A stretch of 44,540 bases of DNA, taken from sequence record MZ576218. One strand, written 5' to 3'. How positions within the stretch are numbered: the first letter of the stretch is position 1; the number at the start of each line of letters is the position of its first letter. This document shows positions 1 through 44,540 of the stretch, piece after piece. The notes under the pieces are model-generated. The model saw nothing but the letters and a program-made list of their open reading frames with translations, did no database searches and had not been told where the DNA came from. This DNA is from Escherichia phage vB_EcoS-phiEc4. The translations under genes were made by a program, and so were the position numbers.

Positions 1-1251
1 ATGAGTATTCAGCTATCCGCACCACAGGCACTGTTCCTGAATTGCGATAACAAATACAAGGCCTATGTCGGAGGCTTCGGTAGCGGCAAGACATTTGTCG
101 GCTGTCTCGACCTGCTTACGTTCATGCTCCGGAACCCGGGTACCCGCCTGGGCTACTTCGGCCCCACCTACCCGGCTATCCGCGACATCTTCTACCCGAC
201 ATTCGAGGAAGCGGCTAACCTCCTCGGCCTCGATGTGCTGGTTAAATCTGGCGACAAAGAAGTCGTGGTCACTCGCGGTAAGACGGTGCTCGGAACTGTT
301 ATCTGCCGCTCGATGGATAACCCCGGCTCGATAGTCGGCTTCAAAATCGCGGCTGCGGTCGTGGATGAGCTGGACGTATTGAGCCGTGAGAAAGCCGAGC
401 TGGCGTGGAACAAAATCGTAGCCCGCATGCGTCTGGTTATCCCGGGGGTAATTAACCACATCTCCGTCACCACGACTCCGGAAGGGTTCAAGTTCGTTTA
501 CGCCAAGTTCAAGGAGAACCCGACGCCGAGTTACTCAATGGTGCAGGCGTCCACTCACGAGAACGCCAGATTCCTGCCGCCGGATTACATTAGCTCGCTG
601 ACTGAGACTTACCCGGCGCAACTGATTAACGCGTATCTGAACGGTGAGTTTGTCAACCTGACATCCGGAAGCGTGTATTACGCATACGACCGACGCAAGC
701 ACCGCAGCAAAGAGACAATTCAACCGGGCGACACGCTGTACATCGGGCAGGACTTCAACGTTACGAAGAACGCCAGCGCCGTGTATGTGCAGCGTAAAGA
801 TGGATGGCACGCGGTTGCAGAACTGAAGGGCCTGTTCGATACGCCGGACACCGTGCGCGTAATTACCGAGAAGTGGAAGTCACAAGGCCACCGCATCGTC
901 GTTTACCCCGACGCTAGCGGCAAGAACCGTAAGACAAACTCGGCGTCAATCTCTGATATTGCATTACTCCAGCAGGCGGGTTTCGATGTTCGCGCTAAAT
1001 CAGCCAACCCCCCGGTTAAAGACCGCGTTTTAGCCGTGAACACCGCGCTGGAAAAAGGTAAGCTGTGGGTTAATGACCACTTATGTCCTGAGATAGCCAA
1101 GACGCTGGAACAGCAGGCATACGACGATAACGGAGAGCCGGCTAAAGACGGCGTCATTGACCATATGGCTGATGCTCTCGGCTATCCTGTAGTTTATGAG
1201 ATGCCGGTGGTTAAACCAGTAATCAACATCCCGGTGACTTTCGCACTTTAA
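1..1251 (+). CDS. terL: terminase large subunit
   Basis: 416 aa; Walker A GGFGSGKT near N-terminus; lies immediately after the terS fragment at the window end (circular permutation) and before portal. Confidence 0.85.
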   Translation: MSIQLSAPQALFLNCDNKYKAYVGGFGSGKTFVGCLDLLTFMLRNPGTRLGYFGPTYPAIRDIFYPTFEEAANLLGLDVLVKSGDKEVVVTRGKTVLGTVICRSMDNPGSIVGFKIAAAVVDELDVLSREKAELAWNKIVARMRLVIPGVINHISVTTTPEGFKFVYAKFKENPTPSYSMVQASTHENARFLPPDYISSLTETYPAQLINAYLNGEFVNLTSGSVYYAYDRRKHRSKETIQPGDTLYIGQDFNVTKNASAVYVQRKDGWHAVAELKGLFDTPDTVRVITEKWKSQGHRIVVYPDASGKNRKTNSASISDIALLQQAGFDVRAKSANPPVKDRVLAVNTALEKGKLWVNDHLCPEIAKTLEQQAYDDNGEPAKDGVIDHMADALGYPVVYEMPVVKPVINIPVTFAL

Positions 1252-1263
1252 GAGGATTATTAA

Positions 1264-2745
1264 ATGTTAACTATGAACGGTCAGAATCAGGGTGTTAAGA
1301 CAAAACACCGGGAATGGCTGCATCACTTCGATAAATGGCAGAAGGTACGCCACGCGCTGGAAGGCGACCTTATTCGCTATCTGCGCAACGTCGGGAAGAA
1401 CGAACCTGACCCGACCTACGCAGCCCAGCGCCAGGAAGAATACGAGAACGGTGCTATCTGTTACAACTTCACTAAACGTACCCTGGCGGGGATGACGGGG
1501 TCAGTGATGCGCAAAGACCCTGAGCAGATTATCCCGCCTGAACTTGAGTACCTGTTGCACAACGCTGACGGTTCGGGTGTAGGGCTGTGGCAGCACGCGC
1601 AGGATACGTTAATGGAGATTGACTCGATAGGACGCGGTGGGTTGCTGGTGGATGCCCCGGAAACAGCCGCAGCAACGGCGGCAGAGCAGAACGCGGGATT
1701 ATTAAACCCGGTAATCGCATTCTATACCGCGGAGAACATTATCAACTGGAGACTCACCCGCATCGGTTCAGTGAACCGCGTGACGATGGTTGTATTGCGT
1801 GAGGCATGGGAATACTCGGAACCAGGCGCTGAGTTTGAAACAAAATTCGGCGAGCAATACCGCGTCCTTGACCTGATTGACGGTCGCTACCGCCAGCGCA
1901 TCTACCGCTTCGATGCCGAAGGTGGCGCACAGGATGAAGTAATCGAAATCTTCCCGGAACTCGGCGAACAGTTGCGCGGTAAAATCCCGTTCACGTTCAT
2001 TGGCGCAAGCAACAACGACGCCACTATAGACGATGCGCCTTTACTGCCGTTAGCTGAGCTAAATATAGGACACTTCAGAAATTCGGCCGATGTGGAAGAG
2101 GCCAGCTTTATAGTAGGTCAACCGACACTGTTCATTGCCCCCGGCGAGAACATGAGCATGGAGCAGTGGAAAGAAGCCAACCCACACGGCATACGCATGG
2201 GGTCGCGTTCAGGCCACAACATCGGCTCCGGCGGAAATGCGTTTCTGGTTCAGGCGGCGGAAACTAACCTCGCCAAACAGAATATGCTGGATAAAGAGAA
2301 TCAGGCCATCCAGATTGGCGCGCAGCTTATCACCCCGACGCAGCAAATCACCGCGGAATCGGCCCGCCTGCAACGCGGCGCCGACACGTCAGTCATGGCA
2401 ACAATAGCACGTAATGTAAGCATGGCGTATACCGATGCGTTGCGCTGGGTTGCGGGTATGCTTGGGCTTAGTGAAGATACTGAGATTGAGTTCAAGCTGA
2501 ATATGGAATTCTTCCTGCAACCTATGACAGCTCAGGACCGCGCTCAGTGGATGGCGGATATTAACGCTGGCCTGCTACCCGCCACCGCTTACTATGCTGC
2601 GTTGCGCAAGGCAGGTGTGACTGACTGGACAGATGAGGACATTCAGAACGCTATTGAAGACGCACCTCTGCCGTTGGGTTCTGTTGCTCAGGTAGCGGGA
2701 GAGATTCCGCAGTCGGCGCAGCAACAGGACACCACTCAGCAGTAA
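1264..2745 (+). CDS. portal protein
   Basis: 493 aa ORF directly after terL, size and position typical of portal; acidic C-terminus. Confidence 0.75.
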   Translation: MLTMNGQNQGVKTKHREWLHHFDKWQKVRHALEGDLIRYLRNVGKNEPDPTYAAQRQEEYENGAICYNFTKRTLAGMTGSVMRKDPEQIIPPELEYLLHNADGSGVGLWQHAQDTLMEIDSIGRGGLLVDAPETAAATAAEQNAGLLNPVIAFYTAENIINWRLTRIGSVNRVTMVVLREAWEYSEPGAEFETKFGEQYRVLDLIDGRYRQRIYRFDAEGGAQDEVIEIFPELGEQLRGKIPFTFIGASNNDATIDDAPLLPLAELNIGHFRNSADVEEASFIVGQPTLFIAPGENMSMEQWKEANPHGIRMGSRSGHNIGSGGNAFLVQAAETNLAKQNMLDKENQAIQIGAQLITPTQQITAESARLQRGADTSVMATIARNVSMAYTDALRWVAGMLGLSEDTEIEFKLNMEFFLQPMTAQDRAQWMADINAGLLPATAYYAALRKAGVTDWTDEDIQNAIEDAPLPLGSVAQVAGEIPQSAQQQDTTQQ

Positions 2746-2755
2746 GTTCACCTAT

Positions 2756-2778
2756 AGCCCCGAAAGGGGCTTTCTTAT
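2756..2778 (+). terminator. hairpin AGCCCC-GAAA-GGGGCT followed by TTCTTAT
   Basis: stem-loop read directly after portal stop; weak U-tract, may be a partial terminator or stability element. Confidence 0.4.
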
Positions 2779-2781
2779 AGT

Positions 2782-3858
2782 ATGCTATTAACTTTAGCGC
2801 CACAGGGTTTATCTATGAGCTTACTTACATCCCTAATCAGCCATCAGATATGGCTGCAACGCACCGCATCCGGTGAGGTGAAAGACCTCACGCCGTTCAT
2901 TCAGGAGATAAGGGATGAAATCAAACGGCAGGTGCTGTTATTCGGTGACGACGGTCGCAGCACTGCGCGACTGAATAAACTGTTACGCGACCTGGAAGAA
3001 GCACTAACCGGTATTACGGGTGACTGGCAAACAAAGCTAACAGACGACCTTAAGGAACTGGCGGCGTACGAGGCTGAGTGGAACGTAAAGACACTGACCG
3101 CCAACGTAGACGCGGAATTTGTTACGCCTACCGCTGAGCAGGTATGGGCCGCTGCCGAGTTTCAACCATTATCATTGAGCGACAAGCCCGTTGATTTCAC
3201 CAAGCTGATGTCTGGATGGGGCGAAACGGAAGTAGCACGTCTTGTAACTGGAGTTAAGATGGGCTTTGTGCAAGGTCAAACCACACGGCAGATTGTTAAG
3301 AATGTTGTTGGCGCTGGTGGACTAGCCGACATCTCAGAACGTAACGCGGCTACGGTAATCCGCACCGCGCTGTCCCACGTATCCAACGAGGCCCGTAACG
3401 AGACGTACCGCCAGAACGACAACATCATCGAGAAGTACGAGTGGGTGTCAACGCTTGACAGCCGCACCAGTACGATTTGCAGGGTCAGAGACGGGATGAC
3501 GTGGGAAATTGGTAAGGGGCCGATGCCCCCAGCCCATCCGAACTGCCGGTCGTGCACGGCTCCGGTAATCAGTTCCGAGTTCGACTTCCTCGATAAAGGC
3601 GCAAAACGCGCGGCTAAAGGCGCGGAAGGTGGCACTCAGGTAAGCGCAGACACCACTTACTACGAGTTCCTTAAACAACAACCGGCGTGGTTTCAGGACC
3701 AGGCGCTCGGCCCGGTGCGAGGTAAGATTTTCCGTAACAGCGGTATATCGCCGGAAGAGTTTCGCGTAATATCTGTAGATGGTTTCGGGAATCCGCTCAC
3801 GCTTAAGCAGATGGCGGAACTCGATAAACGTGTTGCTGATTATCTGAAAGGGGAATAA
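2782..3858 (+). CDS. head morphogenesis protein (Mu F / SPP1 gp7-like minor head protein)
   Basis: 358 aa following portal; C-terminal Cys/His-rich region typical of the F-like family. Confidence 0.6.
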   Translation: MLLTLAPQGLSMSLLTSLISHQIWLQRTASGEVKDLTPFIQEIRDEIKRQVLLFGDDGRSTARLNKLLRDLEEALTGITGDWQTKLTDDLKELAAYEAEWNVKTLTANVDAEFVTPTAEQVWAAAEFQPLSLSDKPVDFTKLMSGWGETEVARLVTGVKMGFVQGQTTRQIVKNVVGAGGLADISERNAATVIRTALSHVSNEARNETYRQNDNIIEKYEWVSTLDSRTSTICRVRDGMTWEIGKGPMPPAHPNCRSCTAPVISSEFDFLDKGAKRAAKGAEGGTQVSADTTYYEFLKQQPAWFQDQALGPVRGKIFRNSGISPEEFRVISVDGFGNPLTLKQMAELDKRVADYLKGE

Positions 3859-4319
3859 TGATGGGCTTTTTCAAAGTAACTGACGTACCGTCTCGTCGCG
3901 TAGTCCAGTACGCCCGCGTGTCTGGCTCTGGCGAGAACGTGGTATTTATTGGGGGCGAAAGTGTACTCGGTACACCGGTAGATGATATGCCGTTTGCAGA
4001 TAAAACCGGTATTGCGTTGCCCGCCGCCGGTATGCTTTATGAAATTCCGTATCTGGCGGACGCTGGCGACGTGTATTTCTCTGCGCAACCCGCCGATACA
4101 GAACTGACAGACGGCAGCGCAGCTATCACTGTCGAAGTTAAGGCAGGTAAAGCGCCATATGCTCTGACCTGGTACAAAGACGGTAAGGAAGTGGTCAACG
4201 CCCCTGAAGAGGCTCTGTCTCTGACGGTTAATGCGGTCGGCGAATATTTCGTTAAAGTTACTGATGCCGATGGTGTAGAGGCGGTGAGTAAAGCGGCGAA
4301 GGTTACTAAGCCAGAATGA
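3858..4319 (+). CDS. Ig-like domain protein (possible capsid-associated)
   Basis: 153 aa; C-terminal segment ALTWYKDGKEV...GEYFVKVTDADG resembles an Ig-like fold; RBS AAAGGGG upstream. Confidence 0.45.
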   Translation: MMGFFKVTDVPSRRVVQYARVSGSGENVVFIGGESVLGTPVDDMPFADKTGIALPAAGMLYEIPYLADAGDVYFSAQPADTELTDGSAAITVEVKAGKAPYALTWYKDGKEVVNAPEEALSLTVNAVGEYFVKVTDADGVEAVSKAAKVTKPE

Positions 4320-4340
4320 TAAAAAGCCGGAATGATAAAA

Positions 4341-4368
4341 AGCCCCGCTATGGGGCTTTATTTTTATA
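4341..4368. terminator. bidirectional rho-independent terminator
   Basis: AGCCCC-GCTAT-GGGGCT hairpin flanked by A-run upstream and TTTATTTTTAT downstream; sits between convergent genes 3858..4319(+) and 4432..4776(-). Confidence 0.7.
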
Positions 4369-4431
4369 TGAACATCGCGGTGATAGCCGCAGCCGATACC
4401 CTCAAAACAAAATAAAACATCACACTATTTG

Positions 4432-4776
4432 TCATTTGCATTTCTCGTCGTATGTTTGTTGTAACTGCGACAGACGATTACCGGCTGTCATCTCGTCCAT
4501 AGAAGGCCCGGCGCCCGTGTCCATAAAGAACAGCGGAACAATCAGGAATGCGCCTGTAACACCGAGTACAACGTTAGTACCTATTTGCTTATTAACACGG
4601 TGCGTAGCGTTGGCTTGAGCTTGTTTTGTCGCGGCGATTCTCGATAGTAACTGATTACATGTTGCCGTTGTATCCCCCGCCTGATAAACCTGTAAAGCTG
4701 GGTCTGGCAACGACCTTACGCAACCACTCAAACAAACGGCTACAACACCTGCTACTGCTAATTTAATATATTTCAT
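4432..4776 (-). CDS. lipoprotein with C-terminal hydrophobic segment (superinfection-exclusion candidate)
   Basis: 114 aa; signal peptide with lipobox LSGC (MKYIKLAVAGVVAVCLSGC); own promoter upstream; antisense to structural genes. Confidence 0.6.
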   Translation of the reverse strand: MKYIKLAVAGVVAVCLSGCVRSLPDPALQVYQAGDTTATCNQLLSRIAATKQAQANATHRVNKQIGTNVVLGVTGAFLIVPLFFMDTGAGPSMDEMTAGNRLSQLQQTYDEKCK

Positions 4777-4874
4777 AGTTCACCATTACCTGTATCAATG
4801 TCACCGATACCACTACAAGCCCAAATAAACATCGCCACATCAACTGCAATTACTACTGAAATAACGACTAACAT
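4773..4874 (-). CDS. 33-aa hydrophobic micro-protein (MLVVISVVIAVDVAMFIWACSGIGDIDTGNGEL)
   Basis: not in ORF track (<60 aa); strong RBS GAGGAGG 5 nt upstream of ATG; stop overlaps start of lipoprotein gene (ATGA coupling). Confidence 0.35.
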   Translation of the reverse strand: MLVVISVVIAVDVAMFIWACSGIGDIDTGNGEL

Positions 4875-4901
4875 GACGGCCTCCTCGGTTCGATAGAATG
4901 A

Positions 4902-4930
4902 ATAGTACCCTATTATATTGGGGTGTGCAA
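4902..4930 (-). promoter_or_regulatory. sigma70-like promoter P_A copy 1 (TTGCAC-17-TACTAT) with AATAG-N4-CTATT palindrome
   Basis: reverse complement reads TTGCACACCCCAATATAATAGGGTACTAT; 29-bp block recurs at 14137..14165, 37896..37924, 39119..39147. Confidence 0.6.
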
Positions 4931-4982
4931 ACTATTTATTTACGTATTCCAGTTATTCCACCGAATTGTAAATGTTGGAATA

Positions 4983-4998
4983 AACTATTCGAATAGTT
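4983..4998. repeat. 16-bp perfect palindrome AACTATTCGAATAGTT overlapping -35 of P_C1
   Basis: self-complementary as read; half-sites CTATT/AATAG are those of the promoter palindrome family but in opposite arrangement. Confidence 0.5.
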
Positions 4999-5025
4999 GA
5001 CTTTTCACTAAAAATATGATAAGCT
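4997..5025 (+). promoter_or_regulatory. promoter P_C copy 1 (TTGACT-17-TGaTAAGCT, extended -10)
   Basis: same -35, 17-bp spacing and TGn-TAAGCT as 37587..37615. Confidence 0.55.
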
Positions 5026-5031
5026 CCACCT

Positions 5032-5234
5032 GAGCTTGTGAAGTATGAACAAGCGACCGCGGCGCGGGCAGGTAACGGAGCGGGACGTAAGTCCTGAGTG
5101 TAGTTACGCTGACGCGTTCGGAAGGGCCATACTCTATTGCTTGTGTAAAAAGTAACAGGTTTACTTAGATTACGCCGTTTCTATGTTTAAATGATAAGGA
5201 CTAGCGCCCTGCTTTAAGGCAGGGCTTTACTTAT
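5032..5234 (+). ncRNA. promoter-proximal structured RNA element, copy 1 (candidate antitermination leader or sRNA)
   Basis: ~105-nt core homologous to 37621..37725 with compensatory changes in two helices; ends at terminator-like hairpin 5206..5234. Confidence 0.5.
5206..5234 (+). terminator. hairpin GCCCTGC-TTTAAG-GCAGGGC followed by TTTACTTAT
   Basis: 7-bp GC-rich stem and U-rich tail, 15 nt upstream of Rz start. Confidence 0.5.
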
Positions 5235-5249
5235 CGAGAAAGGGGAAAC

Positions 5250-5636
5250 ATGAATCTTAAAGCAACCGTCGTAGCAGGAGCATGTTTCATCATCCTGGCT
5301 TACACACACGGCATTTATCAGTACCGCAGCGGCTGGCACGAAGGCCGCGCTAATCTCGTTTCGCAGCAACAGCAGAAAGCACAGGCCGAGTTAGCGAAGA
5401 AAACACAACGGCAGCAGCAGGATGAATCAAAGGCCGCCGCCGCTGACAACGAAGGCAAGACGAAATCAGAGGTGATCACCCGTGAAGTCGTTAAGTACAT
5501 TAAAACTCCTGGTCGCAGCGTGTGCACTTTCGACCCTGAGCGCGTGCAGCTCAAGTCCCGCGCCGTCGCAAACGCCAATTCCATCCCCGGATACGACGAT
5601 GATGCAGCCGCCGTGCAAGCTGGCACCGCCGAGTAG
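5250..5636 (+). CDS. i-spanin (Rz-like)
   Basis: 128 aa; N-terminal TM segment, Gln/Lys-rich charged periplasmic region; contains +1-frame lipoprotein ORF. Confidence 0.6.
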   Translation: MNLKATVVAGACFIILAYTHGIYQYRSGWHEGRANLVSQQQQKAQAELAKKTQRQQQDESKAAAADNEGKTKSEVITREVVKYIKTPGRSVCTFDPERVQLKSRAVANANSIPGYDDDAAAVQAGTAE

Positions 5637-5745
5637 CGACGCTGACGAGGATTTAGCTATCGACGTTCAGAACGCTGAATGCGTACGGCAGCTGCGGCTG
5701 AAAGTGTTCATGTTGCAGGATTACGTGAGGAATATTCTGGAATAG
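5482..5745 (+). CDS. o-spanin (Rz1-like lipoprotein), overlapped architecture
   Basis: 87 aa in +1 frame relative to Rz; signal peptide with lipobox LSAC; Pro-rich mature region. Confidence 0.6.
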   Translation: MKSLSTLKLLVAACALSTLSACSSSPAPSQTPIPSPDTTMMQPPCKLAPPSSDADEDLAIDVQNAECVRQLRLKVFMLQDYVRNILE

Positions 5746-5827
5746 TTGCCTTGCATGTTGGAATAATTTATTCTTGACATGTAAATCCGGGTGGCCCGGG
5801 TTCCAACGTCCAGGGGACATACTGACT

Positions 5828-6532
5828 ATGAATCGTTTTTTACGTTATCCGTTCCAGGAAGAAGCTGGGGCAGAAGATAAAGCTGGTGGCGGTGACGCGC
5901 CGAAAATGTTCACCGCTGAAGAAGTTCAGGCGCTGATTGAGAAAGAAGTTGCCGGGCTTAAGGCTAATCAGGAAGCATTGTTGGCGGAGAAGAAAGAAGC
6001 CGCTCGCAAAGCAAAAGAGGCCGAAGAAGAACGGCAGCGCGCGCACCAGGAGGCGTTAAAAGCCGCTGGTAAGATGGATGAGTTCGAAAAGACGATTCGT
6101 AGCCAGTATGACCCGGTGTTAGCCGAGAAAGACGGTCGCATCTCCAGAATGGCAGAGCGTATCCTCGGCAGCGAACGTAAAGCGGTGCTAGGCTCTTTCG
6201 CGGGTGACTTTATTACCCCAGAAGCAGTGGACATTCTTGCGCCGTTCGTTAAGACTGAGTTCGAAGGCGATGATGTGGTTACTAAGTTTGTTGGTGCAGA
6301 CGGTAACGTAATCACGACTGACCCGGAACAGTTCCGCAAATACTTGCGAGAACACAAAGCGTTTTCACATTTGATTAAAGCAAATGCAGCTTCCGGCGGC
6401 GGGGCTTCCGGTAGCAAAGGCGGCGGGGCCGCACCAGCGTTTAAAGACATGAGTGAAGCGGAGCGTATCGCTCTGTACGAATCGAACCCTGCCGAATTTG
6501 AACGGCAACTTAAAGCCCTGAGGAAAAAATAA
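5828..6532 (+). CDS. scaffolding protein
   Basis: track ORF 5774..6532, first ATG at 5828; coiled-coil-like charged sequence (EAL/KEA repeats), immediately upstream of major capsid gene. Confidence 0.6.
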   Translation: MNRFLRYPFQEEAGAEDKAGGGDAPKMFTAEEVQALIEKEVAGLKANQEALLAEKKEAARKAKEAEEERQRAHQEALKAAGKMDEFEKTIRSQYDPVLAEKDGRISRMAERILGSERKAVLGSFAGDFITPEAVDILAPFVKTEFEGDDVVTKFVGADGNVITTDPEQFRKYLREHKAFSHLIKANAASGGGASGSKGGGAAPAFKDMSEAERIALYESNPAEFERQLKALRKK

Positions 6533-7581
6533 TGGCAATTACTACTATCGGCGACATCGTAACTGGTAAAGAATCGGTAATCCTGTCCTACATGACAGAG
6601 GACCCGGTAGAGAAAACCGCGTTCTTCCAGTCCGGTATCCTTACCTCGACTCCGTATGCCGCCGCTATCGCAAACGGCCCGTCCAACAAAGCGGTCCTGC
6701 CGTACTGGAAAGCTATTGATACCTCTATCGAGCCGAACTACTCGAACGACGTATATCAGGACGTCGCCACCCCGCGTAACGTGCAAACCGGTGAGATGGA
6801 TGTTCGCGTAGCTTACCTGAACGAAGGTTTTGGTCAGGCTGACCTGACGGTAGAACTGACCAGCCAGAATCCGCTGCAATCCGTGGCTTCCCGTCTGGAT
6901 AACTTCTGGCAGCGTCAGGCACAACGCCGTCTTATTGCTACCGCGCTCGGTCTGTACAATGATAACGTAGCGGCTACCGATGCGTACCACGAGCAGAACG
7001 ACATGGTTATTGACGTGTCCGCTACTCTGGGCTTCGACTCCGGCGCGTTCATCGATGCTACCCAGACTATGGGCGATGCGCTGATGGGTAACGGTGGTGA
7101 AGTGCTTGGCGCTATCGCGATGCACAGCTTCGTTTATGCGCAGGCGCGTAAGCAGCAGCTTATCGACTTCATTCGCGACGCTGACAACAACACCATGTTC
7201 GCCACCTACCAGGGCTATCGTGTGATTGTTGACGACAGCATGACCGTAGTCGGAACTGGCAACAGCCGTAAGTTCATCTCCATCATCTTCGGCAACGGTG
7301 CTATCGGTTACGGTGAAGGTTCTCCGTCCAACCCGCTGGAATACGAGCGCGAAGCGTCCCGCGGCAACGGCGGCGGCGTTGAAACCCTGTGGACCCGTAA
7401 GACCTGGTTACTACATCCGTTTGGTTACAGCTTCACCAGTGCAGTAATCACTGGCAACGGCACCGAGACTACCCCGCGCTCTGCTTCCTGGCAGGACCTG
7501 GCGAACGCCTCCAACTGGAACCGTGTGGTTGACCGCAAGCACGTACCGATTGCCTTCCTGGTAACTGGTGTCGGTGCTTAA
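6532..7581 (+). CDS. major capsid protein
   Basis: 349 aa after scaffold; followed by strong terminator; position and size typical of HK97-fold capsid protein. Confidence 0.8.
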   Translation: MAITTIGDIVTGKESVILSYMTEDPVEKTAFFQSGILTSTPYAAAIANGPSNKAVLPYWKAIDTSIEPNYSNDVYQDVATPRNVQTGEMDVRVAYLNEGFGQADLTVELTSQNPLQSVASRLDNFWQRQAQRRLIATALGLYNDNVAATDAYHEQNDMVIDVSATLGFDSGAFIDATQTMGDALMGNGGEVLGAIAMHSFVYAQARKQQLIDFIRDADNNTMFATYQGYRVIVDDSMTVVGTGNSRKFISIIFGNGAIGYGEGSPSNPLEYEREASRGNGGGVETLWTRKTWLLHPFGYSFTSAVITGNGTETTPRSASWQDLANASNWNRVVDRKHVPIAFLVTGVGA

Positions 7582-7597
7582 GGTTAAGCTATAATCG

Positions 7598-7625
7598 AGA
7601 GGGACTTCGGTCCCTCTTTTCATTT
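7598..7625 (+). terminator. rho-independent terminator after capsid gene
   Basis: 8-bp stem AGAGGGAC/GTCCCTCT with TTCG tetraloop followed by TTTCATTT. Confidence 0.75.
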
Positions 7626-7642
7626 ACTAAGAGGATTCCTAA

Positions 7643-7984
7643 ATGGTAGACGTATTGAAGCGGCGTATCACCGGCGTCTCCGCTGACGCCCCGGGCGCTA
7701 AGATTGACATGGCGACTATTTCTCCTGCGTCTTTCTCTTCCGCGCTGGCGGCTACTACCGCAGTGACCACAGGTGAAACTATGACGCTGACCGTAACGGT
7801 AGCCGGTGGTCTGGAGCCATATTCTTACCAGTGGTATAAGAATAACAACGCCATCGCCGGGGCTACCGCAGCTACCTATGCTAAAGCATCGACCACTGCC
7901 GCCGACTCCGGTACGTATAAAGTGGTTGTTCACGATGCGTATGGTAATATTATCTCCAGCAGCACTGTAGCAACTGTGTCTTAA
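7643..7984 (+). CDS. Ig-like domain protein (candidate head decoration)
   Basis: 113 aa; YSYQWYKNNNAI...GTYKVVVHDAYG Ig-like signature; located right after capsid gene. Confidence 0.5.
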   Translation: MVDVLKRRITGVSADAPGAKIDMATISPASFSSALAATTAVTTGETMTLTVTVAGGLEPYSYQWYKNNNAIAGATAATYAKASTTAADSGTYKVVVHDAYGNIISSSTVATVS

Positions 7985-8020
7985 TACAGCGGCCCTTCGG
8001 GGCCGTAATAAGGAAAGGTC

Positions 8021-8200
8021 ATGGCAGATAATTATGTAATCCGCGAAAAGTACACCCACGTTGATATTGTAGACGGTCAGGTGATGCCTGTTCGCGGTGT
8101 GGTAGAAGCGGATGAACTGGTTGCGACTCAACCGGACAACGAAGAAGCGCACAACAACGGCGGTGGTGCTAAGCGTCGTCGCCGTAAATCAGAGGAATAA
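8021..8200 (+). CDS. 59-aa protein with basic C-terminus (GAKRRRRKSEE)
   Basis: not in ORF track; RBS AGGAAAGG 3 nt upstream of ATG; fills gap between decoration and adaptor genes. Confidence 0.4.
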   Translation: MADNYVIREKYTHVDIVDGQVMPVRGVVEADELVATQPDNEEAHNNGGGAKRRRRKSEE

Positions 8201-8203
8201 TTT

Positions 8204-8716
8204 ATGCCGCTAATCGTGGAAGACGGGTCGATAGTACCTAACGCCGACAGTTACATTAGTCTGGCTGACGCCCGCGCGTTAGCGGCTAATTACGGTCTTG
8301 AGTTACCCTCAGACGATACTGCCGCAGAGGTGGCACTGCGCAACGGCGCTACTTATGTCGGGCTTGCAGAACCGCAGATGTGCGGCCGCCGTGTGTCCGC
8401 CGAGCAGTCCCTGGCGTACCCACGTACGGGAACAACACTAAACGGCTTCACCGTAGCTGATAATGTTATCCCACCGCAGTTAATCCGGGCGCAGGTAATC
8501 GCCGCTGTTACGTATGGAGCGGGCACTGATGTTCGGGCTAACTCCGATGGACGTTCCGTGCAGACCGAGCGTGTAGAGGGTGCGGTAACAGTTACCTACT
8601 TCAACAACGGCAACAGCGGGGCCACAACCGCGATTACCGCCGCTGACGACGCCTTACGCCCGTTACTGTGTGGTGGTCTTAACAACGGCTTCTCATTTAA
8701 TGTGTACCGGGGTTAA
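8204..8716 (+). CDS. head-tail adaptor / connector protein
   Basis: 170 aa, first gene of neck block after capsid; assignment by position. Confidence 0.45.
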   Translation: MPLIVEDGSIVPNADSYISLADARALAANYGLELPSDDTAAEVALRNGATYVGLAEPQMCGRRVSAEQSLAYPRTGTTLNGFTVADNVIPPQLIRAQVIAAVTYGAGTDVRANSDGRSVQTERVEGAVTVTYFNNGNSGATTAITAADDALRPLLCGGLNNGFSFNVYRG

Positions 8717-8718
8717 AA

Positions 8719-9333
8719 ATGGCGAAGACTAAATCAGAGATGTTTACTCTTATCGGCGCAAACCTCCCCGATAACACTACCGGGCTTATTACCCCAGCAG
8801 CGTTGCGCGAGGTAATGACACAGATGGCTGACTCACCTATTTACGCCACTCCAGGTGTTAAAGAGGTTGAAGTTCTCCGTGCCGCGTCTACGGTAACCCA
8901 AGCGCCTACCGCGGTAGATACGGCATTGCAGTTAACTTTCGGTGCAGCTCAGGGTAGTGCATCCGACCCGGTAATGATTAATGCTGCGGGGCTGGTTACA
9001 TTCAACACCGCCGGTAACTACGCCGTTCGCATCAAGTTACAGGCAGGCCGCACAGGTGCCAGCGGAACGTCAATCCTGCTATCACGTATTTTAGTAAACG
9101 GCGCTCAGTACGGCTCACCCGCCGCCACGAAACTGGTAAGCGCGGACACCACAATCCCGATTGAATCTCGCGTTGTTATTAACCCAACAGCAGGCCAGAC
9201 TTTTGCCGTTCAGATTATGCGGGATAGCGCCGGAAGCAACTTCGGCGGCGTATACCCGCAAGCGGCTACCGTAACCGCATGGGGTACAGCACCATCCGCG
9301 CTACTGGTTATCTCGAGACTGGAGGCCGCCTGA
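8719..9333 (+). CDS. structural protein of head-tail joining region
   Basis: 204 aa, Ala/Thr/Gly-rich; position between adaptor and head-closure genes. Confidence 0.4.
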   Translation: MAKTKSEMFTLIGANLPDNTTGLITPAALREVMTQMADSPIYATPGVKEVEVLRAASTVTQAPTAVDTALQLTFGAAQGSASDPVMINAAGLVTFNTAGNYAVRIKLQAGRTGASGTSILLSRILVNGAQYGSPAATKLVSADTTIPIESRVVINPTAGQTFAVQIMRDSAGSNFGGVYPQAATVTAWGTAPSALLVISRLEAA

Positions 9334-9692
9334 TGAGCACAGCTTTCAGTAAACGTATGCAAGGCGTAGGTACACGCCTGTTAACCAAATTCGGTAGCAC
9401 GGTATCTCTGATTCGCGCTGGCTCGAAAGTGTGGGATGAAGTTCTCGGTGAGTACGTCTGGTCTGCGGATGAAGTGTTGCCGTTGAAGGCCGTTCCGGTT
9501 CCTGTTAATGCGGGTCTGGTGAACGGTACGACGATTCAGGCTGGTGACATGATTGTTAAAGCCGATTACAGCGTCGTTCCTAAGATGGAAGACAAAGTGC
9601 AATTCGGCGGCGAGCAATGGTCCGTCGTAGCCATTGAGAAGAAGGTGGTTAACGATGATGTTGTGTCCTACTTTATTCAGGTGAGAAAATGA
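9333..9692 (+). CDS. head closure / neck protein
   Basis: track ORF 9279..9692; likely start ATG 9333 with GGAGG RBS and ATGA overlap with previous stop. Confidence 0.45.
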   Translation: MSTAFSKRMQGVGTRLLTKFGSTVSLIRAGSKVWDEVLGEYVWSADEVLPLKAVPVPVNAGLVNGTTIQAGDMIVKADYSVVPKMEDKVQFGGEQWSVVAIEKKVVNDDVVSYFIQVRK

Positions 9693-10084
9693 GTTTCGCG
9701 CTGGACGTCTCTAAGTTCGTGGAAAAGGCGAAGAAGAACCCTGAGAAGGTGATGCGTCAGGTGTCTATCAAGCTGTTTTCCGCTATCATAAAGGCGAGTC
9801 CGGTAGATACAGGCCGCTTTCGTATGAACTGGATGGCGTCTGGCGGCACTCCCGCCTCGGGGATTACGGATGGTACGGATAAATCAGGAAACACAGCAAC
9901 CGGAAACGCTACAAGTTTCGTACTGAAAGCCGCCGACTGGCACGAGTTTACACTGACAAATAACCTGCCGTATGCGCAACGGCTGGAGTATGGCTGGTCG
10001 CAACAGGCCCCCGCCGGGATGGTCAGGACTAATGTGTCTCGCTTCCAGCAACTCATTAACGAAGAAACCAACAAGGTGAAATGA
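9689..10084 (+). CDS. tail completion protein (HK97 gp10-like)
   Basis: 131 aa with VDTGRFRMNW motif characteristic of HK97 gp10 family. Confidence 0.6.
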   Translation: MSFALDVSKFVEKAKKNPEKVMRQVSIKLFSAIIKASPVDTGRFRMNWMASGGTPASGITDGTDKSGNTATGNATSFVLKAADWHEFTLTNNLPYAQRLEYGWSQQAPAGMVRTNVSRFQQLINEETNKVK

Positions 10085-10497
10085 TGGGCTACTTTGAGGA
10101 CTTAACAAAAGCGTTCGATGTGCCACTGGTAGCCTTCGGAACAGCAAACGGCATAAAGGTAGCGCTTGAAAACATCGACGCGCCGACGTCAACAGATACG
10201 CCGTATCTGGCAAGTTACATGTTGCTGGCGGATACCGAGCAGGCTGACTTATTCTTCACGGAACAACGCGCCGGTGTCTATCAGATAGACATTAACTACG
10301 CATCGGTGAAAGGTAGCGCGCCAATCAATAAAATGGCAGACTTACTTAACACGGCGTTTAAAGCAGGTAAGTCATTTTCACGTAACGACATCTGCGCCGA
10401 GGTTCAATCGGTAAGCCTGGGGCCGCTGATTGTAGAAAACGGATGGGCCAAAAGACCATTGTCAATTAACTTTATTGCATTCACCAAGAGGCTGTGA
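10081..10497 (+). CDS. tail terminator protein
   Basis: 138 aa immediately upstream of major tail protein gene; position-based. Confidence 0.45.
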   Translation: MMGYFEDLTKAFDVPLVAFGTANGIKVALENIDAPTSTDTPYLASYMLLADTEQADLFFTEQRAGVYQIDINYASVKGSAPINKMADLLNTAFKAGKSFSRNDICAEVQSVSLGPLIVENGWAKRPLSINFIAFTKRL

Positions 10498-11666
10498 ATA
10501 TGGCTACAACTCCTTTTAAGGGCGCGAATACCGCGCAATTCTATGTGGCGGAAGTGACCCCGGGCGTAACACCGGCTAACCCGGTATGGTCGCCGTTGCG
10601 CAACACGGGCGGCGTTCCTGCCATTACCCGCGACACGCTGACCTCCAACGAACTTGACGGCAGCCGAGAAACCACATCCATCCGCACCGGTAACAAGCAG
10701 GTTAGCGGAGAATACGCTATTGAGCTTAGCTCTAAAAGTCAGGACGACTGGTTAGCCGGGGCTTTAGGCTCTACGTGGCAATCCGGCGTTTCCCTGTCAG
10801 GACTATCGATTACCGTCGCACCCGCGGGCAAGACGTTCACACGCGCTACCGGCAGTTTTATCACTGACGGAGTTGGGGTAGGCGACCTGATTGCGTTTAC
10901 CGATTTAACAGGCGATAACGCAAAACCATTTATTGTTACTGCAGTAACGGCTACGGTTGTTACTGGTGCGGGCATCCAACACACCCTGACCACCGAGACA
11001 AAAACTAGTAAGGCTAAAACTGGCGACACGTTGGAAACCGGTAACACGTGTAAGACGTTCTCTATCCTTACCTGGTACAAAGGCCAGTGCGGCGGTACTG
11101 ACGCGTACACGTTAACCAAAGGCGTGGAAGTTTCTGGTTTTACCATCGAACAGGCTGTTAACGCGATGGTAACTGGCAGCTTCCCATTCATCGGTCGCAG
11201 TCAGGAGATTCTCACTACGCCGCCGACCGGTTCCAACTTCTCATCTGTTACTTTTGGTGATGAGCCGTTCTCTTCGGTTGACGTTTCCGTGTTCGATGGC
11301 TCTACGCCGTTGCGTTGTGATAGCCTTACCATCACCAACGACAACAGCGCGTCCGCGCAGTTCGAACTCGGCAACTCTAACGTTGCGTTTGTGGAACGTA
11401 GCCGCGCAGCTAACACCTTCTCCATCTCCGGTAAGCTGTATGACATGGCTATGATTCAGAAGTTTATCAACGAGCAGCAGGTAGAGATTAACTCTATTCT
11501 GGCAGGGGTAAACGGGGCTATGTCTTTCAGTTTGAAACGTGCAGAGCTTACGGCGGTTACACCAGAGATTGGCGGACCCGAGTCAATCACTCAGTCCATT
11601 GAGGGGCAGGCCACCGGCAACCAGTACCAGTCGTCTATCGTAATTCAACGTATCACCTACGCATAA
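10494..11666 (+). CDS. major tail protein
   Basis: 390 aa, Thr/Gly/Ser-rich beta-type sequence; followed by strong terminator; upstream of chaperone and tape measure genes. Confidence 0.7.
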   Translation: MNMATTPFKGANTAQFYVAEVTPGVTPANPVWSPLRNTGGVPAITRDTLTSNELDGSRETTSIRTGNKQVSGEYAIELSSKSQDDWLAGALGSTWQSGVSLSGLSITVAPAGKTFTRATGSFITDGVGVGDLIAFTDLTGDNAKPFIVTAVTATVVTGAGIQHTLTTETKTSKAKTGDTLETGNTCKTFSILTWYKGQCGGTDAYTLTKGVEVSGFTIEQAVNAMVTGSFPFIGRSQEILTTPPTGSNFSSVTFGDEPFSSVDVSVFDGSTPLRCDSLTITNDNSASAQFELGNSNVAFVERSRAANTFSISGKLYDMAMIQKFINEQQVEINSILAGVNGAMSFSLKRAELTAVTPEIGGPESITQSIEGQATGNQYQSSIVIQRITYA

Positions 11667-11671
11667 AACTA

Positions 11672-11697
11672 AGGCCCCTTTCGGGGCCTTTTTCTTA
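11672..11697. terminator. bidirectional rho-independent terminator
   Basis: AGGCCCC-TTTC-GGGGCCT followed by TTTTTCTT; between convergent major tail gene (+) and kinase gene (-). Confidence 0.75.
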
Positions 11698-12249
11698 CAA
11701 ACCTAATTTTAAAGCAATGTCTATAACGTTCGATTTAACGTCACCCGGTATGATGTAGGTGTCGTAATCTTTTACACCACTAACATCATACAGATAGCCA
11801 CGGCTATCGCCGATGAACGTATAGCCGTCACGATGGAGGCGAACGATTTGCACGTCATGCCCTGCGGCGACGATAGGGGCAACTTCACTGGCGAATCCAC
11901 CGTCGGACACTACAAAAACTTCGTCGCCGTCAGGCAAGTTTTCAGCAAGATACTTACCGAAATAATCATCGCCGAATACCGGTTTAATGAATTGCTCAGA
12001 AATGGCAATCATTAACTGGCGGCGGGACAACCCATTAAGAAAACCCTCGGGTTTTTCTTTCCGCGCCCGGTCGTCGTAGCCGTCGAGAAATTCGTGGTAA
12101 GCATCCTGGCCTAACGCTGCCAAAGCAATATTGAACATTGGATTCTTGAAACTGGTAGTTCCTTTCGCAAAGCCCATTTCTACCAGCGCCATAGCAAGCG
12201 TGTCTTTCCCGCAACCCGCAGGGCCATTAAGAATAATTACCTTAGCCAT
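11695..12249 (-). CDS. P-loop kinase, deoxynucleoside monophosphate kinase-like
   Basis: 184 aa; Walker A GPAGCGKDT; LSRRQLMIAISEQ segment resembles T4 gp1 dNMP kinase; start overlaps upstream stop (TAATG). Confidence 0.55.
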   Translation of the reverse strand: MAKVIILNGPAGCGKDTLAMALVEMGFAKGTTSFKNPMFNIALAALGQDAYHEFLDGYDDRARKEKPEGFLNGLSRRQLMIAISEQFIKPVFGDDYFGKYLAENLPDGDEVFVVSDGGFASEVAPIVAAGHDVQIVRLHRDGYTFIGDSRGYLYDVSGVKDYDTYIIPGDVKSNVIDIALKLGL

Positions 12250-12737
12250 TATTTATCGCTCCCGTGTGGTTTTAAGTGTGTAGAGTTCCCGTTACAGTCG
12301 TATTCGGTAACTGCGTGTGCGGTTATGCCGAGGTCACGGAAATGCTTTATTACCGCTGGAGAGTCGTCGAACGCACACAAGATTCTTTCCAGTCCGAAAG
12401 CACGCAACACCTCTTCTTTAATTACGATGTCTTTTCTGTTGTCGTGTTTGCTGCGCATGATTAGCGTGTCAAACCTAACGTTATTCTCTCGTAACCATTC
12501 GCGAGTCTCCTCCTCAGCGTCATCACTTCGCCCGGTAAGGATAATTATAGTAAGTCCGGAATGCCACAGTACGCTACACAAATGGATATTGTCGTATATC
12601 GGAGCGTCATCTTTGCAGGCCATGTTAAATGGCTTCCACGCCCACGTTTCTCCGTAGTTATCTTTTGGTAACAGGTGTAAGCGATGGGTACCGTCGGCCA
12701 ATGTCCCGTCTAAATCGAAAATTACAATATCTTTCAT
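12249..12737 (-). CDS. HAD-family phosphatase, T4 polynucleotide kinase 3'-phosphatase domain-like
   Basis: 162 aa; HAD motif I FDLDGTL, motif II LTGR, DNRKD..KEE and AFDDS segments closely parallel the T4 Pnk phosphatase domain. Confidence 0.7.
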   Translation of the reverse strand: MKDIVIFDLDGTLADGTHRLHLLPKDNYGETWAWKPFNMACKDDAPIYDNIHLCSVLWHSGLTIIILTGRSDDAEEETREWLRENNVRFDTLIMRSKHDNRKDIVIKEEVLRAFGLERILCAFDDSPAVIKHFRDLGITAHAVTEYDCNGNSTHLKPHGSDK

Positions 12738-13864
12738 CCCAGCATCTCCGGTGAAATAGTTAAACGTGCGACCTCGCCATATTCGGCGCTATAAGTAATT
12801 ACATTTGCACTGCGGCCCGACATCCATCCGCCGCGAGAGGCGTAGGCGTCTTTAGCCGCTAAGGTGCGGTGTTGCTCAACAATCATGTTACGGCTTTCTA
12901 CAATCTTCTGGTGGTGCAGATGGCCTACGTGGGCGTAGCTGTAAACACTCTCGCCGAACGCTTTACGGAACTTGGCAATCATAACCGGTTCGATAGCGTC
13001 GAATCGTGCTTTATGCCCGTGATGGAAGAACAGCGTCGTTTTGCCGTGTTGCACCATCTTGTAAACATCCGGCGACGTATCGACGAATACACGAGGCTCG
13101 TTGTCGTACAGTGTGCTGAACATCTCCGCCAGCCAAATCATCCCGGATTCGTCGTGGTTCCCCTGAACTATAAGCAAGCGAACAGTTTTATGCTTAACCA
13201 GAGCCATATCAACAACACGGCGGACCATGCGAATCATGTAGCGGACAAGTTTCTGGTAACGCGTGTCGGCGTCAAGGACATGACCACTCGCCGGTGTAAC
13301 GGCGTCAAGACTATCGAAGTGAGCTAAGTCGCCAAGAAGATTAATAACCCCCGTACCTGCATCCGGTGCTTTCTGAAACGCAGCATCAAACCAACGAGAG
13401 AATAAGTCCTCCGCGATTTTCATATCCCAGTCGTCGCCGCTCTCGTCAGCCCAGGCTAACATACCGAGATGGAAATCAGATACCGTGTAAAGATTGAGTA
13501 GTTTATCGTCACGTTTGGCTCGTGCCGGTTTAACAGGCGCAACGGGCGTAATCTCTGACTTCATGCCCTCTATTACGGCTTTCATCAATTCAACCTGACG
13601 TTCGGCATCAGCGTCGGTCTTAACCCATTGCAACTTAGTGTTGCCGAACTCGTCCACCAGGGACGACGTTCCTTTAATCTTGTAACCGTCTGGTACAAGG
13701 TGACTAACGTCGCGCCCGTGGCCTACGCCTTTCTTAGCCAGCTTCGCTTTACGGATTCGGATAACGCGGTCTGAGATTCCGTATTTACGGGCGATATCGA
13801 TATTCTTCATCCCGGCGTTCAATTCTTCCTGTAATTGCTCGTCGGTTATTTTCTTCTGGGCCAT
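12734..13864 (-). CDS. HTH domain fused to calcineurin-like metallophosphoesterase (SbcD/Mre11-like motifs)
   Basis: track ORF 12734..13969; likely start ATG 13864 with RBS GAGGAAG; motifs SDFHLG, GDLAHFD, GNHDE, HHGH, GHLHH; N-terminal basic HTH-like segment. Confidence 0.65.
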   Translation of the reverse strand: MAQKKITDEQLQEELNAGMKNIDIARKYGISDRVIRIRKAKLAKKGVGHGRDVSHLVPDGYKIKGTSSLVDEFGNTKLQWVKTDADAERQVELMKAVIEGMKSEITPVAPVKPARAKRDDKLLNLYTVSDFHLGMLAWADESGDDWDMKIAEDLFSRWFDAAFQKAPDAGTGVINLLGDLAHFDSLDAVTPASGHVLDADTRYQKLVRYMIRMVRRVVDMALVKHKTVRLLIVQGNHDESGMIWLAEMFSTLYDNEPRVFVDTSPDVYKMVQHGKTTLFFHHGHKARFDAIEPVMIAKFRKAFGESVYSYAHVGHLHHQKIVESRNMIVEQHRTLAAKDAYASRGGWMSGRSANVITYSAEYGEVARLTISPEMLG

Positions 13865-13902
13865 GCTTACTTCCTCGTGTTTAGGATTTGTCTTATAGTA
13901 GC

Positions 13903-14094
13903 CTACTTCTCTTTCACGTTCGAGTTGCAAGCCCAGATTAAAATGAATACCCACGGCAACAGAATCCACCCGAGAAATAAGTTAGCCATGAATATCGCCA
14001 GCTTTGCTTTATGGTTACGCATATGTGCCACCAAAAACGGGATAAAATAAACGGCTACAAAAATAATTAAGAAGAACATAGTGATACCGGTCAT
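13903..14094 (-). CDS. superinfection immunity (Imm-like) small membrane protein
   Basis: track ORF 13903..14121; likely start ATG 14094 with RBS AGGAG; pattern IPFLVAHMRNH...NLFLGWILLPW...LIWA resembles the small superinfection-immunity family as recalled. Confidence 0.6.
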   Translation of the reverse strand: MTGITMFFLIIFVAVYFIPFLVAHMRNHKAKLAIFMANLFLGWILLPWVFILIWACNSNVKEK

Positions 14095-14136
14095 AACATA
14101 ACTCCTGATTTGAGATAACATCGTTGGTGTAAGTGA

Positions 14137-14165
14137 ATAGTACGCTATTATATTGGGGGGTGCAA
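14137..14165 (-). promoter_or_regulatory. promoter P_A copy 2 (TTGCAC-17-TACTAT) with AATAG-TACG-CTATT palindrome
   Basis: near-identical to 4902..4930; drives the minus-strand Imm/phosphoesterase/phosphatase/kinase operon. Confidence 0.6.
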
Positions 14166-14272
14166 GTAGTGTGCTAGAATAATTTTGCGCCTAGTGTCGC
14201 ACACGAAAAGCGGGTGGTTCCCGTCTGGCGCATTTCCTTTAACCAGTAACCTCTTAACCAAAGGATTAAAGA

Positions 14273-14689
14273 ATGAAACTTTCTGATTTTTATTACGAAG
14301 CGGAAGCCGAAAAGGGCGCACGTATGCCGATACCGCTAAAAGACGGTACTGATTCCGGGGAATGGCTTAATGTTGTTTCTCCTGAGGCGGACGTTGCCGT
14401 TAAGGCTATGCGCGCGTTCACCCTTGCATACCGGGCAGTATTAGGGAAATTAAAACCGCTTCGTGATAAGTGCGAAGAGATGAAAGATTTCTCTGAATAC
14501 AACCTGAAGATGGAAGACGCGGCGACGGACCTTAACCGTCAGTTAGCGATTGAATTGGTTAACGGGTGGAGCCTTGACGACGAATTCAATAAAGAGAATC
14601 TGAACACACTCCTGACGCAATATAAACGACTCGCGGAACTTGTTGTTGTGTTTCATAACGAACAACTGCACCAGCTACAGGAAAAGTAG
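14273..14689 (+). CDS. tail assembly chaperone (G-like)
   Basis: 138 aa immediately upstream of tape measure gene; followed by -1 frame ORF lacking its own RBS. Confidence 0.55.
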   Translation: MKLSDFYYEAEAEKGARMPIPLKDGTDSGEWLNVVSPEADVAVKAMRAFTLAYRAVLGKLKPLRDKCEEMKDFSEYNLKMEDAATDLNRQLAIELVNGWSLDDEFNKENLNTLLTQYKRLAELVVVFHNEQLHQLQEK

Positions 14690-14694
14690 ACGCG

Positions 14695-15054
14695 TTGCTC
14701 CAGTTCGCCCGTTGGAACTTCATAACCCGCCACAAACGGCGGGAATTTGACAGTATCGCCGATGGGCATAAAGCCGCGCTAATTGCTATGGGGGTTATGC
14801 AAGACGCGCCGGATGCAACGCAGGCCGCTGGGCCGGAATGCCCCCCTGAGCTACTAACCACATTTGAGAAGTACAGGGAAATTAAATTCACCCGCCGAGT
14901 GGACGACGACGGCATCAAGATGTACCCGCGCGAGCAATTACGATGGTCAGATTTAGTGGCGTACAGCACCGTTTCAGGCCAGAATATAGGGATGTTCGAA
15001 TCCGACATCATCATGAGCTTAGACGCTATTTTCGAGGGTAGAAACGATGGCTGA
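14695..15054 (+). CDS. tail assembly chaperone T-domain, probably expressed as G-T fusion by -1 frameshift
   Basis: -1 frame relative to 14273..14689; frame open from 14659; near-slippery GGAAAAG at 14680..14686; no ATG or SD at its 5' end. Confidence 0.45.
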   Translation: MLQFARWNFITRHKRREFDSIADGHKAALIAMGVMQDAPDATQAAGPECPPELLTTFEKYREIKFTRRVDDDGIKMYPREQLRWSDLVAYSTVSGQNIGMFESDIIMSLDAIFEGRNDG

Positions 15055-17386
15055 TGTAGCTAGTTTAGTAGTAAAAGTAACAGAGCAAGGCGCGAAAGCC
15101 ACATCAGACCGTCTTGACAACCTTTCAAAGTCCGCAAAAGTAGCGGGGGCCGCCGTAGCAGGCCTTGCTTCTATCGTAGCGGCTACCGCGTATAAAGCTG
15201 CCCAAGAACTGGTTGACTCACAGCGGCAACTGGACAAGATGTCCGCCAGTTTGAAGACCTTAACAGGAAGTACCCAAGGTGCTAAACAGGCGCTAAGTAT
15301 CCTGCAAGATTTTGCCCGCGATACCCCATACGGACTGGAGCAGGCGGTGGAAGGCTTCCGTAAGCTGGTGGCCCTTGGCCTTACCCCATCCGAGGAGGCG
15401 TTGCGGTCCTACGGCAATACCGCATCGGCTATGGGCAAGGACCTTAATCAGATGATTGAGGCGGTAGCCGACGCCAGTACGTTTGAGTTCGAACGCCTAA
15501 AAGAATTCGGCATCAAAGCCAAGCAGAACAAAAACGACGTAGAGTTTACATTCCAGGGGACAACAACCGTAGTTAAGAAAAGCGCTGCCGATATTGAGCA
15601 GTATTTACTTAATATTGGTAACGTAAATTTTGCCGGTGCCATGGCGGACCAGGCCAACACCCTTAATGGCGCTATCGCGAGCGCCAGTGACTCATGGTCG
15701 CAGCTAAAAATGACGCTTGCCACCAGTCTTGATGTTGGCGCACTTGCGGAACCTATCAGGTATATCGATGACTTGATCCAGGAATTAAACGCGTCTGTTG
15801 CTTCCGGTGAATTAGCCGCTGAAATGCAGATGTGGGGCGACATAGCGTCGGAAGTAGGAAGCGCTATCGAGATGTCATTCGACGCTGCGTTTGGCTTTGT
15901 TGGTGATGCCATCAACGGGCTTAATGAACTGTGGGATTTCAGCAGCAAGAGTATTACCGATAGCGGAGAACAAACGGCCACCACCATCGCTGAATCCGCC
16001 GCCGATGCTCTTGACTTCATCGCGGAAGAGTTCACCGCGATGGAGAGATTCTTTGAAGATATGGTTAAAGGTGCTCAGGACGCTGGCCGTCTTGTACGCG
16101 CCGCTTTTACCCCCGGGGAATCAGTAGACGTAGCTAAAAATATCAACTTCCAGCTTGGCATGGCTTTGGATACCCAGCGCGATGTCGCCGACGTTACGCG
16201 TAAAAGTTTCCGCGAACAGGTAGAAGCTCAACAGGATATTGTAGCGTTAAAACGCGCGGCGTATGACATCGATAAGGAGTCCGCAAAAGCTGAGGGGTTA
16301 AACAAATTTAAGGTAACCGGAACCGGCGGCGGTTCTGACGATGACGGGTCAGCCGCAAAAGCCGCTAAGAAAGCAGCGGACGCGTTCGAGCGCCAGAAAA
16401 AGGCGGCGGAAGACTTCTACTATCAGTCAATCCATCTTAATGATGACGTATTTCAGAAAATAGAAGCTAACCAGGAAGAGCAACTGTCTAAGTTGCAGGA
16501 TTTTTATAGCAATAAGCTTCTTAGCGACCAACAGTACGAAAACGCCAAGACGCAGATTATGCTCTCTGCCGAACAGGCCCGCCAGGAAGAACTGGACAAG
16601 AAAAGGAAAGAAGCCCAGGAGAAGCAGCAGAAAGGTGATGATTTCATGGCTCAGATTATGGGCCAGAACGCCACCGAGCTTGAGCTTCTGGATATTCAGG
16701 AACAGCAGAAACTGGCGGTAGCCGATAAGTACCGGGAACAAGGTCTGATTAGCGAGAAGCAGTATCAGGCCGCGCTTAACGCCATCAACGAGCAGTACGC
16801 AACCAAGCGTGCCGACGCAACGGCAACAGCTTTCGGTAACATGGCTTCAAACATCGGGTCTGCGTTGGGCGAGGCTTCTGGTGCGTACAAGGCATTCGCT
16901 ATCGTACAGGCCACTATAGCCACGTACACCGCAGCTATCGAGGCGTACAAGTCAACGGCTGCTATCCCTGTTGTTGGCCCGTTCCTGGCCCCTGTAGCCG
17001 CTGCCGCTGCCGTCGGGGCAGGTATGGCGCAGATTTCCGCTATCAGGTCAGCACGTGAACAGGGTGGACAGTTATCCGCCGGGCAGGCTTCCACCATCGC
17101 TGAACGCGGTAAACCCGAAGTTATCATGCCCGCTGGCGCATCGCGTGTGCGCACCGCGCAGCAGATGAAAGAAATTATGGGGCAAAACGGGTCTTCTTCC
17201 GGCCCATCTAATGTTACCATTGTAAATAATACATCGAGTCAGATTGGCAACGTATCCACCGAGCAGGATGATGAAGGCCGTCTGCGTATCATCATAGAAG
17301 AGCAAGTTGCTGCATCTTTGCAGAACAGCAACAGTAAGATTAGCAAGGCCCGCAAGGCCACAAGAAACGCGCCGGGGTTTAAATAA
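15047..17386 (+). CDS. tail tape measure protein
   Basis: 779 aa, Ala/Gln/Glu-rich coiled-coil-like sequence, downstream of chaperone pair. Confidence 0.8.
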   Translation: MADVASLVVKVTEQGAKATSDRLDNLSKSAKVAGAAVAGLASIVAATAYKAAQELVDSQRQLDKMSASLKTLTGSTQGAKQALSILQDFARDTPYGLEQAVEGFRKLVALGLTPSEEALRSYGNTASAMGKDLNQMIEAVADASTFEFERLKEFGIKAKQNKNDVEFTFQGTTTVVKKSAADIEQYLLNIGNVNFAGAMADQANTLNGAIASASDSWSQLKMTLATSLDVGALAEPIRYIDDLIQELNASVASGELAAEMQMWGDIASEVGSAIEMSFDAAFGFVGDAINGLNELWDFSSKSITDSGEQTATTIAESAADALDFIAEEFTAMERFFEDMVKGAQDAGRLVRAAFTPGESVDVAKNINFQLGMALDTQRDVADVTRKSFREQVEAQQDIVALKRAAYDIDKESAKAEGLNKFKVTGTGGGSDDDGSAAKAAKKAADAFERQKKAAEDFYYQSIHLNDDVFQKIEANQEEQLSKLQDFYSNKLLSDQQYENAKTQIMLSAEQARQEELDKKRKEAQEKQQKGDDFMAQIMGQNATELELLDIQEQQKLAVADKYREQGLISEKQYQAALNAINEQYATKRADATATAFGNMASNIGSALGEASGAYKAFAIVQATIATYTAAIEAYKSTAAIPVVGPFLAPVAAAAAVGAGMAQISAIRSAREQGGQLSAGQASTIAERGKPEVIMPAGASRVRTAQQMKEIMGQNGSSSGPSNVTIVNNTSSQIGNVSTEQDDEGRLRIIIEEQVAASLQNSNSKISKARKATRNAPGFK

Positions 17387-18804
17387 TGAGCGACTTATAC
17401 TTTCCACGTAGCCTTAAGCCGGTGGTATCAAAAGGCTACTCAATGACCAGACGTAACAACGTCTGGAGTGTAGATTTAGCCGGTGGCGGGGTGCGTCAGG
17501 GCCGTGACACGTATTACGACGTGTTCCCTGTTAGCGTAACCCTGATTACATCCGCAATGGGGCGGCAGGCGTTTCTGTCGTTCCTCGAGAAAGTCGATGG
17601 TGGCGCGTCAAGTTTCTGGATGGCGCACGACTTCGGCATGGGTATTGAGGATTATCAGGTAACCATCACGTCCACTATAGCGGAGTCCACCGAAGACGGG
17701 ATTAACTGGACAATTACCTTCACGGCAACCGCCGAGAAATCGCCGTTCCAGGACCTTGAGAACCAGTGTCTGATTAACAATCTGCCAGATTTGTATGGCT
17801 GTTATGGTGATTGCCTGGGCAGTTTCCTGAAAATATACGCGAACTATGAAACGACGTTCCCGCGTATCTGGAGTGACGAAGGCCCCGCCGGTTATCCGCC
17901 GATTAACCTTCTGGCGTCCGCGCTGGATAGCCGCATTGTTTATGAGGGGCCACAGGTTTACTACATCAACCGAAATGGCAATCTTGTGCGGTCAGCCGCC
18001 AATGAATGGCCTCTTACGTTTATCGATGGGGTTGCGGTTGGGCGTGTGCCGCCAGAAGGCGGTTCTATTAACTACCAGATAGGTGGATTAGGTATTGGGT
18101 GGGTAAGTAGTTTCAACCGTATACCCCTAACATCAACAGAGGACAGTGTATACCAAGGCAACCTGGCAGGCGCAGTCACCCCAACAACAGAAAATAACAG
18201 CCATTTCTTGTATGCCAAATCGCTAGGGGATTCAGTAATAGATGTTGGGGAAACATATACTGCTACGGTAATTCTTAAGGCGAATGGTGTCCAGTTTATT
18301 CAGGTTTATTGGAACGCAGGTAGCACAGGGATTTCATCGCGCTACTCTAACTTCGACCTTATTAATAAAGCTGTATCAGGCACGGCGACATCGGCTTTCA
18401 TAACTGAAATATCCGATGGGTGGGTTCTATGCTCAACTACCACAATCGCGACGGGGGACGGTTCTTCGCTATCCTCCATATCGGTGGCAAGCATACCGTC
18501 TATGGCGTCTACCAGACTCCCGTCTTACGCATCGGATGGAGAATCTTCTTTTTCAGTTGCGTCCGCTCAGGTTGAAAAAAACCCATTCGCCACGTCACCA
18601 ATAGTAACTGACGCATCACCATCCGCACGCCAAACGGCGTCAGCAAAGGTAGTAATGAGCGGAGCCGCAAGTATTGACATCACCTATTCCGACGGCACTG
18701 TGGTAAACGTTCCGTCTGTAGATGATTACGCGACTATCCCTCAGGCCGATTCTGCGTGGGGTAGTAAATATATCACTCGTATTGATTTTAATGTGGACGG
18801 TTAA
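17386..18804 (+). CDS. distal tail / minor tail protein
   Basis: 472 aa directly after tape measure (ATGA overlap). Confidence 0.5.
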   Translation: MSDLYFPRSLKPVVSKGYSMTRRNNVWSVDLAGGGVRQGRDTYYDVFPVSVTLITSAMGRQAFLSFLEKVDGGASSFWMAHDFGMGIEDYQVTITSTIAESTEDGINWTITFTATAEKSPFQDLENQCLINNLPDLYGCYGDCLGSFLKIYANYETTFPRIWSDEGPAGYPPINLLASALDSRIVYEGPQVYYINRNGNLVRSAANEWPLTFIDGVAVGRVPPEGGSINYQIGGLGIGWVSSFNRIPLTSTEDSVYQGNLAGAVTPTTENNSHFLYAKSLGDSVIDVGETYTATVILKANGVQFIQVYWNAGSTGISSRYSNFDLINKAVSGTATSAFITEISDGWVLCSTTTIATGDGSSLSSISVASIPSMASTRLPSYASDGESSFSVASAQVEKNPFATSPIVTDASPSARQTASAKVVMSGAASIDITYSDGTVVNVPSVDDYATIPQADSAWGSKYITRIDFNVDG

Positions 18805-18807
18805 CTT

Positions 18808-19323
18808 ATGAGTCAGGAATCAGTAGAAGCAGCCTACCGCCGTAAGCTGGCCTCAAACCCCGACGGCGAGATTGACTACACGACGCTGGAGATAGTGCAT
18901 CCGCTTCTTTCGAAGCGGTATTTACTTGTGCGCGGGCTACAGGAACTTACGGCAACACTGGAGACAGGCGAAACTATCACATTCGAACCTACCCCGATGG
19001 AGGCGTCGGGGGCGGCTAACAACAGTGATATGGACCAGACGACAACATTCACTCTGCCGGATATTCTCAATCAACTGGATGATGAGATGGATAAAATCCC
19101 GATGAGTAATACCGAGTTACCGAAGTTCATATTCCGCCGTTACGTCAGCACTGACCTGTCTTACCCGGCTGACGGCCCTGTCGTGTACGAGTTACAGGCC
19201 ATTAATCAGGAGAAGGGCGAGTTCTCCGCAGATGTCGGTACACCTATGCTGAACCAACGAAGCACTGGTATACTGATGACACCTAAAGAGATACCGTTAT
19301 TACGCGGCCTGTTGACCACATGA
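18808..19323 (+). CDS. minor tail protein
   Basis: 171 aa between distal tail protein and K-like gene. Confidence 0.45.
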   Translation: MSQESVEAAYRRKLASNPDGEIDYTTLEIVHPLLSKRYLLVRGLQELTATLETGETITFEPTPMEASGAANNSDMDQTTTFTLPDILNQLDDEMDKIPMSNTELPKFIFRRYVSTDLSYPADGPVVYELQAINQEKGEFSADVGTPMLNQRSTGILMTPKEIPLLRGLLTT

Positions 19324-19685
19324 ATATTAACGACTACACGGGAATACCTTACGACTTTCGCAAACGCAATTGCTGGCATCACGTTCGCATTGTACGGGCC
19401 GATGCCGGGTTAGAAACCCCGGCGTTCGACGTTACAAGCCCAACGGCGATTAACGAAGCGTTCGACGAAGGCCATCGTGACACGAAGGGGCTTACGAAGA
19501 TTGATAAGCCTGAAAACTTCTGTGCGGTGCTTATGGGGTATCGCCGTGGCGGTCGTATCGTGTGGCACGCGGGAGTTTACTTCGACGGGATGGTGAGTCA
19601 TTGCGAGCTTGCGTCCCGTCAGGTACGACTTGACCGGCTGGCGGACCTCAGAGACACGTACACGGAGATTGAATTTTGGCGATAA
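19320..19685 (+). CDS. tail assembly protein, NlpC/P60-like (lambda K-like)
   Basis: 121 aa with Cys (NCWHH) and downstream His consistent with a Cys-His peptidase fold; position before J-like gene. Confidence 0.4.
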   Translation: MNINDYTGIPYDFRKRNCWHHVRIVRADAGLETPAFDVTSPTAINEAFDEGHRDTKGLTKIDKPENFCAVLMGYRRGGRIVWHAGVYFDGMVSHCELASRQVRLDRLADLRDTYTEIEFWR

Positions 19686-22243
19686 TCCTGCACTACACGC
19701 GAAATGCCGACGGGGCTTTCGACCGTACAAAACACGTCGGGATGCCGATGGAGTTTGTCGTTAACCGTATCCCGGACGGCGTTCCGGTACGCGTCTATCT
19801 TGGCGAGATTGGTGATGATACTGATGTTACAGACGACTTCGACGCGCTCAAAGACGAGGACGCCGTGTACCACATTATTGAGGGCGCTGGCGGCGGCATT
19901 GGCGACGCCATCGGGAGTGTATTCAGTTTCATCCTTAAGCCAATCGCCAAATTGTTCGGGCTAAACACAGCGGCTAACGCTAATTATTCCGCTACCAACA
20001 ATCAGGCTACGTCGCCTAACAACAGTCTCACCGACCGCTCAAACAAGCCACGACCTTATGAGCGTTCCTATGATATCTGCGGGACAGTGCAGACCATCCC
20101 CAATGACCTGATGCAGACATATAAGGTGTTTAATGCCTCTGGGGTACTTATTGAATATGCGTACTATGACGCCGGTCGAGGGTATCTGCATATTGAGGAA
20201 GACGGTGTAACTGAGGCAGATACCCGAATCAGCGAGATAACTGGCTCGTCGGTGGCGGTGTATTCCCCTTACACTTCGCCGAATAACACCAACGCCCCAC
20301 AATTGCATATTGGCGACCCGATAGACCAGAAATTGTACGTTACATTTAAAAACGCCGATGTCGATGGCGCTGTTCTTCCCGCCCCTAATGATATCGCTAT
20401 AGACGTGCAGGACTACACTGTCCAGCGGCAGGGAACAACCGGCGTTGTAGTAGGCGATGACGCTGGTTTCGATGAGTTTTTGGCGGTCGGGGACCTGGCA
20501 TACTTCGATAACGTATATGCGGATACAACCCCAGGGTCTTTGGGTAATGAGGTTAACCTGGACGGGAGGTACACGGTTCTTTCTGTTAGTGAAACGACCC
20601 TTATTGTGGACGTCAGTACAAATCAATCAATATGGAACCAGCTAGGGTCATCGGTGTGGTTTATAGGTGAAGAGGGTAACCATCTCATAGGTCCGGCGGA
20701 CACTTACGCGGCTTCCCTCTCTGAATGGGCGTACATCACCCGCGGTACGGTCAACCGTGTTGTAGCCAATGTCGCCGCCAGCAACGGCATGTATAAATAT
20801 AACGGCGATTATAACCGTGCCTCCGTTACGGTGGAACTGCAATACCAGATGGTGGACGAATTGAAACAGCCCGTTGGTGGCATATTCACCGTGCAAGGCA
20901 CTGTTACAGGGAGAAACACCGATTACACTGGTATTACCCTATACGGAAGCTTGCCTACCGCTTCCAGATTCCGCGCCCGTATGCGCCGTGTTTCCGATAC
21001 TGATAAAGATTTTGAGGGTACTGTTAGCGACGAGGTTACTTTCACTAATCTGTACGGGCAGTCACTGGATACAACCCCGCACTACGGCAACCGCACTACT
21101 GTACACTGCGCTCGTAAACAAACCCCACGTGCCGCCGAGGTGTCAGAACCGGAACTGCGCATGATTGCTACCGAGATGTGCTACAAATACTTAGGTAACG
21201 GCGTATTCGATACGGTAATGACACCGAACACTCAGGCCGTGCAGTCGCTAATCAGGCTGGCGCGTGACCCTGTGGTGGGTAATCTGGAACTGACAACGGC
21301 AAATATGGACAAGTTACTTGCCGTGCAGGAAGAAATTGAGTCGTATTTTGGCAGTGAATTAGCCGGGCAGTTCTGCTACACGTTCGACGACTACGACACC
21401 ACGATGCAGGACATCGTTCAGACCATCGCGGAAGCCGTTTTCTGTACTGCGTACCGTAAAGGTGCGGATATTATGCTGCGATTTGATCGTCCGGTTGCGG
21501 GGCCCGAAATGGTGTTCACCCACCGCAGCAAAACTACTGGTACAGAGAAATGGACGCGCACGTTCAACGATTCGACAACCTATGATAGCCTGTCGTTCTC
21601 ATACATCGACCCGGATACTAACGTACAGGAAACGATTTATATCCCGGAAGAACTCGGAGCAAACACCGAGGAATATGAATCGAAGGGCGTACGTAACTAT
21701 CAGCAGGCATATTGGCTGGCGTGGCGTCGCTACCAGCGCAACGCGTTAAGTAAAGTTGTCGTAGAGTTCGAAGCTACCGAAGAGGGTGCACTCGCTACAC
21801 CGGGTGGTGTAATCAGCGTGGTTAAAGGTTCACGTATCGCGCCTCAGGATGGTTATGTTGTTGCCGTTAATGGGCTTACGCTGACACTGTCGCAACCTGT
21901 TACGTTTACCCCCGGCGATGACCACTCCATCATCCTCAAGAAGCGCGATGGCTCCGTGCAGAGTATTTCTGTTATCAAAGGAAGCCACGACCGCGAGGTG
22001 ATTATGCTCTCCGCGCCGGAGGAGGCAATCTACACGGGGAATAGCGCACTAAAAACTGAGTTTTCATTCGGCAACGAAGCAAGGCATAATGCTCAGAAGA
22101 TAGTTGTTTCTTCAATCGACCCCGGCGACGACCGCACGGTCAAGATTACTGGTTACAACTATGACGACGGATTCTATAAATACGACGGCGTCGCGCAACA
22201 CGGCAGCAGCTTCTCCGACGGATTCAGCAATGGTTTTAATTAA
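19676..22243 (+). CDS. tail tip / central fiber protein (J-like host specificity protein)
   Basis: 855 aa; track start is TTG at 19676, first ATG at 19742; largest tail gene after tape measure. Confidence 0.65.
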   Translation: MAIILHYTRNADGAFDRTKHVGMPMEFVVNRIPDGVPVRVYLGEIGDDTDVTDDFDALKDEDAVYHIIEGAGGGIGDAIGSVFSFILKPIAKLFGLNTAANANYSATNNQATSPNNSLTDRSNKPRPYERSYDICGTVQTIPNDLMQTYKVFNASGVLIEYAYYDAGRGYLHIEEDGVTEADTRISEITGSSVAVYSPYTSPNNTNAPQLHIGDPIDQKLYVTFKNADVDGAVLPAPNDIAIDVQDYTVQRQGTTGVVVGDDAGFDEFLAVGDLAYFDNVYADTTPGSLGNEVNLDGRYTVLSVSETTLIVDVSTNQSIWNQLGSSVWFIGEEGNHLIGPADTYAASLSEWAYITRGTVNRVVANVAASNGMYKYNGDYNRASVTVELQYQMVDELKQPVGGIFTVQGTVTGRNTDYTGITLYGSLPTASRFRARMRRVSDTDKDFEGTVSDEVTFTNLYGQSLDTTPHYGNRTTVHCARKQTPRAAEVSEPELRMIATEMCYKYLGNGVFDTVMTPNTQAVQSLIRLARDPVVGNLELTTANMDKLLAVQEEIESYFGSELAGQFCYTFDDYDTTMQDIVQTIAEAVFCTAYRKGADIMLRFDRPVAGPEMVFTHRSKTTGTEKWTRTFNDSTTYDSLSFSYIDPDTNVQETIYIPEELGANTEEYESKGVRNYQQAYWLAWRRYQRNALSKVVVEFEATEEGALATPGGVISVVKGSRIAPQDGYVVAVNGLTLTLSQPVTFTPGDDHSIILKKRDGSVQSISVIKGSHDREVIMLSAPEEAIYTGNSALKTEFSFGNEARHNAQKIVVSSIDPGDDRTVKITGYNYDDGFYKYDGVAQHGSSFSDGFSNGFN

Positions 22244-22255
22244 AGAGGACTCTAT

Positions 22256-24241
22256 ATGTCAAGCGGATGCGGTGACGTTTTAAGCCTGGCGGATTTACAG
22301 ACCGCCAAGAAACATCAGATTTTCGAGGCCGAGGTTATCACTGGCAAATCCGGCGGTGTAGCTACGGGTGCAGACATTGATTACGCAACAAATCAGGTTA
22401 CCGGGCAGACGCAGAAGACGCTTCCTGCCGTGTTGCGCGACGCGGGTTTTTCTCCGGTGTCATGGGATTTCTCCACAGGCGGCACGTTAACCGTTAACGA
22501 CCGGGACAAGGTGGTGTATGACCCTGTTAGCGAAACATGGTACTCGTACGCAGGTACGTTACCAGTTGTTGTCCCTGCATCGTTTAATCCAGTCGGTAAC
22601 GCTAACTGGAAGCCGCAGACAGACCCAAATTTGCGTAATGATTTGGCGTCAAGTACCGCCGGTTTGGGGGCTTCACTGGTGTCTTTTTCCAACGGTAACA
22701 CCGTTGAAACATTATCTGACGCGGACGGTGCCAAGAACATAGGCAGCGGCGAAAGGAGTTTGCTTGCACGTAACAATGATATTAAGCATTCAGGAGACTT
22801 CTCTACCCTGCAAGCTGCAGTAGATGCATCGTTACCGAAAAATGACTTACTTATTTCCCCTGGTGAATATACTGAAAAAGTTACTATTGGTAGCGCACAG
22901 TTAAAAGGCGTTGGTGGGGCTGTAGTACTAAAAACACCAGCAGACTTTACAAACACTGTTCAGGTTAATTTATCGACGCCTCATTGGCAATTCCGCCATA
23001 GTGGCGGTTTTGCTATAGATGGTTCTGGTACAACCGGGGCCGTAGGTATTAGTTTTGACCCGTCAGACCAATATTCCGGACGTCATAATTTTAGTGATTT
23101 ATACATACACAACATCAACAAGGCAATTCAGAAGCCTTCCGGGAACATCGGTAATACATGGAGAAATATTGGGGTATCTACGTGTGATTGGGGGTATTAC
23201 GCGATTAGTGGCTCAGAGATGCATTGCGGGGCCGATACCCTCTACAATATCCACTTCGACGGCATCTCCACCTATGCCGTCTACCTAAACGGCACTGCCG
23301 ATAACGGCGGGATAGGCGGATGGTGGCTTAAAGACTCCATTATTGAGGCTTCCGGAGGTGGCGGGATATATTTAAAAAGCAAATCAGGTGACTGCCCTAC
23401 ATCTCCATGCGGGGTATCCAATGTATGGACGGAAGCGATTGCAACATCATCGGCTGTTCAGGTAGACGGCGTGGCGCAAAAACCGCGAGTTCTCAAGTTG
23501 GTAGACACTGCGATATTCTTTGCTGAGTATTCTTATCTCAACAACATCGAGCTATCCAACTCCAACTTAGTAACTTATGGTTGCCGTTTTGACAACGCTG
23601 ATGGTAATCAGGATATTGTAGTGGATGCACAAAGCACCATTGTAGCCCACGATGTGTATTTAAACGGCAGTTCTGGAAAGGACGTTATTGTAGAGTCTGT
23701 CGCGTCGCAATCCGCAACGGTAGCCACTACAAACTTGTCTCTGCGAGGAAATTTAACAAGGGGACGAGTGTTTAATACGCCGACGGGGAATAAGTTAAAA
23801 GCTATCACATTTGACTCAGGTAGCCATAATTTTTCTGGTAGCGGTACCGTTAACGGTTCGACTGTATCTGACGGACTTCACGCCGCTACATGTACCGAAT
23901 TTTCATTCCCTGGGTCCGGTTTATATGAAATGGTAGCGTCAAGAACGACACTTACATCCGGTAGATGGTACGTGTGGGGCGTCAACTCTCGCCTCCAATC
24001 AGGAACAGCAGATGTGAGTATAACGTCAGGTATTACTATGGGTAGCGTTTATACTAAGTCTGGTGAGTGGATTAGCACATTTGGGGTGGGTAAAGCTTCC
24101 GCTAACGGTACTGTAAGTCTGTACGTCTCTACTGCGGGAGGTTCAGGTGCTGTTATCAGATTTAGCGACTTCTTCATCGCTGAGTTTACGACGCAGGCTC
24201 AGGCTTTAGCTTTCGCTAACTCCCGAATGTCGTTGGCTTAA
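22256..24241 (+). CDS. tailspike protein (beta-helix depolymerase-like)
   Basis: 661 aa; N-terminal particle-binding-like domain; Gly/Asn/Ser/Thr-rich repetitive C-terminal region typical of right-handed beta-helix tailspikes; last gene of structural block. Confidence 0.65.
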   Translation: MSSGCGDVLSLADLQTAKKHQIFEAEVITGKSGGVATGADIDYATNQVTGQTQKTLPAVLRDAGFSPVSWDFSTGGTLTVNDRDKVVYDPVSETWYSYAGTLPVVVPASFNPVGNANWKPQTDPNLRNDLASSTAGLGASLVSFSNGNTVETLSDADGAKNIGSGERSLLARNNDIKHSGDFSTLQAAVDASLPKNDLLISPGEYTEKVTIGSAQLKGVGGAVVLKTPADFTNTVQVNLSTPHWQFRHSGGFAIDGSGTTGAVGISFDPSDQYSGRHNFSDLYIHNINKAIQKPSGNIGNTWRNIGVSTCDWGYYAISGSEMHCGADTLYNIHFDGISTYAVYLNGTADNGGIGGWWLKDSIIEASGGGGIYLKSKSGDCPTSPCGVSNVWTEAIATSSAVQVDGVAQKPRVLKLVDTAIFFAEYSYLNNIELSNSNLVTYGCRFDNADGNQDIVVDAQSTIVAHDVYLNGSSGKDVIVESVASQSATVATTNLSLRGNLTRGRVFNTPTGNKLKAITFDSGSHNFSGSGTVNGSTVSDGLHAATCTEFSFPGSGLYEMVASRTTLTSGRWYVWGVNSRLQSGTADVSITSGITMGSVYTKSGEWISTFGVGKASANGTVSLYVSTAGGSGAVIRFSDFFIAEFTTQAQALAFANSRMSLA

Positions 24242-24246
24242 AACTA

Positions 24247-24270
24247 AGGCCCCAAACGGGGCCTTTTCTC
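24247..24270. terminator. bidirectional rho-independent terminator
   Basis: AGGCCCC-AAAC-GGGGCCT followed by TTTTCTC; between convergent tailspike (+) and minus-strand genes. Confidence 0.75.
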
Positions 24271-24407
24271 TACTCTTCTGATAACTTCTCCAGCACAAAC
24301 GCCAGTTGCGCATTAGCGGCGTCTCTTTGTTGCCGTAGTCGCAGAACCTCTTCTTCGAGTTCCTTGATACGTTTTTGCAATGCCGGAATTGGGGCTATGA
24401 TGTTCAT
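24270..24407 (-). CDS. 45-aa coiled-coil protein
   Basis: not in ORF track; MNIIAPIPALQKRIKELEEEVLRLRQQRDAANAQLAFVLEKLSEE; ATGA overlap with stop of Toprim gene. Confidence 0.4.
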   Translation of the reverse strand: MNIIAPIPALQKRIKELEEEVLRLRQQRDAANAQLAFVLEKLSEE

Positions 24408-24919
24408 CTGGTAAATTTCCTCGCAAGATACGTTATTTCTTCTTCACAAAGTTCATCAAGGTCGTTAGATACAAATCCTCTGGTGAATGTTTTGCTGAAC
24501 TTTAATCCAGCTTTATCATTGTCGCCAGCGCACACCCAGTCATACGGCAAAAGTGACATTTGCTGCCGTAAGTCAGCTGGTATGTTCGACCCCAATGCGC
24601 TAACTGCATTAAACCCGCAATTCATCAAAGCAACAGCTTTAAATATGCTTTCGGTAACAAATACCACCCCGCTACTTGGCAAATACTCAAGTCCCCATAA
24701 ACACGGCCTTGTTGTTCGGGTAAAGTACCGCGCGTCTTTAGGGTTTTTACAGTTCTTTTCAGCATGCGGCTTGTAATGCTGGTATCCTCGTAGCCTGCCG
24801 TCAAAACCCCACAAGTAGAATGTAGCAACGCCAGGGGCTAAGACTACCTGGAGACGGTCTGCGTCAAAACCTCGTGACAGCAGATGCGCCTTAAGTAGAA
24901 ACTCTTCGAAATCCATCAT
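24404..24919 (-). CDS. Toprim-domain protein (DnaG-like catalytic core)
   Basis: 171 aa; conserved Glu in VTESIF and DxD in CAGDNDKAG in Toprim order. Confidence 0.55.
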   Translation of the reverse strand: MMDFEEFLLKAHLLSRGFDADRLQVVLAPGVATFYLWGFDGRLRGYQHYKPHAEKNCKNPKDARYFTRTTRPCLWGLEYLPSSGVVFVTESIFKAVALMNCGFNAVSALGSNIPADLRQQMSLLPYDWVCAGDNDKAGLKFSKTFTRGFVSNDLDELCEEEITYLARKFTR

Positions 24920-26340
24920 TTCTTACTCCTACGTTTCATATAATTAAGTAGTTCATCCTGTACAGACCTTTTCTCGTCTGTACGCGCCGCAACAACCTCG
25001 TCCAGAGTGTCTTTAGCAACGATGTGATAAAGGAACACCGGGCGCTCGTGACCCGCCTGTTTCTGGCGGACTGGGCCTATGCGCTCAACAACCTGCAAAT
25101 AGTGCTCAAGGTTCCAGCCTTGCGAGATGAACGCCAGATGATGACCCCCGTCCTGTAAATTCAAACCATGCCCGGCTGACGCAGGATGCACGCATAAAAT
25201 CTCGATTTCCCCACGGTTCCACGCTTCCATCTGCTTGTTCCCCCTAGCGCCTTTGGCGAACGCCTGTGCCTGTGGGAATCGCTTAAGGATACGCTCCAGT
25301 TCGTGTTTAAACTGATAGGCTACCAGCAACGGCGCACCCTGCAACTCCTCAACAATCGACTCGAGCGCATCCAGTTTCGTGTCGTGCACTTTCTCCCAGT
25401 CTTTGGTCGCTTCGCCGTCTGGCCCGGATACATATACAGCACCAGATGCAATCTGCAAGCACTTTGAGGTCTTCGCCGCAGCGTTAGCCGCTTCAACTTC
25501 CCCGCTCTCCAGTTCTGCGAATAACTTCTCCTCCATATCTATGTACGCCTGACGCGCTTTCTTCGGCAGGTCTATTTCCACCGGTACGATAACAGGCGCT
25601 TCACAACCAAACCACTCGGCAGGGTCTATGGTCAGGCTGATGTCTTTCATCTTCTGATGAATCTCATTATCCGCACCCGGTCGTGCATGATACTCGCGGG
25701 CCATAGCCGATTTACCTTTCTGTACCGAGTTAAACCAGCGGTCGGTGAATGCTGTGTACGAAGAGCCGAGGCGCTCGCCAGCGTCGATAAACCAGTTCTG
25801 ACCCCACAAGTCTTTGAGGCCGTTTGGTGACGGTGTGCCTGTCAGGTTGATGAAACGCTTAACCTTTCCGAACGCAACCTTGCTGAGCGCCTTTGCCCGC
25901 TTGCTACCACCCGAACGGCTGCGGAACGATTTAAGCTTCGTGCTTTCATCGGCAACGATAACCGTAAAAGGCCAGTCGTCTTTGCCGTAGTAGTCAATTA
26001 GCCACTCGATAACTTCGTAGTTAGTGCACACCACGTTAGCATCTGACTCCAGCGCTGCGATGCGGCGCTTCTCCGAACCAGTTGCATCTACGACACGCAG
26101 ACAAGGGAATTGCCATTTCTCTTGTTCAGCAGGCCACGTACCGGACGCAACACGTAACGGGGCAAGGATTAACACGCGGTCCTCTTCCGTAAGCTGCCCG
26201 TTGCGGAACAGGCGGTTGAGCACCCACATAGTGGAGGAGGTTTTACCTCCCCCCATTCCGCACCAGATATTACAGCGCGGGTGTTGCAGCATGAACGAGG
26301 TCATGAGCTTCTGGTACTCGCGTCTTTGAAACTTACTCAT
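24916..26340 (-). CDS. SNF2-family helicase
   Basis: 474 aa; Walker A GMGGGKT, DExx box DESTK, motif III LTGTPSPN. Confidence 0.75.
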   Translation of the reverse strand: MSKFQRREYQKLMTSFMLQHPRCNIWCGMGGGKTSSTMWVLNRLFRNGQLTEEDRVLILAPLRVASGTWPAEQEKWQFPCLRVVDATGSEKRRIAALESDANVVCTNYEVIEWLIDYYGKDDWPFTVIVADESTKLKSFRSRSGGSKRAKALSKVAFGKVKRFINLTGTPSPNGLKDLWGQNWFIDAGERLGSSYTAFTDRWFNSVQKGKSAMAREYHARPGADNEIHQKMKDISLTIDPAEWFGCEAPVIVPVEIDLPKKARQAYIDMEEKLFAELESGEVEAANAAAKTSKCLQIASGAVYVSGPDGEATKDWEKVHDTKLDALESIVEELQGAPLLVAYQFKHELERILKRFPQAQAFAKGARGNKQMEAWNRGEIEILCVHPASAGHGLNLQDGGHHLAFISQGWNLEHYLQVVERIGPVRQKQAGHERPVFLYHIVAKDTLDEVVAARTDEKRSVQDELLNYMKRRSKK

Positions 26341-27277
26341 TTACCGCCCCCATGAATGCCTTTATAAATTCAGCGGCTACTTGCGGGACGATGGCATTGC
26401 CGTAACCGCGCAATCGTCCCACTCTGGCGGGTATCCCATTAGCCAGCGGGAATGCGCCGGGTTCAACTGGCCGGAATTTTCCATCCCGGCAGCCGAGCCA
26501 GTCAGCATCTGACCAGAAGCCGTGATGCGAATTGGTTGCGTTATCGCCGCTGCTTGTGCCACGTCTTGAGGTCCACCCTTCCTCTGAATCTCCGATAGTG
26601 CCCCCTCTAGTGTTCTCACGTTCTTTTCCCCGTCCGCACTGCGAGGAGTAGGCCAATTCGTCAGTTTTAGCCCCTGTTCCGTTGAGTAGTCCAGCCTGTC
26701 GAATGTTCTGTCCTTCCCGTCCTTGCGGATAACAGTCTCTCCGCTCCCTTTGTAATCGTTCGCGGTCGGTGTCGGCCAATTCGTGCGCACCAAAGAAGAG
26801 TCGTTCTCTTTTGTGCGGAGCGCCGACGCTACAAGCTGGGAGTACGGCAAACCCGACGGCGTAGTCTTCTCCTTCCAGGTGAGTTTGTAAATCGCACATC
26901 CACGATTTTGCAATTGCTGGCGCAACCTGTTCCCCAAAGAGGACTGGAGGGTGGCACTCGCTGATGAGGTCAAGGAATACGGGCGCGAGGTGTCTCGGGT
27001 CGAACTGTCCGAGTTGCTTTCCTGCCGTGCTAAACGGTTGGCAAGGCGGGCTTCCCGTCCAGAGAGGCGCATCTTCCGGAACTCCCGCAAGTCTGAGCGC
27101 GAGAGGCCAGCCGCCGATACCAGCGAAAAAATGACACTGGGTGAATCCGTCGAGGTCTTCTGGCTTAACTTCAGTAATGCTTCTTTCATCTACAACTCCA
27201 AAAGGTATGTGACCCTGTTTTATTAATTCACGCAGCCACGCGGCTGCGCCTTTATCCCATTCGTTGTAATAGTTCAT
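26333..27277 (-). CDS. DNA (cytosine-5) methyltransferase
   Basis: 314 aa; motif I FAGIGG, motif IV SPPCQPFS, motif VIII KRERLFF, motif X GNAIVPQVA; atypical low-complexity variable region. Confidence 0.7.
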   Translation of the reverse strand: MNYYNEWDKGAAAWLRELIKQGHIPFGVVDERSITEVKPEDLDGFTQCHFFAGIGGWPLALRLAGVPEDAPLWTGSPPCQPFSTAGKQLGQFDPRHLAPVFLDLISECHPPVLFGEQVAPAIAKSWMCDLQTHLEGEDYAVGFAVLPACSVGAPHKRERLFFGAHELADTDRERLQRERRDCYPQGREGQNIRQAGLLNGTGAKTDELAYSSQCGRGKERENTRGGTIGDSEEGWTSRRGTSSGDNATNSHHGFWSDADWLGCRDGKFRPVEPGAFPLANGIPARVGRLRGYGNAIVPQVAAEFIKAFMGAVNE

Positions 27278-27465
27278 TTTGCCACCAGAACTAACTCTTT
27301 ACGCCCGAACGCCGTAACGTTACCGGTTACATCTTCGATAACCAGTTTACCGTTCGACTCGACGTACACCGTATCAACGGCAACAGGCCGACGGGTCTTA
27401 ACGTTGAAAATCATGTCGCCAGGTACGATGTCACGTGCTGGTTTGCGGTCATATTCGTGTTTCAT
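27274..27465 (-). CDS. hypothetical protein
   Basis: 63 aa ORF, ATGA-coupled to methyltransferase gene; preceded by P_B promoter. Confidence 0.5.
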   Translation of the reverse strand: MKHEYDRKPARDIVPGDMIFNVKTRRPVAVDTVYVESNGKLVIEDVTGNVTAFGRKELVLVAK

Positions 27466-27495
27466 TTCTCAATTACTTATATTGTTGGTGTAGGA

Positions 27496-27783
27496 CTAAC
27501 TATAATAGTTCGCTATTAGGGCGTCAACCTGTTTAAACGAACCAACGACAAAAACATTAGCACCACGCTTACGCATCCGCTCGTGCTCCCGTAACTGGTG
27601 TGGATCCGGCTTCGTGCTTTCGTCTTTCTTTATCTCGACGAACCAGATGACGCCGCCGGGGAGAATTACCAGCAGGTCAGGGGCGCCGGAACGTCCTTCG
27701 TAGGAAAGTTTACGAACGAGGCCACCAATGGCCTCGAATCGGTCTTTTGCGTATTTCTGTATTTTGCCCTCAGGCGTACTCAT
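27496..27783 (-). CDS. VRR-NUC domain nuclease
   Basis: track ORF 27496..27819; likely start ATG 27783 with RBS GAGGGG; motif GAPDLLVILPGGVIWFVEIKK. Confidence 0.7.
   Translation of the reverse strand: MSTPEGKIQKYAKDRFEAIGGLVRKLSYEGRSGAPDLLVILPGGVIWFVEIKKDESTKPDPHQLREHERMRKRGANVFVVGSFKQVDALIANYYS
27499..27527 (-). promoter_or_regulatory. promoter P_B (TTGACG-17-TATAGT) with AATAG-TTCG-CTATT palindrome in spacer
   Basis: reverse complement reads TTGACGCCCTAATAGCGAACTATTATAGT; same layout as 31259..31287 and 34170..34198. Confidence 0.55.
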
Positions 27784-27868
27784 CCACACACCCCTCACGT
27801 TTCGTATGCGCAATACCACAGCGCGGACAGATCCGGCGGTCTTCTTCGTAGAACCAGTAAATTTTCAT
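27770..27868 (-). CDS. 32-aa Cys-rich micro-protein (MKIYWFYEEDRRICPRCGIAHTKREGCVDEYA)
   Basis: not in track; ATGA overlap with upstream micro-ORF; CxxC..H..C spacing. Confidence 0.25.
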   Translation of the reverse strand: MKIYWFYEEDRRICPRCGIAHTKREGCVDEYA

Positions 27869-27996
27869 TCCAGCACCCACAGATAAATTGTTACTAACAT
27901 ACCTAATACGGCAACCATCATGCCGTATTGACCCTCGTGACAGTAGACACCGGCGGCGAATCCCGCCAGTACCGCAATAATCAGTTTACTTGGCAT
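27865..27996 (-). CDS. 43-aa hydrophobic micro-protein (MPSKLIIAVLAGFAAGVYCHEGQYGMMVAVLGMLVTIYLWVLE)
   Basis: not in track; start overlaps 3' end of polymerase gene. Confidence 0.3.
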   Translation of the reverse strand: MPSKLIIAVLAGFAAGVYCHEGQYGMMVAVLGMLVTIYLWVLE

Positions 27997-30250
27997 ATCG
28001 CTTCATCTCCGCACCTTCAGCTACAAGAGGGAACCCCTCCGCCCATTCCGGCAATTCGCACATCAACCGCTCAAGCTCTGCTACATTGTATTCCGGTGAA
28101 TCTGGTGTCTCGCAGATAATCTCATCGTGTACGTGAAGTACAATCGGGTAGCCGTTTGCTTCTACGTTCAGCAGGGCATTAGCCAGCAAATCACGGCACA
28201 ATGCCTGAGTGCAGTTTTCCACCAGTTTACCGGAGTAGGTGTACTGGAAGCCCCACTGCCTGGTTAACTGATTTTCACCCTGATACTTGATGCGCACGTT
28301 AGTAGAAACTTTTCCGTCTTCGTCTGTCTCTTTTGACACGCTCAACCCGACGCCCGGGTATGACATAACGCGACCTGACGGCAACGTCATGCGCAACCAC
28401 CAACCAGCGACTTTGTTGCCGTTGTTGTCTGTTTCTACGTTGCGAGAAAACTTAACCCCGCGAGGGCCAGCGGTGAACTCTTTACCTGGATTGCGGATAG
28501 CTGCCATAGCGGCGTCTTCAATATCCCGCCAGAACGCTACTGTTTCCGGGTGGGACTCCCGCCACATACGCTTGATAGCGTCGCAGGTACGCCACACTTT
28601 CTTATCAAGAATATATGATGGTCGGTCATCTTTTTCACCGGGCCGCGGAGGTCGCTTTGCTTCCTGAATACGCGCCCATTCATAGCCGCGTGCAGTAGCG
28701 GCCCATATATGGTCCGGGAAAGTACCGTCCATTGTTTTAGCCATATCAACCAGGTTTAAGCCGAGGTTCTTAGCAAACTGAACGAAAGCACCGACACCAC
28801 CAGCATAGCCAAGTCCCAATTCACATGCTTTACCTATCTGGCGTAGGTCACTACGGCTTTCGAGAATGTAATCAGGGTCCATGCCGAACATCTTACCCGC
28901 GGTTACACAGTAAATATCCAATCCCGCACGGAAGGTATCGAGAGCGGTTTCTTCTCCCGCCAGCCATGCCAACCCGCGACCTTCAACGTTAGAGTAATCA
29001 GCTACGACAAACTTACGCCCGGCTTCCGGTATGATGCAGCTACGCACCGTCGATGCCGTTAGCTTGGCTACATCGAAACGGCGATGCGCGCGGCCTTTAA
29101 ACAACAGGTCGATTCCGTAGGACAATGGGTGTGTTACTCTCCACCAATCCTTCTCTGACATCCAGTCATAACGTACTTTCTTCTTTTTATTCTTCGGGTC
29201 GTCGTGATAGTACCCACGCGCGAGGTTCTGCGGCTGGAAGCCTTTACCTGCAAACCGTAACGTACGCTTAGCTCCACCATATTGTATGCAACCGCGACGG
29301 CGGTCGTCAGAAGAGCGGCCTAACAGCAGCGGGTTATATTTCGTGGACGCTGTTGACGCGGCCCCGAGGCGCATTTCGATAATCGTGCGGGCGTCGTCAG
29401 GTAAATCATCATCGGCCAGCAGGTCATTCAGCGTCGACTTCTGTGCGTTGTGTATGCGGTGTGCGGGGGCCAGTTCACGTAGAATAGGCAGAAAGTCCTT
29501 ACCGGTAAGCGAGCCGCCGTATTTACGTTGAGCTTCTTCCTGTAACTGTGCCTTGTGCTTCTCTACGGCTTCAATCGCGGCTTCCGCCAGTGCGACGTCA
29601 ACCTTAAATCCGCGGTCGTTGATTAACTGGTCAAGTTCCAGTACACGGTCTTCGAACTCGGAGTTACCCCAACGCGGCAGCTTATGGAAGACTTCACGCA
29701 TCGCAGTGATGTCGCTCACGGCGTACCTGATGAACATCGCCCACTCGTCAGGGTGAGTTTCTGCGGTGTAGCGGCGGATTTTGTAGTTCTTCGGCGTCGG
29801 TTTAGAGAAACGCTTAATCAGAGCCTTGCCGCGTTTATCTTTCGCGTTGTCTGCAGACACGCCCAGCACTTCGCACAGCGCATCAAGAGAACCCGGCAGC
29901 GCGTGACGGAACGCCCAAATCATAGTATCAATGGTGTTACTTACCGGAATATCAAAGCCCCAGCAGTGTTTCATGATTAGGCGATCGAAAAGTCCACCGT
30001 TGTGCCACACAATCTTGATGCGGCTGTTGGGCTTAACAAGGCGGCGCAGTGCGCGGTGCAAATCCCCCGGCATGTCGCTGCCGTCGGTGCAATCCCATAC
30101 CTGCACAGGCTCTTCGTCAAAAGCATAGGTACAGATAAGCACTTCGGTTGACGGGTGTTCAGCGTAAGCGTAGGAACCTACTTTCTTCAAATCGATGTCG
30201 CTGTAGGTTTCAAAGTCTAAGTAAAGCAATGTGTTCATAGTCTGTACCAC
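27986..30250 (-). CDS. DNA polymerase, family A with 3'-5' exonuclease domain
   Basis: 754 aa; Exo I LYLDFETYS; motif B-like RQIGKACELGLGYAGG; motif C VHDEI. Confidence 0.85.
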   Translation of the reverse strand: MVQTMNTLLYLDFETYSDIDLKKVGSYAYAEHPSTEVLICTYAFDEEPVQVWDCTDGSDMPGDLHRALRRLVKPNSRIKIVWHNGGLFDRLIMKHCWGFDIPVSNTIDTMIWAFRHALPGSLDALCEVLGVSADNAKDKRGKALIKRFSKPTPKNYKIRRYTAETHPDEWAMFIRYAVSDITAMREVFHKLPRWGNSEFEDRVLELDQLINDRGFKVDVALAEAAIEAVEKHKAQLQEEAQRKYGGSLTGKDFLPILRELAPAHRIHNAQKSTLNDLLADDDLPDDARTIIEMRLGAASTASTKYNPLLLGRSSDDRRRGCIQYGGAKRTLRFAGKGFQPQNLARGYYHDDPKNKKKKVRYDWMSEKDWWRVTHPLSYGIDLLFKGRAHRRFDVAKLTASTVRSCIIPEAGRKFVVADYSNVEGRGLAWLAGEETALDTFRAGLDIYCVTAGKMFGMDPDYILESRSDLRQIGKACELGLGYAGGVGAFVQFAKNLGLNLVDMAKTMDGTFPDHIWAATARGYEWARIQEAKRPPRPGEKDDRPSYILDKKVWRTCDAIKRMWRESHPETVAFWRDIEDAAMAAIRNPGKEFTAGPRGVKFSRNVETDNNGNKVAGWWLRMTLPSGRVMSYPGVGLSVSKETDEDGKVSTNVRIKYQGENQLTRQWGFQYTYSGKLVENCTQALCRDLLANALLNVEANGYPIVLHVHDEIICETPDSPEYNVAELERLMCELPEWAEGFPLVAEGAEMKRYAK

Positions 30251-30513
30251 GTCTGATAGTCTGCTTCTGTGAGATGGTCGTCGCGATCTTGTTTCTTGTT
30301 TTTACCGCGTTCTATGATTTCTGCCCAAGTCCGGTCTGGGTCTGTGTCTTCTATTAAATGTTTATGCTCCTCGCATGCATAGTGTTTATACCAGTCTCGT
30401 ACACCGTAAGCTGGAGGGTATTTAGTCATCCAAATTGCTCTAACTTTTTTACCTTCTGCCTTACAAAATTTGCAGTATGTGATGCGTCTGTATCTCTTAA
30501 GTTCCGCTGCCAT
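30235..30513 (-). CDS. hypothetical Cys/His-rich protein
   Basis: 92 aa with CKFCK...C..H spacing. Confidence 0.5.
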   Translation of the reverse strand: MAAELKRYRRITYCKFCKAEGKKVRAIWMTKYPPAYGVRDWYKHYACEEHKHLIEDTDPDRTWAEIIERGKNKKQDRDDHLTEADYQTWYRL

Positions 30514-30525
30514 TATTTTCGACCC

Positions 30526-30553
30526 TTAGTAAAAAGGCCCAATGAAGGGCCTT
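30526..30553 (-). terminator. hairpin AAGGCCC-TTCATT-GGGCCTT followed by TTTTTACT (minus strand)
   Basis: read on reverse complement downstream of 30573..31205. Confidence 0.5.
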
Positions 30554-30572
30554 AGTTAAACAGATTCAGATA

Positions 30573-31205
30573 TTAACCACGGCGACGACGTTCGCGGCGC
30601 GGTGCTTCATCTTCTTCGTCGTCTTCCAGGTCGTCGGTGCTCGCTACTACACTGGAGCCGCCGAAGCGTTTACCTTCGCCCATATACTTGATGCCGAGGA
30701 TGGTAGCGCACAGGTTTTTCCAATCTTTGTGCCACCATAATTCTACAGATACGTTTGCGATACATCCGCTATATACCTGCTCGCCTTCTATTTCTTTCCC
30801 GTCGATGTTGAAATCAGGCTCGGTTTGTTTTTCACCTTTAGCCGATGTCATAATCACCGGTTGGCGGTTGTTTGTAGCGCGGAAATACAGACCTTCTTCA
30901 AAATCCTCAATCGGATTATCTCGCATTGCCAGGTCACGGACGCAGCATTTGTCTGCGTGGTGGTCTACACCGTAGTTGGCCTTCATCCATTTCTCGGCAG
31001 CAGCGGCCCCGATTGCATCTGTTACAACTTCCAACGCGGTGTCGTAAAGCGCATCAATTTGAGGATGGTCAGGCTGCATAAGAACAGTAACCTGATACTT
31101 ACCCTTAATCAGTTTACCGGTTTTCTTGTCCTCAGAGTCGGCGGCACGTTCAAATACGTTAACCCAAGCAGTGTTTACTTTACGCAGATTCAGTTTAATA
31201 CCCAT
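30573..31205 (-). CDS. hypothetical protein, possible ssDNA-binding protein
   Basis: 210 aa with acidic tail DDLEDDEEDE; assignment tentative. Confidence 0.35.
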   Translation of the reverse strand: MGIKLNLRKVNTAWVNVFERAADSEDKKTGKLIKGKYQVTVLMQPDHPQIDALYDTALEVVTDAIGAAAAEKWMKANYGVDHHADKCCVRDLAMRDNPIEDFEEGLYFRATNNRQPVIMTSAKGEKQTEPDFNIDGKEIEGEQVYSGCIANVSVELWWHKDWKNLCATILGIKYMGEGKRFGGSSVVASTDDLEDDEEDEAPRRERRRRG

Positions 31206-31258
31206 CGTGATTTCTCGCTTTTAAGTTTACTCCGGGAGCTGCCCGGCCAGTGATTAGA

Positions 31259-31287
31259 ACTATAATAGCTAACTATTCATGTGTCAA
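31259..31287 (-). promoter_or_regulatory. promoter P_B (TTGACA-17-TATAGT) with AATAG-CTAA-CTATT palindrome in spacer
   Basis: reverse complement reads TTGACACATGAATAGTTAGCTATTATAGT. Confidence 0.6.
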
Positions 31288-31476
31288 ATAAAATTTTGCA
31301 ATAGGGATTATGTTCTCGAAATTAAGCATATTGGCCGGTTCGAACTCATCCTCTACAGGGTAGTATCGCATCATGGTACCGTTCAAGAACGTGAACGATT
31401 CCGAGTGTAGATACCCATCCCAGCGCCATACCATCAAAAAATCTTTATCAGTCGGCATTTCATTTACTTGAATCAT
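31273..31476 (-). CDS. hypothetical protein
   Basis: track ORF 31273..31506; likely start ATG 31476 with RBS GAGGAGGA and ATGA overlap. Confidence 0.45.
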   Translation of the reverse strand: MIQVNEMPTDKDFLMVWRWDGYLHSESFTFLNGTMMRYYPVEDEFEPANMLNFENIIPIAKFYLTHE

Positions 31477-32714
31477 TCTAAATCCTCCTCTGTAACTTGA
31501 TTCCACTCAGGACGTTTGTCATCCGCCGTTGCGACGCATGGCGCACCGGGCTTACGGGTAATGAAGTCTTTCAGTTCTTCTTCCGGTACAATTTTAACCG
31601 CTTCGGTCGGTGTCATAAGAACTACCTTTTGCAGCATAGTACCGTACTTCTCGAATACTGCATCGGTATCTTTCCACGCACGATTACCCGGGCGTCCTTC
31701 AACCAGTTTATACCCCGGCACTTTCTTACCGGAATGTAACGCAGCAGCCATAGCTTTCTCAACCTTGTCGATGTGCTGGCGCAACAACGGCAACTTCTCA
31801 TACTCAGCTACGAGTTGCTCTGGCGTAAGCTCAAGTGCAAAGTCGTCCTCCAGTTCTTCAGCCAGTACAGAGTTAACGGTTTTTGTACGCGCGGCGCATT
31901 GTTCAGAGAACCGGCACCACTGGCAACCATCTACCGACGGCTTAAAGTCTGACGCTTTCAGGTCCTTCTTGCCGCGGAAATAAGCATCAAGCGCTAACAG
32001 CGCGCGTTTCTGTGCGAACTTAGCGAACAGTTCCAGTCCTTCAACCGAGATGTCCCACTCTGTCGCACCCCCAGCGTAAGGCTGGAAGATGACCAGACGA
32101 ACGGTTGTTATGCTATAACGTCTCTTGAGTCGACGATAAACACCGAGAGCGTAAAGCATAAGCTGCTTGTTTTCTTTCGCTTCGACGCGATGCCGCCCGG
32201 TTTTCAGGTCGCCGATAATGAGCATGTGCTCGTCGGTGTTTGCCAGTTCCTGGACAGCAACGAGGTCAGCGGTTCCGAACGTCTCAACGCCTTCATACCC
32301 CGGATGCAATACCTCAGTAAGATTAACACGCATTTCCAGCTTGGCGTAAGTCGCTACGTCTATAATCGCTTTGCAGTAGTCGGTGTACTTGCGCACCTGC
32401 TCAATCATGTCCGCCGTAATCAGTACCGCGCCTTTCATCGGGCTGATTAGTGCCTTAATCTGGCCTTTGCCTTCATCCAGCACGTAAGCACCGACTTCAC
32501 GCTCTAACGGCAGCGCAGTTCCGCGAATATAAGCGTTGAGATGGACCTCAGCTATGGTGTGCATTGCCGTGCCTAATACAGCGGCTTTACCTGACGTGTT
32601 AGGGATATCTTTTTCACAGGCCAGTGATGCCGCGCAACTTAGCCACTTTTTAGCCCCTGACGGCGACAGTAAGGCATGTACATCGTTATTGCCGCCGCGT
32701 TCTTTAAGAATCAT
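31473..32714 (-). CDS. PD-(D/E)xK exonuclease, Cas4/RecB-like
   Basis: 413 aa; nuclease motifs GTADLVAV and IIGDLKTGR; C-terminal CQWCRFSEQC cysteine cluster. Confidence 0.7.
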   Translation of the reverse strand: MILKERGGNNDVHALLSPSGAKKWLSCAASLACEKDIPNTSGKAAVLGTAMHTIAEVHLNAYIRGTALPLEREVGAYVLDEGKGQIKALISPMKGAVLITADMIEQVRKYTDYCKAIIDVATYAKLEMRVNLTEVLHPGYEGVETFGTADLVAVQELANTDEHMLIIGDLKTGRHRVEAKENKQLMLYALGVYRRLKRRYSITTVRLVIFQPYAGGATEWDISVEGLELFAKFAQKRALLALDAYFRGKKDLKASDFKPSVDGCQWCRFSEQCAARTKTVNSVLAEELEDDFALELTPEQLVAEYEKLPLLRQHIDKVEKAMAAALHSGKKVPGYKLVEGRPGNRAWKDTDAVFEKYGTMLQKVVLMTPTEAVKIVPEEELKDFITRKPGAPCVATADDKRPEWNQVTEEDLE

Positions 32715-33058
32715 CGTAAACTCTCCAAATACAAGTTTAATGCCTGTAACTGTTCTTCTGTAGGAATGAAAGAATCATCGCGATGTAAGTCGCTTAACTG
32801 TTGCAACATTCCTGCGAACTGACGTCTTGCGTCAACAGCGTCCATGTGATGCTTTTCACTTTTATATATTAATGTTTTCGGGTAATCCTCAAGCCTGCCA
32901 GACGATTTATTCACGCGGAGCGCACGAGCTTCATGCACAATGTGAATGTACTTTTTGCCGTTTTGTAACACAGTAGCTACGCCGCTGCTCTTTCTGCGGT
33001 CGCCGACTGTGTAAACCTTGTCGCCACTACGCAGATTAAGCCACCATTTATCGGTCAT
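32711..33058 (-). CDS. hypothetical protein
   Basis: track ORF 32711..33073; likely start ATG 33058 (ATGA overlap). Confidence 0.45.
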   Translation of the reverse strand: MTDKWWLNLRSGDKVYTVGDRRKSSGVATVLQNGKKYIHIVHEARALRVNKSSGRLEDYPKTLIYKSEKHHMDAVDARRQFAGMLQQLSDLHRDDSFIPTEEQLQALNLYLESLR

Positions 33059-33327
33059 ACCCTGTTCTCCCACTGGTCAATTAAATGTCGTGTCTTATGG
33101 TCGCAGTGCATGGTCCACCCATACATCGACTCGAAGACATAAAAGTCAGGCTTGGCGAAAGTTGTGCGCTTAATCTGTGACACGTGACGGCCTATATCTT
33201 TAGGCCGTGGTACTTTTCCTAAGTACGCCATCTCTTCCATCTGGTGCGCACCGGACGGAGCACGCAATAGCCATAGCGCCTCTGTGTTATCCCGCCTGTC
33301 GACGGCTCGGTAGAGTTGGTAAATCAT
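33055..33327 (-). CDS. hypothetical protein
   Basis: 90 aa ORF with RBS GAGGG. Confidence 0.45.
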   Translation of the reverse strand: MIYQLYRAVDRRDNTEALWLLRAPSGAHQMEEMAYLGKVPRPKDIGRHVSQIKRTTFAKPDFYVFESMYGWTMHCDHKTRHLIDQWENRV

Positions 33328-33370
33328 AATTCCGACCCTCAGTTAAAGCGGCCCGAAGGCCGCGAGATAG

Positions 33371-33889
33371 TTATTCTTCTTCGAAATACTTGTTCTTGAT
33401 TGCTGTCAGGCGTTCCAGGTACTCAACCAGGTCTTCGTCTTTAATCGCGGCAATCTTCATCTTCTTACCTGTGAACTCTTCCAGCAGTTCATCAGAATCA
33501 TCGCACGCGGCATCGCTAGGACCTTCATTAATTGCATCGTCGATGGCCTGAATCTGGTCACGCAGAGACTTGTAATCGACTTCTTCTTTCTCTTCTTCCG
33601 GTTCTGGCGCAGGTTCCTCTACTTTAGCTTTACGCGGCTTGCGTTTTGGCTTCTCTTCCTCCGCCGGTTTAGTGTCAACTACGTCTTCACCCTCGACCGG
33701 GATTTCTTTTGTTTCTTCTTTTACAACAGTAGGCGTGATTGTTGCAGTTTCTGCGACACCACTGTCGACGTCTTTACCATATGGCGCCGTGATAGCCTTC
33801 GGCAGTTCAGTACGGCGTGCACTGTTCGCAGCAATCAGTTCATGCGCAACTACGAAACGTTCCAGTAATACTAAGAATTTCTCTAACAT
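33371..33889 (-). CDS. acidic low-complexity protein
   Basis: 172 aa, Glu/Lys/Pro-rich central region. Confidence 0.5.
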   Translation of the reverse strand: MLEKFLVLLERFVVAHELIAANSARRTELPKAITAPYGKDVDSGVAETATITPTVVKEETKEIPVEGEDVVDTKPAEEEKPKRKPRKAKVEEPAPEPEEEKEEVDYKSLRDQIQAIDDAINEGPSDAACDDSDELLEEFTGKKMKIAAIKDEDLVEYLERLTAIKNKYFEEE

Positions 33890-33913
33890 TATTTATTCTC
33901 CTGTTTATTTGGG

Positions 33914-34141
33914 TTACTCGCCGTCGCCTTCTGTAAGGCTATCGTCTATTAATTCAAATTTACCGTTTGGGTGTTGAATAGCTTCTTGCCCGCAATGGTC
34001 GCAGACAACAAGTTTATCGAACCCATCAAACTCGTCCCCGACTACGCAAGAAAGTACAAATTTATGTTTTGTGCACACTTCCTGCGATTCTCCGAAAATT
34101 GCTAGAAAACCTTTAGCTATGGCTCCCGTTATTGTGTTCAT
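33914..34141 (-). CDS. hypothetical Cys-rich protein
   Basis: 75 aa; C...C...CDHC spacing; RBS GAGGGG; preceded by P_B promoter. Confidence 0.5.
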   Translation of the reverse strand: MNTITGAIAKGFLAIFGESQEVCTKHKFVLSCVVGDEFDGFDKLVVCDHCGQEAIQHPNGKFELIDDSLTEGDGE

Positions 34142-34169
34142 ATCCGCCCCTCTCGTTTGGTATGGGCTA

Positions 34170-34198
34170 ACTATAATAGCGAACTATTCACATGTCAA
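34170..34198 (-). promoter_or_regulatory. promoter P_B (TTGACA-17-TATAGT) with AATAG-CGAA-CTATT palindrome in spacer
   Basis: reverse complement reads TTGACATGTGAATAGTTCGCTATTATAGT; divergent from the HTH gene promoter. Confidence 0.6.
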
Positions 34199-34222
34199 TG
34201 GGCTTTTCTAAAATAATTAATA

Positions 34223-34231
34223 TGGTACTAT
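34223..34231 (+). promoter_or_regulatory. extended -10 element TGgTACTAT upstream of the XRE-type HTH gene
   Basis: TGn-TACTAT about 30 nt upstream of ATG 34263; resembles the -10 half of the P_A family with degenerate palindrome AATAT-GGTA-CTATT. Confidence 0.4.
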
Positions 34232-34262
34232 TCACACATCAACTGACTAAGGAGTAATTGAC

Positions 34263-34478
34263 ATGCAACCATCCGAACTAGGCATCCGTGTAGAGCAACG
34301 CCGTAAAGAACTCGGCATCTCCCAGCGCCGTCTGGCTGTCCTGGCCGGTGTCTCCCAGGGCGCAATTAACCAGCTGGCTCTCGGTGTAACTCAGGACGTC
34401 CGCCCGGCAACGTTGTTTAAACTGGCGGAAGTGCTGGAAGTAGACGCTAAGTGGCTGGCGTTCGGTGAAGGGGCTTGA
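34263..34478 (+). CDS. XRE-family HTH transcriptional regulator (Cro/CI-like)
   Basis: 71 aa; helix-turn-helix GISQRRLAVLAGVSQGAINQL; RBS AAGGAG; divergent from replication-module promoter. Confidence 0.7.
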   Translation: MQPSELGIRVEQRRKELGISQRRLAVLAGVSQGAINQLALGVTQDVRPATLFKLAEVLEVDAKWLAFGEGA

Positions 34479-34495
34479 CGCCCCTTTCTTTTTAT
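34470..34495. terminator. bidirectional rho-independent terminator
   Basis: GGGGC-TTGAC-GCCCC followed by TTTCTTTTTATT; between convergent HTH gene (+) and 34492..34689 (-). Confidence 0.7.
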
Positions 34496-34689
34496 TGCAC
34501 CTTTATCGGGTATCTTTTGCGAAACTTACCTAACCCGCAGTACACGCTGTAAGCCTCTGTGTAACTGAACACAACATGATACCCGCGCCCATAAGGAACT
34601 ACGTTAAGAACTTCTACTACTTCGCCTCTGTGGTTGGTGTATTTATTACCTTTCAGTTCGTCGCTTACTTCTTTAAATTTACCGCTCAT
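34492..34689 (-). CDS. hypothetical protein
   Basis: 65 aa ORF ATGA-coupled to primase-helicase gene. Confidence 0.5.
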   Translation of the reverse strand: MSGKFKEVSDELKGNKYTNHRGEVVEVLNVVPYGRGYHVVFSYTEAYSVYCGLGKFRKRYPIKVQ

Positions 34690-36965
34690 TCCAAATCCTC
34701 CTCTGTCACTGTCAACATTTCATTCGGTTCGTATATTGTCTTTGGAATCTTGTTATCAGTTATTCTGGTGTTCAGCCTGTAACGACCTGGGATTATCTGA
34801 TTGTTTTCGTCAGTACCCGGAACAAGATACCCAGCCTCAACCATTTTCTTAATCTTCCCGCGTTCTATGGCTTCTTTGGAGTTAAACGCCTTTGCGTTGG
34901 GGTCAGACTGCGCGAGCTTATTCGCTGCGGATACCGTGATGCCCTCGTTGCCGTTGTAGGTCCCCTCCGCCAGTTCAAACGCCGCGAGTATCGTGGCCTC
35001 GGAACTGTTGACGGCGTTCTCTATGGTTTTACGTACATTTTGTTTACCTTCGTTAGTTAACCCTTCTTCCCTCTCTTTCTCCTCGTCGGTCTTGAATGGC
35101 TCGAAGCCCCACGGCATCAATACAAGCGCCTTGTGCGGCTCAGGCAGGTCGAGGTTTACTATTGTGCCGTATTCCTCTGTGCTACCGAGGAACTCAACCG
35201 CGCGGTACTCTTTCGGCGGCGGTGCTTCACGGAACTGTACAGACTCCAGTACCATGCCAACCGTCTTCTGTTGAGGACCGTGCTTAAATTTAGAGTGGTA
35301 TACGTTTATCTGACGGTCGGTAGCGCGTTCGATTGTCAGTTCCACGTCGACACCCGCATACAATGCTCCACTGCCGCGGGCTTTCTTTCCGCCCTTCGGA
35401 GTATGGTGAACGACACCGACAGCGGCTTTAGTTGCATCGCGCACTTCTTTCAGGATGGCGATAACTTTACCCATACCGATTGCCGTTGATGAACTGTTCT
35501 CGTCGAACTTATCAATCGTCAGGGCCAGCGTCTGGTTAAGGGTGTCGAAGGCAACCATGCCAATAGGTTCATCCCCTGCGGTTTCGCGCATCCTGCGGAT
35601 TAGAGCTGGAATTTTTTTATCACCATGCGTAGCGAGTATTTCGCCCATATCGATGACATGTACATAATCTTTACCTTCCTCGCCATATTTAGCCGCGAGT
35701 GCATCAATACGTGTTCGTGTAGCTGCACCACCCTCGCCGTCAATATAGAAATGGTGGCAACGTTGGGTGTCAGCCCCCGCAAACCGGTACCCGGCGGCGC
35801 TCAGGTACATCATCCCCAGCGTATAGAATGATTTGTACGTGCCGGATTCCCCGACAATATCCCAGATACAATCCGACGGCATGTACCCCTCAACGACGAA
35901 ATCAGCCTTTACCGGTTCTGGTAACTCGTCCTCTTCTTCAAGGTCTTCCAGGTCGTCGAGGCTGCATGAGACAGATTCACGCGCCCCCCAACCGATGGCC
36001 TCTGCGACTTCACTGAACGGCAGCCCGGTCGCATCGCACGCGTACTTCCACACCTCTTTCGGTGACAGGCCTTCTGTCGCCGTAATGTCTGTGTCGTGAA
36101 TCATGGTTACGTTTGGCGCTTCATACCCCTCGCGCGGGAAGCACAGCAGGAAGTCGTCCGGGCGCGGTGTCGGGTCGCTGTAGTTTTCGGCATGTTCCGG
36201 TGTGGCTGGCATCTTAAGGCCGCGCGGCGTCATGACGCCGCCGTACTCAAACGCCAGTGCTTCAAACGCGTCTGTAAACGCGGTGCGCAGTTCTTCCGGT
36301 ATCTGGTAATCCGATGCGCTGCTAACGTCAACGGCTGGGATGCCTTCCAGTAACTCGTTCGGGTCGATCAGGTCGTTGCGGCGCGACCAGATAACGGTAG
36401 CGCCGACCGGCGGCAGGTACATCGGCTGCGACAGAGTGAACCCGCTGCGGTCAGCGCCCATGCCTTCGAAGAAGTGCTCCAGCAAGCCATGACGAACACG
36501 GATGATGTCGCCGCCTTCAACCGGGCGGCTCAGCGGCATGACGACGCGAAAGCGCGGTGACTCATCGGTATGTGATGCCGTGGTGTAGAGACACATCGCC
36601 CGGCGGCTGCGATTAACCAGGCGCACCGCTTCCTGGTACTCTTCCGGTGTTGCACTGTCGAAGTCCAGATACGCCAGCGACGATTTGCTCACAGACGCGT
36701 CACAGCGATAGAAGAAGCCTTTACGCGCTTGCTTAAAGTCACCGGTTTCCGGGTCTTTTACAGTGCTGTGCGCAGAGTCGCACGCGGCAGTAATATAGCC
36801 TGGCGCTGTCTTCGGGTTGATCCCGTCACGAACAGCATCGAGCGGCTGGATTAACTCTTTCAGGTCATCCAGTGTTGCCGTGTGTGTGGTTCTGACGTTT
36901 ATATCCTTTTTCTCTGCCCGCGCGTTGCGACGTGACCACGAGTAGGATAAAATTACATCGGACAT
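34686..36965 (-). CDS. DNA primase-helicase (N-terminal primase-like region, C-terminal P-loop helicase)
   Basis: 759 aa; Walker A GESGTYKS in C-terminal half; large N-terminal domain. Confidence 0.65.
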   Translation of the reverse strand: MSDVILSYSWSRRNARAEKKDINVRTTHTATLDDLKELIQPLDAVRDGINPKTAPGYITAACDSAHSTVKDPETGDFKQARKGFFYRCDASVSKSSLAYLDFDSATPEEYQEAVRLVNRSRRAMCLYTTASHTDESPRFRVVMPLSRPVEGGDIIRVRHGLLEHFFEGMGADRSGFTLSQPMYLPPVGATVIWSRRNDLIDPNELLEGIPAVDVSSASDYQIPEELRTAFTDAFEALAFEYGGVMTPRGLKMPATPEHAENYSDPTPRPDDFLLCFPREGYEAPNVTMIHDTDITATEGLSPKEVWKYACDATGLPFSEVAEAIGWGARESVSCSLDDLEDLEEEDELPEPVKADFVVEGYMPSDCIWDIVGESGTYKSFYTLGMMYLSAAGYRFAGADTQRCHHFYIDGEGGAATRTRIDALAAKYGEEGKDYVHVIDMGEILATHGDKKIPALIRRMRETAGDEPIGMVAFDTLNQTLALTIDKFDENSSSTAIGMGKVIAILKEVRDATKAAVGVVHHTPKGGKKARGSGALYAGVDVELTIERATDRQINVYHSKFKHGPQQKTVGMVLESVQFREAPPPKEYRAVEFLGSTEEYGTIVNLDLPEPHKALVLMPWGFEPFKTDEEKEREEGLTNEGKQNVRKTIENAVNSSEATILAAFELAEGTYNGNEGITVSAANKLAQSDPNAKAFNSKEAIERGKIKKMVEAGYLVPGTDENNQIIPGRYRLNTRITDNKIPKTIYEPNEMLTVTEEDLE

Positions 36966-37023
36966 GTTGTATTTCCTTCAGCAAATAATTTGGCCTCGGC
37001 GTTCACCGCGTCGGGGCTTTCTT

Positions 37024-37314
37024 TTATCTTTTAGCCAGACATTCCATCAAATGTGCGTACTTACGATAATAATCTGCGACAATCTCATCACCGAAATACT
37101 GATAAACGTAGGATAGGTGGTCGGAGACATCGATGGAAGCCGACATTGTGCTGAGTCTTCTTAGACTAATCGACTGCAATTCTTCTGTAACGCAAAACGG
37201 CAAATATGAGTCCAGTTTACAGGAAACGTTAAAACACAACGCATACTCACCTTGCACTAAATAGACCATATAAGCACTGTCATTTTCTTTATCGTGGAAA
37301 ATTACACCTTTCAT
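37024..37314 (-). CDS. hypothetical protein
   Basis: 96 aa; ATGA overlap with upstream HTH gene. Confidence 0.45.
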   Translation of the reverse strand: MKGVIFHDKENDSAYMVYLVQGEYALCFNVSCKLDSYLPFCVTEELQSISLRRLSTMSASIDVSDHLSYVYQYFGDEIVADYYRKYAHLMECLAKR

Positions 37315-37481
37315 TTCACGTTCTCCTTAATCCACGCTTCAACTTTATTACGGTCAAATGTTCCTGGTAAACGGCGCCCCATTACTTTAACGCTGCAATC
37401 AGGAAACTTTCCACTCTTAATCCAGTTATTGATTGTCTGGCGGGTGACGCCGATTAATTCTGCAACTTCATTGATAGTCAT
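37311..37481 (-). CDS. AlpA/excisionase-type HTH DNA-binding protein
   Basis: track ORF 37311..37571; likely start ATG 37481 with RBS AGGAGA; motif TINEVAELIGVTRQTINNWIK. Confidence 0.55.
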   Translation of the reverse strand: MTINEVAELIGVTRQTINNWIKSGKFPDCSVKVMGRRLPGTFDRNKVEAWIKENVK

Positions 37482-37510
37482 CTCGCGCTCTCCTGTGTAA
37501 TATGTATCGA

Positions 37511-37539
37511 AGTATAAGGCGGTAACTTTGTAAAAGCAA
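37511..37539 (-). promoter_or_regulatory. sigma70-like promoter (TTGCTT-17-TATACT) for minus-strand operon
   Basis: read on reverse complement; TSS about 23 nt upstream of ATG 37481. Confidence 0.5.
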
Positions 37540-37586
37540 CCAAAACACCACGCAAAGTTACTAAAATACAAAAGATGCTACTGGTA

Positions 37587-37615
37587 TTGACTTTTACTTG
37601 AAAATATGCTAAGCT
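37587..37615 (+). promoter_or_regulatory. promoter P_C copy 2 (TTGACT-17-TGcTAAGCT, extended -10)
   Basis: same architecture as 4997..5025. Confidence 0.55.
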
Positions 37616-37620
37616 TCACT

Positions 37621-37858
37621 GAGCTTGTGAGATATCGCAAGCGACCGCGGAGCGGCAGGGAACGCAACGCGTGCCATTAGGCACTTGAGTGTAGTTCCGC
37701 TGACGCTTTCGGAAGGGTCAAAGTCTATTGTTAATCCCGCCTAAATATCCAAGTCACGGATAATTAAAAGTTTCTATAGTTGCCGTGAGCAAGGTAGAGA
37801 GTACTTCACTCCGCTGGGGTGGGCTAACGCCCACCCACTGCGTTGCGTACTCTTTTAA
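37621..37858 (+). ncRNA. promoter-proximal structured RNA element, copy 2
   Basis: core 37621..37725 homologous to 5032..5135 with compensatory substitutions; 3' region has GC-rich hairpin GGGTGGGC-TAAC-GCCCACCC nested in AGAGTAC/GTACTCT helix followed by TTTT. Confidence 0.5.
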
Positions 37859-37895
37859 GAAACGAAAGAATCACAGCGGCAACGTAACTATTCTC

Positions 37896-37924
37896 TTGCA
37901 CACCCCAACATAATAGGATACTAT
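37896..37924 (+). promoter_or_regulatory. promoter P_A copy 3 (TTGCAC-17-TACTAT) with AATAG-GATA-CTATT palindrome
   Basis: TTGCACACCCCAACATAATAGGATACTAT; followed by leader GAGACAGAGGAG and gene 37959. Confidence 0.6.
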
Positions 37925-37958
37925 TCACTTATCGAAACGAGACAGAGGAGTGAGGGTT

Positions 37959-38150
37959 ATGTTTAAGAAGGGTCAGTTGGTTAAAACTAAACGCGGAGGG
38001 CAATATGTATTAGTGTTGCAGGACGAGAGCGAGTATGACGAGGATAATCTGGTTGACGTATGGGGTCTGGTAAGAAAGAAAACTGGGTTCGCCTCACGCG
38101 ATAATTTAGAACTCATCGGCAACAATTTTAAATTCAAAGGGGTGAAGTGA
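37959..38150 (+). CDS. hypothetical early protein
   Basis: track ORF 37950..38150; ATG 37959 with RBS GAGGAGTGAGGG. Confidence 0.5.
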   Translation: MFKKGQLVKTKRGGQYVLVLQDESEYDEDNLVDVWGLVRKKTGFASRDNLELIGNNFKFKGVK

Positions 38151-38365
38151 TGGAAGAATTAATTTGTATTGAATCCCGCCAGGATGTGCAGGATTGGTTT
38201 GTGAAAGGTAACAAATATTCGTCAGGAGTATATTACGACGGCCGTCGATACGTTTTAGATGAAGACGGTGATGAATGGGATTTAGAGGACACTGTGGGCG
38301 AGACTTTAACCGTTAGTTTTCTTCAATGTTGTTTCCGCATCATTCACAACGGCATCGAATCATGA
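38150..38365 (+). CDS. hypothetical early protein
   Basis: track ORF 38147..38365; ATG 38150 overlaps previous stop. Confidence 0.5.
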   Translation: MEELICIESRQDVQDWFVKGNKYSSGVYYDGRRYVLDEDGDEWDLEDTVGETLTVSFLQCCFRIIHNGIES

Positions 38366-38447
38366 GGCTCGTGCCGACGACTCTGAGGGAGGTTGCCGTG
38401 GATAATATTTTAATTGTCAGCGCTGTTTATGTGGGGTGGAGGTTGAT

Positions 38448-38642
38448 ATGAGTCCATATAATGAATTCCGCTTACGCCGTCTTGTTGGTGGGCTGCGCGC
38501 CGCCGAGTTTGGCGTTGAATGTTGGGAAAAGGCGAAGTACACCCCATGGAAGTCGTGGAATTTGGCCCACGCTAAGGCGGTAGCGCAGTACCGGGAGTAC
38601 AAGTTAAATAGTTTCCTAAAGCACCACGGAGTAGAGCTATGA
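38448..38642 (+). CDS. hypothetical early protein
   Basis: track ORF 38436..38642; ATG 38448 with RBS GGAGG. Confidence 0.5.
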   Translation: MSPYNEFRLRRLVGGLRAAEFGVECWEKAKYTPWKSWNLAHAKAVAQYREYKLNSFLKHHGVEL

Positions 38643-38782
38643 GAGAAGCATTCGAACGGTGGGCCGTCGTCGAGGGTCTGCCGGTTAACAAGGGTTCAAA
38701 GAAAGAGTACCTGAACGTTAAGACGCGTCTTGCGTGGCGGGCGTGGAAAGCTGGTGTGCAGTATGTGATGAATACGAGGTGA
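38639..38782 (+). CDS. 47-aa hypothetical protein
   Basis: not in track; ATGA overlap with previous gene. Confidence 0.4.
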   Translation: MREAFERWAVVEGLPVNKGSKKEYLNVKTRLAWRAWKAGVQYVMNTR

Positions 38783-38785
38783 TTT

Positions 38786-38971
38786 ATGGGTGAGTGGATT
38801 AAGTGTAGTGAGCGGATGCCGGAGCCTTATGAATACGTTCTTGTAACTGATTGTTTTGTTGGCTGTGAGGTTATGCGTGTTAATTCGGATGGCTACTGGG
38901 GACCAGCGAAGAGTTTATACCACGGCGATATCTCCCACTGGATGCCCTTACCTGAGCCACCGGAGGTGTGA
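38786..38971 (+). CDS. hypothetical early protein
   Basis: 61 aa; RBS GAGGTG upstream. Confidence 0.5.
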   Translation: MGEWIKCSERMPEPYEYVLVTDCFVGCEVMRVNSDGYWGPAKSLYHGDISHWMPLPEPPEV

Positions 38972-39004
38972 TGTTCAATAGTTTGGGATTTTACTGAGTG
39001 ACTT

Positions 39005-39040
39005 ACGCTGCTACACAGCAGCGTATCATTTTTCTCATTT
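39005..39040 (+). terminator. rho-independent terminator
   Basis: ACGCTGCT-ACAC-AGCAGCGT 8-bp stem followed by ATCATTTTTCTCATTTTTG. Confidence 0.65.
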
Positions 39041-39118
39041 TTGTTCTATTTCACCAAACGCAACAATCGAAGCGACTATTGCAGGAGATGCAACAATACA
39101 AACACCAATAAAATTTAC

Positions 39119-39147
39119 TTGCACACTAAGATAGAATAGGCTACTAT
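39119..39147 (+). promoter_or_regulatory. promoter P_A copy 4 (TTGCAC-17-TACTAT) with AATAG-GCTA-CTATT palindrome
   Basis: TTGCACACTAAGATAGAATAGGCTACTAT; followed by leader GAGAGACAGAGG as in copy 3. Confidence 0.6.
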
Positions 39148-39178
39148 TCATTTACACAAACTAGAGGAGAGACAGAGG

Positions 39179-39307
39179 ATGAAAGATTATAGCGAAGTGA
39201 CTTTAGGCGAGTTGCAGGACGAGTATGAAGATATGCTCTACCCGTTCATCTGCGACGGAGATTACAACGGCGTCTATAACGGAGTGAGTGAAGAATATGA
39301 ATACTAA
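39179..39307 (+). CDS. 42-aa acidic micro-protein
   Basis: not in track; first ATG after P_A4 leader; SD spacing suboptimal. Confidence 0.3.
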   Translation: MKDYSEVTLGELQDEYEDMLYPFICDGDYNGVYNGVSEEYEY

Positions 39308-39485
39308 AAACGAGCATTTGATTAAAGTTACCCCGGTATGGTCGGCGTGGGTTATCGCCCCCGACGGAAAGCACGTACCGAAATTTGTGTTCACTGATGA
39401 GAAAGTTGCGCGTGAGTGGCTTCGTGCAGGCAAGAAAGGTGAACGCGGCGTCATGAAGGTTGGGTTAGTAGGAGACGTAGTATGA
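39297..39485 (+). CDS. hypothetical early protein
   Basis: track ORF 39288..39485; ATG 39297 with RBS GGAGTGAG. Confidence 0.45.
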   Translation: MNTKNEHLIKVTPVWSAWVIAPDGKHVPKFVFTDEKVAREWLRAGKKGERGVMKVGLVGDVV

Positions 39486-39922
39486 GTAACAAAAACGAAG
39501 TATTCGAGTACCTGATTGACCAGCTACGGCAGCAGGTAAATAACAACCGGTGCGAAGACCTGGCGCATGAGGTGCAGTCACTTAAGAATCAGTTACGCGA
39601 TGCGTCGGCGCAGATTAAGGAGTTGCAGAGTGAGTTACAGCATCAGATTGACCTGGCGGCGGGTGTGTATAGATGGTCTACCGCACATTTCGACGAGAAA
39701 GGTAAAGTCTTCAAGGTCGAGCGTGGGATTAAGACTGAGCAATCTGGTTGCCGTAAAGAAGATACTCATAGCCAAGGAACCGGAGTATCCGGGCGAGTTC
39801 GGGAAGGCGGTGTTAGGGTGACAGGATGTCAGTCGGAGTGCAGTCATTTATGGCATTACACCGACGACCACTTAGTACATTGCGTTTTGTGTGGGTTAAA
39901 AAGGAGCGACGAAGCGCTATGA
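39482..39922 (+). CDS. hypothetical protein with coiled-coil N-terminus and Cys-rich C-terminus
   Basis: 146 aa; ATGA coupling; CQSEC and CVLCG motifs. Confidence 0.5.
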   Translation: MSNKNEVFEYLIDQLRQQVNNNRCEDLAHEVQSLKNQLRDASAQIKELQSELQHQIDLAAGVYRWSTAHFDEKGKVFKVERGIKTEQSGCRKEDTHSQGTGVSGRVREGGVRVTGCQSECSHLWHYTDDHLVHCVLCGLKRSDEAL

Positions 39923-40122
39923 CCAGCATCTTATTTATCTGGGTACTATCCGCCGGCCATATGCAACTGGCGGCAACAGAAACGTTTTACTCAATGGAGG
40001 CGTGCCAGTCAGCGGCACGCGCCGCAGAGAACGCGCACTTCCTGTTTCAGGGGGACAAGCCCATCGATTCAGAGGTACGCGCTATCTGCTCACCTAAGCG
40101 ACTTGGTAAACAGGAGAAATAA
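39919..40122 (+). CDS. small protein with N-terminal hydrophobic segment
   Basis: track ORF 39826..40122; ATG 39919 overlapping previous stop; MTSILFIWVLSAGHMQLAA. Confidence 0.45.
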   Translation: MTSILFIWVLSAGHMQLAATETFYSMEACQSAARAAENAHFLFQGDKPIDSEVRAICSPKRLGKQEK

Positions 40123-40123
40123 C

Positions 40124-40318
40124 ATGGTACAGAGATACGAGTTAGAGTTGTTTCATCAGAAAGGTGGCTCGGTAAACCCGTGCGATGATGGTGGATACAT
40201 AGAGTACGAAGATTACGCGAAACTCGAAGCCGAGTTACAGAAATACAAGGACCAGTTTCCTGATTACGTTGAGTGCGCGAACTGTGGGTCAGTTACACAT
40301 GTGGAGGGGGTGGAGTGA
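40124..40318 (+). CDS. hypothetical small protein (paralog A)
   Basis: track ORF 40103..40318; ATG 40124 with RBS AGGAGA; MVQRYE...YEDYAKLE. Confidence 0.45.
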   Translation: MVQRYELELFHQKGGSVNPCDDGGYIEYEDYAKLEAELQKYKDQFPDYVECANCGSVTHVEGVE

Positions 40319-40497
40319 TGGCGCAGAGATATGAAAACGACCATGGCGATATGTTTCAGGTCGCCGAGGGTAATTGGGTTCGCTACGAAGATTACGCGGA
40401 ACTGGAGCGCAAACTGCGTAACTTCGCCGACCAGGTATTGTACGCACCTTGTTCGAAAGTTACCGAAGAAACGGCCCGCGAGATTCTGGACCTATGA
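40318..40497 (+). CDS. hypothetical small protein (paralog B)
   Basis: track ORF 40273..40497; ATG 40318; MAQRYE...YEDYAELE similar to upstream neighbour. Confidence 0.45.
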   Translation: MAQRYENDHGDMFQVAEGNWVRYEDYAELERKLRNFADQVLYAPCSKVTEETAREILDL

Positions 40498-40787
40498 GCC
40501 TTGCAACTGACATCCTGAAACGGAGCGGCCTTGCGCCGCTGTCGCCGAGAGCGAACACACGAATATACAAGCGTCGCCGTAACGTGCTGTACCCAGAGAT
40601 TCAGGACAGACGTAAAGCTATCCGCGCCTGTGGATTCCAGAACGGGAAGGCTGTGAATCTCGGTGAGTTTAAAACGCAGGAGCGCGCTGCAATCGCTAAT
40701 CGGTTATTTAATTACTGGAAATCGCTGGGATACGATGATATTCCGACGAAACCACAGAGACGACAATACATCTGGCGTCATAAATAA
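40494..40787 (+). CDS. hypothetical basic protein
   Basis: track ORF 40449..40787; ATG 40494 with ATGA overlap. Confidence 0.45.
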   Translation: MSLATDILKRSGLAPLSPRANTRIYKRRRNVLYPEIQDRRKAIRACGFQNGKAVNLGEFKTQERAAIANRLFNYWKSLGYDDIPTKPQRRQYIWRHK

Positions 40788-40817
40788 ACCGTTATTAAGA
40801 TAATTCCTAACCGTGCT

Positions 40818-40857
40818 ATCCTCCAGTTACTGCATACTTAATACGCACCTGGAGGAT
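40818..40857 (+). promoter_or_regulatory. RBS-sequestering hairpin upstream of holin gene
   Basis: perfect 9-bp inverted repeat ATCCTCCAG...CTGGAGGAT; 3' arm contains SD GGAGGA of TTG-initiated holin ORF. Confidence 0.45.
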
Positions 40858-40862
40858 TCATC

Positions 40863-41171
40863 TTGGATAAATTTACTGAAACAGTGACAGGCTGGCTTCT
40901 CGCTGCCGCGCTAGCCGGAGGGGTAATCGGACTACGACAACATAAGTCTGTTATTTCTGGCCCCATCGACGGATTCTGCTTTATCGCAACCGGCTTCACT
41001 TGCGCTGTATTCGGCGCGCCTCTTGCCGCTCAATGGTTCGGTATTACCGGAGAGCGCGAGATAGCTGGCCTCGGATTCATCATCGCAATTCTCTGGATGC
41101 CCATCTATTCCCGTCTCTCCGGTATCGTCTCTGGAGAATACATCGCTCGTCGAGGAGGCACAGATGAATGA
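40863..41171 (+). CDS. holin (three predicted TM segments)
   Basis: 102 aa, TTG start; hydrophobic segments and charged C-terminus; immediately upstream of endolysin. Confidence 0.6.
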   Translation: MDKFTETVTGWLLAAALAGGVIGLRQHKSVISGPIDGFCFIATGFTCAVFGAPLAAQWFGITGEREIAGLGFIIAILWMPIYSRLSGIVSGEYIARRGGTDE

Positions 41172-41436
41172 GTTATTCTGGTTCGGCGGTATGCTGGCAA
41201 TCGGAGGCACATCGCTGTTTAATGTATATCACCCCAGCGTGGATGACGGATTATTTGGCCGGGTGCTCTATATCCTGACTGCCATCGTCTGTGCTGCCGG
41301 ATGTATCCACCTGTTACAGGGCAGCATGTCACCAACGCTGCCTGAGACGTTAATCACATTAGTTGCGCTGCGTCAGATTCGCCAGGTGTGGCTGTCATAC
41401 GGAGGACATAAGCGTGTCTCGAAATATTTCAGATAA
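41164..41436 (+). CDS. second lysis membrane protein (holin or antiholin-like)
   Basis: 90 aa with two hydrophobic segments between holin and endolysin. Confidence 0.45.
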   Translation: MNELFWFGGMLAIGGTSLFNVYHPSVDDGLFGRVLYILTAIVCAAGCIHLLQGSMSPTLPETLITLVALRQIRQVWLSYGGHKRVSKYFR

Positions 41437-41899
41437 TGGATTGCATTTTACCGCCGCGTTCGAGGGATTCCGAGGAACTGCGTATCGCGCTACACCGAAT
41501 GAGAAGTACCTGACTATTGGGTATGGAAGCTATGGCCCGCATGTTAAGGCGGGGCAGACCATCACTCCAGGACAAGGCCTCCTGTTACTTAATCGCGATA
41601 TGGCTAAAGCCGTAGCTGCGGTTGATGCGGCAGCGCACCATTCACTGACACAGGCACAGTTCGACGCTGTGTGTGACCTGGTCTACAACGCAGGCGCTGG
41701 CGTGATTGCCGCTACCACGGGCACAGGTAAGGCGCTGCGTTCTGGTGACATCGAGACGCTGCGGGCTAAGCTGACACTGTTCATCAACCAGAACGGCAGA
41801 CCACTACTCGGCCTGCGTCGCCGTACAGCAGGTCGTCTGGCGCTGTTTGACGGTAAACCGTGGCAAGAGGCGGAGGCAATTGGGAGGGCTGTTAGATGA
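41414..41899 (+). CDS. endolysin, phage lysozyme (GH24-like)
   Basis: track ORF 41363..41899; likely GTG start 41414 with RBS GGAGG; motif FEGFRGTAY...TIGYG typical of T4-type lysozymes. Confidence 0.8.
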   Translation: MSRNISDNGLHFTAAFEGFRGTAYRATPNEKYLTIGYGSYGPHVKAGQTITPGQGLLLLNRDMAKAVAAVDAAAHHSLTQAQFDAVCDLVYNAGAGVIAATTGTGKALRSGDIETLRAKLTLFINQNGRPLLGLRRRTAGRLALFDGKPWQEAEAIGRAVR

Positions 41900-41960
41900 T
41901 GGAAGAAAACTGGGACGTATAGTAAACTTACTCCCACGCTGCTTGTGCTTGCACCACCCG

Positions 41961-41991
41961 AAACCCGGACCGCGAATCCGGGTTTTATTTT
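41961..41991 (+). terminator. rho-independent terminator after lysis cassette
   Basis: perfect 9-bp stem AAACCCGGA/TCCGGGTTT, loop CCGCGAA, followed by TATTTTA. Confidence 0.75.
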
Positions 41992-41996
41992 ACCAA

Positions 41997-42025
41997 TTGA
42001 CACCTAAGACTAATCCGACGATACT
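41997..42025 (+). promoter_or_regulatory. sigma70-like promoter (TTGACA-17-GATACT)
   Basis: consensus -35 with 17-bp spacer; lies between two terminators. Confidence 0.5.
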
Positions 42026-42031
42026 TAAATC

Positions 42032-42096
42032 ACCTCCTGTTCCATCCCTCTGCTCTCCAGTTTTATCCCGGCCCTGACCCAGCCGGGATTTTTTTA
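42032..42096 (+). ncRNA. candidate ~65-nt small RNA with CCUCC anti-SD-like motif
   Basis: bounded by promoter 41997..42025 and terminator 42065..42096; no ORF. Confidence 0.35.
42065..42096 (+). terminator. rho-independent terminator
   Basis: ATCCCGGC-CCTGACCCA-GCCGGGAT followed by TTTTTTTATC. Confidence 0.7.
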
Positions 42097-42117
42097 TCTA
42101 TTTCCGATAATGACTAG

Positions 42118-42146
42118 TTGACTATTACCACCGACCCTATTATATT
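42118..42146 (+). promoter_or_regulatory. sigma70-like promoter (TTGACT-17-TATATT)
   Basis: read directly; about 35 nt upstream of ATG 42181. Confidence 0.55.
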
Positions 42147-42180
42147 TACTCCATCGACAACGAGAACGGAGTAGAGAGAA

Positions 42181-42330
42181 ATGAAAATCACAGATATCGA
42201 TGCATTCGAAGACGCACAACTGATGGCACGCATCGCCGTCAATAACCTGAGTGGTAATATCCCGGCGGATGCGTTCTGGGCCGCCGCGATGCAGACACTG
42301 AAAGCCGCTTATGCAGGAGAGAAGAAATGA
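42181..42330 (+). CDS. 49-aa hypothetical protein
   Basis: not in track; RBS GGAGTAGAG; ATGA overlap with next ORF. Confidence 0.45.
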   Translation: MKITDIDAFEDAQLMARIAVNNLSGNIPADAFWAAAMQTLKAAYAGEKK

Positions 42331-42485
42331 GTGAACAAGGTCAAGTAAGCCAACCGTTACGAGTAGGCCGTAAAGTCAGTCACACCCCGTTCCCGACACG
42401 TGAAGAACTGATGAAACGTAACAGTTTCCCGGGGCCGGACAAGAACAAGTATCTCAATCGCATGTGGGGAGAGCGTAAAGAATGA
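42327..42485 (+). CDS. 52-aa hypothetical protein
   Basis: not in track; translationally coupled on both sides. Confidence 0.45.
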   Translation: MSEQGQVSQPLRVGRKVSHTPFPTREELMKRNSFPGPDKNKYLNRMWGERKE

Positions 42486-42871
42486 CTGACCGCGAATATG
42501 AAAAGATGATGGTTGAGGCCGTTAACAGCGGCGTAGACATCGGACACGTGATGCGCGTCCTGAATACTAAAATCGCGGTAGCCGAGCAAATGGTCGAGTC
42601 GCTTTACGAGACGCGCCGTATTCTGGTGCTTGAGTCGGAGAAACAGACGTTAGGAGGGCAACTGTCGATTAACGGTGAGTTTCAGCTGGAGGCGTTCCGT
42701 ATACTCCTCGGCGTTATGAAGCAGGAACCCAGCGCATACGCAGGAGTGTTCCTTGACGAGGAAGGTTCGCAGACACTAAGTTACTACGCTACCGAAGAAG
42801 AATTAGCGTTCGACGGCCCCGCGGTATCTATCCCGCTGTTCGATAACTGGATGGTGTACGACTATGACTAA
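42482..42871 (+). CDS. hypothetical protein
   Basis: 129 aa track ORF, ATGA coupling. Confidence 0.5.
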   Translation: MTDREYEKMMVEAVNSGVDIGHVMRVLNTKIAVAEQMVESLYETRRILVLESEKQTLGGQLSINGEFQLEAFRILLGVMKQEPSAYAGVFLDEEGSQTLSYYATEEELAFDGPAVSIPLFDNWMVYDYD

Positions 42872-43049
42872 AGCGCCTGAACCAGTAGTTATCGATGGCG
42901 TCCTGTGGAAGCCATACTCGGTTTACCACATCGACGCCGACGGGAAGAAGTTTAGCTTCTACATTTTTGCAATTAGCCGTGAGCACGCCGCTTGTGTGGT
43001 TGACGATATTCGAGAAACGGCGTGGCTTGGTGATGAGATAGCGGGGTGA
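42864..43049 (+). CDS. hypothetical protein
   Basis: 61 aa track ORF overlapping previous gene by 8 nt. Confidence 0.5.
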   Translation: MTKAPEPVVIDGVLWKPYSVYHIDADGKKFSFYIFAISREHAACVVDDIRETAWLGDEIAG

Positions 43050-43053
43050 GAGT

Positions 43054-43143
43054 ATGAGTCTCGAGGTGGTTATCGGTCTGGTGGGTCTTAGTTACTTCAT
43101 TGGGCTGTTGGTTGGGCTGTTGGTTGGGTTTCTGTGGGGGTAA
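43054..43143 (+). CDS. 29-aa hydrophobic peptide (MSLEVVIGLVGLSYFIGLLVGLLVGFLWG)
   Basis: not in track; RBS GGGGTGAG; contains tandem 12-nt repeat GGGCTGTTGGTT x2. Confidence 0.35.
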   Translation: MSLEVVIGLVGLSYFIGLLVGLLVGFLWG

Positions 43144-43149
43144 ATACTA

Positions 43150-43320
43150 ATGTTCAGTGACATTAACGCGGCAATCGAAGAAGCAATCTGGCGTCGCTAC
43201 AACGGCGAGCAACAACGGCATTTCTGCCTGGTGCAACGCGGTAACATGATTGCCGTAGTGCAGGACCGCGATAACAAATATCCGAATGCGATGTGGACAA
43301 CGAGGAATTTTTTAGGATGA
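43150..43320 (+). CDS. 56-aa hypothetical protein
   Basis: not in track; ATG 6 nt after previous stop. Confidence 0.4.
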   Translation: MFSDINAAIEEAIWRRYNGEQQRHFCLVQRGNMIAVVQDRDNKYPNAMWTTRNFLG

Positions 43321-43553
43321 TTACCAGCATTCCGAACCTGATTAAAGAATTCGGCACGATGGCCGAGACATGCCGGCAAACCGGCATCAACGAAATGACG
43401 ATTGCGAAGTACAGCAAAGACGTTGATTGCGAGCGCCACGTAATTTATAACAATCGTCTGATGACACATGTTAAGACAAGCCCGGTGTTATTCACGCGCC
43501 GAGGTATCACTAAAACTGAGCAACGCATTGCTAAAGAGGAGAGTGGAGAATGA
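43317..43553 (+). CDS. small HTH-like DNA-binding protein
   Basis: track ORF 43293..43553; ATG 43317 (ATGA overlap) or 43293; segment AETCRQTGINEMTIAKYSK looks helix-turn-helix. Confidence 0.45.
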   Translation: MITSIPNLIKEFGTMAETCRQTGINEMTIAKYSKDVDCERHVIYNNRLMTHVKTSPVLFTRRGITKTEQRIAKEESGE

Positions 43554-43822
43554 TTGAATATGATAACTACCACATAAACCGGTGTGAGGCACTTGAATTT
43601 TTGTCCAGAAACTTCCACGATTTCCCAGAACACATGCCTAATGTACGCGAAGTTGCGGAGGGTATTTCCGAGAACATATTCAAAGGCTGGCGATTCGTCG
43701 TTATTGATTCTGGTGAGTTGGTTTTCGCTGATTGCCTTTCACCATGTATTCGTAAAATAGACCTTGAGGAATTTAATGCAACTTTTAGTCTTTCCGAATG
43801 CCTGGGTTATAGCGGTAGCTAA
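43550..43822 (+). CDS. hypothetical protein
   Basis: 90 aa track ORF, ATGA coupling. Confidence 0.5.
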   Translation: MIEYDNYHINRCEALEFLSRNFHDFPEHMPNVREVAEGISENIFKGWRFVVIDSGELVFADCLSPCIRKIDLEEFNATFSLSECLGYSGS

Positions 43823-43880
43823 CGACCATTACGGCGGCGACGGTAAACGAGCGCCACGCCACGGCCTATATAACTGATAC

Positions 43881-43906
43881 AAGCCCTCTACGGAGGGCTT
43901 TTCTGT
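43881..43906 (+). terminator. rho-independent terminator
   Basis: perfect 8-bp stem AAGCCCTC/GAGGGCTT with TACG loop followed by TTCTGT. Confidence 0.65.
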
Positions 43907-43998
43907 ACATCCCGCCCAATCCCCTTATATAATCCCTTTAGACGCGTAGGGCGCGTCTGGTGCGCTCTGATGGTCAGACGCATATGCAAGGGGATTCT

Positions 43999-44540
43999 AT
44001 GAAGCTGAAACTTAAGCAGCCATCGCCAGAGGTGGTACAAGCTGCACATGAAGAAGCTGTTAGCGCAAACCGTCGCCGTAAACGACCGCGCGGTAAACAG
44101 AGCCTTTATCAATCATCACGTAACTCCGCCGCACTGTGGGACCCGGACTATTGCGACGCGTTAATCGAGTTCTTTGACCGCACGTCGTGGGAGCTTGTGC
44201 CAACGTCTAAGGGTGATGAACGCCCACTGATTCAGGATAAGCCGCCGTCACTGGCCCGCTTCGCCTTACACATCGGCGTCACTATCCCTATTATTAAGCT
44301 TTGGCTGCGTGAGATTCCCGCATTTGCAGAAGCCTGGGAGACAGCACAGGCGCTGGAAGAGGCATACTTCACTGAGACAGGGGCTGCGGGCATCTCGGCT
44401 ACGTTTGCCGCGGCTAAACTGGGCCTCAGCAAAGAGAAACCGGTTGCATCCACCGAAGAACCAGCACCGACTGAGATTGTTTTCAGTGTTGCGGAGCCTG
44501 TAGGTAAAATCGTAACAACGAACATGGGTGAGGTAGAGGA
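43999..44540 (+). CDS. terS: terminase small subunit (3' end runs off window)
   Basis: ORF open from ATG 43999 to window end (no stop, hence absent from track); basic N-terminus with RRRKRPRGK; sits immediately upstream of terL in the circular map. Confidence 0.6.
   Translation, partial: MKLKLKQPSPEVVQAAHEEAVSANRRRKRPRGKQSLYQSSRNSAALWDPDYCDALIEFFDRTSWELVPTSKGDERPLIQDKPPSLARFALHIGVTIPIIKLWLREIPAFAEAWETAQALEEAYFTETGAAGISATFAAAKLGLSKEKPVASTEEPAPTEIVFSVAEPVGKIVTTNMGEVE

Follow-up and report, generated by a model that had tools for sequence, protein, structure and literature searches.

Results

The tail gene region contains two overlapping reading frames

The DNA analysed, here called the window, is a stretch of 44,540 nucleotides from Escherichia phage vB_EcoS-phiEc4 (sequence record MZ576218). 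It belongs to Kagunavirus (Guernseyvirinae) and shows 99.9% identity to the phages phiEc3 and Golestan. The tape measure gene is directly preceded by two overlapping open reading frames, in the following called G and T, and the initial annotation had proposed that these are joined by a programmed −1 frameshift. The features of the region are the following:

10494..11666, plus strand: tail tube protein gene (PF18906, Phage_tube_2, E=4.3e-37)
14273..14689, plus strand: gene G, tail assembly chaperone, ATG start, 138 aa, 15.9 kDa, product of standard decoding
14273..15054, plus strand: predicted GT fusion, join(14273..14686,14686..15054), 260 aa, 29.8 kDa, 782-nt join
14656..14658, plus strand: TAA stop of the −1 frame, 5′ limit of the region where slipping into the T frame could be productive
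14680..14686, plus strand: heptamer G_GAA_AAG, 0-frame (CA)G GAA AAG TAG
14683..14686, plus strand: putative core slip tetramer A_AAG, NNA AAR in 21 of 21 clusters of relatives
14686..15054, plus strand: T segment, 122 codons of the −1 frame (VDALLQFARW...EGRNDG) and a TGA stop
14687..14689, plus strand: TAG stop of G (0 frame), directly 3′ of the putative AAG slip codon
14695..14697, plus strand: TTG, first codon of the mechanically called ORF, start of a separate 119-aa ORF in the RefSeq Golestan and Shashou annotations
15047..17386, plus strand: tape measure protein gene, 779 aa (phrog_1538, E=4.2e-206)

Gene G is preceded by the Shine-Dalgarno (SD) motif AAGGA, 7 nt 5′ of its ATG, and its 3′ end reads CAG GAA AAG TAG. 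It was verified that, relative to 14273..14689, the ORF 14695..15054 occupies the −1 frame, and that this frame, closed by the TAA at 14656..14658, is open from 14659 to 15054. It overlaps the end of G by 31 nt, and GGAAAAG is indeed located at 14680..14686, just 5′ of the G stop at 14687..14689. The position of both ORFs upstream of the tape measure gene was likewise confirmed: T extends to 15054, and the tape measure gene, whose ATG overlaps the T stop (ATGGCTGA), begins at 15047. The G/T pair lies between the tail tube gene and the tape measure gene, which is the gene order of G/GT systems, and a 2.4-kb block of minus-strand genes (11695..14121) separates the tail tube gene from G.

Both reading frames encode tail assembly chaperone domains

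Both parts belong to tail assembly chaperone families, as do the parts of G/GT pairs. G matched PF08748 (Phage_TAC_4; E=1.1e-7, 32.5 bits, cutoff 21.1) and phrog_313 (E=4.2e-28), and the −1 ORF matched PF23812 (Phage_TAC_18; E=1.8e-18, 66.9 bits, cutoff 27) and phrog_4557 (E=4e-62). In addition, G aligned with positions 1-138 (E=2.4e-50) and the −1 ORF with positions 136-259 of phrog_15027 ("tail assembly chaperone"). This is one profile of 259 positions derived from fused proteins, and it crosses the junction exactly at the Lys codon. Solved structures and NCBIfam were searched with GT, and no significant match was obtained.

The junction is conserved in relatives, the complete heptamer is not

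The junction was compared with 69 IMG/VR loci and with GenBank phages, grouped into 21 clusters at 88% nucleotide identity. Salmonella phage SS3e was left out of the counts, as its G frame is broken several times, probably due to errors in an old record. Amino acid identities of T among the relatives range from 37 to 100% (69 loci, 21 clusters). The geometry of the junction is identical in all 69 loci and 21 clusters, the conservation that is characteristic of G/GT: the stop codon of G directly follows the last Lys codon and is placed at +1 nt relative to the first conserved codon of T in 69 of 69 loci. Conservation of the −1 protein (V-x-A-L) begins right after the slip codon, with the T residues V1, A3 and L4 being invariant. 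The length of T is intact (121-125 codons), and in every case T ends at the start of the tape measure gene. On the 5′ side, stops of the −1 frame come in relatives to within 12-15 nt of the first T codon, which leaves just the last 4-5 codons of G for the shift. Gene order, family matches and the conserved slip position in the relatives (69 loci) thus bear out the G/GT arrangement of the initial annotation, and this comparative evidence lends strong support to a −1 frameshift.

The last codon of G is AAG in 20 of the 21 clusters and AAA in the remaining one. The penultimate codon ends in A in all 21 clusters (GAA in 12, GCA in six, and TCA, GTA and AAA in one each), which results in A_AAG, or in A_AAA_AAA in one clade. 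As a background, the A-ending share of GCN, TCN and GTN codons is 0.19-0.31 and AAG represents 45% of the Lys codons; probabilities calculated from codon usage overstate the independence of the clusters, which share ancestry. A G in front of GAA is retained in 12 of 12 GAA clusters, the preceding codon being CAG, CTG, TTG or GCG. One GGA variant of the penultimate codon was found within a GAA cluster. At this position the lambda heptamer, the canonical G_GGA_AAG, is found in one relative (L090), and A_AAA_AAA in a distant clade (L096-L099). These are the only canonical X_XXY_YYZ sites; neither G_GAA_AAG of the window nor N_GCA_AAG, G_TCA_AAG and G_GTA_AAG of relatives conform to that motif. 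In contrast, all relatives share the Z_ZZN tetramer A_AAG, apart from the clade with the canonical A_AAA_AAA, and NNA_AAR is invariant. The "near-canonical heptamer" of the initial annotation is therefore present, but its role had been overstated, because the penultimate codon varies (GAA, GCA, TCA, GTA, GGA, AAA). Comparison of the heptamer with related phages, which had been suggested as a check, revealed that A_AAG (or A_AAA) and the adjacent UAG/UAA are invariant, but that the heptamer as a whole is not.

GGAAAAG is also not rare in the window, with six copies found versus 5.4 expected, and a second in-frame G_GAA_AAG is located at 9721..9727. When all window ORFs of at least 80 aa were inspected, 60 in-frame A_AAG sites were counted. 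The site at 14683..14686 is the only one of them with an adjacent 0-frame stop, and, apart from spurious ORFs nested in real genes, the only one with a −1 extension of more than 100 codons (122). It is the context of A_AAG, i.e., the adjacent stop and the long −1 extension, that exceeds chance, and not the heptamer itself.

The stop codon of G is TAG only in 16 of the 21 clusters, TAG or TAA in two and TAA only in three. TGA does not occur in any cluster, though it is the most common stop among the window ORFs (TGA 24, TAA 23, TAG 7 in a crude set of 54). This suggests that the UAG at 14687..14689 itself belongs to the signal: in the A site it would be decoded slowly, and by RF1 only.

No conserved RNA structure or SD-like stimulator was found around the putative slip site

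Folding of the window sequence alone from 14687 to 14790 gave −38.3 kcal/mol (z = −3.46), including a CCCGCC/GGCGGG hairpin at 14727..14744; in the extended window context the z value was −1.5. The hairpin is situated 40 nt from the slip site and is not conserved. An RNAalifold analysis of 27 diverse junctions predicted 0 pairs, and the local minimum free energy at spacers of 3-9 nt equalled the background median (percentile 0.53) and was average in nearly all relatives. On these grounds, a downstream RNA structure was rejected as general stimulator. Specifically, no hairpin or pseudoknot of the dnaX/IS911/IS3 type was found 5-9 nt from the slip site. An SD-like stimulator about 10 nt upstream was also not detected: 14655..14679 contains no GGAGG-like sequence, and the upstream alignment columns are unconserved.

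The T frame lacks a conserved start

The initial annotation had stated that the T ORF has neither an ATG nor an SD motif at its start. The first part is correct, as the ORF starts with TTG at 14695; the second is not fully so, because an AGGA (14679..14682) is situated 12 nt upstream. This AGGA lies within the heptamer region and has been marked as a ribosome binding site by the Shashou annotators. In the comparison set a TTG at T codon 4 is found in only two of 21 clusters and is replaced by CTG in the rest. There, the first start-like codon is one of T codons 5-48, within conserved sequence (FDSIADGH.AAL.AMG). In addition, the three codons 5′ of the TTG encode the conserved V-x-A. T thus shows the −1 frame, the overlap with G and the lack of conserved initiation signals that are typical of G/GT. 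Independent initiation of T is unlikely, because the TTG occurs in only two of 21 clusters; the TTG at 14695..14697 is probably not a functional start, and it is proposed on the basis of the sequence comparison that the T segment (14686..15054) is made only as the C-terminal part of GT.

The frameshift has been annotated in some congeners

Records of related phages differ in their treatment of the junction. The joined product is annotated in K1ind1 (ORF21A/21B, RefSeq NC_041897) and fFiEco03 (MT711524), Kagunavirus phages with homologous genes, the same CAG GAA AAG TAG and the same 782-nt joined CDS. The records of the window's own species group (Golestan/phiEc3) contain two separate CDS, and many Jerseyvirus records have two genes, or a "hypothetical protein" starting at the TTG. 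The exact 260-aa fusion was absent from the protein collection in which it was looked up. The Shashou authors stated in their genome announcement that there is "no canonical slippery sequence", which was counted against the frameshift proposal. The Golestan paper does not mention a frameshift, and the chaperone described there is a different ORF (ORF27, DUF1833). A literature search for Kagunavirus, frameshift and tail assembly chaperone in combination retrieved no paper. The G/GT frameshift at this locus is an ordinary and known feature, already annotated in congeners; its sole unusual trait is the minimal slip signal, A_AAG followed by a stop, instead of a textbook heptamer.

Discussion

The observations as a whole are best explained by a minority −1 slip of tRNA-Lys at A_AAG that yields GT alongside G, and we regard this explanation as highly probable. 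Most ribosomes would translate ...CAG GAA AAG and terminate at the UAG (14687..14689), which would result in G (138 aa). In a minority, with peptidyl-tRNA-Lys in the P site and UAG in the A site, the tRNA-Lys on AAG (14684..14686) would slip back by one base and re-pair with AAA (14683..14685). The next codon would then be GUA (14686..14688), which could be captured by the abundant tRNA-Val, and translation would continue for 122 codons to the UGA at 15052..15054, leading to GT (260 aa). By analogy to gpG and gpGT of lambda, the tape measure protein would be coated by G and by the G portion of GT, and the T portion would recruit its expected binding partner, the tail tube protein; by the same analogy, the frequency of the predicted slip at A_AAG would set the G:GT ratio.

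Several properties of the decoding machinery of the host are relevant here. E. coli has a single tRNA-Lys (UUU) that reads both AAA and AAG (PMC6924986, PMC5009743), and A_AAG is the most shift-prone Z_ZZN tetramer in this species (PMC4066793, PMC5009743); exactly such a single-tRNA tetramer is present in the 0 frame at 14683..14686. Against the proposal, A_AAG without a stimulator yielded about 0.15% in reporter assays, barely over background (PMC4066793), and neither a conserved 3′ structure nor an SD-like element was detected at the window site. In addition, G_GAA_AAG led mainly to the 0-frame product when translated in vitro with reconstituted E. coli components including wild-type EF-G (PMC6924986). 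We infer that A_AAG acts as a single-tRNA tetramer and constitutes the effective signal, aided by the slow RF1-dependent decoding of the adjacent stop codon.

An alternative is a lambda-like simultaneous slip of two tRNAs on G_GAA_AAG (GAA to GGA, AAG to AAA) during translocation, with the stop codon merely ending G. The efficiency of heptamers exceeds that of tetramers about 10-fold (PMC4066793), the G at heptamer position 1 is kept in all GAA clusters, and canonical sites exist in one relative (G_GGA_AAG) and in a distant clade (A_AAA_AAA). Nevertheless, we consider a two-tRNA slip rather unlikely. In eight clusters the penultimate codon is GCA, TCA or GTA after C, G or A, so that the upstream tRNA cannot re-pair, and yet the arrangement persists. 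In vitro G_GAA_AAG was a "less slippery" sequence and behaved like a one-tRNA site (PMC6924986), and simultaneous slippage leaves both the invariant adjacency of the stop and the absence of UGA unexplained. Re-pairing of tRNA-Glu on GGA could occur only as a near-cognate interaction, and may make a secondary contribution in the lineages with G_GAA_AAG.

It is very improbable that T is a separate gene starting at TTG 14695, either with AGGA as a weak SD motif or by termination-reinitiation 6 nt after the G stop, which would result in a free T of 119 aa and no fusion. T is annotated in this way in RefSeq Golestan, fEg-Eco06 and Shashou, the latter with AGGA as ribosome binding site, the 119-aa protein is the form found in public protein collections, and the heptamer at the junction is non-canonical. 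These points are outweighed by the replacement of the TTG by CTG in nearly all clusters and by the position of the first start-like codons elsewhere, within strongly conserved sequence. The protein-level conservation of V-x-A 5′ of the TTG would be unexplained if these codons were untranslated, an SD spacing of 12 nt is long, and a separate gene would give the invariance of A_AAG and the stop no role. Transcriptional slippage, i.e., the addition or deletion of an A by RNA polymerase without any ribosomal slip, can hardly be the cause: seven consecutive A (GCAAAAAAATAR) are present at the site in the most distant clade (L096-L099), but the window and most relatives have only four (GGAAAAG) or three (GCAAAG), efficient polymerase slippage needs runs of roughly eight to nine or more, and the fact that G ends in AAG and not in AAA in 20 of 21 clusters indicates selection for decoding by tRNA-Lys rather than for run length. 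The reading that there is no functional recoding and that the −1 ORF is a decaying remnant or one that is not expressed, or that an assembly error produced the two frames, is effectively refuted by the occurrence of the arrangement in more than 300 independently sequenced phage genomes and by the conservation of T down to 37% identity with intact length and end, and its probability is negligible.

The predicted tRNA-Lys slip has parallels in several known systems. The tail chaperone frameshift is conserved in long-tailed phages (Levin, Hendrix & Casjens 1993; Xu, Hendrix & Duda 2004, both as cited in PMC5009743), and the G/GT ratio of lambda is about 30:1 (PMC5009743). Lambda and the window share two overlapping ORFs directly 5′ of the tape measure gene, the second in the −1 frame without a start of its own, a shift at the Lys codon of an ...A_AAG close to the 3′ end of G, no evident RNA structure, and the expectation of an abundant short and a rare long product. 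The lambda site is the canonical G_GGA_AAG with re-pairing of two cognate tRNAs, in contrast to G_GAA_AAG in the window and N_GCA_AAG and others in relatives. In lambda the stop codon of G is not known to lie next to the slip site, while in the window and its relatives it always does. A further difference is the 2.4-kb minus-strand block between the tail tube gene and G in the window. The window proteins belong to PF08748 and PF23812, and the likeness to lambda G and T is one of arrangement; sequence similarity is not claimed.

NNA_AAG sites are used in IS1222 (G_CGA_AAG) and in Bacillus subtilis cdd (A_CGA_AAG) (PMC5009743). Together with IS3 (A_AAG), they share with the window a slip of a single tRNA-Lys from AAG to AAA behind a non-slippery upstream codon ending in A (PMC5009743, PMC4066793). 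In contrast to these sites, the only conserved flanking element at the window site is the stop codon. The IS3, IS1222 and cdd sites depend on a downstream pseudoknot, as in IS3, or on an SD-like stimulator. In E. coli dnaX (A_AAA_AAG), as in the window, the single tRNA-Lys of E. coli and its weak pairing with AAG are exploited (PMC6924986, PMC5009743), but in dnaX a full heptamer is combined with an SD-like element on the 5′ side and a hairpin on the 3′ side, and shifting reaches about 50%; the window has none of these stimulators. A 0-frame stop directly after the slip site, as in the window, is found in Rous sarcoma virus gag-pol and in barley yellow dwarf virus (PMC4373837). These are heptamers of eukaryotic viruses with strong downstream structures, in which the stop may stimulate or merely coincide. 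The "shifty stops" of Weiss et al. (1987) belong to the same group of sites. At the HIV slippery site, according to a passage in PMC4373837, a stop in place of the next codon led to less frameshifting in E. coli, and for this reason the stimulatory role assigned here to the stop is tentative.

It is nevertheless tempting to speculate that the signal of the whole clade (Guernseyvirinae and metagenomic relatives) is not a heptamer in the usual sense, but the 7-nt unit A_AAG_UAR, at which a structure-free slip of the single P-site tRNA-Lys would be licensed by slow RF1-dependent termination at a UAG or UAA, never a UGA, that has to be adjacent; we put this forward as a tentative, though quite possible, reading.

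The current picture of phage tail assembly is not changed by the G/GT finding. For annotation, the comparative evidence indicates that the correct entry would be the joined 260-aa GT, join(14273..14686,14686..15054). The relatives offer a natural series at one homologous position, i.e., G_GAA_AAG, N_GCA_AAG, G_GGA_AAG and A_AAA_AAA, each followed by UAG or UAA, which could be used to gauge the contributions of the stop and of the upstream codon to structure-independent −1 frameshifting in E. coli. If the A_AAG_UAR reading is true, it would explain why annotators have disagreed over the existence of a slippery sequence, and A_AAG_UAR would be a natural, structure-free bacterial "−1 shifty stop" that is tuned by RF1 activity and the E-site codon.

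Anatomy and identity of the chaperone gene junction

The window belongs to a Kagunavirus (Guernseyvirinae) phage. The region is 99.8-99.9% identical to those of the Escherichia phages phiEc3, SCS44 and Golestan, the last being the closest named relative, and more than 300 related records stem from Escherichia and Salmonella (Jerseyvirus) phages. The initial annotation had proposed that the two tail chaperone ORFs (G and T) are joined by a -1 frameshift at a GGAAAAG heptamer, yielding a GT fusion. Its coordinates for G, the -1 ORF, the open part of the -1 frame and the heptamer were all correct on rechecking. The following features were found:

10494..11666, 5′ of the chaperone genes: tail tube protein (PF18906)
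within 11695..14121, minus strand: kinase-like protein, 184 aa
within 11695..14121, minus strand: polynucleotide kinase/HAD phosphatase, 162 aa
within 11695..14121, minus strand: metallophosphoesterase or 'DNA repair exonuclease', 411 aa
within 11695..14121, minus strand: superinfection immunity (Imm-like) membrane protein, 72 aa
14273..14689, plus strand: G ORF, ATG start, 138 aa, AAGGA 7 nt 5′ of the ATG
14680..14686, plus strand: GGAAAAG, 0-frame reading G_GAA_AAG, with the stop immediately 3′
14695..15054, plus strand: -1 frame ORF (T), mechanical start TTG

The four minus-strand genes (11695..14121) separate the tail tube gene from the chaperone genes and thereby split the plus-strand tail module. 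The G ORF ends with CAG GAA AAG TAG. The T frame is closed by a TAA at 14656..14658 and is open from 14659 on, so that a productive shift is possible only within 14659..14689. The T ORF terminates in ATGGCTGA, and the ATG at 15047 therein is the start of the 779-aa tape measure protein (phrog_1538, E = 4e-206).

The G ORF matches Phage_TAC_4 (PF08748) and the PHROGs 'tail assembly chaperone' 15027 and 313, and the -1 ORF matches Phage_TAC_18 (PF23812) and PHROG 4557. On the 259 positions of the PHROG 15027 profile, the G ORF covers 1-138 and the -1 ORF 136-259, showing that this profile was built from fused proteins joined exactly at the terminal Lys codon.

The junction is the same as the conserved G/GT arrangement of long-tailed phages, as had been supposed, and the joined product is already annotated within the genus (ORF21A/21B of K1ind1, a 'frameshift product' in fFiEco03). 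Joined CDS are present only in some congeners (NC_041897.1, MT711524.1 and, by its feature listing, NC_073317.1). The locus is annotated inconsistently across NC_042084.1, PQ141284.1, MK931440.1 and OL944021.1, as two 'tail assembly chaperone' CDS, as a TTG-start 'hypothetical protein' with an RBS in the slip site, or with T starting at an internal ATG. RefSeq Golestan and fEg-Eco06 have two separate CDS, and in PhiSEP1 T begins at an internal ATG. The Shashou announcement states 'no canonical slippery sequence' (PMC6776780), and the Golestan paper assigns the chaperone role to ORF27 (DUF1833) and mentions neither ORF23/24 nor any frameshift (PMC7203180). The exact 260-aa fusion of the window was absent from a collection of 15 billion proteins, which contained the 138-aa and 119-aa ORFs.

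The heptamer and its context within the window

GGAAAAG occurs six times in the window (5.4 expected), and thus the heptamer by itself is no more frequent than by chance. In-frame A_AAG was even rarer than expected in a crude gene set (34 observed versus 57 expected, about 0.6-fold). One of these 34 belongs to a second in-frame G_GAA_AAG at 9721..9727, in the ORF 9689..10084. This site lacks an adjacent stop, and its -1 extension falls outside the 12 longest listed (each of at least 39 codons), which illustrates that presence of the heptamer is not enough to define a recoding site. The context of the site does stand out. When ORFs of 80 aa or longer from all six frames were examined, they contained 60 in-frame A_AAG sites. 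Only the site at 14684 has an adjacent 0-frame stop, and it is also the only one with a long -1 extension (122 codons) in a genuine gene; extensions are longer at three sites, all of them in spurious ORFs embedded in real genes.

Conservation of the junction among relatives

Loci of relatives were gathered with the G protein (27) and with an alignment of the T part (69), and the GenBank records of K1ind1, Shashou, fFiEco03, PhiSEP1 and Golestan were added. The 67 loci with a complete region formed 21 clusters at 88% nucleotide identity, and the identity of their T parts to that of the window ranged from 100% down to 37%. The junction geometry was retained in all 67 loci. In every locus the G-frame stop starts at the second base of the first conserved T codon, and thus it directly adjoins the last sense codon. 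This codon is always Lys (AAG in 20 of the 21 clusters, AAA in one), and the penultimate codon always ends with A (GAA in 12 clusters, GCA in six, TCA, GTA and AAA in one each), including a GGA in a single sequence. In the genes of the window, A-ending codons make up only 19% of GCN, 25% of TCN and 31% of GTN, and AAG accounts for 45% of the Lys codons; that only NNA and AAG are used at the junction is therefore not drift, even when the kinship of the lineages is allowed for. In several relatives the -1 frame is closed as near as 12-15 nt 5′ of the site, leaving only the final four or five G codons for a homologous shift.

The GGA sequence is L090, a K1-type Kagunavirus locus (IMGVR_UViG_2974654489_000001, 1193..1204) that reads CAG GGA AAG TAG. 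A single base (GAA to GGA, Glu to Gly) distinguishes it from its own cluster and converts G_GAA_AAG to the canonical lambda heptamer G_GGA_AAG. The most distant clade (T 37-39% identical; IMG/VR metagenome contigs 3300033072_000039, 3300020047_002410, 3300020029_000032 and 3300020049_000466; loci L096-L099) has GCA AAA AAA TAR at about 1192..1204, i.e., A_AAA_AAA within a run of seven A, and its first T codon is AUA (Ile), which is rare in E. coli. Three further IMG/VR loci, L027 (1875..1917), L028 and L029, have an additional candidate (G/T)_GAA_AAG four codons 5′ of the terminal GCA_AAG_TAG, in the open part of the -1 frame. In the Salmonella phage SS3e (L025/L049, NC_006940.2) the G gene is distributed over three frames, the 0 frame being interrupted by a stop after 37 codons. 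Elsewhere the DNA shares about 82% identity with the window, and the junction CAG GAA AAG TAG is intact; the broken gene in this old record is probably due to sequencing errors.

Independent translation of T from a start of its own was considered as an alternative. The initial annotation had found neither an ATG nor an SD motif at the start of the -1 ORF, which holds only in part: a start-like TTG (14695) exists, together with an SD-like AGGA (14679..14682) 12 nt 5′ of it, which is called an RBS in the Shashou annotation. However, a TTG at T codon 4 is confined to the cluster of the window and the Jerseyvirus cluster, while all others have CTG. In these, the first ATG, GTG or TTG of the T frame is found at codons 5-48, inside strongly conserved sequence, e.g., FDSIADGH-AAL-AMG. 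The T protein starts with V-x-A-L (I-x-A-L in the AAA clade), and V1, A3 and L4 are invariant in the T alignment. Conservation of V-x-A, encoded by the three codons preceding the TTG, would be inexplicable without translation of these codons. From these comparisons, an independent start of T seems unlikely.

Flanking elements

In the window alone, the sequence downstream of the slip site (14687..14790) folds stably (-38.3 kcal/mol, z = -3.46), a result that is sensitive to the context, as 14640..14760 gives z = -1.5. Within the T coding sequence, 40 nt 3′ of the slip site, there is a perfect 6-bp GC-rich hairpin (CCCGCC-ACAAAC-GGCGGG, 14727..14744), too distant for a classical stimulator. Golestan-like and fFiEco03-like phages share it, Jerseyvirus has a weakened form, and more distant relatives lack it. 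RNAalifold with 27 diverse relatives did not yield any consensus pair, and for spacers of 3-9 nt the best local MFE ranked in the middle (percentile 0.53, i.e., the median) of background windows taken from these loci. An SD-like element upstream of the slip site was not found.

Among the flanking elements, conservation is limited to the stop codon, which is exclusively TAG in 16 clusters, TAG or TAA in two, TAA in three, and never TGA. With TGA the T part would still begin with Val (GTG), and TGA is the most common stop in a crude set of 54 ORFs of the window (TGA 24, TAA 23, TAG 7). Judged from these distributions, the identity of the adjacent stop is constrained to TAG/TAA.

Putative slip mechanism

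A stop-assisted, single-tRNA slip at A_AAG + UAG is favored, because GCA, TCA and GTA, the upstream codons of some lineages, do not permit re-pairing, and because the stop is always adjacent and RF1-readable. Peptidyl-tRNA-Lys would slip from AAG to AAA with UAG waiting in the A site, and GUA would be read next. The only tRNA-Lys isoacceptor of E. coli pairs more poorly with AAG (PMC5009743; PMC6924986), and A_AAG is the most shift-prone Z_ZZN tetramer in this species (PMC4066793). Sites of the NNA_AAG type operate in IS1222 and are also present in B. subtilis cdd (PMC5009743). All GAA lineages have G at heptamer position 1, which suggests a secondary contribution of near-cognate re-pairing of tRNA-Glu on GGA.

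In vitro, G_GAA_AAG was a 'less slippery' sequence that gave mainly the 0-frame product with wild-type EF-G (PMC6924986), and A_AAG without a stimulator yielded about 0.15% in reporter assays, barely above background (PMC4066793). In E. coli, frameshifting at the HIV heptamer decreased instead of increasing when a stop followed it (summarized in PMC4373837), and therefore stimulation of the slip by the adjacent stop is only a hypothesis. L090 is a natural mutant for comparing the G_GAA_AAG and G_GGA_AAG signals, and the two alternative slip positions in L027, L028 and L029 would yield GT variants that differ by four residues.

Taken together, the G/GT frameshift arrangement is real but already known, and what seems modestly new is the family-wide signature of A_AAG + UAG/UAA without RNA structure. 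The predicted products are G with 138 aa (15.9 kDa) and GT with 260 aa (29.8 kDa); in lambda the G:GT ratio is about 30:1 (PMC5009743). In analogy to lambda, G would coat the tape measure protein, and the T part would recruit the tube protein (PMC5009743).

What the first reader, a model, noticed from the sequence alone, without database searches (positions are those of the whole stretch)
26333..27277. C5 cytosine methyltransferase with an atypical low-complexity variable region
Motifs I, IV, VIII and X of C5 methyltransferases are present in order, but the region where the target recognition domain is expected (roughly residues 160-270) is Arg/Gly/Glu/Ser-rich and looks non-globular. An orphan methyltransferase in a virulent phage suggests anti-restriction protection; the odd variable region could mean relaxed or novel specificity, or a degenerate enzyme.
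Basis: partly seen in the sequence, partly recalled or inferred. Interest (0 to 1): 0.45.

Follow-up and report, generated by a model that had tools for sequence, protein, structure and literature searches.

The report
Two-subunit cytosine methylase from nested genes
The odd "low-complexity" middle of this phage cytosine methyltransferase marks a second, conserved gene read one base out of frame inside the first, which probably supplies the missing DNA-recognition part, a rare layout first seen in M.EcoHK31I that turns out to be very common in phages.

Summary
ORF 26333-27277 (-) is a C5 cytosine methyltransferase with motifs I, IV, VI, VIII and X and a Gly/Arg/Glu/Ser/Thr-rich stretch where the target recognition domain (TRD) should be. 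The interpretation misses the cause.

A 270-codon ORF (26377-27189, -, +1 frame) lies wholly inside the gene. Selection runs alpha, then beta, then alpha. Alpha's 4-fold sites are saturated in codons 1-100 (1.70 bits) but frozen where beta is conserved (0.16 bits, codons 271-292). Inside the "low-complexity" stretch the beta frame shows codon periodicity, and alpha is a passenger translation.

The same nesting occurs in 78 of 80 viral loci, 69 of 80 bacterial loci, N15 and a T4-like phage. Beta-like proteins form over 10,000 clusters.

The closest precedent is M.EcoHK31I, whose beta chain is encoded inside the alpha gene in another frame and is required for activity.

Beta carries an N-terminal block, tandem ~40-aa "WPTPxAxD" cassettes (two here, one in K1ind1) and a motif IX-like C-terminus. 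Cassette sets differ in almost every relative, which suggests swappable specificity modules. That reading is untested.

Structure prediction failed. Homology of beta to canonical TRD or motif IX is not statistically supported.

The parts
26333..27277 (-). Alpha gene, the annotated C5 methyltransferase (314 aa). It is the catalytic/AdoMet-binding chain with motifs I, IV, VI, VIII and X.
   Evidence: ORF. Pfam PF00145 at 59.9 bits. phrog_363 at E 9e-88. Match to HhaI.
26377..27189 (-). Beta gene (270 aa), nested in the +1 frame of alpha. It is the proposed DNA-recognition subunit.
   Evidence: ORF. phrog_1008 at E 1e-61. 4798 or more homologues and 10,186 clusters at 50% identity. The K1ind1 record annotates both nested ORFs.
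27196..27199 (-). GGAG, a Shine-Dalgarno-like sequence 6 nt upstream of the beta ATG at 27187-27189.
   Evidence: Sequence. An upstream ATG followed by an open +1 frame is kept in 46 of 50 diverse relatives, against 8.5 +/- 2.6 expected.
26950..27189 (-). Beta leader (aa 1-80). It is kept open but is not constrained as protein. It overlaps alpha motifs I and IV.
   Evidence: Alpha 4-fold sites are saturated here at 1.70 bits.
27110..27130 (-). Alpha motif I, FFAGIGG.
27029..27049 (-). Alpha motif IV, PPCQPFS, containing the catalytic Cys79.
26785..26949 (-). Dual-coding stretch. In the beta frame it encodes the N-block 'LQSSLGNRL..YKLTWKEKTTPSG..LVASALRTKE'. In the alpha frame it encodes motifs VI (GEQV, 26924-26935) and VIII (APHKRERLFF, 26792-26821).
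   Evidence: Alpha 4-fold-site entropy falls to 0.94 and 0.75 bits. Conservation in both frames is shown.
26519..26785 (-). Alpha 'low-complexity variable region' (aa 165-253), a passenger translation that serves as a linker.
   Evidence: Composition. Not conserved. The alpha frame is kept free of stops across the cassette array in 47 of 47 relatives, against 4.7 expected.
26656..26778 (-). Beta cassette 1, WPTPTANDYKGSGETVIRKDGKDRTFDRLDYSTEQGLKLTN (type 2).
26536..26655 (-). Beta cassette 2, WPTPRSADGEKNVRTLEGALSEIQRKGGPQDVAQAAAITQ (type 1, the commonest type). K1ind1 lacks an equivalent 120-nt (40-codon) segment, offset by 3 codons from these bounds.
   Evidence: In this cassette type B3 entropy is 1.22 against B1 0.64 and B2 0.32.
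26419..26535 (-). Beta C-block, [39 protein letters not shown]. The motif IX-like part lies at 26419-26466. It overlaps the conserved alpha stretch 'FWSDADWLGCRDGKFRPVEPGAFPLANGIPARV'.
   Evidence: Both frames are conserved. Alpha 4-fold sites are frozen at 0.16 bits. The beta third position is the most variable.
26375..26401 (-). Alpha motif X, GNAIVPQVA.
   Evidence: Alpha-type periodicity returns from codon 291.

Best explanation
The locus encodes a two-chain C5 cytosine methyltransferase from two nested genes on the minus strand.

Alpha (26333-27277) is the catalytic and AdoMet-binding large domain, with motifs I, IV, VI, VIII and X. Its middle third is a tolerated, probably disordered linker. 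Its sequence is dictated by the other frame, and it is kept open only so that motif X stays attached.

Beta (26377-27189, +1 frame) probably starts at its own ATG behind a GGAG. It would supply what alpha lacks. It has four parts:
- an unconstrained leader;
- a conserved N-block;
- two ~40-aa WPTPxAxD cassettes;
- a C-block ending in a motif IX-like [16 protein letters not shown].

Alpha and beta would associate, as the two chains of M.EcoHK31I do. Beta would play the part of the small (recognition) domain, and the complex would methylate phage DNA to protect it from host restriction.

Shown here:
- the two frames exist and are nested;
- selection acts on each frame in complementary and partly shared segments;
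- the layout is conserved across very distant phages.

Inferred:
- beta is translated from 27189;
- the two chains assemble;
- beta determines specificity;
- the role is anti-restriction.
For: - Nested ORFs.
- The same +1 nesting in N15 gene 58, Erwinia Eho59, Klebsiella S9a, Rhodobacter RcExplorer and the T4-like KMB43.
- The same nesting in 78 of 80 IMG/VR loci and 69 of 80 bacterial loci. The third frame is closed, with a median of 24 codons in the bacterial loci.
- Alpha 4-fold-site entropy in 50 sequences below 80% identity: 1.70 bits (codons 1-100), 0.94 (101-135), 0.75 (136-165), 0.16 (271-292) and 1.12 (293-314).
- The phase of greatest variability flips from alpha to beta and back.
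- Inside cassettes the beta third position is far more variable than positions 1 and 2. Amino-acid identity is 0.73-0.79 in the beta frame against 0.25-0.47 in the alpha frame.
- An upstream ATG with an open beta frame is found in 46 of 50 relatives, against 8.5 expected.
- The alpha frame is open across the cassette array in 47 of 47 relatives, against 4.7 expected.
- Beta belongs to phrog_1008, labelled 'DNA methyltransferase'.
- Precedent: the beta chain of M.EcoHK31I is encoded entirely inside the alpha gene in another frame. Alpha has motifs I-VIII and X, beta has motif IX, and both are required (PMC2836561; PMC3404938).
Against: - There is no direct evidence here that beta is translated or binds alpha.
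- AlphaFold models of both chains are unusable, with pLDDT 46 and 37.
- Beta has no Pfam or NCBIfam hit.
- Adding its C-block to alpha does not raise the Pfam DNA_methylase score: 62.3 bits, against 62.4 without it and 62.0 when shuffled.
- A PDB profile search found nothing.
- hhalign and BLASTP against HhaI and Dcm gave no supported motif IX alignment.
- The M.EcoHK31I sequences could not be obtained, so homology to the precedent is untested.
- The published description places the TRD of M.EcoHK31I in alpha, not beta.
- The position of the beta start codon is not conserved.
Confidence: 0.75

Rival explanations
1. Beta is a real, separately translated protein overprinted on the methylase gene, but its job is not methylation. 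It could be, for example, an anti-defence factor or a DNA-binding factor. Alpha would then act alone or with a host factor.
For: Beta has no statistically supported similarity to any canonical TRD or motif IX. It is predicted with low confidence. In some relatives the beta ORF runs on into Dam, PD-(D/E)XK or HNH domains.
Against: Beta was nested in this one methylase family in nearly every complete locus examined and was never seen as a separate gene. Alpha lacks both a TRD and a convincing motif IX, so it needs a partner. The M.EcoHK31I precedent shows that exactly this layout gives an obligate two-chain methylase.
Confidence: 0.12
2. One polypeptide is made by programmed frameshifting: alpha to beta (+1) after motif VIII, then back to alpha (-1) before motif X. 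This would restore the canonical order I-VIII, TRD, IX, X.
For: The order of the selected segments (alpha, beta, alpha) matches the canonical motif order. Three database proteins are alpha-to-beta fusions.
Against: - Both frames are constrained over the same DNA (alpha codons ~110-165 and 254-292). Both are therefore read there, which a single shifted chain would not need.
- The beta frame keeps an ATG and stays open about 80 codons upstream of any useful shift site.
- Alpha stays open through the whole cassette array.
- The three fusions have three different junctions, and two of them lose motifs VI and VIII, so they are more likely to be errors.
- No slippery heptamer is visible at either junction (sequence read; not tested formally).
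- No gene with two compensating shifts is known to me.
Confidence: 0.07
3. One reading: alpha alone is the enzyme, its variable region is a degenerate or relaxed TRD, and the nested ORF is a non-coding accident.
For: Alpha is the ORF that most records annotate. Its motifs are intact.
Against: The +1 ORF is conserved as protein down to 31-50% identity in phages whose synonymous sites are saturated. It shows its own codon periodicity. It is kept open far beyond chance.
Confidence: 0.03

Closest known systems
M.EcoHK31I (YGGCCR), the alpha/beta C5 methyltransferase of E. coli HK31 (Lee, Kam & Shaw 1995; described in PMC2836561 and PMC3404938)
   Same: [quoted passage not shown]
- Alpha carries motifs I-VIII and X.
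- Motif IX is assigned to beta.
- An N-terminal part of beta is dispensable and internal starts can be used, which parallels the unconstrained leader here.
   Different: - M.EcoHK31I is part of a type II restriction-modification system, whereas this gene is an orphan in a lytic phage.
- The literature places the TRD of M.EcoHK31I in alpha, whereas here that region of alpha is an unconserved passenger and the conserved candidates lie in beta.
- Beta here is longer (270 aa against 176) and carries tandem cassettes.
- Sequence homology could not be tested because the sequence and the original paper were not available.
M.AquI (CYCGRG), a two-subunit C5 methyltransferase
   Same: It is a natural C5 methylase made of two polypeptides split within the variable region.
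   Different: Its beta chain carries motifs IX and X, and its alpha chain carries I-VIII (PMC3404938). Here motif X stays in alpha.
Multispecific C5 methyltransferases of Bacillus phages (M.SPRI, M.Phi3TI, M.Rho11sI). This comparison rests on my own knowledge and was not tested here.
   Same: They are phage-borne orphan C5 methylases whose variable region is a tandem array of short (~40-50 aa), exchangeable units.
   Different: - In those enzymes the units are proven TRDs inside a single chain, whereas here the cassettes lie in a separate nested chain.
- The function of the cassettes here is unknown.
- No sequence similarity to those enzymes turned up in the phage tblastn search; no direct comparison was made.
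K1ind1 ORF29/ORF28, 'putative C-specific methylase' and 'putative Mte8-like protein' (GU196279)
   Same: These are direct homologues, and both nested ORFs are already annotated there.
   Different: No functional interpretation was given. K1ind1 has one cassette and the window phage has two.

Membership tests
C5 cytosine DNA methyltransferase (Pfam PF00145) | Score above the curated threshold, with motifs I (FxGxG), IV (PCQ with catalytic Cys), VI, VIII and X present. | tested here: met
   59.9 bits against a cut-off of 22. FFAGIGG, PPCQPFS, GEQV, APHKRERLFF and GNAIVPQVA are all present.
C5 cytosine DNA methyltransferase (Pfam PF00145) | TRD and motif IX lie between motifs VIII and X in the same chain. 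| tested here: not met
   The Pfam and HhaI alignments stop at aa 165. Residues 165-253 are unconserved low complexity.
C5 cytosine DNA methyltransferase (Pfam PF00145) | Canonical order of motifs I, II, III, IV. | tested here: inconclusive
   Only 21 aa separate motif I from motif IV. A motif II/III-like string (YYNEWD...VDERSITEV) lies before motif I. That part of the alignment is not significant and the model is too poor to check it.
M.EcoHK31I-type nested alpha/beta C5 methyltransferase | The beta ORF lies entirely within the alpha gene in an alternative frame. | tested here: met
   26377-27189 lies inside 26333-27277 in the +1 frame. The arrangement is conserved in 78 of 80 viral and 69 of 80 bacterial loci.
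M.EcoHK31I-type nested alpha/beta C5 methyltransferase | Alpha carries motifs I-VIII and X. | tested here: met
M.EcoHK31I-type nested alpha/beta C5 methyltransferase | Beta carries motif IX. | tested here: inconclusive
   [16 protein letters not shown] resembles HhaI LHPRECARVMGYPDSY and Dcm LTPRECARLMGF by eye (Dcm sequence). Pfam chimeras, the PDB profile search, hhalign and BLASTP give no support.
M.EcoHK31I-type nested alpha/beta C5 methyltransferase | Both polypeptides are required for methylation. | not testable with these tools
   This needs expression of alpha, beta and alpha plus beta.
M.EcoHK31I-type nested alpha/beta C5 methyltransferase | Sequence homology to M.EcoHK31I alpha and beta. 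| not testable with these tools
   The original paper is not held. No named sequence was returned.
M.EcoHK31I-type nested alpha/beta C5 methyltransferase | Linked cognate restriction endonuclease. | tested here: not met
   The neighbours are a helicase, a 63-aa ORF, VRR-NUC and DNA polymerase.
M.AquI-type split methyltransferase | The second chain carries motifs IX and X. | tested here: not met
   Motif X (GNAIVPQVA) is in the alpha frame.
Multispecific phage C5 methyltransferase (SPR/phi3T type) | A tandem array of exchangeable short units in the variable region. | tested here: met
   Between one and about nine WPTP cassettes per beta (counts by regular expression). At least 15 cassette types recur. 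There are 126 distinct arrangements in 136 representatives and 46 among the 120 closest relatives.
Multispecific phage C5 methyltransferase (SPR/phi3T type) | Each unit confers its own target sequence, and all units lie in a single chain. | not testable with these tools
   The single-chain criterion is not met, because the cassettes are in beta. Specificity needs methylome mapping.

The most novel reading that the evidence does not exclude
The WPTPxAxD cassettes of beta are independent target-recognition units, so this is a multispecific cytosine methylase. Its set of protected sites would be re-programmed by in-frame gain, loss and exchange of ~120-nt cassettes, all encoded in the overlapped frame of the catalytic gene. 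The window phage (types 2 and 1) would protect one more site class than K1ind1 (type 2 only). The family would then be a very large natural library of modular DNA-recognition units for a C5 methylase.
Probability: 0.3. Interest if true: 0.8.

Novelty: new variant of a known kind. Interest (0 to 1): 0.6.

Why it matters
- **A supposed rarity is common.** The open literature treats two-chain C5 methylases as two isolated exceptions, M.AquI and M.EcoHK31I (PMC3404938). The nested alpha/beta layout is in fact the rule for a very large phage and prophage family, with over 10,000 clusters at 50% identity.
- **Annotation is inconsistent.** Beta is usually left unannotated, called hypothetical or 'Mte8-like', called instead of alpha, or the gene is split into pseudogene fragments.
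- **It is a clean natural case of long-term dual coding.** One ~60-nt stretch is nearly frozen in both frames.
- **The cassettes may matter for host range.** If they set specificity, they offer a way to predict which restriction systems a therapeutic phage evades. The beta gene is among nine genes that differ between poorly and well performing K1 therapy phages (PMC5582158). The cassettes would also be a parts list for engineering targeted methylases.

Tried and rejected
- **Structure prediction.** AlphaFold2 of beta (pLDDT 46) and alpha (pLDDT 37) was too poor to use, so no fold search was run.
- **Pfam chimeras.** I scanned chimeric alpha/beta/alpha sequences. A first through-alignment looked promising. 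Controls showed the beta C-block adds nothing: 62.3 bits, against 62.4 without it and 62.0 shuffled.
- **PDB searches.** phmmer of beta and of a chimera and an hmmsearch with a beta/alpha C-terminal profile found no methylase.
- **Direct comparison with HhaI and Dcm.** The best chance match was to the motif III-IV region.
- **Search for a single-frame relative.** I looked for one with the catalytic domain and beta in one chain. Only three fusions turned up, each with a different junction, and they are probably errors.
- **Search for restriction-linked relatives on plasmids.** The hits lay mostly on phage-sized (~27-120 kb) plasmids and Ralstonia megaplasmids; their neighbourhoods were not inspected.
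- **The M.EcoHK31I paper and sequence** were not held.
- **Synonymous shuffling within a region** was too weak a test of frame openness. I replaced it with resampling from gene-wide codon usage.
- **A conserved beta start position** was not found. Asp30 uses GAT at the background rate.
Full report
**What the window is.** It is a Kagunavirus (Guernseyvirinae, a K1G-like lytic E. coli siphophage), 99.8-99.9% identical over the locus to vB_Eco_K-01 and vB_EcoS-phiEc3. The finding lies in a leftward replication operon made up of DNA polymerase, a VRR-NUC nuclease, a 63-aa ORF, the methylase and an SNF2 helicase. The gene ends overlap, and no restriction enzyme is nearby.

**Checking the observation.** ORF 26333-27277 (-) encodes 314 aa.
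- Pfam DNA_methylase scores 59.9 bits (cut-off 22) but matches only aa 68-165. M.HhaI aligns over the same part.
- Motifs I (FFAGIGG), IV (PPCQPFS), VI (GEQV), VIII (APHKRERLFF) and X (GNAIVPQVA) are present in that order.
- Residues 165-253 are 63% G/R/E/T/S/D.

The description is accurate.

**The second gene.** The same strand carries a second ORF, 26377-27189 (270 aa), in the +1 frame and wholly inside the first. Its translation is not junk. It contains LYKLTWK..TPSG..L.AS.RT, two WPTPxAxD units and a C-terminal [18 protein letters not shown]. In the K1ind1 GenBank record both nested ORFs were annotated, as 'C-specific methylase' and 'Mte8-like protein'. PHROGs holds the two frames as separate families, phrog_363 and phrog_1008, both labelled DNA methyltransferase.

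**How widely the nesting is conserved.**
- tblastn with the +1 protein finds 242 phage records, from Escherichia and Klebsiella to Burkholderia, Rhodobacter and Xanthomonas phages.
- In every case I inspected, the hit is offset +1 from the annotated methylase CDS. These were N15 gene 58, Erwinia Eho59, Klebsiella S9a, Rhodobacter RcExplorer, the T4-like KMB43 and 'Dunaliella virus SI2'.
- In 78 of 80 IMG/VR loci (31-95% identity), the frame with motifs I, IV, VI, VIII and X spans a +1 frame that carries the LMGxP string, and the third frame is closed.
- In 69 of 80 loci from bacterial genomes, mostly Proteobacteria, the layout is the same. Median stop-to-stop lengths are 374, 312 and 24 codons for the three frames.
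- The beta core finds 10,186 clusters at 50% identity with E <= 1e-3.

**Both frames are under selection.** I used 50 sequences with less than 80% alpha identity and looked at conserved Gly, Ala, Pro, Val and Thr codons of alpha. Entropy at the free third base, by alpha codon range:

| Alpha codons | Entropy (bits) |
|---|---|
| 1-100 | 1.70 (saturated) |
| 101-135 | 0.94 |
| 136-165 | 0.75 |
| 271-292 | 0.16 |
| 293-314 | 1.12 |

- A second constraint therefore begins near alpha codon 110 (beta residue ~81). It is extreme where beta reads [17 protein letters not shown].
- The most variable codon phase is alpha position 3 up to about codon 160. It then becomes alpha position 1, which is beta position 3, through the variable region and again at codons 271-290. 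It returns to alpha position 3 after that.
- Inside individual cassette types, the beta third position is far more variable than positions 1 and 2. Type 1, for example, gives 1.22 against 0.64 and 0.32 bits. Amino-acid identity is 0.73-0.79 in the beta frame but 0.25-0.47 in the alpha frame.
- Alpha is still kept open across the cassette array in 47 of 47 sequences. Resampling beta-synonymous codons predicts 4.7 +/- 1.9. This fits a need to keep motif X attached.
- An ATG in the +1 frame at alpha codons 22-45, followed by an open frame to codon 110, is present in 46 of 50 sequences, against 8.5 +/- 2.6 expected. Its exact position is not conserved.
- In the window the beta ATG at 27189 follows a GGAG by 6 nt.

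[quoted passage not shown] Alpha holds motifs I-VIII and X, beta holds motif IX, and both are needed. The first ~41 residues of beta are dispensable, and internal Met codons can serve as starts (PMC2836561; PMC3404938). The latter paper lists only M.AquI and M.EcoHK31I as exceptions to monomeric C5 methylases. The anatomy here matches M.EcoHK31I on every point I could test. I could not obtain its sequence, so homology is unproven. The literature also assigns its TRD to alpha.

**Anatomy of beta.** Beta consists of:
- a leader of about 80 aa that is unconstrained as protein;
- an N-block;
- a tandem array of ~30-45-aa cassettes, each starting WPTPxAxD;
- a C-block, [39 protein letters not shown], followed by a short tail.

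Representatives carry one to about nine cassettes. Apparent zero-cassette cases were misses of the search pattern or fragments. The cassettes fall into at least 15 recurrent types. There are 126 different arrangements among 136 representatives, and 46 among the 120 closest relatives. The window has type 2 followed by type 1. K1ind1 has type 2 only and differs by an exact 120-nt in-frame indel. This also explains the two-piece BLAST matches.

**What failed.**
- AlphaFold models of both chains were unusable.
- No statistical method linked beta to a canonical TRD or motif IX.
- The motif IX assignment therefore rests on a by-eye pattern match and on the precedent.
- The same nucleotides give a weaker motif IX-like string in the alpha frame (RPVEPGAFPLANGIP), because CCC and GGG runs read alike in both frames.

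**Rival explanations.**
- **Double programmed frameshift.** This is unlikely. Both frames are constrained over the same DNA, the beta frame keeps its own upstream ATG, and alpha stays open through the array. The three alpha-to-beta fusion proteins in the databases have three different junctions.
- **Beta has a function unrelated to methylation.** This cannot be excluded. It is disfavoured by the near-exclusive nesting of beta in this one family and by alpha's missing parts.

**Verdict.** The feature is best explained as an orphan, phage-borne, M.EcoHK31I-like nested alpha/beta C5 methylase. Its cassette-built beta chain is the likely specificity subunit. The cassette combinatorics are, as far as the held literature shows, undescribed. 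They are the part most worth an experiment.

Noticed in passing
window 27152-27271 (-), alpha aa 3-42: A motif II/III-like string (YYNEWDKGAAAWL...GVVDERSITEVKPEDL; compare HhaI YSNEWDKYAQE...GDITQV) lies before motif I, and only 21 aa separate motif I from motif IV. The family may have a permuted order of motifs II-III and I. The arrangement is conserved in all relatives.
   Followed up: partly
window 26419-26470 (-): The same nucleotides give motif IX-like strings in both frames: alpha RPVEPGAFPLANGIP and beta [14 protein letters not shown]. CCC and GGG runs read as Pro and Gly in both frames. Fourfold sites here are almost invariant across 50 divergent sequences.
   Followed up: partly
L171:3378-4547 (E. 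coli Ec1117 prophage): RefSeq/PGAP annotates a homologous gene as two 'incomplete' pseudogene fragments on either side of the variable region. In metagenome gene calls, either alpha or beta is the frame called.
   Followed up: partly
P0296, P0283, P0319, P0261 (beta-family representatives): In some relatives the beta ORF lacks its usual stop. It runs in frame into a full Dam N6-adenine methylase domain (PF05869, 179.8 bits), a DUF2800/PD-(D/E)XK nuclease, or weak, sub-threshold HNH-like matches. Whether these are true fusions or upstream extension of the next gene's ORF is unknown.
   Followed up: partly
L005:1-315 and L171:2780-3381: In Erwinia phage Eho59 and a lambdoid E. coli prophage, an MT-A70/IME4-type adenine methylase gene lies just upstream of the nested C5 methylase. 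The window has none at the corresponding position.
   Followed up: no
literature (PMC5582158): The 'Mte8-like protein' (beta) is listed among nine genes that differ between a poorly performing and two well performing therapeutic K1 siphophages.
   Followed up: no
window 5968-7125 (-), 15448-16035 (-), 20039-20626 (-), 22393-22956 (-): Several long ORFs (187-385 aa) lie antisense to the structural genes on the + strand. They are probably chance ORFs, but I did not examine them.
   Followed up: no

Follow-up and report, generated by a model that had tools for sequence, protein, structure and literature searches.

Between the DNA polymerase and VRR-NUC genes of Escherichia phage vB_EcoS-phiEc4 lie two short ORFs, m1 and m2, which comparison of related sequences indicates are very likely genuine small protein-coding genes, carried on the same mRNA as both neighbours and probably translationally coupled, as a preliminary description of this DNA had proposed. 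Both are already known, as annotated coding sequences in RefSeq Golestan (gp38 and gp37), fEg-Eco06 (g059 and g058) and JSSK01 (_48 and _47). m2 is a core gene of the subfamily Guernseyvirinae, while m1 is an accessory gene that has been lost in about half of the known genomes.

The polymerase–VRR-NUC junction and its features

The window, meaning the whole 44,540-nt stretch analysed here (sequence record MZ576218), has close relatives at this junction. Region 27400..28400 shares 99.9% identity with Escherichia phages vB_Eco_K-01 and K-02, 99.8% with phiEc3 and 98% with Golestan, all of which belong to the genus Kagunavirus within Guernseyvirinae; approximately 400 further Escherichia and Salmonella phage records match at lower identity. 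m1 and m2 sit within a long run of minus-strand genes whose annotations mostly concern DNA replication, recombination and modification. The features of the junction, in the order of transcription, are as follows.

27986..30238, minus strand: family A DNA polymerase gene, 750 aa; stop TAA at 27986..27988
28007..28010, minus strand: GGAG, Shine–Dalgarno (SD)-like element for m1, in the last polymerase codons, ending 10 nt before the ATG
27865..27996, minus strand: m1, 43 aa (MPSKLIIAVLAGFAAGVYCHEGQYGMMVAVLGMLVTIYLWVLE); ATG at 27996..27994, stop TGA at 27867..27865
27865..27868, minus strand: ATGA overlap of the m1 stop TGA and the m2 start ATG
27770..27868, minus strand: m2, 32 aa (MKIYWFYEEDRRICPRCGIAHTKREGCVDEYA); ATG at 27868..27866, stop TGA at 27772..27770
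27791..27796, minus strand: GAGGGG, SD element for VRR-NUC, inside the m2 3′ end
27496..27783, minus strand: VRR-NUC-type nuclease gene, 95 aa; ATG at 27783..27781, overlapping m2 by 14 nt

The longest polymerase ORF opens at a GTG at 30250; relatives annotate an ATG 12 nt downstream, which gives the 750-aa protein, and near-identical records name it DNA polymerase I. The VRR-NUC protein matches the endonuclease family phrog_93 (E = 1.1e-32), and the gene is annotated in relatives as VRR-NUC or as a Holliday junction resolvase; against Pfam VRR_NUC itself it scored E = 0.081, under the Pfam cutoff. A scan between the polymerase stop and the VRR-NUC start found no promoter-like or terminator-like site, the counts being not above those in shuffles.

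Successive overlaps bridge the junction

Checked against the sequence and the ORF list, the coordinates that the preliminary description had given for the two minus-strand ORFs are exact. The chain it had drawn from the polymerase stop to the VRR-NUC start is also present, through successive overlaps of 11, 4 (ATGA) and 14 nt, the first of which comprises the final 8 coding nucleotides of the polymerase gene plus its stop. On its own, such a chain says little. Under a stringent criterion, allowing at most three ATG-started ORFs that each overlap the previous stop, 2.3% of 20,000 mononucleotide shuffles of the 202-nt gap were bridged, and with looser spacing and any start codon the proportion was 27%. 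At these rates the chain in a single genome is only weak evidence, and it is conservation that settles the question.

The ATGA/TAATG pattern had further been described as recurring across the genome, and this is borne out by the RefSeq annotation of Golestan, a phage 98% identical: genes overlap at 40 of its 69 same-strand junctions, the overlap being 4 nt at 24 of them and 1 nt at 5. Where Golestan genes map intact onto the window, 14 of 45 junctions are ATGA and 4 of 45 are TAATG or TGATG.

Both reading frames are conserved and under purifying selection

Using the VRR-NUC protein, we fetched 79 IMG/VR loci and mapped onto each of them the polymerase C-terminus, the two short ORFs and VRR-NUC. 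Conservation of the frames in related genomes, proposed in the preliminary description as a check on the ORFs, was found: the same frames and overlaps recur in the Guernseyvirinae loci that carry them. The coding length of m1 is exactly 129 nt in all 44 m1-bearing loci, 43 of which start with ATG (replaced by ACG in the other, L042). Its −11 overlap with the polymerase gene is constant wherever the polymerase directly precedes it, two loci having an HNH endonuclease gene in between. The −4 overlap of m1 and m2 is likewise present in 44 of 44 loci, reading GTGA rather than ATGA in two, and in 50 of 50 loci m2 retains an open frame through its first 28 codons.

Pairwise Nei–Gojobori comparison of 39–44 distinct sequences gave dN/dS values of 0.21 for m1 and 0.08–0.10 for m2, from all-against-all pairs of related sequences that are not independent events. 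As flanking controls, the 119 C-terminal codons of the polymerase gave 0.09 and VRR-NUC gave 0.13. The other two sense frames returned 1.1–2.7, and the antisense frames either gave values of at least 0.85 or contained stops; the only one of them with a low ratio is interrupted by stops in all sequences. Variable sites fall at first, second and third codon positions in the proportions 10/8/23 in m2 and 21/20/30 in m1. With frames intact and purifying selection confined to the proposed frames, the earlier reading of the short ORFs in this gap as real genes holds.

A natural deletion fuses the m1 start to m2

Six IMG/VR loci lack m1, having lost 116 nt between two copies of a direct repeat 8 nt long (TGATTATC), a sequence found at the 5′ ends of both m1 and m2 in Salmonella-phage relatives. 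The deletion removes the body of m1 and fuses its start region in frame to m2 (MLSK-LIIYYFREEDCRICPRCG...), its length of 116 nt exactly cancelling the frame offset between the two genes. The polymerase-adjacent ORF of these loci therefore reads MLSKLIIYYFREEDCRICPRCG..., that is, the first four m1 codons followed by m2, and places the m2 body behind the m1 initiation region with an SD of −6.1 kcal/mol. The deletion may have happened just once, in an ancestor. That a large clade has kept it, with m2 intact, shows m2 to be the product under selection and m1 to be dispensable.

In a tblastn search of 50,697 GenBank phage records, we found m2 in 444 and m1 in 223, so the fusion architecture is probably present in roughly half of the GenBank relatives. 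We also considered an obligate m1–m2 complex; this idea is weakened by the persistence of m2 without m1 in about half of relatives.

m1 is a predicted membrane hairpin

m1 is the orthologue of Golestan gp38 (YP_009620118) and matches phrog_10404 over its entire length (E = 1.5e-31; residues 1–43 on profile positions 1–43 of 43). Its homologues are all 43 aa long, at least 77% identical and confined to this phage group. The AF2 model, built on a 29-sequence alignment (pLDDT 88.9), consists of helices at residues 2–20 and 23–42 joined by a tight turn, and on this basis m1 is confidently predicted to be a two-helix hydrophobic hairpin, probably a membrane micro-protein. One database record names an orthologue ‘TMhelix containing protein’. 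Y18, H20, E21 and Y24, at or beside the turn, are invariant, with the other invariant positions scattered in the helices; as m1 is short and hydrophobic, part of its conservation may come from composition.

Pfam and NCBIfam scans of m1 returned nothing above threshold. The nearest Pfam candidate, EMC6, was rejected at 21.4 bits (cutoff 23.3) as generic hydrophobic-hairpin similarity. A role as a holin or lysis-cassette protein was also rejected, since m1 lies in the replication operon and matched no holin family in Pfam, PHROGs or NCBIfam; the annotated holins and endolysin of Golestan are at 40866..41902, about 13 kb from the m1 position. A Foldseek search of the hairpin against viral structures (BFVD) returned only generic hairpins, the best at E = 1.8 and none at or below 0.001.

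m2 carries a conserved CPxCG motif

m2 is the orthologue of Golestan gp37 (YP_009620117) and matches phrog_38225 (E = 3.4e-26; residues 1–32 on profile positions 5–36 of 36). It has a single CPxCG motif within a CPxCG...H...C arrangement, which in the window is CPRCG (C14 and C17) followed by H21 and C27. Across 50 loci C14 and C27 are invariant, C17 is kept in 49 and H21 in 48, the exceptions being C17Y, H21Y and H21Q, each seen once. Position 11, Arg in the window, is Cys in 43 of the 50. The invariant core comprises I3, Y4, EED at 8–10, R12, I13, C14, R16, G18 and TKREGC at 22–27. The knuckle probably binds one zinc ion.

A single-sequence AF2 model of m2 (pLDDT 62) contained only a small β-hairpin at the knuckle and was too poor for a fold search. 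Nothing rose above threshold in Pfam and NCBIfam scans, and comparison with PDB sequences gave sub-threshold matches only, all to rubredoxin-type knuckles (E = 0.25 or worse). In an exhaustive phmmer search of 1.84 billion representatives, no relatives of m2 were detected outside Guernseyvirinae; the matches were one 32-aa cluster, one m1–m2 fusion and three long proteins that matched over repeated short stretches. A homologue query with a fused protein returned no free-standing m2, only 39–46-aa m1 proteins and longer fusions, from a protein set that may not include free-standing proteins of m2 size. The label ‘3-hydroxyanthranilate 3,4-dioxygenase’ given to JSSK01_47 was rejected: the cupin domain of that enzyme spans approximately 170–200 aa, compared with 32 aa for m2, and there is no Pfam match. 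The similarity of m2 to the enzyme is sub-threshold (E of about 0.4) and falls on a C-terminal rubredoxin-like knuckle at residues 154–172.

Translation signals and a proposed mechanism

We scored SD strength as the duplex energy with the 16S anti-SD, for which the 78 annotated genes have a median of −6.4 kcal/mol and random positions a median of −2.2 kcal/mol. The m1 SD, at −6.6 kcal/mol, is typical (relatives: median −6.6, range −10.2 to −3.3). The SD of m2 is weak, at −3.7 kcal/mol, being surpassed by those of 68 of the 78 annotated genes, and is weak in all 44 loci (−3.7 to −3.1 kcal/mol). The VRR-NUC element, at −8.8 kcal/mol, is in the strongest tenth of the 78 genes, nine of which are stronger. 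The uniformly weak m2 SD suggests that translation of m2 probably depends on termination at m1, and together with the invariant ATGA overlap it fits termination–reinitiation coupling from m1 to m2. Reporter assays showed 13 of 14 overlapping pairs, five from E. coli included, to be strictly coupled (Huber et al. 2019, PMC6728339). A search of the literature on Kagunavirus and Guernseyvirinae proteomics and transcriptomics turned up one transcriptome study, of a Kagunavirus, which annotates only 57 genes and does not resolve m1 and m2.

We propose that ribosomes ending polymerase synthesis at the UAA would restart at the m1 AUG, 8 nt upstream of that stop; alternatively, new ribosomes may bind the GGAG in the polymerase 3′ end and initiate at the same AUG. 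The two-helix hairpin of m1 would then insert in the inner membrane with its termini on one side and the conserved YCHEGQYG turn on the opposite side. Ribosomes terminating at the m1 UGA would reinitiate at the AUG of the AUGA to make m2 which, with almost no SD of its own, would have its synthesis tied to translation of m1. The product would be a 32-residue peptide built around the CPxCG knuckle, probably holding one zinc ion. VRR-NUC would then start from a strong site of its own, the GAGGGG within the 3′ end of m2. Our best guess at a role is that m1 and m2 are small accessory or host-interaction factors occupying a hypervariable slot of the replication module.

Alternative explanations for the conserved frames

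The idea that both ORFs are chance open frames in a non-coding spacer, with coincidental overlaps, has in its favour the single-genome shuffle rates (2.3% stringent, 27% lax) and the several public records, such as RefSeq phiEc3, that leave m2 unannotated. It is highly improbable given frame-specific purifying selection as strong as that on the flanking genes, the retention of length, start and stop across approximately 50 loci, and a fusion deletion that restores the frame. Moreover, the predicted fold of the region is not better than that of shuffles, and no RNA family matches it, which counts against chance and also against a nucleic-acid element (structured RNA, or a DNA site that binds protein or is related to replication) as the source of the conservation. 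The position of the region in the replication module is all that speaks for such an element, and we give it almost no weight: substitutions are periodic at third positions in both genes (10/8/23 in m2 and 21/20/30 in m1), no Rfam match was obtained at E ≤ 1, the MFE z-score is −0.21, and large parts of the region have been deleted or expanded in relatives that keep the flanking genes.

Coding could also be real while m2 is made differently. m2 lies in the frame of the polymerase, which stays open for 39 codons across m1, and in the window and loci L009, L020 and L048 the m2 frame is open all the way back to the polymerase stop. Instead of a free 32-aa peptide, m2 could then be a C-terminal extension, produced when ribosomes read through the polymerase UAA or shift from the m1 frame by −1, and public protein sets do contain seven fused proteins of 68–73 aa with an m1 N-terminus and an m2 C-terminus. 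However, over the m1 region the m2/polymerase frame (+2 relative to m1) has a dN/dS of about 2.7, so that the linker shows no selection at the protein level; in L044 a stop codon comes immediately before the ATG of m2; and in the deletion lineage m2 is expressed from the AUG of m1 and is no extension of the polymerase. The fused proteins change frame at scattered positions and come mostly from one or two assemblies, suggesting indels or assembly errors instead of a programmed site. We therefore regard an extension of either kind as having a very small probability. A start at the upstream GTG at 27880, giving a 36-aa m2, has somewhat more in its favour: the phrog_38225 profile has 36 positions, with the window peptide on 5–36, some gene callers imply the same start, and at this upstream position most loci have GTG, with L012 and L018 having ATG. 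It is nonetheless unlikely, because the GTG has no upstream SD complementarity (+0.7 kcal/mol), the VGAG extension falls entirely within m1 coding sequence, m2 persists in the m1-less lineage although the extension is absent there, and RefSeq Golestan, fEg-Eco06 and JSSK01 annotate the 32-aa form. The reading that we prefer thus remains two separate small genes, with m2 starting at the ATG of the ATGA overlap.

A variable slot for micro-genes

In relatives the chain is longer, and the interval between m2 and VRR-NUC differs among them. It may hold a 23–25-aa single-helix peptide, a 50-aa hydrophobic protein (phrog_14925) or a 64-aa soluble protein (phrog_25645), and in other relatives both the 50-aa and the 64-aa proteins or an HNH endonuclease; whichever cassette adjoins m2, its start overlaps the m2 end by 4 nt, with a single locus as the exception. 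In distant phages that pair a polymerase with VRR-NUC (L052–L082), the slot is either vacant or occupied by small ORFs of no relation, some of them transmembrane-like or Cys-rich, which offered no functional lead. The junction is thus a hypervariable micro-gene slot, of which the window has the minimal two-gene form.

A more ambitious, and doubtful, reading is that the Guernseyvirinae junction is a dedicated chained micro-gene array, consisting of m1, m2 and, in relatives, one or two more cassettes of 23–64 aa, each member starting in an ATGA overlap with the stop before it. m2 would partner the replication and recombination machinery, for example as a cofactor or regulator of VRR-NUC or the polymerase, and the membrane peptides would be host-range or anti-defence modules, with m1 and the 50-aa and 25-aa cassettes interchangeable.

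For annotation, the value of the locus is that ORFs of 30–45 codons tiling a gap by start/stop overlaps are, in this phage group, real genes under purifying selection. Public records treat them inconsistently: RefSeq phiEc3 annotates m1 only, m2 is omitted in many records, many of Jerseyvirus among them, and elsewhere it is mislabelled as a dioxygenase. As a subfamily-wide, strongly constrained gene between two core DNA-metabolism genes, m2 is a reasonable candidate for small-protein study. Given that both genes have been annotated and fall in PHROG families of unknown function, the finding is real but ordinary, and it changes nothing known about phage gene organisation or translational coupling.

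A nested frame in the neighbouring methyltransferase ORF

Approximately 500 nt downstream of the VRR-NUC stop is a cytosine methyltransferase ORF (26333..27277), within which a second ORF, of 270 aa, is nested in the +1 frame (26377..27189). Neither frame, outer or inner, is interrupted in 13 length variants. Only one close pair, the window and L026, is informative for the middle segment, and its substitutions there lie at third positions of the +1 frame; at the two ends, in all close pairs, substitutions fall on the outer frame. Homologues of the inner protein number in the thousands. The corresponding region is always +1 to the annotated gene in Klebsiella, Erwinia and Rhodobacter phages and in N15, and K1H annotates both ORFs. 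In M.EcoHK31I, the β chain, which carries motif IX, is encoded in another frame within the α gene (PMC2836561), and the nested ORF resembles this α/β pair, the likeness being one of gene arrangement.

Comparison with known systems

The closest counterparts are the annotated orthologues themselves: in Golestan and fEg-Eco06 the m1 and m2 proteins are identical to those of the window, at the same positions and with the same overlaps. Orthologue entries are labelled ‘hypothetical protein’ or ‘unknown function’, with the exception of JSSK01_47 and its spurious dioxygenase label.

m2 resembles the prokaryotic CPxCG zinc-finger micro-proteins, such as Halobacterium Brz (PMC2253796) and those of Haloferax (PMC10117724), in being tiny, in having a CPxCG knuckle and in carrying further Cys/His ligands a few residues downstream of it. 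It differs in combining one CPxCG with an H-x5-C half-site in place of paired CPxCG motifs, in its phage origin and in that its zinc ligands are predicted; no sequence homology was detected (best PDB E = 0.25). m1 is similar in size, helical hairpin and hydrophobicity to two-helix membrane proteins of phages, for example T4-type Ac or Imm-like peptides. That likeness is generic, with no sequence relationship, and m1 belongs to a replication operon, not to a lysis or exclusion cassette.

The m1/m2 junction shares with studied coupled overlapping pairs (PMC6728339; PMC10666635) its co-directional genes, its 4-nt ATGA and its weak downstream SD, an arrangement that is common in this genome. Whereas coupling was measured in reporter pairs in the former study (PMC6728339), here we infer it from sequence. 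Unlike the −4 and −1 classes that have been studied, the polymerase/m1 (−11) and m2/VRR-NUC (−14) overlaps are longer, and their downstream genes have SDs of their own.

A hypervariable slot lies between m2 and the VRR-NUC gene

The interval between m2, the 32-aa micro-gene with a CPxCG knuckle, and the VRR-NUC nuclease gene downstream of it is a hypervariable slot. Nothing is inserted there in the window. Some relatives carry a 23-25-aa peptide with a single helix at this position, others a 50-aa hydrophobic protein (phrog_14925) or a 64-aa soluble protein (phrog_25645), and the latter two are found together in some genomes. At every locus but L050, the cassette adjoining m2 has its start 4 nt ahead of the m2 stop codon.

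Slot contents and endonuclease insertions at relatives' loci
L010 2355..2507, L017 2427..2504, L007 2307..2501 and L022: slot examples
L030 and L028: two cassettes in the slot
L011 1444..2151 and L027: HNH-type insert between the polymerase gene and m1
L042 and L044: HNH-type insert of 165 aa between m2 and the VRR-NUC gene
L050: HNH-type remnant of 43 aa

In some relatives the micro-gene chain has an HNH-type homing endonuclease gene inserted at one end or the other. The insert of L011 has an ...AK* ending and an 11-nt overlap onto m1, both as in the polymerase. An N-terminal fragment is all that remains of the endonuclease in L050.

The m1 micro-gene is absent from many relatives

A 116-nt deletion bounded by 8-nt direct repeats (TGATTATC) has removed m1, the predicted two-helix hydrophobic hairpin, leaving its codons 1-4 joined in frame to m2.

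Loci with the 116-nt deletion
L019 (about 2257..2358), L037, L038, L040, L043 and L051

Across GenBank records, m2 was found in 444 and m1 in only 223; this m1-less architecture therefore probably accounts for about half of GenBank Guernseyvirinae. In a single relative, L042 (42,572-bp genome), ACG stands where m1 otherwise has its ATG start codon (1800..1802); m2 and the remainder of m1 are intact. Translation of m1 may have been lost naturally in this relative, or the ACG may reflect an error in sequencing.

Chimeric proteins and the m2 frame

The m2 and polymerase genes share one frame, which runs for 39 codons without a stop across m1 (27869..27985, minus strand). Public assemblies also contain chimeric proteins of 68-92 aa, in which the m1 N terminus is joined to m2, m1 is followed by read-on sequence, or m2 is fused to the 50-aa cassette. 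Entries from the public protein set that bear on the shared frame and on the chimaeras are P0066, P0069-P0074, P0004, P0077, P0075 and P0076. Because the position of the frame switch varies from one chimeric protein to another, we consider that they most likely represent indels or assembly errors.

Annotation of the m2 and VRR-NUC genes

The 32-aa m2 orthologues of Escherichia phage JSSK01 (JSSK01_47, L084 571..669) and BUCT825 are both labelled '3-hydroxyanthranilate 3,4-dioxygenase'. This label is a misannotation and evidently spread from slight similarity (E about 0.4) to the rubredoxin-like knuckle at the C terminus of that enzyme. Public labels for the 27496..27783 gene (minus strand) differ, including VRR-NUC, Holliday junction resolvase and restriction endonuclease. 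It matches phrog_93 'endonuclease' (1e-32), and its match to Pfam PF08774 (E 0.081, 13.4 bits) falls below the 23.8 cutoff.

Sigma-70-like site in the 3' end of the VRR-NUC gene
27499..27527, minus strand: TTGACG, 17-nt spacer, TATAGT; 10/12 matches

The site lies upstream of a 63-aa ORF (27274..27465), the sole gene of the stretch with a 30-nt gap before its start. The number of sigma-70-like sites in the region does not exceed the shuffle expectation.

A nested frame within the methyltransferase gene

Overlapping methyltransferase reading frames
26333..27277, minus strand: C5 cytosine methyltransferase ORF, 314 aa, motifs I-VIII and X, phrog_363
26377..27189, minus strand: nested ORF, 270 aa, phrog_1008, in the +1 frame and wholly inside the methyltransferase ORF

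The nested ORF carries WPTP repeats and a motif-IX-like LNPAHSRWLMGYPPEW. Neither frame is closed in 13 length variants, and the single informative close pair shows selection passing to the inner frame across the central part of the gene. Phages of Klebsiella, Erwinia and Rhodobacter also show nesting in +1, as does gene 58 of phage N15, and both ORFs are annotated in phage K1H. In layout, the pair is like the nested alpha and beta arrangement of M.EcoHK31I (PMC2836561).

Follow-up and report, generated by a model that had tools for sequence, protein, structure and literature searches.

A 14-bp palindrome on eight promoters of a lytic Kagunavirus genome as the probable operator of a Cro-like protein

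What is a single 14-bp palindrome doing on promoters scattered over the genome of a lytic phage, and which protein would bind it? The question arises around positions 34,170 to 34,231, where two copies of the palindrome are found upstream of a gene for a small XRE-type helix-turn-helix (HTH) protein. The window analysed here, i.e. the whole 44.5-kb stretch of DNA, corresponds to the essentially complete genome of a lytic E. coli siphophage of the genus Kagunavirus (Guernseyvirinae). In the regulatory and early region it shares 98% identity with vB_EcoS-phiEc3 (phiEc3) and vB_Eco_K-01, and in the structural half 97.9% identity with vB_Eco_K-02. The gene order was taken from the list of open reading frames (ORFs) and from annotated relatives. 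The structural genes run rightward (1–4618, 5250–11666 and 14273–24241) and have two leftward accessory cassettes among them (4776→4432 and 14121→11695). A leftward replication block spans 37481→24270, with the XRE gene (34263–34478) as the single rightward gene inside it, and the small early genes, the lysis genes and terS are transcribed rightward from 37950 to the end. The Guernseyvirinae are strictly lytic and are widely used in phage therapy and biocontrol.

Occurrence of the dyad and its placement on promoters

The first-pass annotation had listed seven perfect palindromes and had made its proposal of a repressor operator depend on their being more frequent than base composition predicts. 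Both points were borne out. An exact motif count of AATAGNNNNCTATT (AATAG-N4-CTATT) returned seven matches, starting at 4901, 14136, 27504, 31264, 34175, 37912 and 39135, against 0.06 expected, and none of 100 shuffles reached seven. When dyads with arms of 4–6 nt and gaps of 0–10 were enumerated over the whole window, AATAG-N4-CTATT ranked first among all of them (Poisson p ~2e-14). An eighth copy, AATATGGTACTATT, is a one-mismatch form of the same dyad; the degenerate copy reported at the outset hence exists, but lies at 34219–34232 and not at 34218–34231. A genome-wide scan with a position weight matrix (PWM), also proposed at that stage, was run with a matrix built from the eight sites. 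The sites themselves scored 19–34.5 bits and stand above the next-best position in the window, which scored 13.5 bits; in shuffled genomes the mean best score was 12.0, with one shuffle yielding a hit of 25.2 bits. The site at 27504, with 19.0 bits, falls below this last value.

Further sites were sought by allowing up to two mismatches and by the PWM, and three of the matches were set aside. The one-mismatch match at 42113 is mainly a -35 hexamer (TTGACT); relatives differ from one another at its dyad positions, indicating that no dyad-type constraint acts there. Another one-mismatch match, at 4992, mainly overlaps a -35 TTGACT and possesses only one good half-site. The match at 2776 has no recognisable -35; it is invariant, but is located within a 94-bp block that was 99–100% identical in the three relatives compared. 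A search of Rfam gave no match at the dyad sites.

All eight sites overlap predicted sigma-70 core promoters, and they do so in two registers, which were assigned from consensus hexamers rather than from mapped start sites. In the P_A register the dyad occupies positions -19 to -6 and covers the -10 of a promoter, TTGCAC-17-TACTAT, that was read directly; this promoter matches the sigma-70 consensus moderately (7/12) and was missed by the sigma-70 scan. In the P_B register the dyad occupies -25 to -12, within the spacer, and touches the first -10 base of TTGAC(A/G)-17-TATAGT, a promoter detected independently by the scan with 10–11 of 12 consensus matches. The two architectures are as they were first described. 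By the registers so assigned, the dyads overlap the -35/-10 regions as operators of regulated promoters do. The flanks of the dyad are slightly asymmetric (rTGAATAG...CTATTATA), each site having TG at one end and AT at the opposite end, and the dyad occurs in opposite orientations of this asymmetry. Near-identity had been claimed for all four P_A copies; three of them are indeed near-identical, whereas the copy at 39135 is only 74% so over 53 nt. The leader GAGACAGAGGA that had been reported for P_A copies 3 and 4 is common to both. The P_A copies are paralogues, and the seven sites therefore cannot be counted as independent of one another. More telling is the presence of one dyad in two promoter registers that are unrelated.

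Two of the exact P_A copies, both on the minus strand, precede the accessory cassettes. The copy at 4901–4914 (predicted -10 TACTAT at 4902–4907, -35 TTGCAC at 4925–4930) is located ahead of the one-gene cassette 4776→4432, which is closed by a bidirectional terminator at 4339–4359, and has orthologous copies in phiEc3, fFiEco03 and LSPA1. The copy at 14136–14149 (predicted -10 at 14137–14142, -35 at 14160–14165) is associated with the cassette 14121→11695, which, by gene names taken from relatives, encodes a superinfection-immunity-like protein, a metallophosphoesterase, an acid phosphatase and small ORFs; orthologous copies of this site carry different central 4 bp. The other two exact P_A copies are on the plus strand. 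That at 37912–37925 (-35 at 37896–37901, -10 at 37919–37924) lies ahead of the rightward small early genes 37950→38971, with a terminator at their end (39004–39025), and that at 39135–39148 (-35 at 39119–39124, -10 at 39142–39147) lies ahead of the rightward genes from ~39198 onward.

The three P_B copies are exact matches on the minus strand. The site at 27504–27517, in the promoter TTGACG-17-TATAGT (27527..27499), precedes the operon 27465→24270, which comprises a small ORF, a cytosine methyltransferase, an SNF2-type helicase and others. The site at 31264–31277, in TTGACA-17-TATAGT (31287..31259), precedes a DUF2815 ssDNA-binding-like gene, DNA polymerase I and the genes downstream. The site at 34175–34188, in TTGACA-17-TATAGT (34198..34170), belongs to a promoter divergent from XRE; it faces leftward, towards 34141→31273, where small ORFs and a PD-(D/E)XK nuclease are encoded. 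The P_B dyad creates a TATAAT on the plus strand; a rightward promoter using it was rejected by eye, since it has no -35. The degenerate copy at 34219–34232 (plus strand) is situated on the XRE promoter, which has a -10 TACTAT at 34226–34231 and a weak -35, and its centre is 44 bp from that of the operator copy at 34175. As a map, the set of putatively controlled genes claimed in the first-pass annotation is correct; it takes in both accessory cassettes, three operons of the replication block, two early operons that run rightward, and XRE itself. Promoters devoid of the dyad were also predicted: TTGACT-17-TATATT at 42118, which precedes the small genes upstream of terS; two leader promoters TTGACT-17-TAAGCT at 4997 and 37586; and a predicted promoter TTGCTT-17-TATACT, read directly, ahead of an HTH_17 gene and the helicase-primase gene.

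Conservation of the half-sites

The dyad was found at orthologous promoters in about 40 Kagunavirus loci (phiEc3, fFiEco03 and 37 metagenomic loci), and every one of the 37 Kagunavirus-type loci (L004–L040) has an exact copy ~88 bp before the XRE start. Jerseyvirus, at ~78% genome identity, carries the same dyad at orthologous promoters; in LSPA1 and ten further Jerseyvirus loci it is often extended to TAATAG-N4-CTATTA. Across 30–37 unique orthologous sequences per site, mean variability was 0–0.011 at the ten half-site positions, 0.015–0.18 at the central four and 0.03–0.10 in the flanks, so that the central 4 bp vary about ten times as much as the half-sites. At the site at 27504 the values were 0.010 for the half-sites and 0.183 for the central 4 bp (30 unique orthologous sequences), and at 34175 half-site variability was 0.000 across the unique orthologous sequences. 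The element is hence a short dyad, within the 14–18 bp range, with conserved outer half-sites and a variable centre. In the XRE-proximal copy the mismatch (AATAT) is invariant in 33 unique orthologous sequences, and the XRE-proximal copies in Jerseyvirus LSPA1 are likewise degenerate; the invariance of the mismatch itself suggests a site tuned to be weaker.

Both half-sites lie in the spacer in P_B, and the left one does in P_A. Since sigma-70 has no sequence requirement in the spacer, promoter function alone fails to explain why the half-sites are conserved. This observation bears on a reading that is already in print, namely that the motif is a promoter element. In the Kagunavirus fBC-Eco01, the PHIRE consensus tgAATAGTa-ccTATTat-T was presented as seven "phage RNA polymerase" promoters per genome, and two HTH proteins were noted separately, with no connection to the motif (PMC9825357). 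The fBC-Eco01 motif is the same 20-mer as the one described here, which also occurs seven times per genome. The alternative form of this reading, an intrinsic sigma-70 element with no separate binder, could draw on the resemblance of the half-sites to -10 hexamers (ATAAT, TACTAT) and on the fact that in P_A the right half is the -10. However, a gene for an RNA polymerase or sigma factor that might read the motif is not annotated in phiEc3, fFiEco03 or LSPA1, and good sigma-70 hexamers flank the motif. Moreover, relative to good -35/-10 hexamers the motif is found in two registers and in either orientation, and its spacer half-sites are invariant where sigma-70 needs nothing. Phages of the same hosts also carry symmetric lineage variants of the dyad, which an unchanged host polymerase would not demand. 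We consider a promoter element of either form improbable. The motif has thus been published before, under a label that refers to a polymerase that these phages do not encode and that does not treat it as an operator; "phage RNA polymerase promoter" is a mislabel. Within the open-access literature, our searches turned up no paper in which the motif is taken for an operator or a Cro regulon is described for these phages, and nothing relevant on Cro-like shut-off in virulent phages.

The palindrome could also act as an RNA or DNA hairpin instead of a protein site, as it can form a 5–6 bp stem with a 4-nt loop. The stability of such hairpins is weak (-1.4 to -2.5 kcal/mol in six of the seven sites), and since the sites are upstream of the inferred starts they would not be transcribed from their own promoters. 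The arms of the dyad never vary; hence no compensatory change backs pairing. A hairpin is, in our judgement, scarcely credible.

The dyad had originally been proposed as the operator of a dimeric repressor placed on core promoters, and this proposal is supported by its position, by selection on the half-sites, by conservation across genera and by symmetric changes that track XRE (see below). On the strength of these sequence data, the 14-bp dyad is very probably the operator of a repressor. That repressor might be a host regulator, e.g. TrpR, by which the phage would tie its early genes to the physiology of the host. With ACTAG-N4-CTAGT, the trp operator follows the same 5-N4-5 layout and is one base per half-site off the dyad, and the dyad is identical in phages of E. 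coli and of Salmonella. However, the CTAG core, essential for TrpR, is absent from the dyad; Jerseyvirus and Cornellvirus, both Salmonella phages, differ in their dyads; and a cognate phage repressor gene adjoins two of the sites. A host regulator is accordingly a very unlikely binder.

The XRE protein and other candidate binders

The gene adjoining these two sites (34263..34478, plus strand), which is followed by a terminator at 34467–34487, encodes a 71-aa XRE/HTH_3 protein (Pfam HTH_3, 2.3e-12). The best sequence match in the PDB is 434 Cro (phmmer E 5.4e-7, residues 6–68, ~40% identity), which is also 71 aa long. The AlphaFold model of XRE displays five helices (pLDDT 79.8), so that a five-helix HTH_3 DNA-binding fold is predicted; because the protein search gave close relatives only, this model is based on a shallow alignment. 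Foldseek matched it at TM 0.7–0.8 with 434 Cro and 434 repressor, P22 c2, SinR and the controller (C) proteins of restriction-modification (R-M) systems, all of which bind dyads as dimers; for the 434 proteins, P22 c2 and SinR the TM values were 0.72–0.80. Outside the Guernseyvirinae, the nearest homologues of XRE (39–44% identity) are cro genes of lambdoid temperate phages, within cI<->cro-cII modules, and these loci carry intergenic 14-bp operators, ACAA-N6-TTGT or ACAG-N6-CTGT. Written in the 434 frame the dyad is AATA-N6-TATT, with the same length and layout as the lambdoid operators. A glutamine at the start of the recognition helix of the 434 proteins contacts the first adenine, and the first glutamine of the recognition helix is invariant in all lineages examined here. 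The XRE gene is flanked by two dyad sites no more than 90 bp upstream, one of them weak and on its own -10; the gene thus adjoins its own candidate operators, through which it may be autoregulated. A total of 501 phage records contain it, no Guernseyvirinae lineage among those examined lacks it, and in GenBank it goes by "transcriptional repressor DicA", "cro" or "repressor".

Its surroundings are not those of a temperate phage. Neither an integrase nor a CI repressor (nor, as mentioned, an RNA polymerase or sigma factor) is annotated in the relatives examined (phiEc3, fFiEco03 and LSPA1), and no prophage copy of the segment 34100–34500 was found among 5,426 complete E. coli genomes; both results support the absence of lysogeny. 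The sole match of this segment in the 5,426 genomes was a CRISPR spacer. The gene divergent from XRE is not CI: it is an ORF of 75 aa at the head of a replication operon. The divergent CI gene, integrase and lysogeny functions that mark a lambdoid immunity region were not found. XRE would work like Cro, yet belongs to no immunity switch.

Among known systems, 434 Cro with its operators OR and OL (ACAA-N6-TTGT) resembles the present one in protein length (71 aa), five-helix fold, a 14-bp operator with conserved outer bases and a variable centre, overlap with core promoters and the first glutamine of the recognition helix. The half-site differs (ACAA versus AATA(G)), and CI, PRM and a tripartite OR are absent here, where eight single operator copies are spread genome-wide in an obligately lytic phage. 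Lambda Cro at PL and PR is similar to the role proposed for XRE, being a small repressor, made early, that dampens its own synthesis as well as early transcription, but it acts on two promoter regions only, inside a lysis-lysogeny switch, and its fold differs from the 434 type. The C1 repressor of P1 offers a precedent for one repressor acting on many scattered promoters, including those of accessory genes; it is a large monomer that recognizes asymmetric 17-bp sites and maintains lysogeny, whereas the system described here has a symmetric dyad, a Cro-sized protein and no lysogeny. P22 c2 and Cro and the R-M C-proteins share the HTH_3 fold with XRE, at a lower identity (21–33%), and likewise bind dyads whose short centre varies. 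C-proteins control their own synthesis from paired sites that precede their gene; unlike them, XRE has no restriction enzyme as partner, and the methyltransferase gene (26333–27277) is located in a putatively controlled operon and not adjacent to XRE.

Lineages in which XRE has another recognition helix carry other dyads at equivalent promoter positions, including a copy immediately upstream of XRE. In L057 the helix QGGIGH goes with the dyad AATAC-N4-GTATT, and in L065/L069 the helix QGYISH goes with TTAGC-N2-GCTAA, within TTGACA-17-TAAAGT promoters. Cornellvirus (QSAISH) has mostly ATTAG/ATTAC half-sites, and the phiEap-2 type (QGRVSH) has the half-site AATA followed by G, C or T. Covariation between operator and helix is clear in L057 and L065/L069 and blurred in Cornellvirus and phiEap-2; since the dyads of these last two are degenerate, the covariation is suggestive rather than clean. 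It is contradicted in detail by Kagunavirus and Jerseyvirus, which share an identical dyad despite only 51% identity between their XRE proteins and recognition helices, QGAINQ and QSLITH, that differ at four of the six exposed positions. Symmetric, lineage-specific changes of the dyad among phages with hosts in common favor a dimer encoded by the phage and speak against both a host factor and an element of the polymerase.

The dyad shared by Kagunavirus and Jerseyvirus is a point in favor of another binder. The 56-aa AlpA/excisionase-like HTH_17 protein (37311–37481, minus strand), the first gene of an operator-less leftward operon, might bind the operator alone or together with XRE. It is 80–100% conserved across these two genera, the ones that have the perfect AATAG-N4-CTATT in common, and since it is 80% conserved between them while the XRE helices differ, it stays as a minor rival or co-factor. 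The asymmetric TG/AT flanks could hint at a second partner, and the HTH_17 orthologue is among the four "early" genes of phage K1B4 (PMC12645636). However, HTH_17 is missing from Cornellvirus, the phiEap-2 type, L057 and L065/L069, all of which keep dyads at the same promoter positions, and its own predicted promoter is without the dyad. Small excisionase/MerR-like winged HTH proteins lacking a dimerisation helix usually bind direct repeats and not 14-bp palindromes. MerR-type regulation would involve a spacer of 19–20 bp and a coiled-coil helix, while the spacers here are 17 bp and the 56-aa HTH_17 protein has no further domain. HTH_17 as the binder is, in our view, unlikely.

The NinH-like protein (43317–43553) is present in most Guernseyvirinae loci examined, where it is 62–100% conserved, and its lambda relative, NinH, is a DNA-binding HTH protein that forms homodimers (PMC7166090). 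The motif preferred by the Fis-like lambda protein is a degenerate 15-bp G-N13-C on bent DNA (PMC7166090), which the dyad and its flanks do not fit. The gene is far from any of the sites, in the rightward block upstream of terS, and its Pfam match is below threshold (23.4 versus 29.8 bits). We rate the NinH-like protein a most improbable binder. The first-pass annotation had put forward all three HTH proteins as candidates. XRE is favored, being a 434 Cro homologue with two flanking sites and present in every dyad-bearing lineage; the other two fare worse on account of the four dyad-bearing lineages that lack HTH_17 and the mismatch between the dyad and the motif of the lambda relative of the NinH-like protein.

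A proposed Cro regulon and its meaning

Taken as a whole, the model in which the dyad is the operator of a dimeric HTH repressor of the phage, with the 71-aa Cro homologue as its binder, appears reasonably likely; its binding, dimerisation, repression, start sites and timing are steps that we infer rather than observe. The best reading of the sequence is that an orphan Cro would repress the eight promoters and would autoregulate via its conserved weaker site. A part of a lambda/434-type switch appears to have been reused without its lysogeny partner, for nearly all early, replication and accessory genes.

In this scheme, host sigma-70 RNA polymerase would fire the seven operator promoters and the weak XRE promoter after infection. 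The Cro-like protein, as it accumulated, would bind as one dimer per perfect dyad, and the occupied dyads would cover the -10 (P_A, centre at ~-12.5) or the edge between spacer and -10 (P_B, centre at ~-18.5). Polymerase would be excluded by this occupancy, and expression of both accessory cassettes, of the three operons in the replication block and of the two rightward early operons would fall together. The promoter of XRE would close last because its own conserved site has one mismatch, providing the proposed negative autoregulation, and the dyad-free promoters (42118, 4997, 37586 and that of HTH_17/helicase-primase) would stay on. With no CI partner and no lysogeny module, what is left would be the turn-down function of Cro alone.

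The only RNA-seq data found for a Kagunavirus are a time course of K1B4, in which the XRE orthologue was classed as "middle" and the HTH_17 orthologue as "early", one of four such genes (PMC12645636). The polymerase, methyltransferase and Imm genes of K1B4, which belong to operons with operator-bearing promoters, peak in the last time class (PMC12645636). Such a late peak does not look like early shut-off; the design of the time course (MOI of 100, eight samples up to 120 min, a 30-min latent period) makes a single cycle unresolvable (PMC12645636).

A more tentative idea, which we put forward as possible but doubtful, is that the Guernseyvirinae constitute immunity groups without lysogeny, with an early-to-late programme run through an orphan Cro whose specificity has diverged by lineage (AATAG, AATAC, ATTAG, TTAGC). 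If so, an incoming phage would have its eight promoters silenced by XRE of its own group, whether this was supplied in trans from a co-infecting phage, from a plasmid or from a host gene that had been captured. The model itself predicts that expressing XRE in trans would be an easy way to obtain resistance or cross-exclusion, a point of relevance to therapeutic cocktails. The lineages would also offer a natural series of small repressor-operator pairs, maybe differing in specificity, on strong sigma-70 promoters.

The mechanism is textbook Cro biology and for this reason would not surprise a specialist. The analysis corrects the published label of the motif as a phage-polymerase promoter. If the model is true, one 71-aa protein and one 14-bp sequence would coordinate almost all non-structural transcription in these phages, a large and practically important group that comprises lytic coliphages and Salmonella phages.

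Noncoding elements and conserved blocks

Two paralogous structured noncoding elements were located on the plus strand, at 4997–5232 and 37586–37862. Each starts with a promoter, TTGACT-17-TAAGCT, that lacks the operator (the 14-bp palindrome AATAG-N4-CTATT proposed as a repressor site), and each ends in a terminator hairpin. The two copies share a conserved core of ~120 nt that is 80% identical between them and contains two compensatory base-pair changes; the MFE z-score is -2.4, and an Rfam search returned no match to either. Immediately 5' of the head/late operon lies the copy at 4997–5232, which shares 95% identity with its counterpart in the Jerseyvirus LSPA1, as compared with ~78% genome-wide. 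The elements may represent a leader or antitermination-type RNA with a layout like that of lambda PR'-6S-tR'. A further RNA candidate precedes the tail operon: an Rfam match to int-alpA RNA (RF02996; 14184–14248, plus strand), which at 36.6 bits barely exceeds the gathering score of 35.8, is placed between the operator-bearing P_A promoter (TTGCAC-17-TACTAT) at 14136 and the operon start at 14273.

A conserved block was observed 3' of the portal-gene terminator, at 2736–2830, with identities of 100% in phiEc3, 100% in LSPA1 and 98.9% in fFiEco03; the value for LSPA1 is well over the Jerseyvirus genome mean of roughly 78%. Within this block is a one-mismatch dyad, TATAGTATGCTATT, the center of which is the ATG at 2782, and no recognizable -35 was found at this dyad. 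The GC-rich hairpin AAGGCC-N8-GGCCTT occurs three times in the window (11671–11690, 24246–24265 and 30534–30553; p about 4e-9), at places where transcription units meet, and the element is also found in Cornellvirus, another lineage of the subfamily. At least the copy at 11671 has T-runs on both strands and so qualifies as a bidirectional terminator.

Proposed XRE-proximal operators and dyads of distant lineages

The 33 bp at 34194–34226, between the two operators proximal to the gene of the 434-Cro homologue XRE, are 100% identical to a CRISPR spacer of E. coli strain 2017.09.02CC (NZ_AP025214.2), which was the sole match to 34100–34500 among 5,426 complete E. coli genomes. In IMG/VR contigs of a distant Guernseyvirinae-like lineage (L065 and L069), TTAGC-N2-GCTAA dyads (in L065 at about 6831, 9896, 14523 and 16413) were found within TTGACA-17-TAAAGT promoters and also adjoining an XRE gene with the recognition helix QGYISH. 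The helix QGGIGH occurs together with the dyad AATAC-N4-GTATT in L057, another distant locus. Taken together, these dyads and helices make up a naturally occurring series of repressor-operator pairs whose members may be distinct.

Putative promoters outside the proposed regulon

A promoter-like site, TTGACT-17-TATATT (42113–42146; 10/12 matches), has a terminator on its 5' side and, on its 3' side, small genes preceding terS. Its -35 overlaps the dyad-like ACTAGTTGACTATT, the dyad positions of which differ among relatives; the site is probably an operator-free promoter, and it could keep late rightward transcription going. On the minus strand, direct reading of region 37482–37545 revealed an apparent promoter, TTGCTT-17-TATACT (-35 at 37534–37539, -10 at 37511–37516), and no dyad within that region. 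This appears to be the start of the leftward operon that comprises the AlpA-like protein HTH_17, a 96-aa ORF, the helicase-primase and a 65-aa ORF. If so, the primase-helicase operon would be the sole replication unit outside the proposed regulon.

Follow-up and report, generated by a model that had tools for sequence, protein, structure and literature searches.

A structured RNA element with a put-like layout at the head of plus-strand gene blocks in Guernseyvirinae phages

To our knowledge, essentially one family of RNAs controls RNA polymerase without a protein factor, namely the put elements of phage HK022 and its lambdoid relatives. Put RNA lets the polymerase read through terminators in cis without a factor, and mutations in the zinc-binding domain of rpoC (beta′) block this effect. 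The HK022 putL RNA folds into a hairpin, one nucleotide and an irregular hairpin, and put measures about 74 nt. Sigma-dependent pause elements have been described at putL (PMC9378689) and at the promoters controlled by Q and AlpA (PMC9371919). The Pseudomonas AlpA protein has eight helices, and its DNA-contact residues lie at positions 128–142 (PMC9371919).

We analyzed a 44,540-nt stretch of DNA (the window, by which we mean this whole stretch; Escherichia phage vB_EcoS-phiEc4, sequence record MZ576218), which is the genome of a Kagunavirus (Guernseyvirinae). A preliminary description of this DNA had proposed a structured RNA element in two copies, and the strong covariation reported below supports it; each copy lies directly behind its own conserved promoter and heads a block of plus-strand genes. 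The element is laid out like put, with a hairpin, 1–2 nt and an irregular hairpin close to the predicted start and with two copies in the genome. It differs from put in its length of 99 nt and in that the second copy is missing in some phages.

Anatomy and distribution of the element

Pattern scans of IMG/VR and of a phage collection yielded eight sequence types of the element. Type A is found at copy 1, types B to F are variants of copy 2, type G is a variant of copy 1 and type J belongs to phage Jersey and the majority of Salmonella Jerseyviruses. From 26 distinct sequences and a structure checked by hand, we built a covariance model (R1). In the window, the model finds exactly two copies (118 bits for copy 1 and 91 bits for copy 2; the next-best match has 11 bits), and it recognizes type J at 35–39 bits (E about 1e-6).

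Copy 2 runs on the plus strand from its promoter to a compound hairpin (37587–37856). The promoter (37587..37615) consists of a -35 hexamer TTGACT (37587–37592), a 17-nt A/T-rich spacer and an extended -10 sequence TGCTAAGCT (37607–37615), and the position of the -10 predicts a transcription start at about 37621–37623. Compared with the sigma70 consensus, TTGACT agrees at five of six positions and the spacer has 17 nt, whereas the -10 hexamer TAAGCT agrees at only three of six but is accompanied by a TGn extension. The hexamers and their spacing are kept in all element types, with TACGCT as the -10 of type J. The proposal that copy 2 has its own promoter is thus strengthened by conservation in all variants, with the caveat that a consensus scanner missed the site on account of its 3/6 hexamer. 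A second -10-like hexamer, GAGCTT (37621..37626, plus strand; pattern NANNNT), covers the predicted positions +1 to +6, so that a -10 repeat lies near the transcript start (TAAGCT ... GAGCTT in type A, an exact TACGCT-ACC-TACGCT in type J). The repeat may be a sigma70-dependent promoter-proximal pause element, a reading that draws on two sequence states only and on a pattern, NANNNT, that is common by chance.

The core of copy 2 (37620–37721, plus strand) is about 100 nt long. It begins with a 5′-terminal hairpin, P1, with the sequence GCUUGUGA-GAUA-UCGCAAGC (37623..37642), which is defined by folding and by covariation. A GA linker joins P1 to P2, a long irregular hairpin (37645..37712) that is defined by folds and covariation counts. 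The basal helix of P2 pairs CCG with CGG and GGAGCG with CGCUUU and is followed by a purine internal loop; its middle part is CAG-GGAAC/GUUCC-G-CUG. The internal loops of P2 are conserved, with UUGAGUGUA on the 3′ side (37685–37693), and its apical hairpin (37671–37684) is variable. A conserved single-stranded tail (37713..37730) then carries AAGGG, seven nucleotides and CUAUUG (37725–37730); GGAAGG and (C/U)UAUUG are retained in nearly all types, type J included. Between the tail and the compound hairpin lies an A/U-rich spacer (37731..37797) with a GUUUCUAU word (37770–37777) and a UGCCGU motif.

Copy 1 occupies 4997–5234 on the plus strand, directly ahead of the spanin, scaffold and capsid genes. 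Its promoter (4997..5025) has TTGACT, 17 nt and TGATAAGCT, and its type A core (5031..5130) consists of P1 (5034–5054), P2 (5057–5121) and the tail. The type A core is nearly identical across Kagunaviruses and some Jerseyviruses.

When the region 37541–37930 was compared with the window by blastn, 37587–37730 aligned to 4997–5139 with 80% identity (E 6e-25), and the second copy therefore lies where it had been placed. The preliminary description had gone further and taken a whole unit of ~200–240 nt to be duplicated, which the alignments contradict. Clear homology between the copies ends after CTATTG (37730), and the best local alignment past this point, a GTTTCTAT(A)GTT word, has a score that was reached by 107 of 2000 shuffles (p ~0.05). 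By sequence comparison, the duplicated unit is demonstrably about 145 nt long and comprises the promoter, the core and CUAUUG.

At the copy-1 site, 186 phage records have type A and 269 have type J, against a reference of ~461 records with a capsid protein at least 80% identical. Judged from these counts, an occupied copy-1 site is essentially universal and is found in practically all Guernseyvirinae. Copy 2 is present in many Kagunaviruses, and two copies occur on at least 17 IMG/VR contigs; a scan with R1 with filters off found no copy 2 in K1H or in the Jerseyvirus LSPA1. The 801-bp region around copy 2 matched 115 phage records, all of them from Guernseyvirinae siphophages of the Kagunavirus type that infect E. 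coli or Raoultella. On this distribution, copy 1 is the ancestral, universal copy and copy 2 is an accessory, lineage-specific duplicate in part of Kagunavirus. Type E cores are found at both sites, in different phages, which points to exchange between the copies.

Beyond the subfamily, searches for the element were negative. In two capsid relatives (Stenotrophomonas AXL3 and Achromobacter kuwaak) the head genes are contiguous and leave no room for the element, which was not found there, and the IMG/VR pattern scans returned only Guernseyvirinae-sized contigs and chance matches. A scan of 5,426 E. coli genomes gave no match, and the sole match among 100,044 species genomes was a Kagunavirus fragment mis-binned into a 'Bacillota' MAG; on the strength of these two scans, an origin from the host or a prophage was rejected. 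At gathering thresholds, Rfam 15 recognized only the int-alpA RNA in the window (14184–14248), and scans at E<=10 with copy 2, copy 1 and the Jersey-type copy gave noise of 13–21 bits. Our literature search on put-like or non-coding RNAs in Guernseyvirinae found nothing relevant, and the published transcriptome of the Kagunavirus K1B4 gives time classes at the level of genes and is silent on non-coding RNA.

Minimum-energy folds contain the same P1 and P2 in both copies, also when full leaders are folded (fold z-scores for the two copies: full leaders, -3.6 and -2.4; cores, -3.5 and -2.2). In alignments fitted to the R1 model, which favours the structure, 97.5% of cells pair across 29 distinct sequences and 8 pairs show double changes; with type J included, so that all eight types are covered, 96.1% of cells pair and 13 of the 28 pairs show double changes, 3 of these in P1. 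The covariation score was reached by none of 500 shuffles in either set, and sliding the partner column as a control lowered pairing to 29–44%. Several positions carry three different Watson-Crick pairs (C-G, U-A and A-U in the basal helix; U-A, A-U and G-C in the middle helix). All cells pair in P1, which in type J is ACGCU/AGCGU.

Close variants differ by insertions or deletions of 1, 2 and 4 nt, and in the window neither core is spanned by an open reading frame of 40 aa or more. Taken together with the covariation, these observations argue that the element is an RNA and not a coding region. A protein-coding gene over the element, as annotated for example in Jersey_08, was rejected because of the missing reading frame, the 1–4-nt indels and the compensatory substitutions in the helices. 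That the structure forms from the plus strand follows from its conserved G-U pairs. Loops, bulges and tail are nearly invariant, and the helices are less conserved than the unpaired nucleotides, which, as far as the alignments go, is the signature of a specific macromolecular partner. By comparative evidence, then, the element is a real structured RNA of about 100 nt that was previously uncatalogued.

Three further features were considered and rejected. A pseudoknot between the P1 loop AGUAUG and a downstream CAUACU is complementary in the commonest type A, and the variants CGUAGU, CAUAGG, CAUAUU and CAAAGU are uncompensated. A mini-ORF with GGAAGGG as Shine-Dalgarno sequence and a UUG start has a long spacing and a length of 1 to 18 codons, and its UUG is lost in L058. 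Leader peptides over the copy-1 terminator (AUG AUA AGG ...) lack a Shine-Dalgarno sequence and are not kept in type J.

Gene order, hairpins and terminators

Copy 2 lies in a divergent region. To its left, the replication genes run leftward on the minus strand (24404–37484), beginning with the gene for an excisionase/AlpA-like helix-turn-helix protein of 57 aa (37311..37484; PHROG phrog_66, E 4e-11). The replisome is T7-like, with a gp2.5-like SSB, a primase-helicase and a family A polymerase. To the right of copy 2, on the plus strand, about 1 kb of small genes (from 37959) is followed by an intrinsic terminator (39004–39025) and then by holin (41164), endolysin (41363) and large terminase (1–1251), after which come the portal, head morphogenesis and decoration genes. 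The preliminary description had called this an early block, which is too simple a label for a block that runs on into holin, endolysin and large terminase genes.

The second plus-strand block begins behind copy 1 with spanin (ATG at 5250) and scaffold and continues with capsid (6532) and tail genes to 11666. A third block, with tail genes from the tail chaperones to the tailspike (14273 to 24241, plus strand), has a structured leader of its own, made of an extended -10 promoter-like site and the int-alpA RNA (14184–14248). Two small minus-strand islands lie at 4432–4776 and 11695–14121. Among the proteins screened, we found neither a phage RNA polymerase nor a recognizable N-, Q- or AlpA-type protein; the other unknown proteins gave no link to PDB, Pfam or PHROG in sequence searches.

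The compound hairpin behind copy 2 (37798..37856, plus strand) has an outer helix AGAGUAC/GUACUCU, an inner hairpin GGGUGGGC-UAAC-GCCCACCC and a following UUU, and folds with -28.6 kcal/mol. In the DNA, GGGTGGGC-TAAC-GCCCACCC (37817–37836) is nested within AGAGTAC/GTACTCT (37798–37853) and followed by TTT, in agreement with the first reading of this site. Its U-run is short (UCUUUU, then AAG) and decays to CUCCUUU or CUCUUUA in relatives, and the terminator scan, which asks for at least five T in eight, did not call it. Judged by its sequence, the hairpin is terminator-like with a short U-run.

The sites flanking copy 2 were likewise upheld as promoter-like. A 34-mer (37896..37929, plus strand), in which TTGCAC, 17 nt and TACTAT take up 37896–37924, begins 40 nt past the compound hairpin and has three near-identical copies in the window, where none is expected by chance; the other two point leftward (4897–4930 and 14132–14165). 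On the minus strand, a site with TTGCTT, 17 nt and TATACT (37539–37511) keeps its hexamers in a related phage, with a different spacer.

Behind copy 1, the terminator scan found a hairpin GCCCUGC-UUUAAG-GCAGGGC followed by UUUACUUAU (5206..5234, plus strand), 15 nt upstream of the spanin ribosome-binding site and ATG, and relatives show a compensatory change from U-A to C-G in this hairpin. A terminator precedes each copy-1 promoter (4339–4359 here; an equivalent in Jersey), and no other promoter was found downstream of the copy-1 hairpin and ahead of the spanin, scaffold and capsid genes. Consequently, late transcription would have to pass the copy-1 hairpin.

Across the types, the hairpin behind the element varies. 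Type A has GCCCYGC...GCRGGGC and then UUUACUU, type J has GCCCGGC...GCCGGGC and then UUAGCG, without a U-tract, and types B and E have the compound hairpin and then UUU. Types C and D carry, instead of the compound hairpin, an unrelated GGUGCC-UUC-GGCACC followed by GUUCGUUUCG. The hairpins of copy 1, of copy 2 and of types C and D are thus unrelated in sequence. Clean intrinsic terminators lie in the plus-strand blocks at 39004, 2756, 4339, 7597, 11671 and 24247.

Candidate functions

That plus-strand transcription is under RNA-based control, as the preliminary description suggested, can reasonably be inferred from this anatomy. Tentatively, we favor the reading that the element is a cis-acting, put-like antitermination or antipausing leader, either autonomous like put or assisted by a factor. 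Transcription would start at the predicted site, and the first ~100 nt of RNA would fold as P1 and then P2, possibly while the -10-like repeat at the transcript start pauses the polymerase. The folded nascent RNA would stay with the host RNA polymerase, alone as in HK022 put or with a host or phage factor as in lambda nut, and a polymerase that bears the element would resist pausing and termination. Transcripts from the element promoters would then pass the hairpin or terminator just behind the element (37798–37856; 5206–5234), and the same polymerases would also pass the intrinsic terminators of the operons (39004, 2756, 4339, 7597 and 11671). Transcripts begun at the 34-mer promoter (37896) would not include the element, and their polymerases would be halted by the first terminator they meet.

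Several observations argue for such a leader. The selected RNA fold lies close to the start and has fixed unpaired residues, and its two-hairpin, putL-like layout begins at the predicted start. The promoter and core were duplicated as a unit into a new context and type E occurs at both sites, suggesting that the unit is portable and works independently of the downstream gene. The hairpins behind the element are unrelated, and P1 and P2 stay intact in full-leader folds, which speaks against a sequence-specific switch and for an action that is independent of the terminator. Late transcription must cross hairpins and terminators inside the plus-strand blocks, and no phage RNA polymerase or N-, Q- or AlpA-type protein was among the proteins screened.

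Other observations weigh against it. The hairpin of type J, in 269 phage records, has no U-tract, so an adjacent terminator is not universal, and a terminator between the genes of a phage late operon may simply attenuate transcription, with no call for antitermination. Copy 2 is dispensable, being missing in K1H and LSPA1, and it ends in a strong hairpin with a promoter 40 nt on, which a self-contained small-RNA gene fits equally well. A put-like reading is also weakened by the lack of sequence or structure homology to put and by a core of ~99 nt versus ~74 nt. A stronger version of the favored reading holds that the ~100-nt nascent RNA alone binds the enterobacterial RNA polymerase and makes it resistant to termination. 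The element would then be a second, evolutionarily unrelated put-like class, a portable promoter-plus-RNA module driving structural and lysis operons in ~455 sequenced genomes; from the anatomy we regard this version as doubtful.

The conservation of the element could also reflect the fate of the mRNA. P1 would shield the late mRNA from 5′-end-dependent decay and P2 would be an RNase III-type site, like the early and late sites of T7 and those in the pnp and lambda N leaders, so that the element sets the half-life or translation of the transcript. P1 begins 1–3 nt from the predicted start in both families, P2 (~23 bp) resembles phage RNase III substrates in its length and its interrupted helix, and the module is portable and heads the most needed mRNAs, those of scaffold and capsid. 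Yet a simple stabilizer needs no strict conservation of loops, bulges and a GGAAGGG...UAUUG tail across types A to J, and the strong hairpin and second promoter behind copy 2 would go unexplained; on balance, we think a processing or stability leader unlikely, although it is, together with a small RNA, one of the two main rivals of the favored reading.

The product could instead be a discrete, trans-acting small RNA of ~200–235 nt, or a ~105-nt 5′ fragment cleaved at UAUUG, which would act as a protein decoy or a base-pairing regulator. Lambda 6S RNA and StxS, made from PR′-tR′, are small RNAs that arise as by-products of a leader. Each copy of the element comes with a promoter of its own and, on the 3′ side, a hairpin that resembles a terminator, the promoter right behind copy 2 can serve the downstream genes, and the conserved single-stranded motifs (GAGUGUAG, GGAAGGG and CUAUUG) are possible protein-binding or seed sites. 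For such a role, there is a precedent in the short terminated PR′ transcript, which PMC7547250 presents as a regulatory small RNA. Against this, the type J hairpin is without a U-tract and that of type A has only UUUACUU, so most transcripts probably run on into spanin; neither a target nor a partner was identified, and no match in the E. coli genomes hints at mimicry of a host RNA. The probability that we assign to a small RNA is accordingly low.

The order of promoter, conserved structured domain with fixed internal loops, hairpin and gene would also suit a riboswitch or protein-sensing attenuator in which P2 is the aptamer and its occupancy decides on termination at the downstream hairpin. 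By reading the sequences, a short complementarity can be found between GCGGNG in the 5′ strand of P2 and a downstream (C/U)GCCGU or CUCCGC. An antiterminator pairing of GCGGNG with CGCCGU, UGCCGU or CUCCGC nevertheless finds no support, since the variable base of GCGGNG changes between types without a matching change in the competing pairings. Moreover, the hairpin lies 75–85 nt past the domain, without overlap and with unrelated sequences between the copies, P1 and P2 remain intact in the minimum-energy folds of the full leaders, and no Rfam riboswitch matched even at E<=10, which makes a switch of this kind quite improbable. Most improbable is a transcription-primed replication origin on the model of T4 oriF/oriG, the T7 primary origin or ColE1 RNA II, in which a promoter and a G-rich structured RNA would work together with A/T-rich DNA that unwinds: the replisome is T7-like, an A/T-rich spacer of ~70 nt follows the G-rich tail and the divergent region that holds copy 2 is at the cumulative GC-skew minimum, but this minimum merely tracks gene orientation, the universal copy lies among structural genes outside the replication region, and the conserved G-U pairs and start-aligned hairpin suit an RNA effector, with nothing to indicate DNA synthesis.

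The element offers an unrelated RNA, with a well-supported structure and a put-like position, as a testable second candidate for the reprogramming of bacterial RNA polymerase by nascent RNA; autonomous modification of the polymerase, if true, would be of considerably greater interest. It is found universally across a large group of therapy and biocontrol phages that infect E. coli and Salmonella. Should it turn out to be a small RNA or a leader for processing or stability, it would still be the main cis-element before the capsid operon; it deserves an RNA-family entry, and it corrects spurious 'hypothetical protein' annotations over the element in several GenBank records.

Comparison with known systems

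Like the T7 RNase III sites and 5′-stabilizing hairpins, the element combines a hairpin at its very 5′ end with an interrupted one of ~20–23 bp that has internal loops, but the conservation of its loops and tail exceeds what a stabilizer needs. The int-alpA RNA (RF02996) lies in the same genome in an equivalent position (14184–14248), after an extended -10 promoter-like site; its fold is unrelated, a stem closing off two small hairpins, and the element does not match it.

With lambda nut, the Bacillus EAR and other leader RNAs of processive antitermination, the element would share the nature of a cis-acting leader RNA signal able to reprogram the elongation complex. Unlike lambda nut, it has no boxA- or boxB-like sequence, no N-like protein was recognized and there is no Rfam match. 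The best boxA candidate, CUCUAUUG, was rejected, as it fits the boxA core at only five of eight positions in type A and type J has no match.

The anatomy also recalls lambda PR′-6S RNA-tR′ with Q and Pseudomonas AlpA with PalpB, where a constitutive-looking promoter, a leader of ~200 nt and a terminator-like hairpin stand ahead of the genes for lysis and structure. A further likeness would be the -10-like hexamer early in the transcribed sequence (PMC9371919), with the start being only predicted here. Q and AlpA, however, use a DNA site and need no structure in the leader RNA, whereas here an RNA fold is under selection. A mechanism of this type acting through the neighboring 'AlpA-like' gene was rejected, since its 57-aa product is a bare helix-turn-helix from residue 2, without an N-terminal nozzle. 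A phmmer search of this protein against PDB returned no AlpA or Q chain, and its best match was the Xis-like 4j2n (E 0.07).

The closest likeness is to HK022 put. For this comparison, putL and putR were located in HK022 as an inverted repeat, and the putL so located matches all pairs and residue numbers of PMC9378689. In both systems the genome carries a pair of copies, and each stands at the front of a long operon with terminators inside; both place at or near the transcript 5′ end an RNA of two adjacent stem-loops, the second irregular and with conserved unpaired bases. Compensatory changes separate the two copies in either system, a -10-like hexamer lies near the start, which here is a predicted one, and transcription relies on the host RNA polymerase (PMC9378689). 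The element differs in its core of 99 nt versus ~74 nt and in a P2 about twice as long, and it belongs to a virulent siphophage and its structural and lysis-to-head blocks, whereas put belongs to lambdoid phages and their early operons. Scanned with the R1 model at E<=1, the HK022 immunity region, which includes putL and putR, gave no match. On this comparison, the resemblance to put is architectural and positional and is not homology: the RNA motif itself is new, and its location and candidate job are of a familiar kind.

Structured leaders of the plus-strand blocks

An int-alpA RNA (Rfam RF02996) was matched on the plus strand at 14184-14248 of the window, with a score of 36.6 bits compared to a threshold of 35.8. 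It is directly preceded by an extended -10 promoter-like site (TGCTAGAAT, 14173-14181), followed by UUUCCUUU, and located at the head of the tail-gene block. Consequently, all three plus-strand blocks are headed by a structured leader. A homologous fold is found in Salmonella phage LSPA1, a Jerseyvirus (L065, ~16510-16560), where the outer stem carries a compensatory change, the U-run is missing and the score falls below the Rfam threshold.

Repeated promoter-like sequences and terminators

The window contains three near-identical copies of a 34-nt promoter-like sequence, TTGCAC-N17-TACTAT, located at 4897-4930 and 14132-14165 on the minus strand and at 37896-37929 on the plus strand, compared to zero copies expected by chance. 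Two of them are positioned back-to-back with structured-leader promoters, and one lies shortly 3′ of copy 2 of the leader element. The spacer is retained together with the hexamers, and conservation of this spacer (CCCCAAYATAATAGG) suggests a site for a regulator.

Perfect bidirectional terminator hairpins at 4339-4359 (AAAGCCCC...GGGGCTTT) and 11671-11690 (AAGGCCCC...GGGGCCTT) mark the borders between plus-strand blocks and small minus-strand islands. Within the block that follows copy 2, a plus-strand intrinsic terminator at 39004-39025 (TACGCTGCTACACAGCAGCGTA then TCATTTTT) follows the initial ~1 kb, made up of small genes, and divides it from the remainder towards holin and endolysin; a similar hairpin is present in LSPA1 at ~38483-38505.

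Annotations and repeats around the element

'Hypothetical protein' ORFs are annotated over the element in GenBank records, namely in L185 (2066-2257, Jersey_08) and in several others. These ORFs are probably spurious, as relatives show frameshifting indels and compensatory substitutions. The 6.2-kb contig JAEWLW010000073.1 (L077) is part of a Kagunavirus genome, carrying the AlpA-like gene, a type C element, the 34-nt promoter and small genes; its assignment to a 'Bacillota bacterium' MAG is likely due to binning contamination. In this contig and in L043, L052, L054, L058 and L063, a CTCA microsatellite (CTCACTCACTCA...), varying between ~3 and 6 repeats, separates the type C or D variant of copy 2 from a downstream GGUGCC hairpin.

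Divergent control region in relatives

Scanning K1H (L196) at 34646-36759 with R1, the covariance model of the element core, did not find the element; these 2.1 kb lack annotated genes and correspond to the part of other Kagunavirus genomes that contains copy 2 as well as the AlpA-like gene and the initial small genes. In LSPA1, the divergent control region (L065, 37800-38660) is ~970 nt of non-coding DNA without an Rfam match. It contains a TTGACA-17-TGTAAGTT promoter-like site and a hairpin-rich leader of a different kind, together with a terminator-like hairpin (38079-38106), a G+C-rich stretch of structured appearance (38180-38480) and two copies of the 34-nt promoter, one degenerate and one intact.

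Follow-up and report, generated by a model that had tools for sequence, protein, structure and literature searches.

A Shine-Dalgarno-burying RNA hairpin conserved before the predicted holin gene of Escherichia phage vB_EcoS-phiEc4 and related siphophages, and its possible role as a conditional translational lock

In phage T4, a hairpin carried on the long early transcripts of the lysozyme gene e lowers lysozyme synthesis about 100-fold, and late promoters situated in the DNA encoding the 5' strand of the stem produce an unlocked mRNA (reviewed in PMC3014915). The same lock design is found in T4 soc, 49 and I-TevI and in mobE of phage Aeh1 (PMC3014915). Hairpins that sequester the Shine-Dalgarno (SD) sequence of lysis genes and contain embedded promoters are thus established in T4-like phages. 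In phage lambda, the sdi stem-loop of gene S (paralleled in P22 gene 13 and in S21 of phage 21) includes the holin ribosome-binding site and tunes lysis timing, setting the ratio of S107 antiholin to S105 holin at a dual start (PMC3369941).

Here we describe a hairpin that sequesters the SD of a predicted holin gene in Escherichia phage vB_EcoS-phiEc4 (sequence record MZ576218). The window, which is the whole stretch of DNA analyzed, comprises 44,540 nucleotides. Its lysis region shares 99.8% identity with that of Escherichia phage vB_Eco_K-02 and 87-94% identity with about 120 records of Kagunavirus, lytic E. coli siphophages of the Guernseyvirinae. A literature search found no description of this hairpin in Guernseyvirinae, Dhillonvirus or relatives. 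The features of the locus, in order along the window, are as follows.

39004-39025: terminator-like hairpin, preceding the upstream promoter
39113..39153, + strand: sigma70-like promoter TTGCAC-N17-TACTAT, carrying one copy of a 7-copy quasi-palindrome
40494..40787, + strand: phrog_9632 gene, the last before the spacer (stop codon 40785-40787)
40814..40822, + strand: extended -10-like motif TGcTATCCT, by motif match only (TG 40814-15, hexamer TATCCT 40817-22)
40818..40826, + strand: 5' arm of the hairpin, AUCCUCCAG, anti-SD-like (sequence, RNAfold)
40827..40848, + strand: loop of 22 nt, nearly invariant in mainstream Kagunavirus and replaced or shortened in divergent relatives
40849..40857, + strand: 3' arm, CUGGAGGAU, with the SD GGAGGA (40851-40856), invariant in 46 loci
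40857..40862, + strand: U-rich spacer UUCAUC from SD to start, homologous to the U6-U8 tract of relatives
40863..41171, + strand: predicted holin gene, 102 aa, TTG start (phrog_2359, E = 1.8e-29)
41164..41436, + strand: second holin-like gene, 90 aa, ATG start, own SD (phrog_2508, E = 4.6e-34)
41414..41899, + strand: endolysin gene, GTG start, end of the cassette (PF00959, E = 6.7e-26)
41961..41995, + strand: terminator-like hairpin AAACCCGGA/TCCGGGTTT with a T-run, closing the unit with the lysis genes

The gene at 40863 had been called a holin in the initial annotation, and profile searching agrees: the phrog_2359 match covers residues 1-96, the gene lies upstream of the endolysin, and copies in relatives are annotated 'class II holin-like'. 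The label combines profile annotation with gene position, and holin activity is thus predicted; a literature search found no experimental work on the phrog_2359 family, and no Pfam match was obtained for either holin or for the small genes upstream. The cassette runs holin, second holin (overlapping the first by 8 nt), endolysin.

Translation was proposed to begin at TTG, and this start is borne out by comparison, since all 46 Kagunavirus-type loci read TTG GAT AAA (or AGC AAA). TTG 40863-40865 is also the first possible start of the 102-aa open reading frame and aligns with ATG GAT AAG of the Dhillonvirus homolog. The non-ATG start was further suggested to be one of two ways of keeping holin translation low. 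The codon itself is confirmed, but it appears to be a lineage-specific extra that lies outside the conserved device, because relatives with the same hairpin start at ATG or GTG. A dual-start motif is absent: the N-terminus is MDKFTETV, and the next in-frame candidates are a GTG at codon 8 and an ATG at codon 79.

The locus resembles T4 gene e in that a lysis gene is preceded by a hairpin that pairs its SD or start (here the SD, predicted to be almost fully paired); it may also resemble it in being reached by transcripts from upstream and in having a promoter within the DNA of the 5' strand. It differs in that the gene under the lock would encode a holin and not the endolysin, the promoter-like motif is of the extended -10 type of host sigma70 and not a gp55-dependent late promoter, the phages are unrelated siphoviruses, and the hairpins of several relatives have features of intrinsic terminators. 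With lambda sdi it shares an RNA stem-loop at the holin ribosome-binding site. The absence of a dual start in its holin gene excludes it from the sdi class. Its stem, moreover, has much greater stability and covers the SD completely, so that in contrast to the partitioning sdi it would act, as modeled, in an on/off manner.

The hairpin is formed by a perfect 9-bp inverted repeat, ATCCTCCAG (40818-40826) and CTGGAGGAT (40849-40857), whose bases and positions are as initially annotated; the GGAGGA is found within the 3' arm, and the 5' arm, described as anti-SD-like on account of its CCUCC, pairs with this GGAGGA-bearing arm. Six nucleotides (TTCATC) separate the SD from the TTG. RNAfold forms the 9-bp stem, and the 40-nt hairpin has a folding energy of -14.2 kcal/mol (z = -4.6). 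A 57-nt segment folds with -16.1 kcal/mol (z = -2.5) and gains three outer pairs (40813-15/40859-61), so that the stem ends one base before the TTG; in a context of 113 nt the signal is weak (z = -1.26). Neither a pattern search nor blastn-short found further copies of the spacer or its motifs in the window, so it is not a repeated regulatory site. A scan of 39500-42500 against Rfam 15 (E ≤ 1) returned nothing relevant among thermometers, riboswitches and leaders; the sole overlap was a minus-strand STnc500 match of 14.1 bits, at chance level against a gathering score of 44.

Three other roles were considered and rejected. An RNA thermometer is ruled out by a stem that is perfect, G+C-rich and costs ~14 kcal/mol to open. 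RNase III processing is ruled out by the stem lengths of 9-14 bp, which we take to be too short for this enzyme. Translational coupling to the upstream gene is ruled out by the position of the phrog_9632 stop codon, 31 nt ahead of the 5' arm.

The predicted occlusion of the SD is nearly complete. Its pairing probability is 0.9995, which ranks first among the 55 SD-bearing genes of the window as called with a crude script (median 0.59). Opening the region from SD to start is computed to cost 13.7 kcal/mol when the 5' arm is present, compared with 5.0 kcal/mol in a transcript beginning at the predicted start within the hairpin. The same difference between long and short transcripts is calculated for nine of ten lineages (10-18 versus 2.5-7.6 kcal/mol), the exception being the divergent locus L060, in which the lock on the long transcript is weak (3.1 versus 3.4 kcal/mol for the short one). 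On the short transcripts, weak alternative folds leave the SD with a pairing of 0.3-0.85. Given the computed cost of 13.7 kcal/mol, strong translational repression of transcripts that carry the 5' arm is very plausible.

Conservation within the genus was assessed on 46 Kagunavirus-type loci, which comprise 43 distinct sequences. The 75-nt spacer has a per-site divergence of 0.049, compared with 0.265 at codon position 3 of the holin gene, 0.256 at the end of the upstream gene and 0.043 at holin codon positions 1 and 2. The spacer is thus about five times more conserved than the third codon positions, which indicates strong purifying selection. It is unchanged even where a different gene, encoding an HslV-like peptidase, lies upstream. 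Some of the variants extend the stem: two loop substitutions in L029 and PK1 give 13 uninterrupted pairs (RNAfold draws 14), and one loop substitution in L025 adds a tenth pair.

The hairpin is also present outside Kagunavirus. A word-indexed protein search recovered close relatives only, and an exhaustive profile search yielded 19 representatives; P0019 was not found in viral contigs. In homologous holin genes whose products share 25-68% identity, from Dhillonvirus, Jerseyvirus, a Serratia phage and KW1E-like phages, a hairpin occupies the same position and the SD is always in the 3' arm. Six lineages share one order of elements, namely a -10-like hexamer, a 5' arm resembling an anti-SD, a loop, a 3' arm with the SD, a U-rich stretch and the start codon, and the stem is spelled differently in each. 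The arrangements are given below as -10-like motif with 5' arm; loop; 3' arm with spacer and start codon.

Window (Kagunavirus): TGcTATCCTCCAG; loop 22 nt; CTGGAGGAT TCATC TTG
L060: TGgTATCCTCTGG; loop 15 nt; CTGGAGGAT TTATT TTG
HK578 (Dhillonvirus): TGaTATAGTCCCAGTGAG; loop CTAAAA; CTTACTGGGACT TTTTT ATG
S100 (Jerseyvirus): TGcTAATCTCCGAAGG; loop 9 nt; CTTTCGGAGATT TTTTATT GTG
L078, L080 and L082 group: TGaTAATCTCCGTATGG; loop 7-8 nt; CCTATACGGAG, then 11 nt, ATG
Serratia phage Otaku: TATACT GCCTCGG; loop 11 nt; CTGAGGC TTCAC ATG
KW1E_UTAR and Klebsiella phage KLB16: TACTAT TCCCCGG; loop 7 nt; CTTCGGGGAT TTTTTTT ATG

Each of these hairpins folds better than shuffled sequence (z = -2.8 to -8.2). 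Holin homologs of Pantoea phage Nafs113 and Pectobacterium phage Wc4-1 lack the hairpin (z = +0.6 and -0.6). MAFFT did not place the hairpins of different lineages in structural register, and a covariance model was used instead. In the resulting alignment of 14 distinct hairpins, which is fitted to structure and hence biased towards pairing, compensatory changes are seen in 7 of 12 pairs; the covariation score is 0.313, compared with 0.155 in shuffles (none of 500 reaches 0.313) and 0.05-0.13 when the pairing partners are slid. The covarying inner pairs of the stem lie outside both the SD and the -10-like motif, so that complementarity as such appears to be under selection. The covariance model did not recover the long-loop hairpin of the window, whose place in the series therefore rests on the sequence alignment of TGnTAnCCTCC and on the intermediates L060, L029 and PK1.

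The 5' arm overlaps a promoter-like motif. The upstream regions, aligned with MAFFT, have TGnTAnnnT in a constant position with respect to the hairpin in all 46 Kagunavirus, all 16 Dhillonvirus and all 16 Jerseyvirus-type loci. T-15, G-14, T-12, A-11 and T-7 (the columns T, G, T and A of TGnTA and a T three bases on) thus show no variation across 78 of 78 loci in three genera. These are the bases that matter most for recognition of an extended -10 element by sigma70. Position -13 is free: C is found in 22 and G in 24 of the Kagunavirus loci, and the loci of the other genera have A, C or T. The genera also differ from one another at hexamer positions 3-5 (-10 to -8). Part of this conservation could be due to the hairpin, since T-7 and the following CC double as stem bases. 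Otaku and KW1E lack the TG and have good hexamers (TATACT and TACTAT) abutting the arm.

Even the best -35 match is a poor one, with 3-4 of the 6 bases. The E. coli galP1 promoter (TGnTATGGT) is an extended -10 promoter that lacks a good -35 element, and the candidate motif resembles it in its TG at -15/-14, T-12, A-11 and T-7, its non-consensus hexamer middle and its weak -35. A generic sigma70 scan of 39800-41600 called no promoter, and none is predicted in the spacer in the published annotation of phage fBC-Eco01. A literature search found no transcript maps of Kagunavirus, Jerseyvirus or Dhillonvirus.

Initiation from this motif would be expected near 40829, 7 nt from the hexamer, so that the leader would be 34 nt long and devoid of the 5' arm; in all five lineages the predicted start coincides with the last base of the arm or lies beyond it. 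We infer that the motif may be an active promoter launching such arm-less transcripts. A second -10-like hexamer, GATAAT (40799-40804), is present, from which the start would fall upstream of the hairpin. In Pantoea phage Nafs113 the elements are unfused: a terminator is followed by TATAAT and then by a free SD.

Longer transcripts would come from upstream. The lysis cassette forms the distal part of an apparent + strand unit, in which small genes are tightly packed up to 40787; the only real gap, of 76 nt, holds the hairpin and is followed by the lysis genes. The probable origin of transcripts reading into the holin gene is the promoter-like site at 39113-39153, which contains one copy of the 7-copy quasi-palindrome motif TGAATAGTAnCCTATTAT; this promoter/operator motif is absent from the spacer. 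Transcripts that read through and carry the full hairpin are to be expected, because no terminator-like site was found between 39025 and the hairpin at 40818.

These features lead us to propose, as the best-supported reading and with a confidence that stops just short of even, a conditional lock of the T4 gene e type, in which the hairpin closes the holin SD on read-through transcripts. Transcripts from the promoter near 39133 would include the 5' arm and have a locked holin ribosome-binding site. Initiation near 40829 would yield mRNA without the arm, on which the GGAGGA is free, and it is probably from such mRNAs, with 5' ends within the hairpin, that most of the holin would be made. In the Dhillonvirus, Jerseyvirus and KW1E-like relatives the same hairpin would also stop upstream transcription; in the Kagunavirus described here its terminator character has eroded (a 22-nt loop and the tail UUCAUCUU), and the lock would act chiefly on translation. 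Holin dose, and hence lysis timing, would in this way be shielded from upstream transcription, the dose then being set by a weak dedicated promoter and the TTG start. By analogy with T4, the two classes of transcript might correspond to early and late expression. A point against the model is that nothing indicates a reason for an extended -10 promoter to fire late. The poor -35 region, the lack of a called promoter, the stem bases shared with the motif, the missing TG of Otaku and KW1E, the alternative hexamer GATAAT, the residual SD pairing on short transcripts and the weak lock in L060 also speak against it.

It was originally suggested that the hairpin keeps holin translation low, which can set lysis timing. 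The structure and, by computation, the SD occlusion hold up; constant damping fares less well, a conditional lock on read-through being the likelier reading because the motif overlapping the 5' arm would give transcripts without it, with an opening cost of 5.0 kcal/mol. A constant damper would require all holin mRNAs to carry the full hairpin, with no internal promoter, and rare breathing of the stem together with the TTG start would keep holin synthesis low throughout and thereby set the lysis time. The hairpin, its occlusion of the SD and its conservation fit this explanation, as do the lysis genes' distal place in an apparently continuous operon and the lack of a called spacer promoter in both the scan and the published predictions. 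It is nevertheless rather unlikely in our view, although a serious contender: 14-18 kcal/mol is a very high price for opening the site of a protein that must be made in many copies, the hairpin and U6-U8 tract of the relatives should terminate most incoming transcription at the very start codon, so that another source of transcripts is needed, and the invariant TG, TA and T with a free intervening base are left unexplained.

The hairpin might instead act mainly as a terminator or attenuator that separates the lysis cassette from the genes upstream, with SD pairing as a by-product, the cassette being expressed by leaky read-through or by phage antitermination as in lambda pR'-tR'-S. The geometry in the relatives is that of a textbook terminator. 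The HK578 hairpin has a 12-bp stem, a 6-nt loop and U6 (-24 kcal/mol, z = -8.2), and short loops with U6-U8 tails that directly abut the start codon are found throughout the Dhillonvirus, Jerseyvirus and KW1E-like homologs. In the GenBank record of Klebsiella phage KLB16 the homologous hairpin is annotated as a terminator overlapping the ribosome-binding site. In these relatives the hairpin should therefore double as an intrinsic terminator, and since it abuts the start codon, lysis transcription would have to come from read-through or from a promoter overlapping the hairpin, which is precisely the position of the conserved TGnTAnnnT.

The window differs from them in lacking the short-loop, G+C-rich terminator stem present in HK578, S100 and KW1E/KLB16. 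Its tail is 5/8 U, but the U-tract is interrupted and the loop is 22 nt, and no terminator was called at the hairpin by a scan of 39800-41600 or by ARNold in the published fBC-Eco01 predictions. The L078-L082 group and Otaku keep the SD-locking hairpin and have no U-tract, which argues that SD locking is common to all lineages, whereas termination is an addition confined to some of them. In lambda pR'-tR' a terminator hairpin likewise stands immediately ahead of the holin gene, a likeness that holds chiefly for the Dhillonvirus, Jerseyvirus and KW1E-like homologs. The differences are that no Q-like antiterminator gene or qut site was identified here, that the promoter-like motif overlaps the terminator whereas that of lambda lies ~200 nt upstream, and that the window's own hairpin is a poor terminator. 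We regard termination as the main function as improbable.

A DNA operator is very improbable. According to this explanation the 9-bp arms, 31 bp apart from centre to centre, would bind a dimeric phage or host regulator of a lysis promoter, which would account for their perfect symmetry and for the near invariance of the whole spacer, including the loop, in mainstream Kagunavirus. The natural variants of the 5' arm point elsewhere. A40825G (in L039 and PK1) and C40824T with A40825G (in L060) break the DNA symmetry and replace standard pairs with G·U pairs on the + strand, the corresponding positions of the other strand being A·C mismatches, and every other lineage has at least one + strand G·U. 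Moreover, the spacing of the arms ranges from 6 to 22 nt among homologs, and the repeat does not recur in the genome, unlike the 7-copy operator-like motif. Because the stem changes are either compensatory or G·U wobbles that pair on the + strand only, comparison of the variants shows RNA to be the selected form, that is, a + strand RNA hairpin.

Chance complementarity of the SD to a pyrimidine-rich tract, with close kinship producing the appearance of conservation, can practically be dismissed: perfect 9-bp inverted repeats with loops of 3-40 nt are by themselves within chance expectation (12 in the window versus 6.4 ± 2.9 in shuffles, with 12 or more in 13 of 200), but the hairpin exceeds chance in the rank of its SD pairing, in a spacer about five times more conserved than synonymous sites of the same genomes, and in the recurrence of differently spelled hairpins with compensatory changes at the same place in other genera. 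That the hairpin is a real, selected RNA structure is well supported, and it is mechanistically unsurprising.

Beyond the conditional lock proposed for the window, the element may be a mobile cassette that combines terminator, SD lock and extended -10 promoter in Guernseyvirinae, Dhillonvirus and KW1E-like siphophages, a suggestion that we make more tentatively. The promoter in the 5' arm would then launch the only translatable holin mRNA, the lysis clock would be insulated from the rest of the phage program, and recombination would carry the cassette along with the holin gene, as in the L029/PK1 mosaic.

The timing of lysis is one of the main traits that determine phage fitness and a variable in the design of therapeutic phages, and many Kagunavirus and Jerseyvirus isolates are under development for therapy. 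Should the hairpin prove to be a constant damper instead, it would be an ordinary translational attenuator. If the conditional reading is true, the module, being small and portable, would be a natural part useful for expressing toxic genes without leakage. It would also mean that widespread coliphages and salmophages set their holin dose with a module of ~50 nt that fuses promoter, terminator and ribosome-binding-site lock, and that the logic of T4 gene e evolved or spread outside the T4-like phages using host sigma70 signals only.

The three lysis genes of the window each have their own GGAGG-type Shine-Dalgarno (SD) sequence and differ in start codon, with TTG for the holin (40863), ATG for the second holin-like gene (41164) and GTG for the endolysin (41414), and successive genes overlap at 41164-41171 and 41414-41436. 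In vB_EcoS_fFiEco02 (locus L041, 1961-2272 in its own coordinates), the GenBank holin CDS begins at ATC, with the conserved TTG lying 3 nt further downstream, and its start codon was probably miscalled. Among Kagunavirus-like lineages, the most divergent one (L060, 2001-2813), whose holin is 68% identical, lacks the second holin-like gene and passes from the first holin directly to the endolysin; the computed cost of opening the SD-to-start region is also low in this lineage (3.1 kcal/mol).

In about half of the related phages (among them L005, L008, L010 and L025; 1200-1440), the spacer is immediately preceded by a gene for an HslV-like peptidase, whose final codons and stop form the conserved TTAGGATAATTCC. 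The window lacks this gene yet retains TTAGGATAATTCC (about 40788-40804), and conservation of 40792-40804 may therefore partly reflect a remnant of recombination and not a working -35 region. A match to phrog_29624 is seen for each of two neighboring small genes (40124-40318 and 40318-40497), which also have a 23-nt repeat in common (40205-40227 and 40384-40406, 91% identical) and look like a tandem duplication.

Downstream of the endolysin lies a dense control array (41961-42146):

Elements of the post-endolysin array
from 41961, first terminator, AAACCCGGA/TCCGGGTTT followed by a T-run
41997-42025, first promoter, TTGACA-17-GATACT
42068-42090, second terminator, followed by T7
42118-42146, second promoter, TTGACT-17-TATATT, ahead of the gene at 42181

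An RNA of ∼65 nt could be produced from the first promoter to the second terminator, recalling the 6S RNA of lambda pR'-tR'. The Rfam matches here, at 42051-42097, are to sRNAs and all fall below threshold.

The quasi-palindrome TGAATAGTAnCCTATTAT occurs seven times in the window (vs. 0.08 copies expected by chance), in each case within a stretch free of listed ORFs of at least 100 aa:

Copies of TGAATAGTAnCCTATTAT
4899-4916
14134-14151
31262-31279
34173-34190
34217-34234
37910-37927
39133-39150

This motif was named a "phage RNA polymerase promoter" by PHIRE in fBC-Eco01 (PMC9825357). Across two of the copies (37890-37930 and 39113-39153), TTGCAC-N17-TACTAT is read on the + strand, and the motif looks more like a sigma70 promoter with an overlapping palindromic operator than a phage RNA polymerase promoter.

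A mosaic junction is present in L029 (1296-1500) and in Salmonella phage PK1 (L043, 1-185). Its 5' part comprises a whole Jerseyvirus-type hairpin, the U-run, a GTG start and just 32 Jerseyvirus holin codons, while the spacer, hairpin and holin of its 3' part are all Kagunavirus-type, resulting in a tandem pair of hairpin modules. In these phages, the control module and holin were brought in together as one unit.
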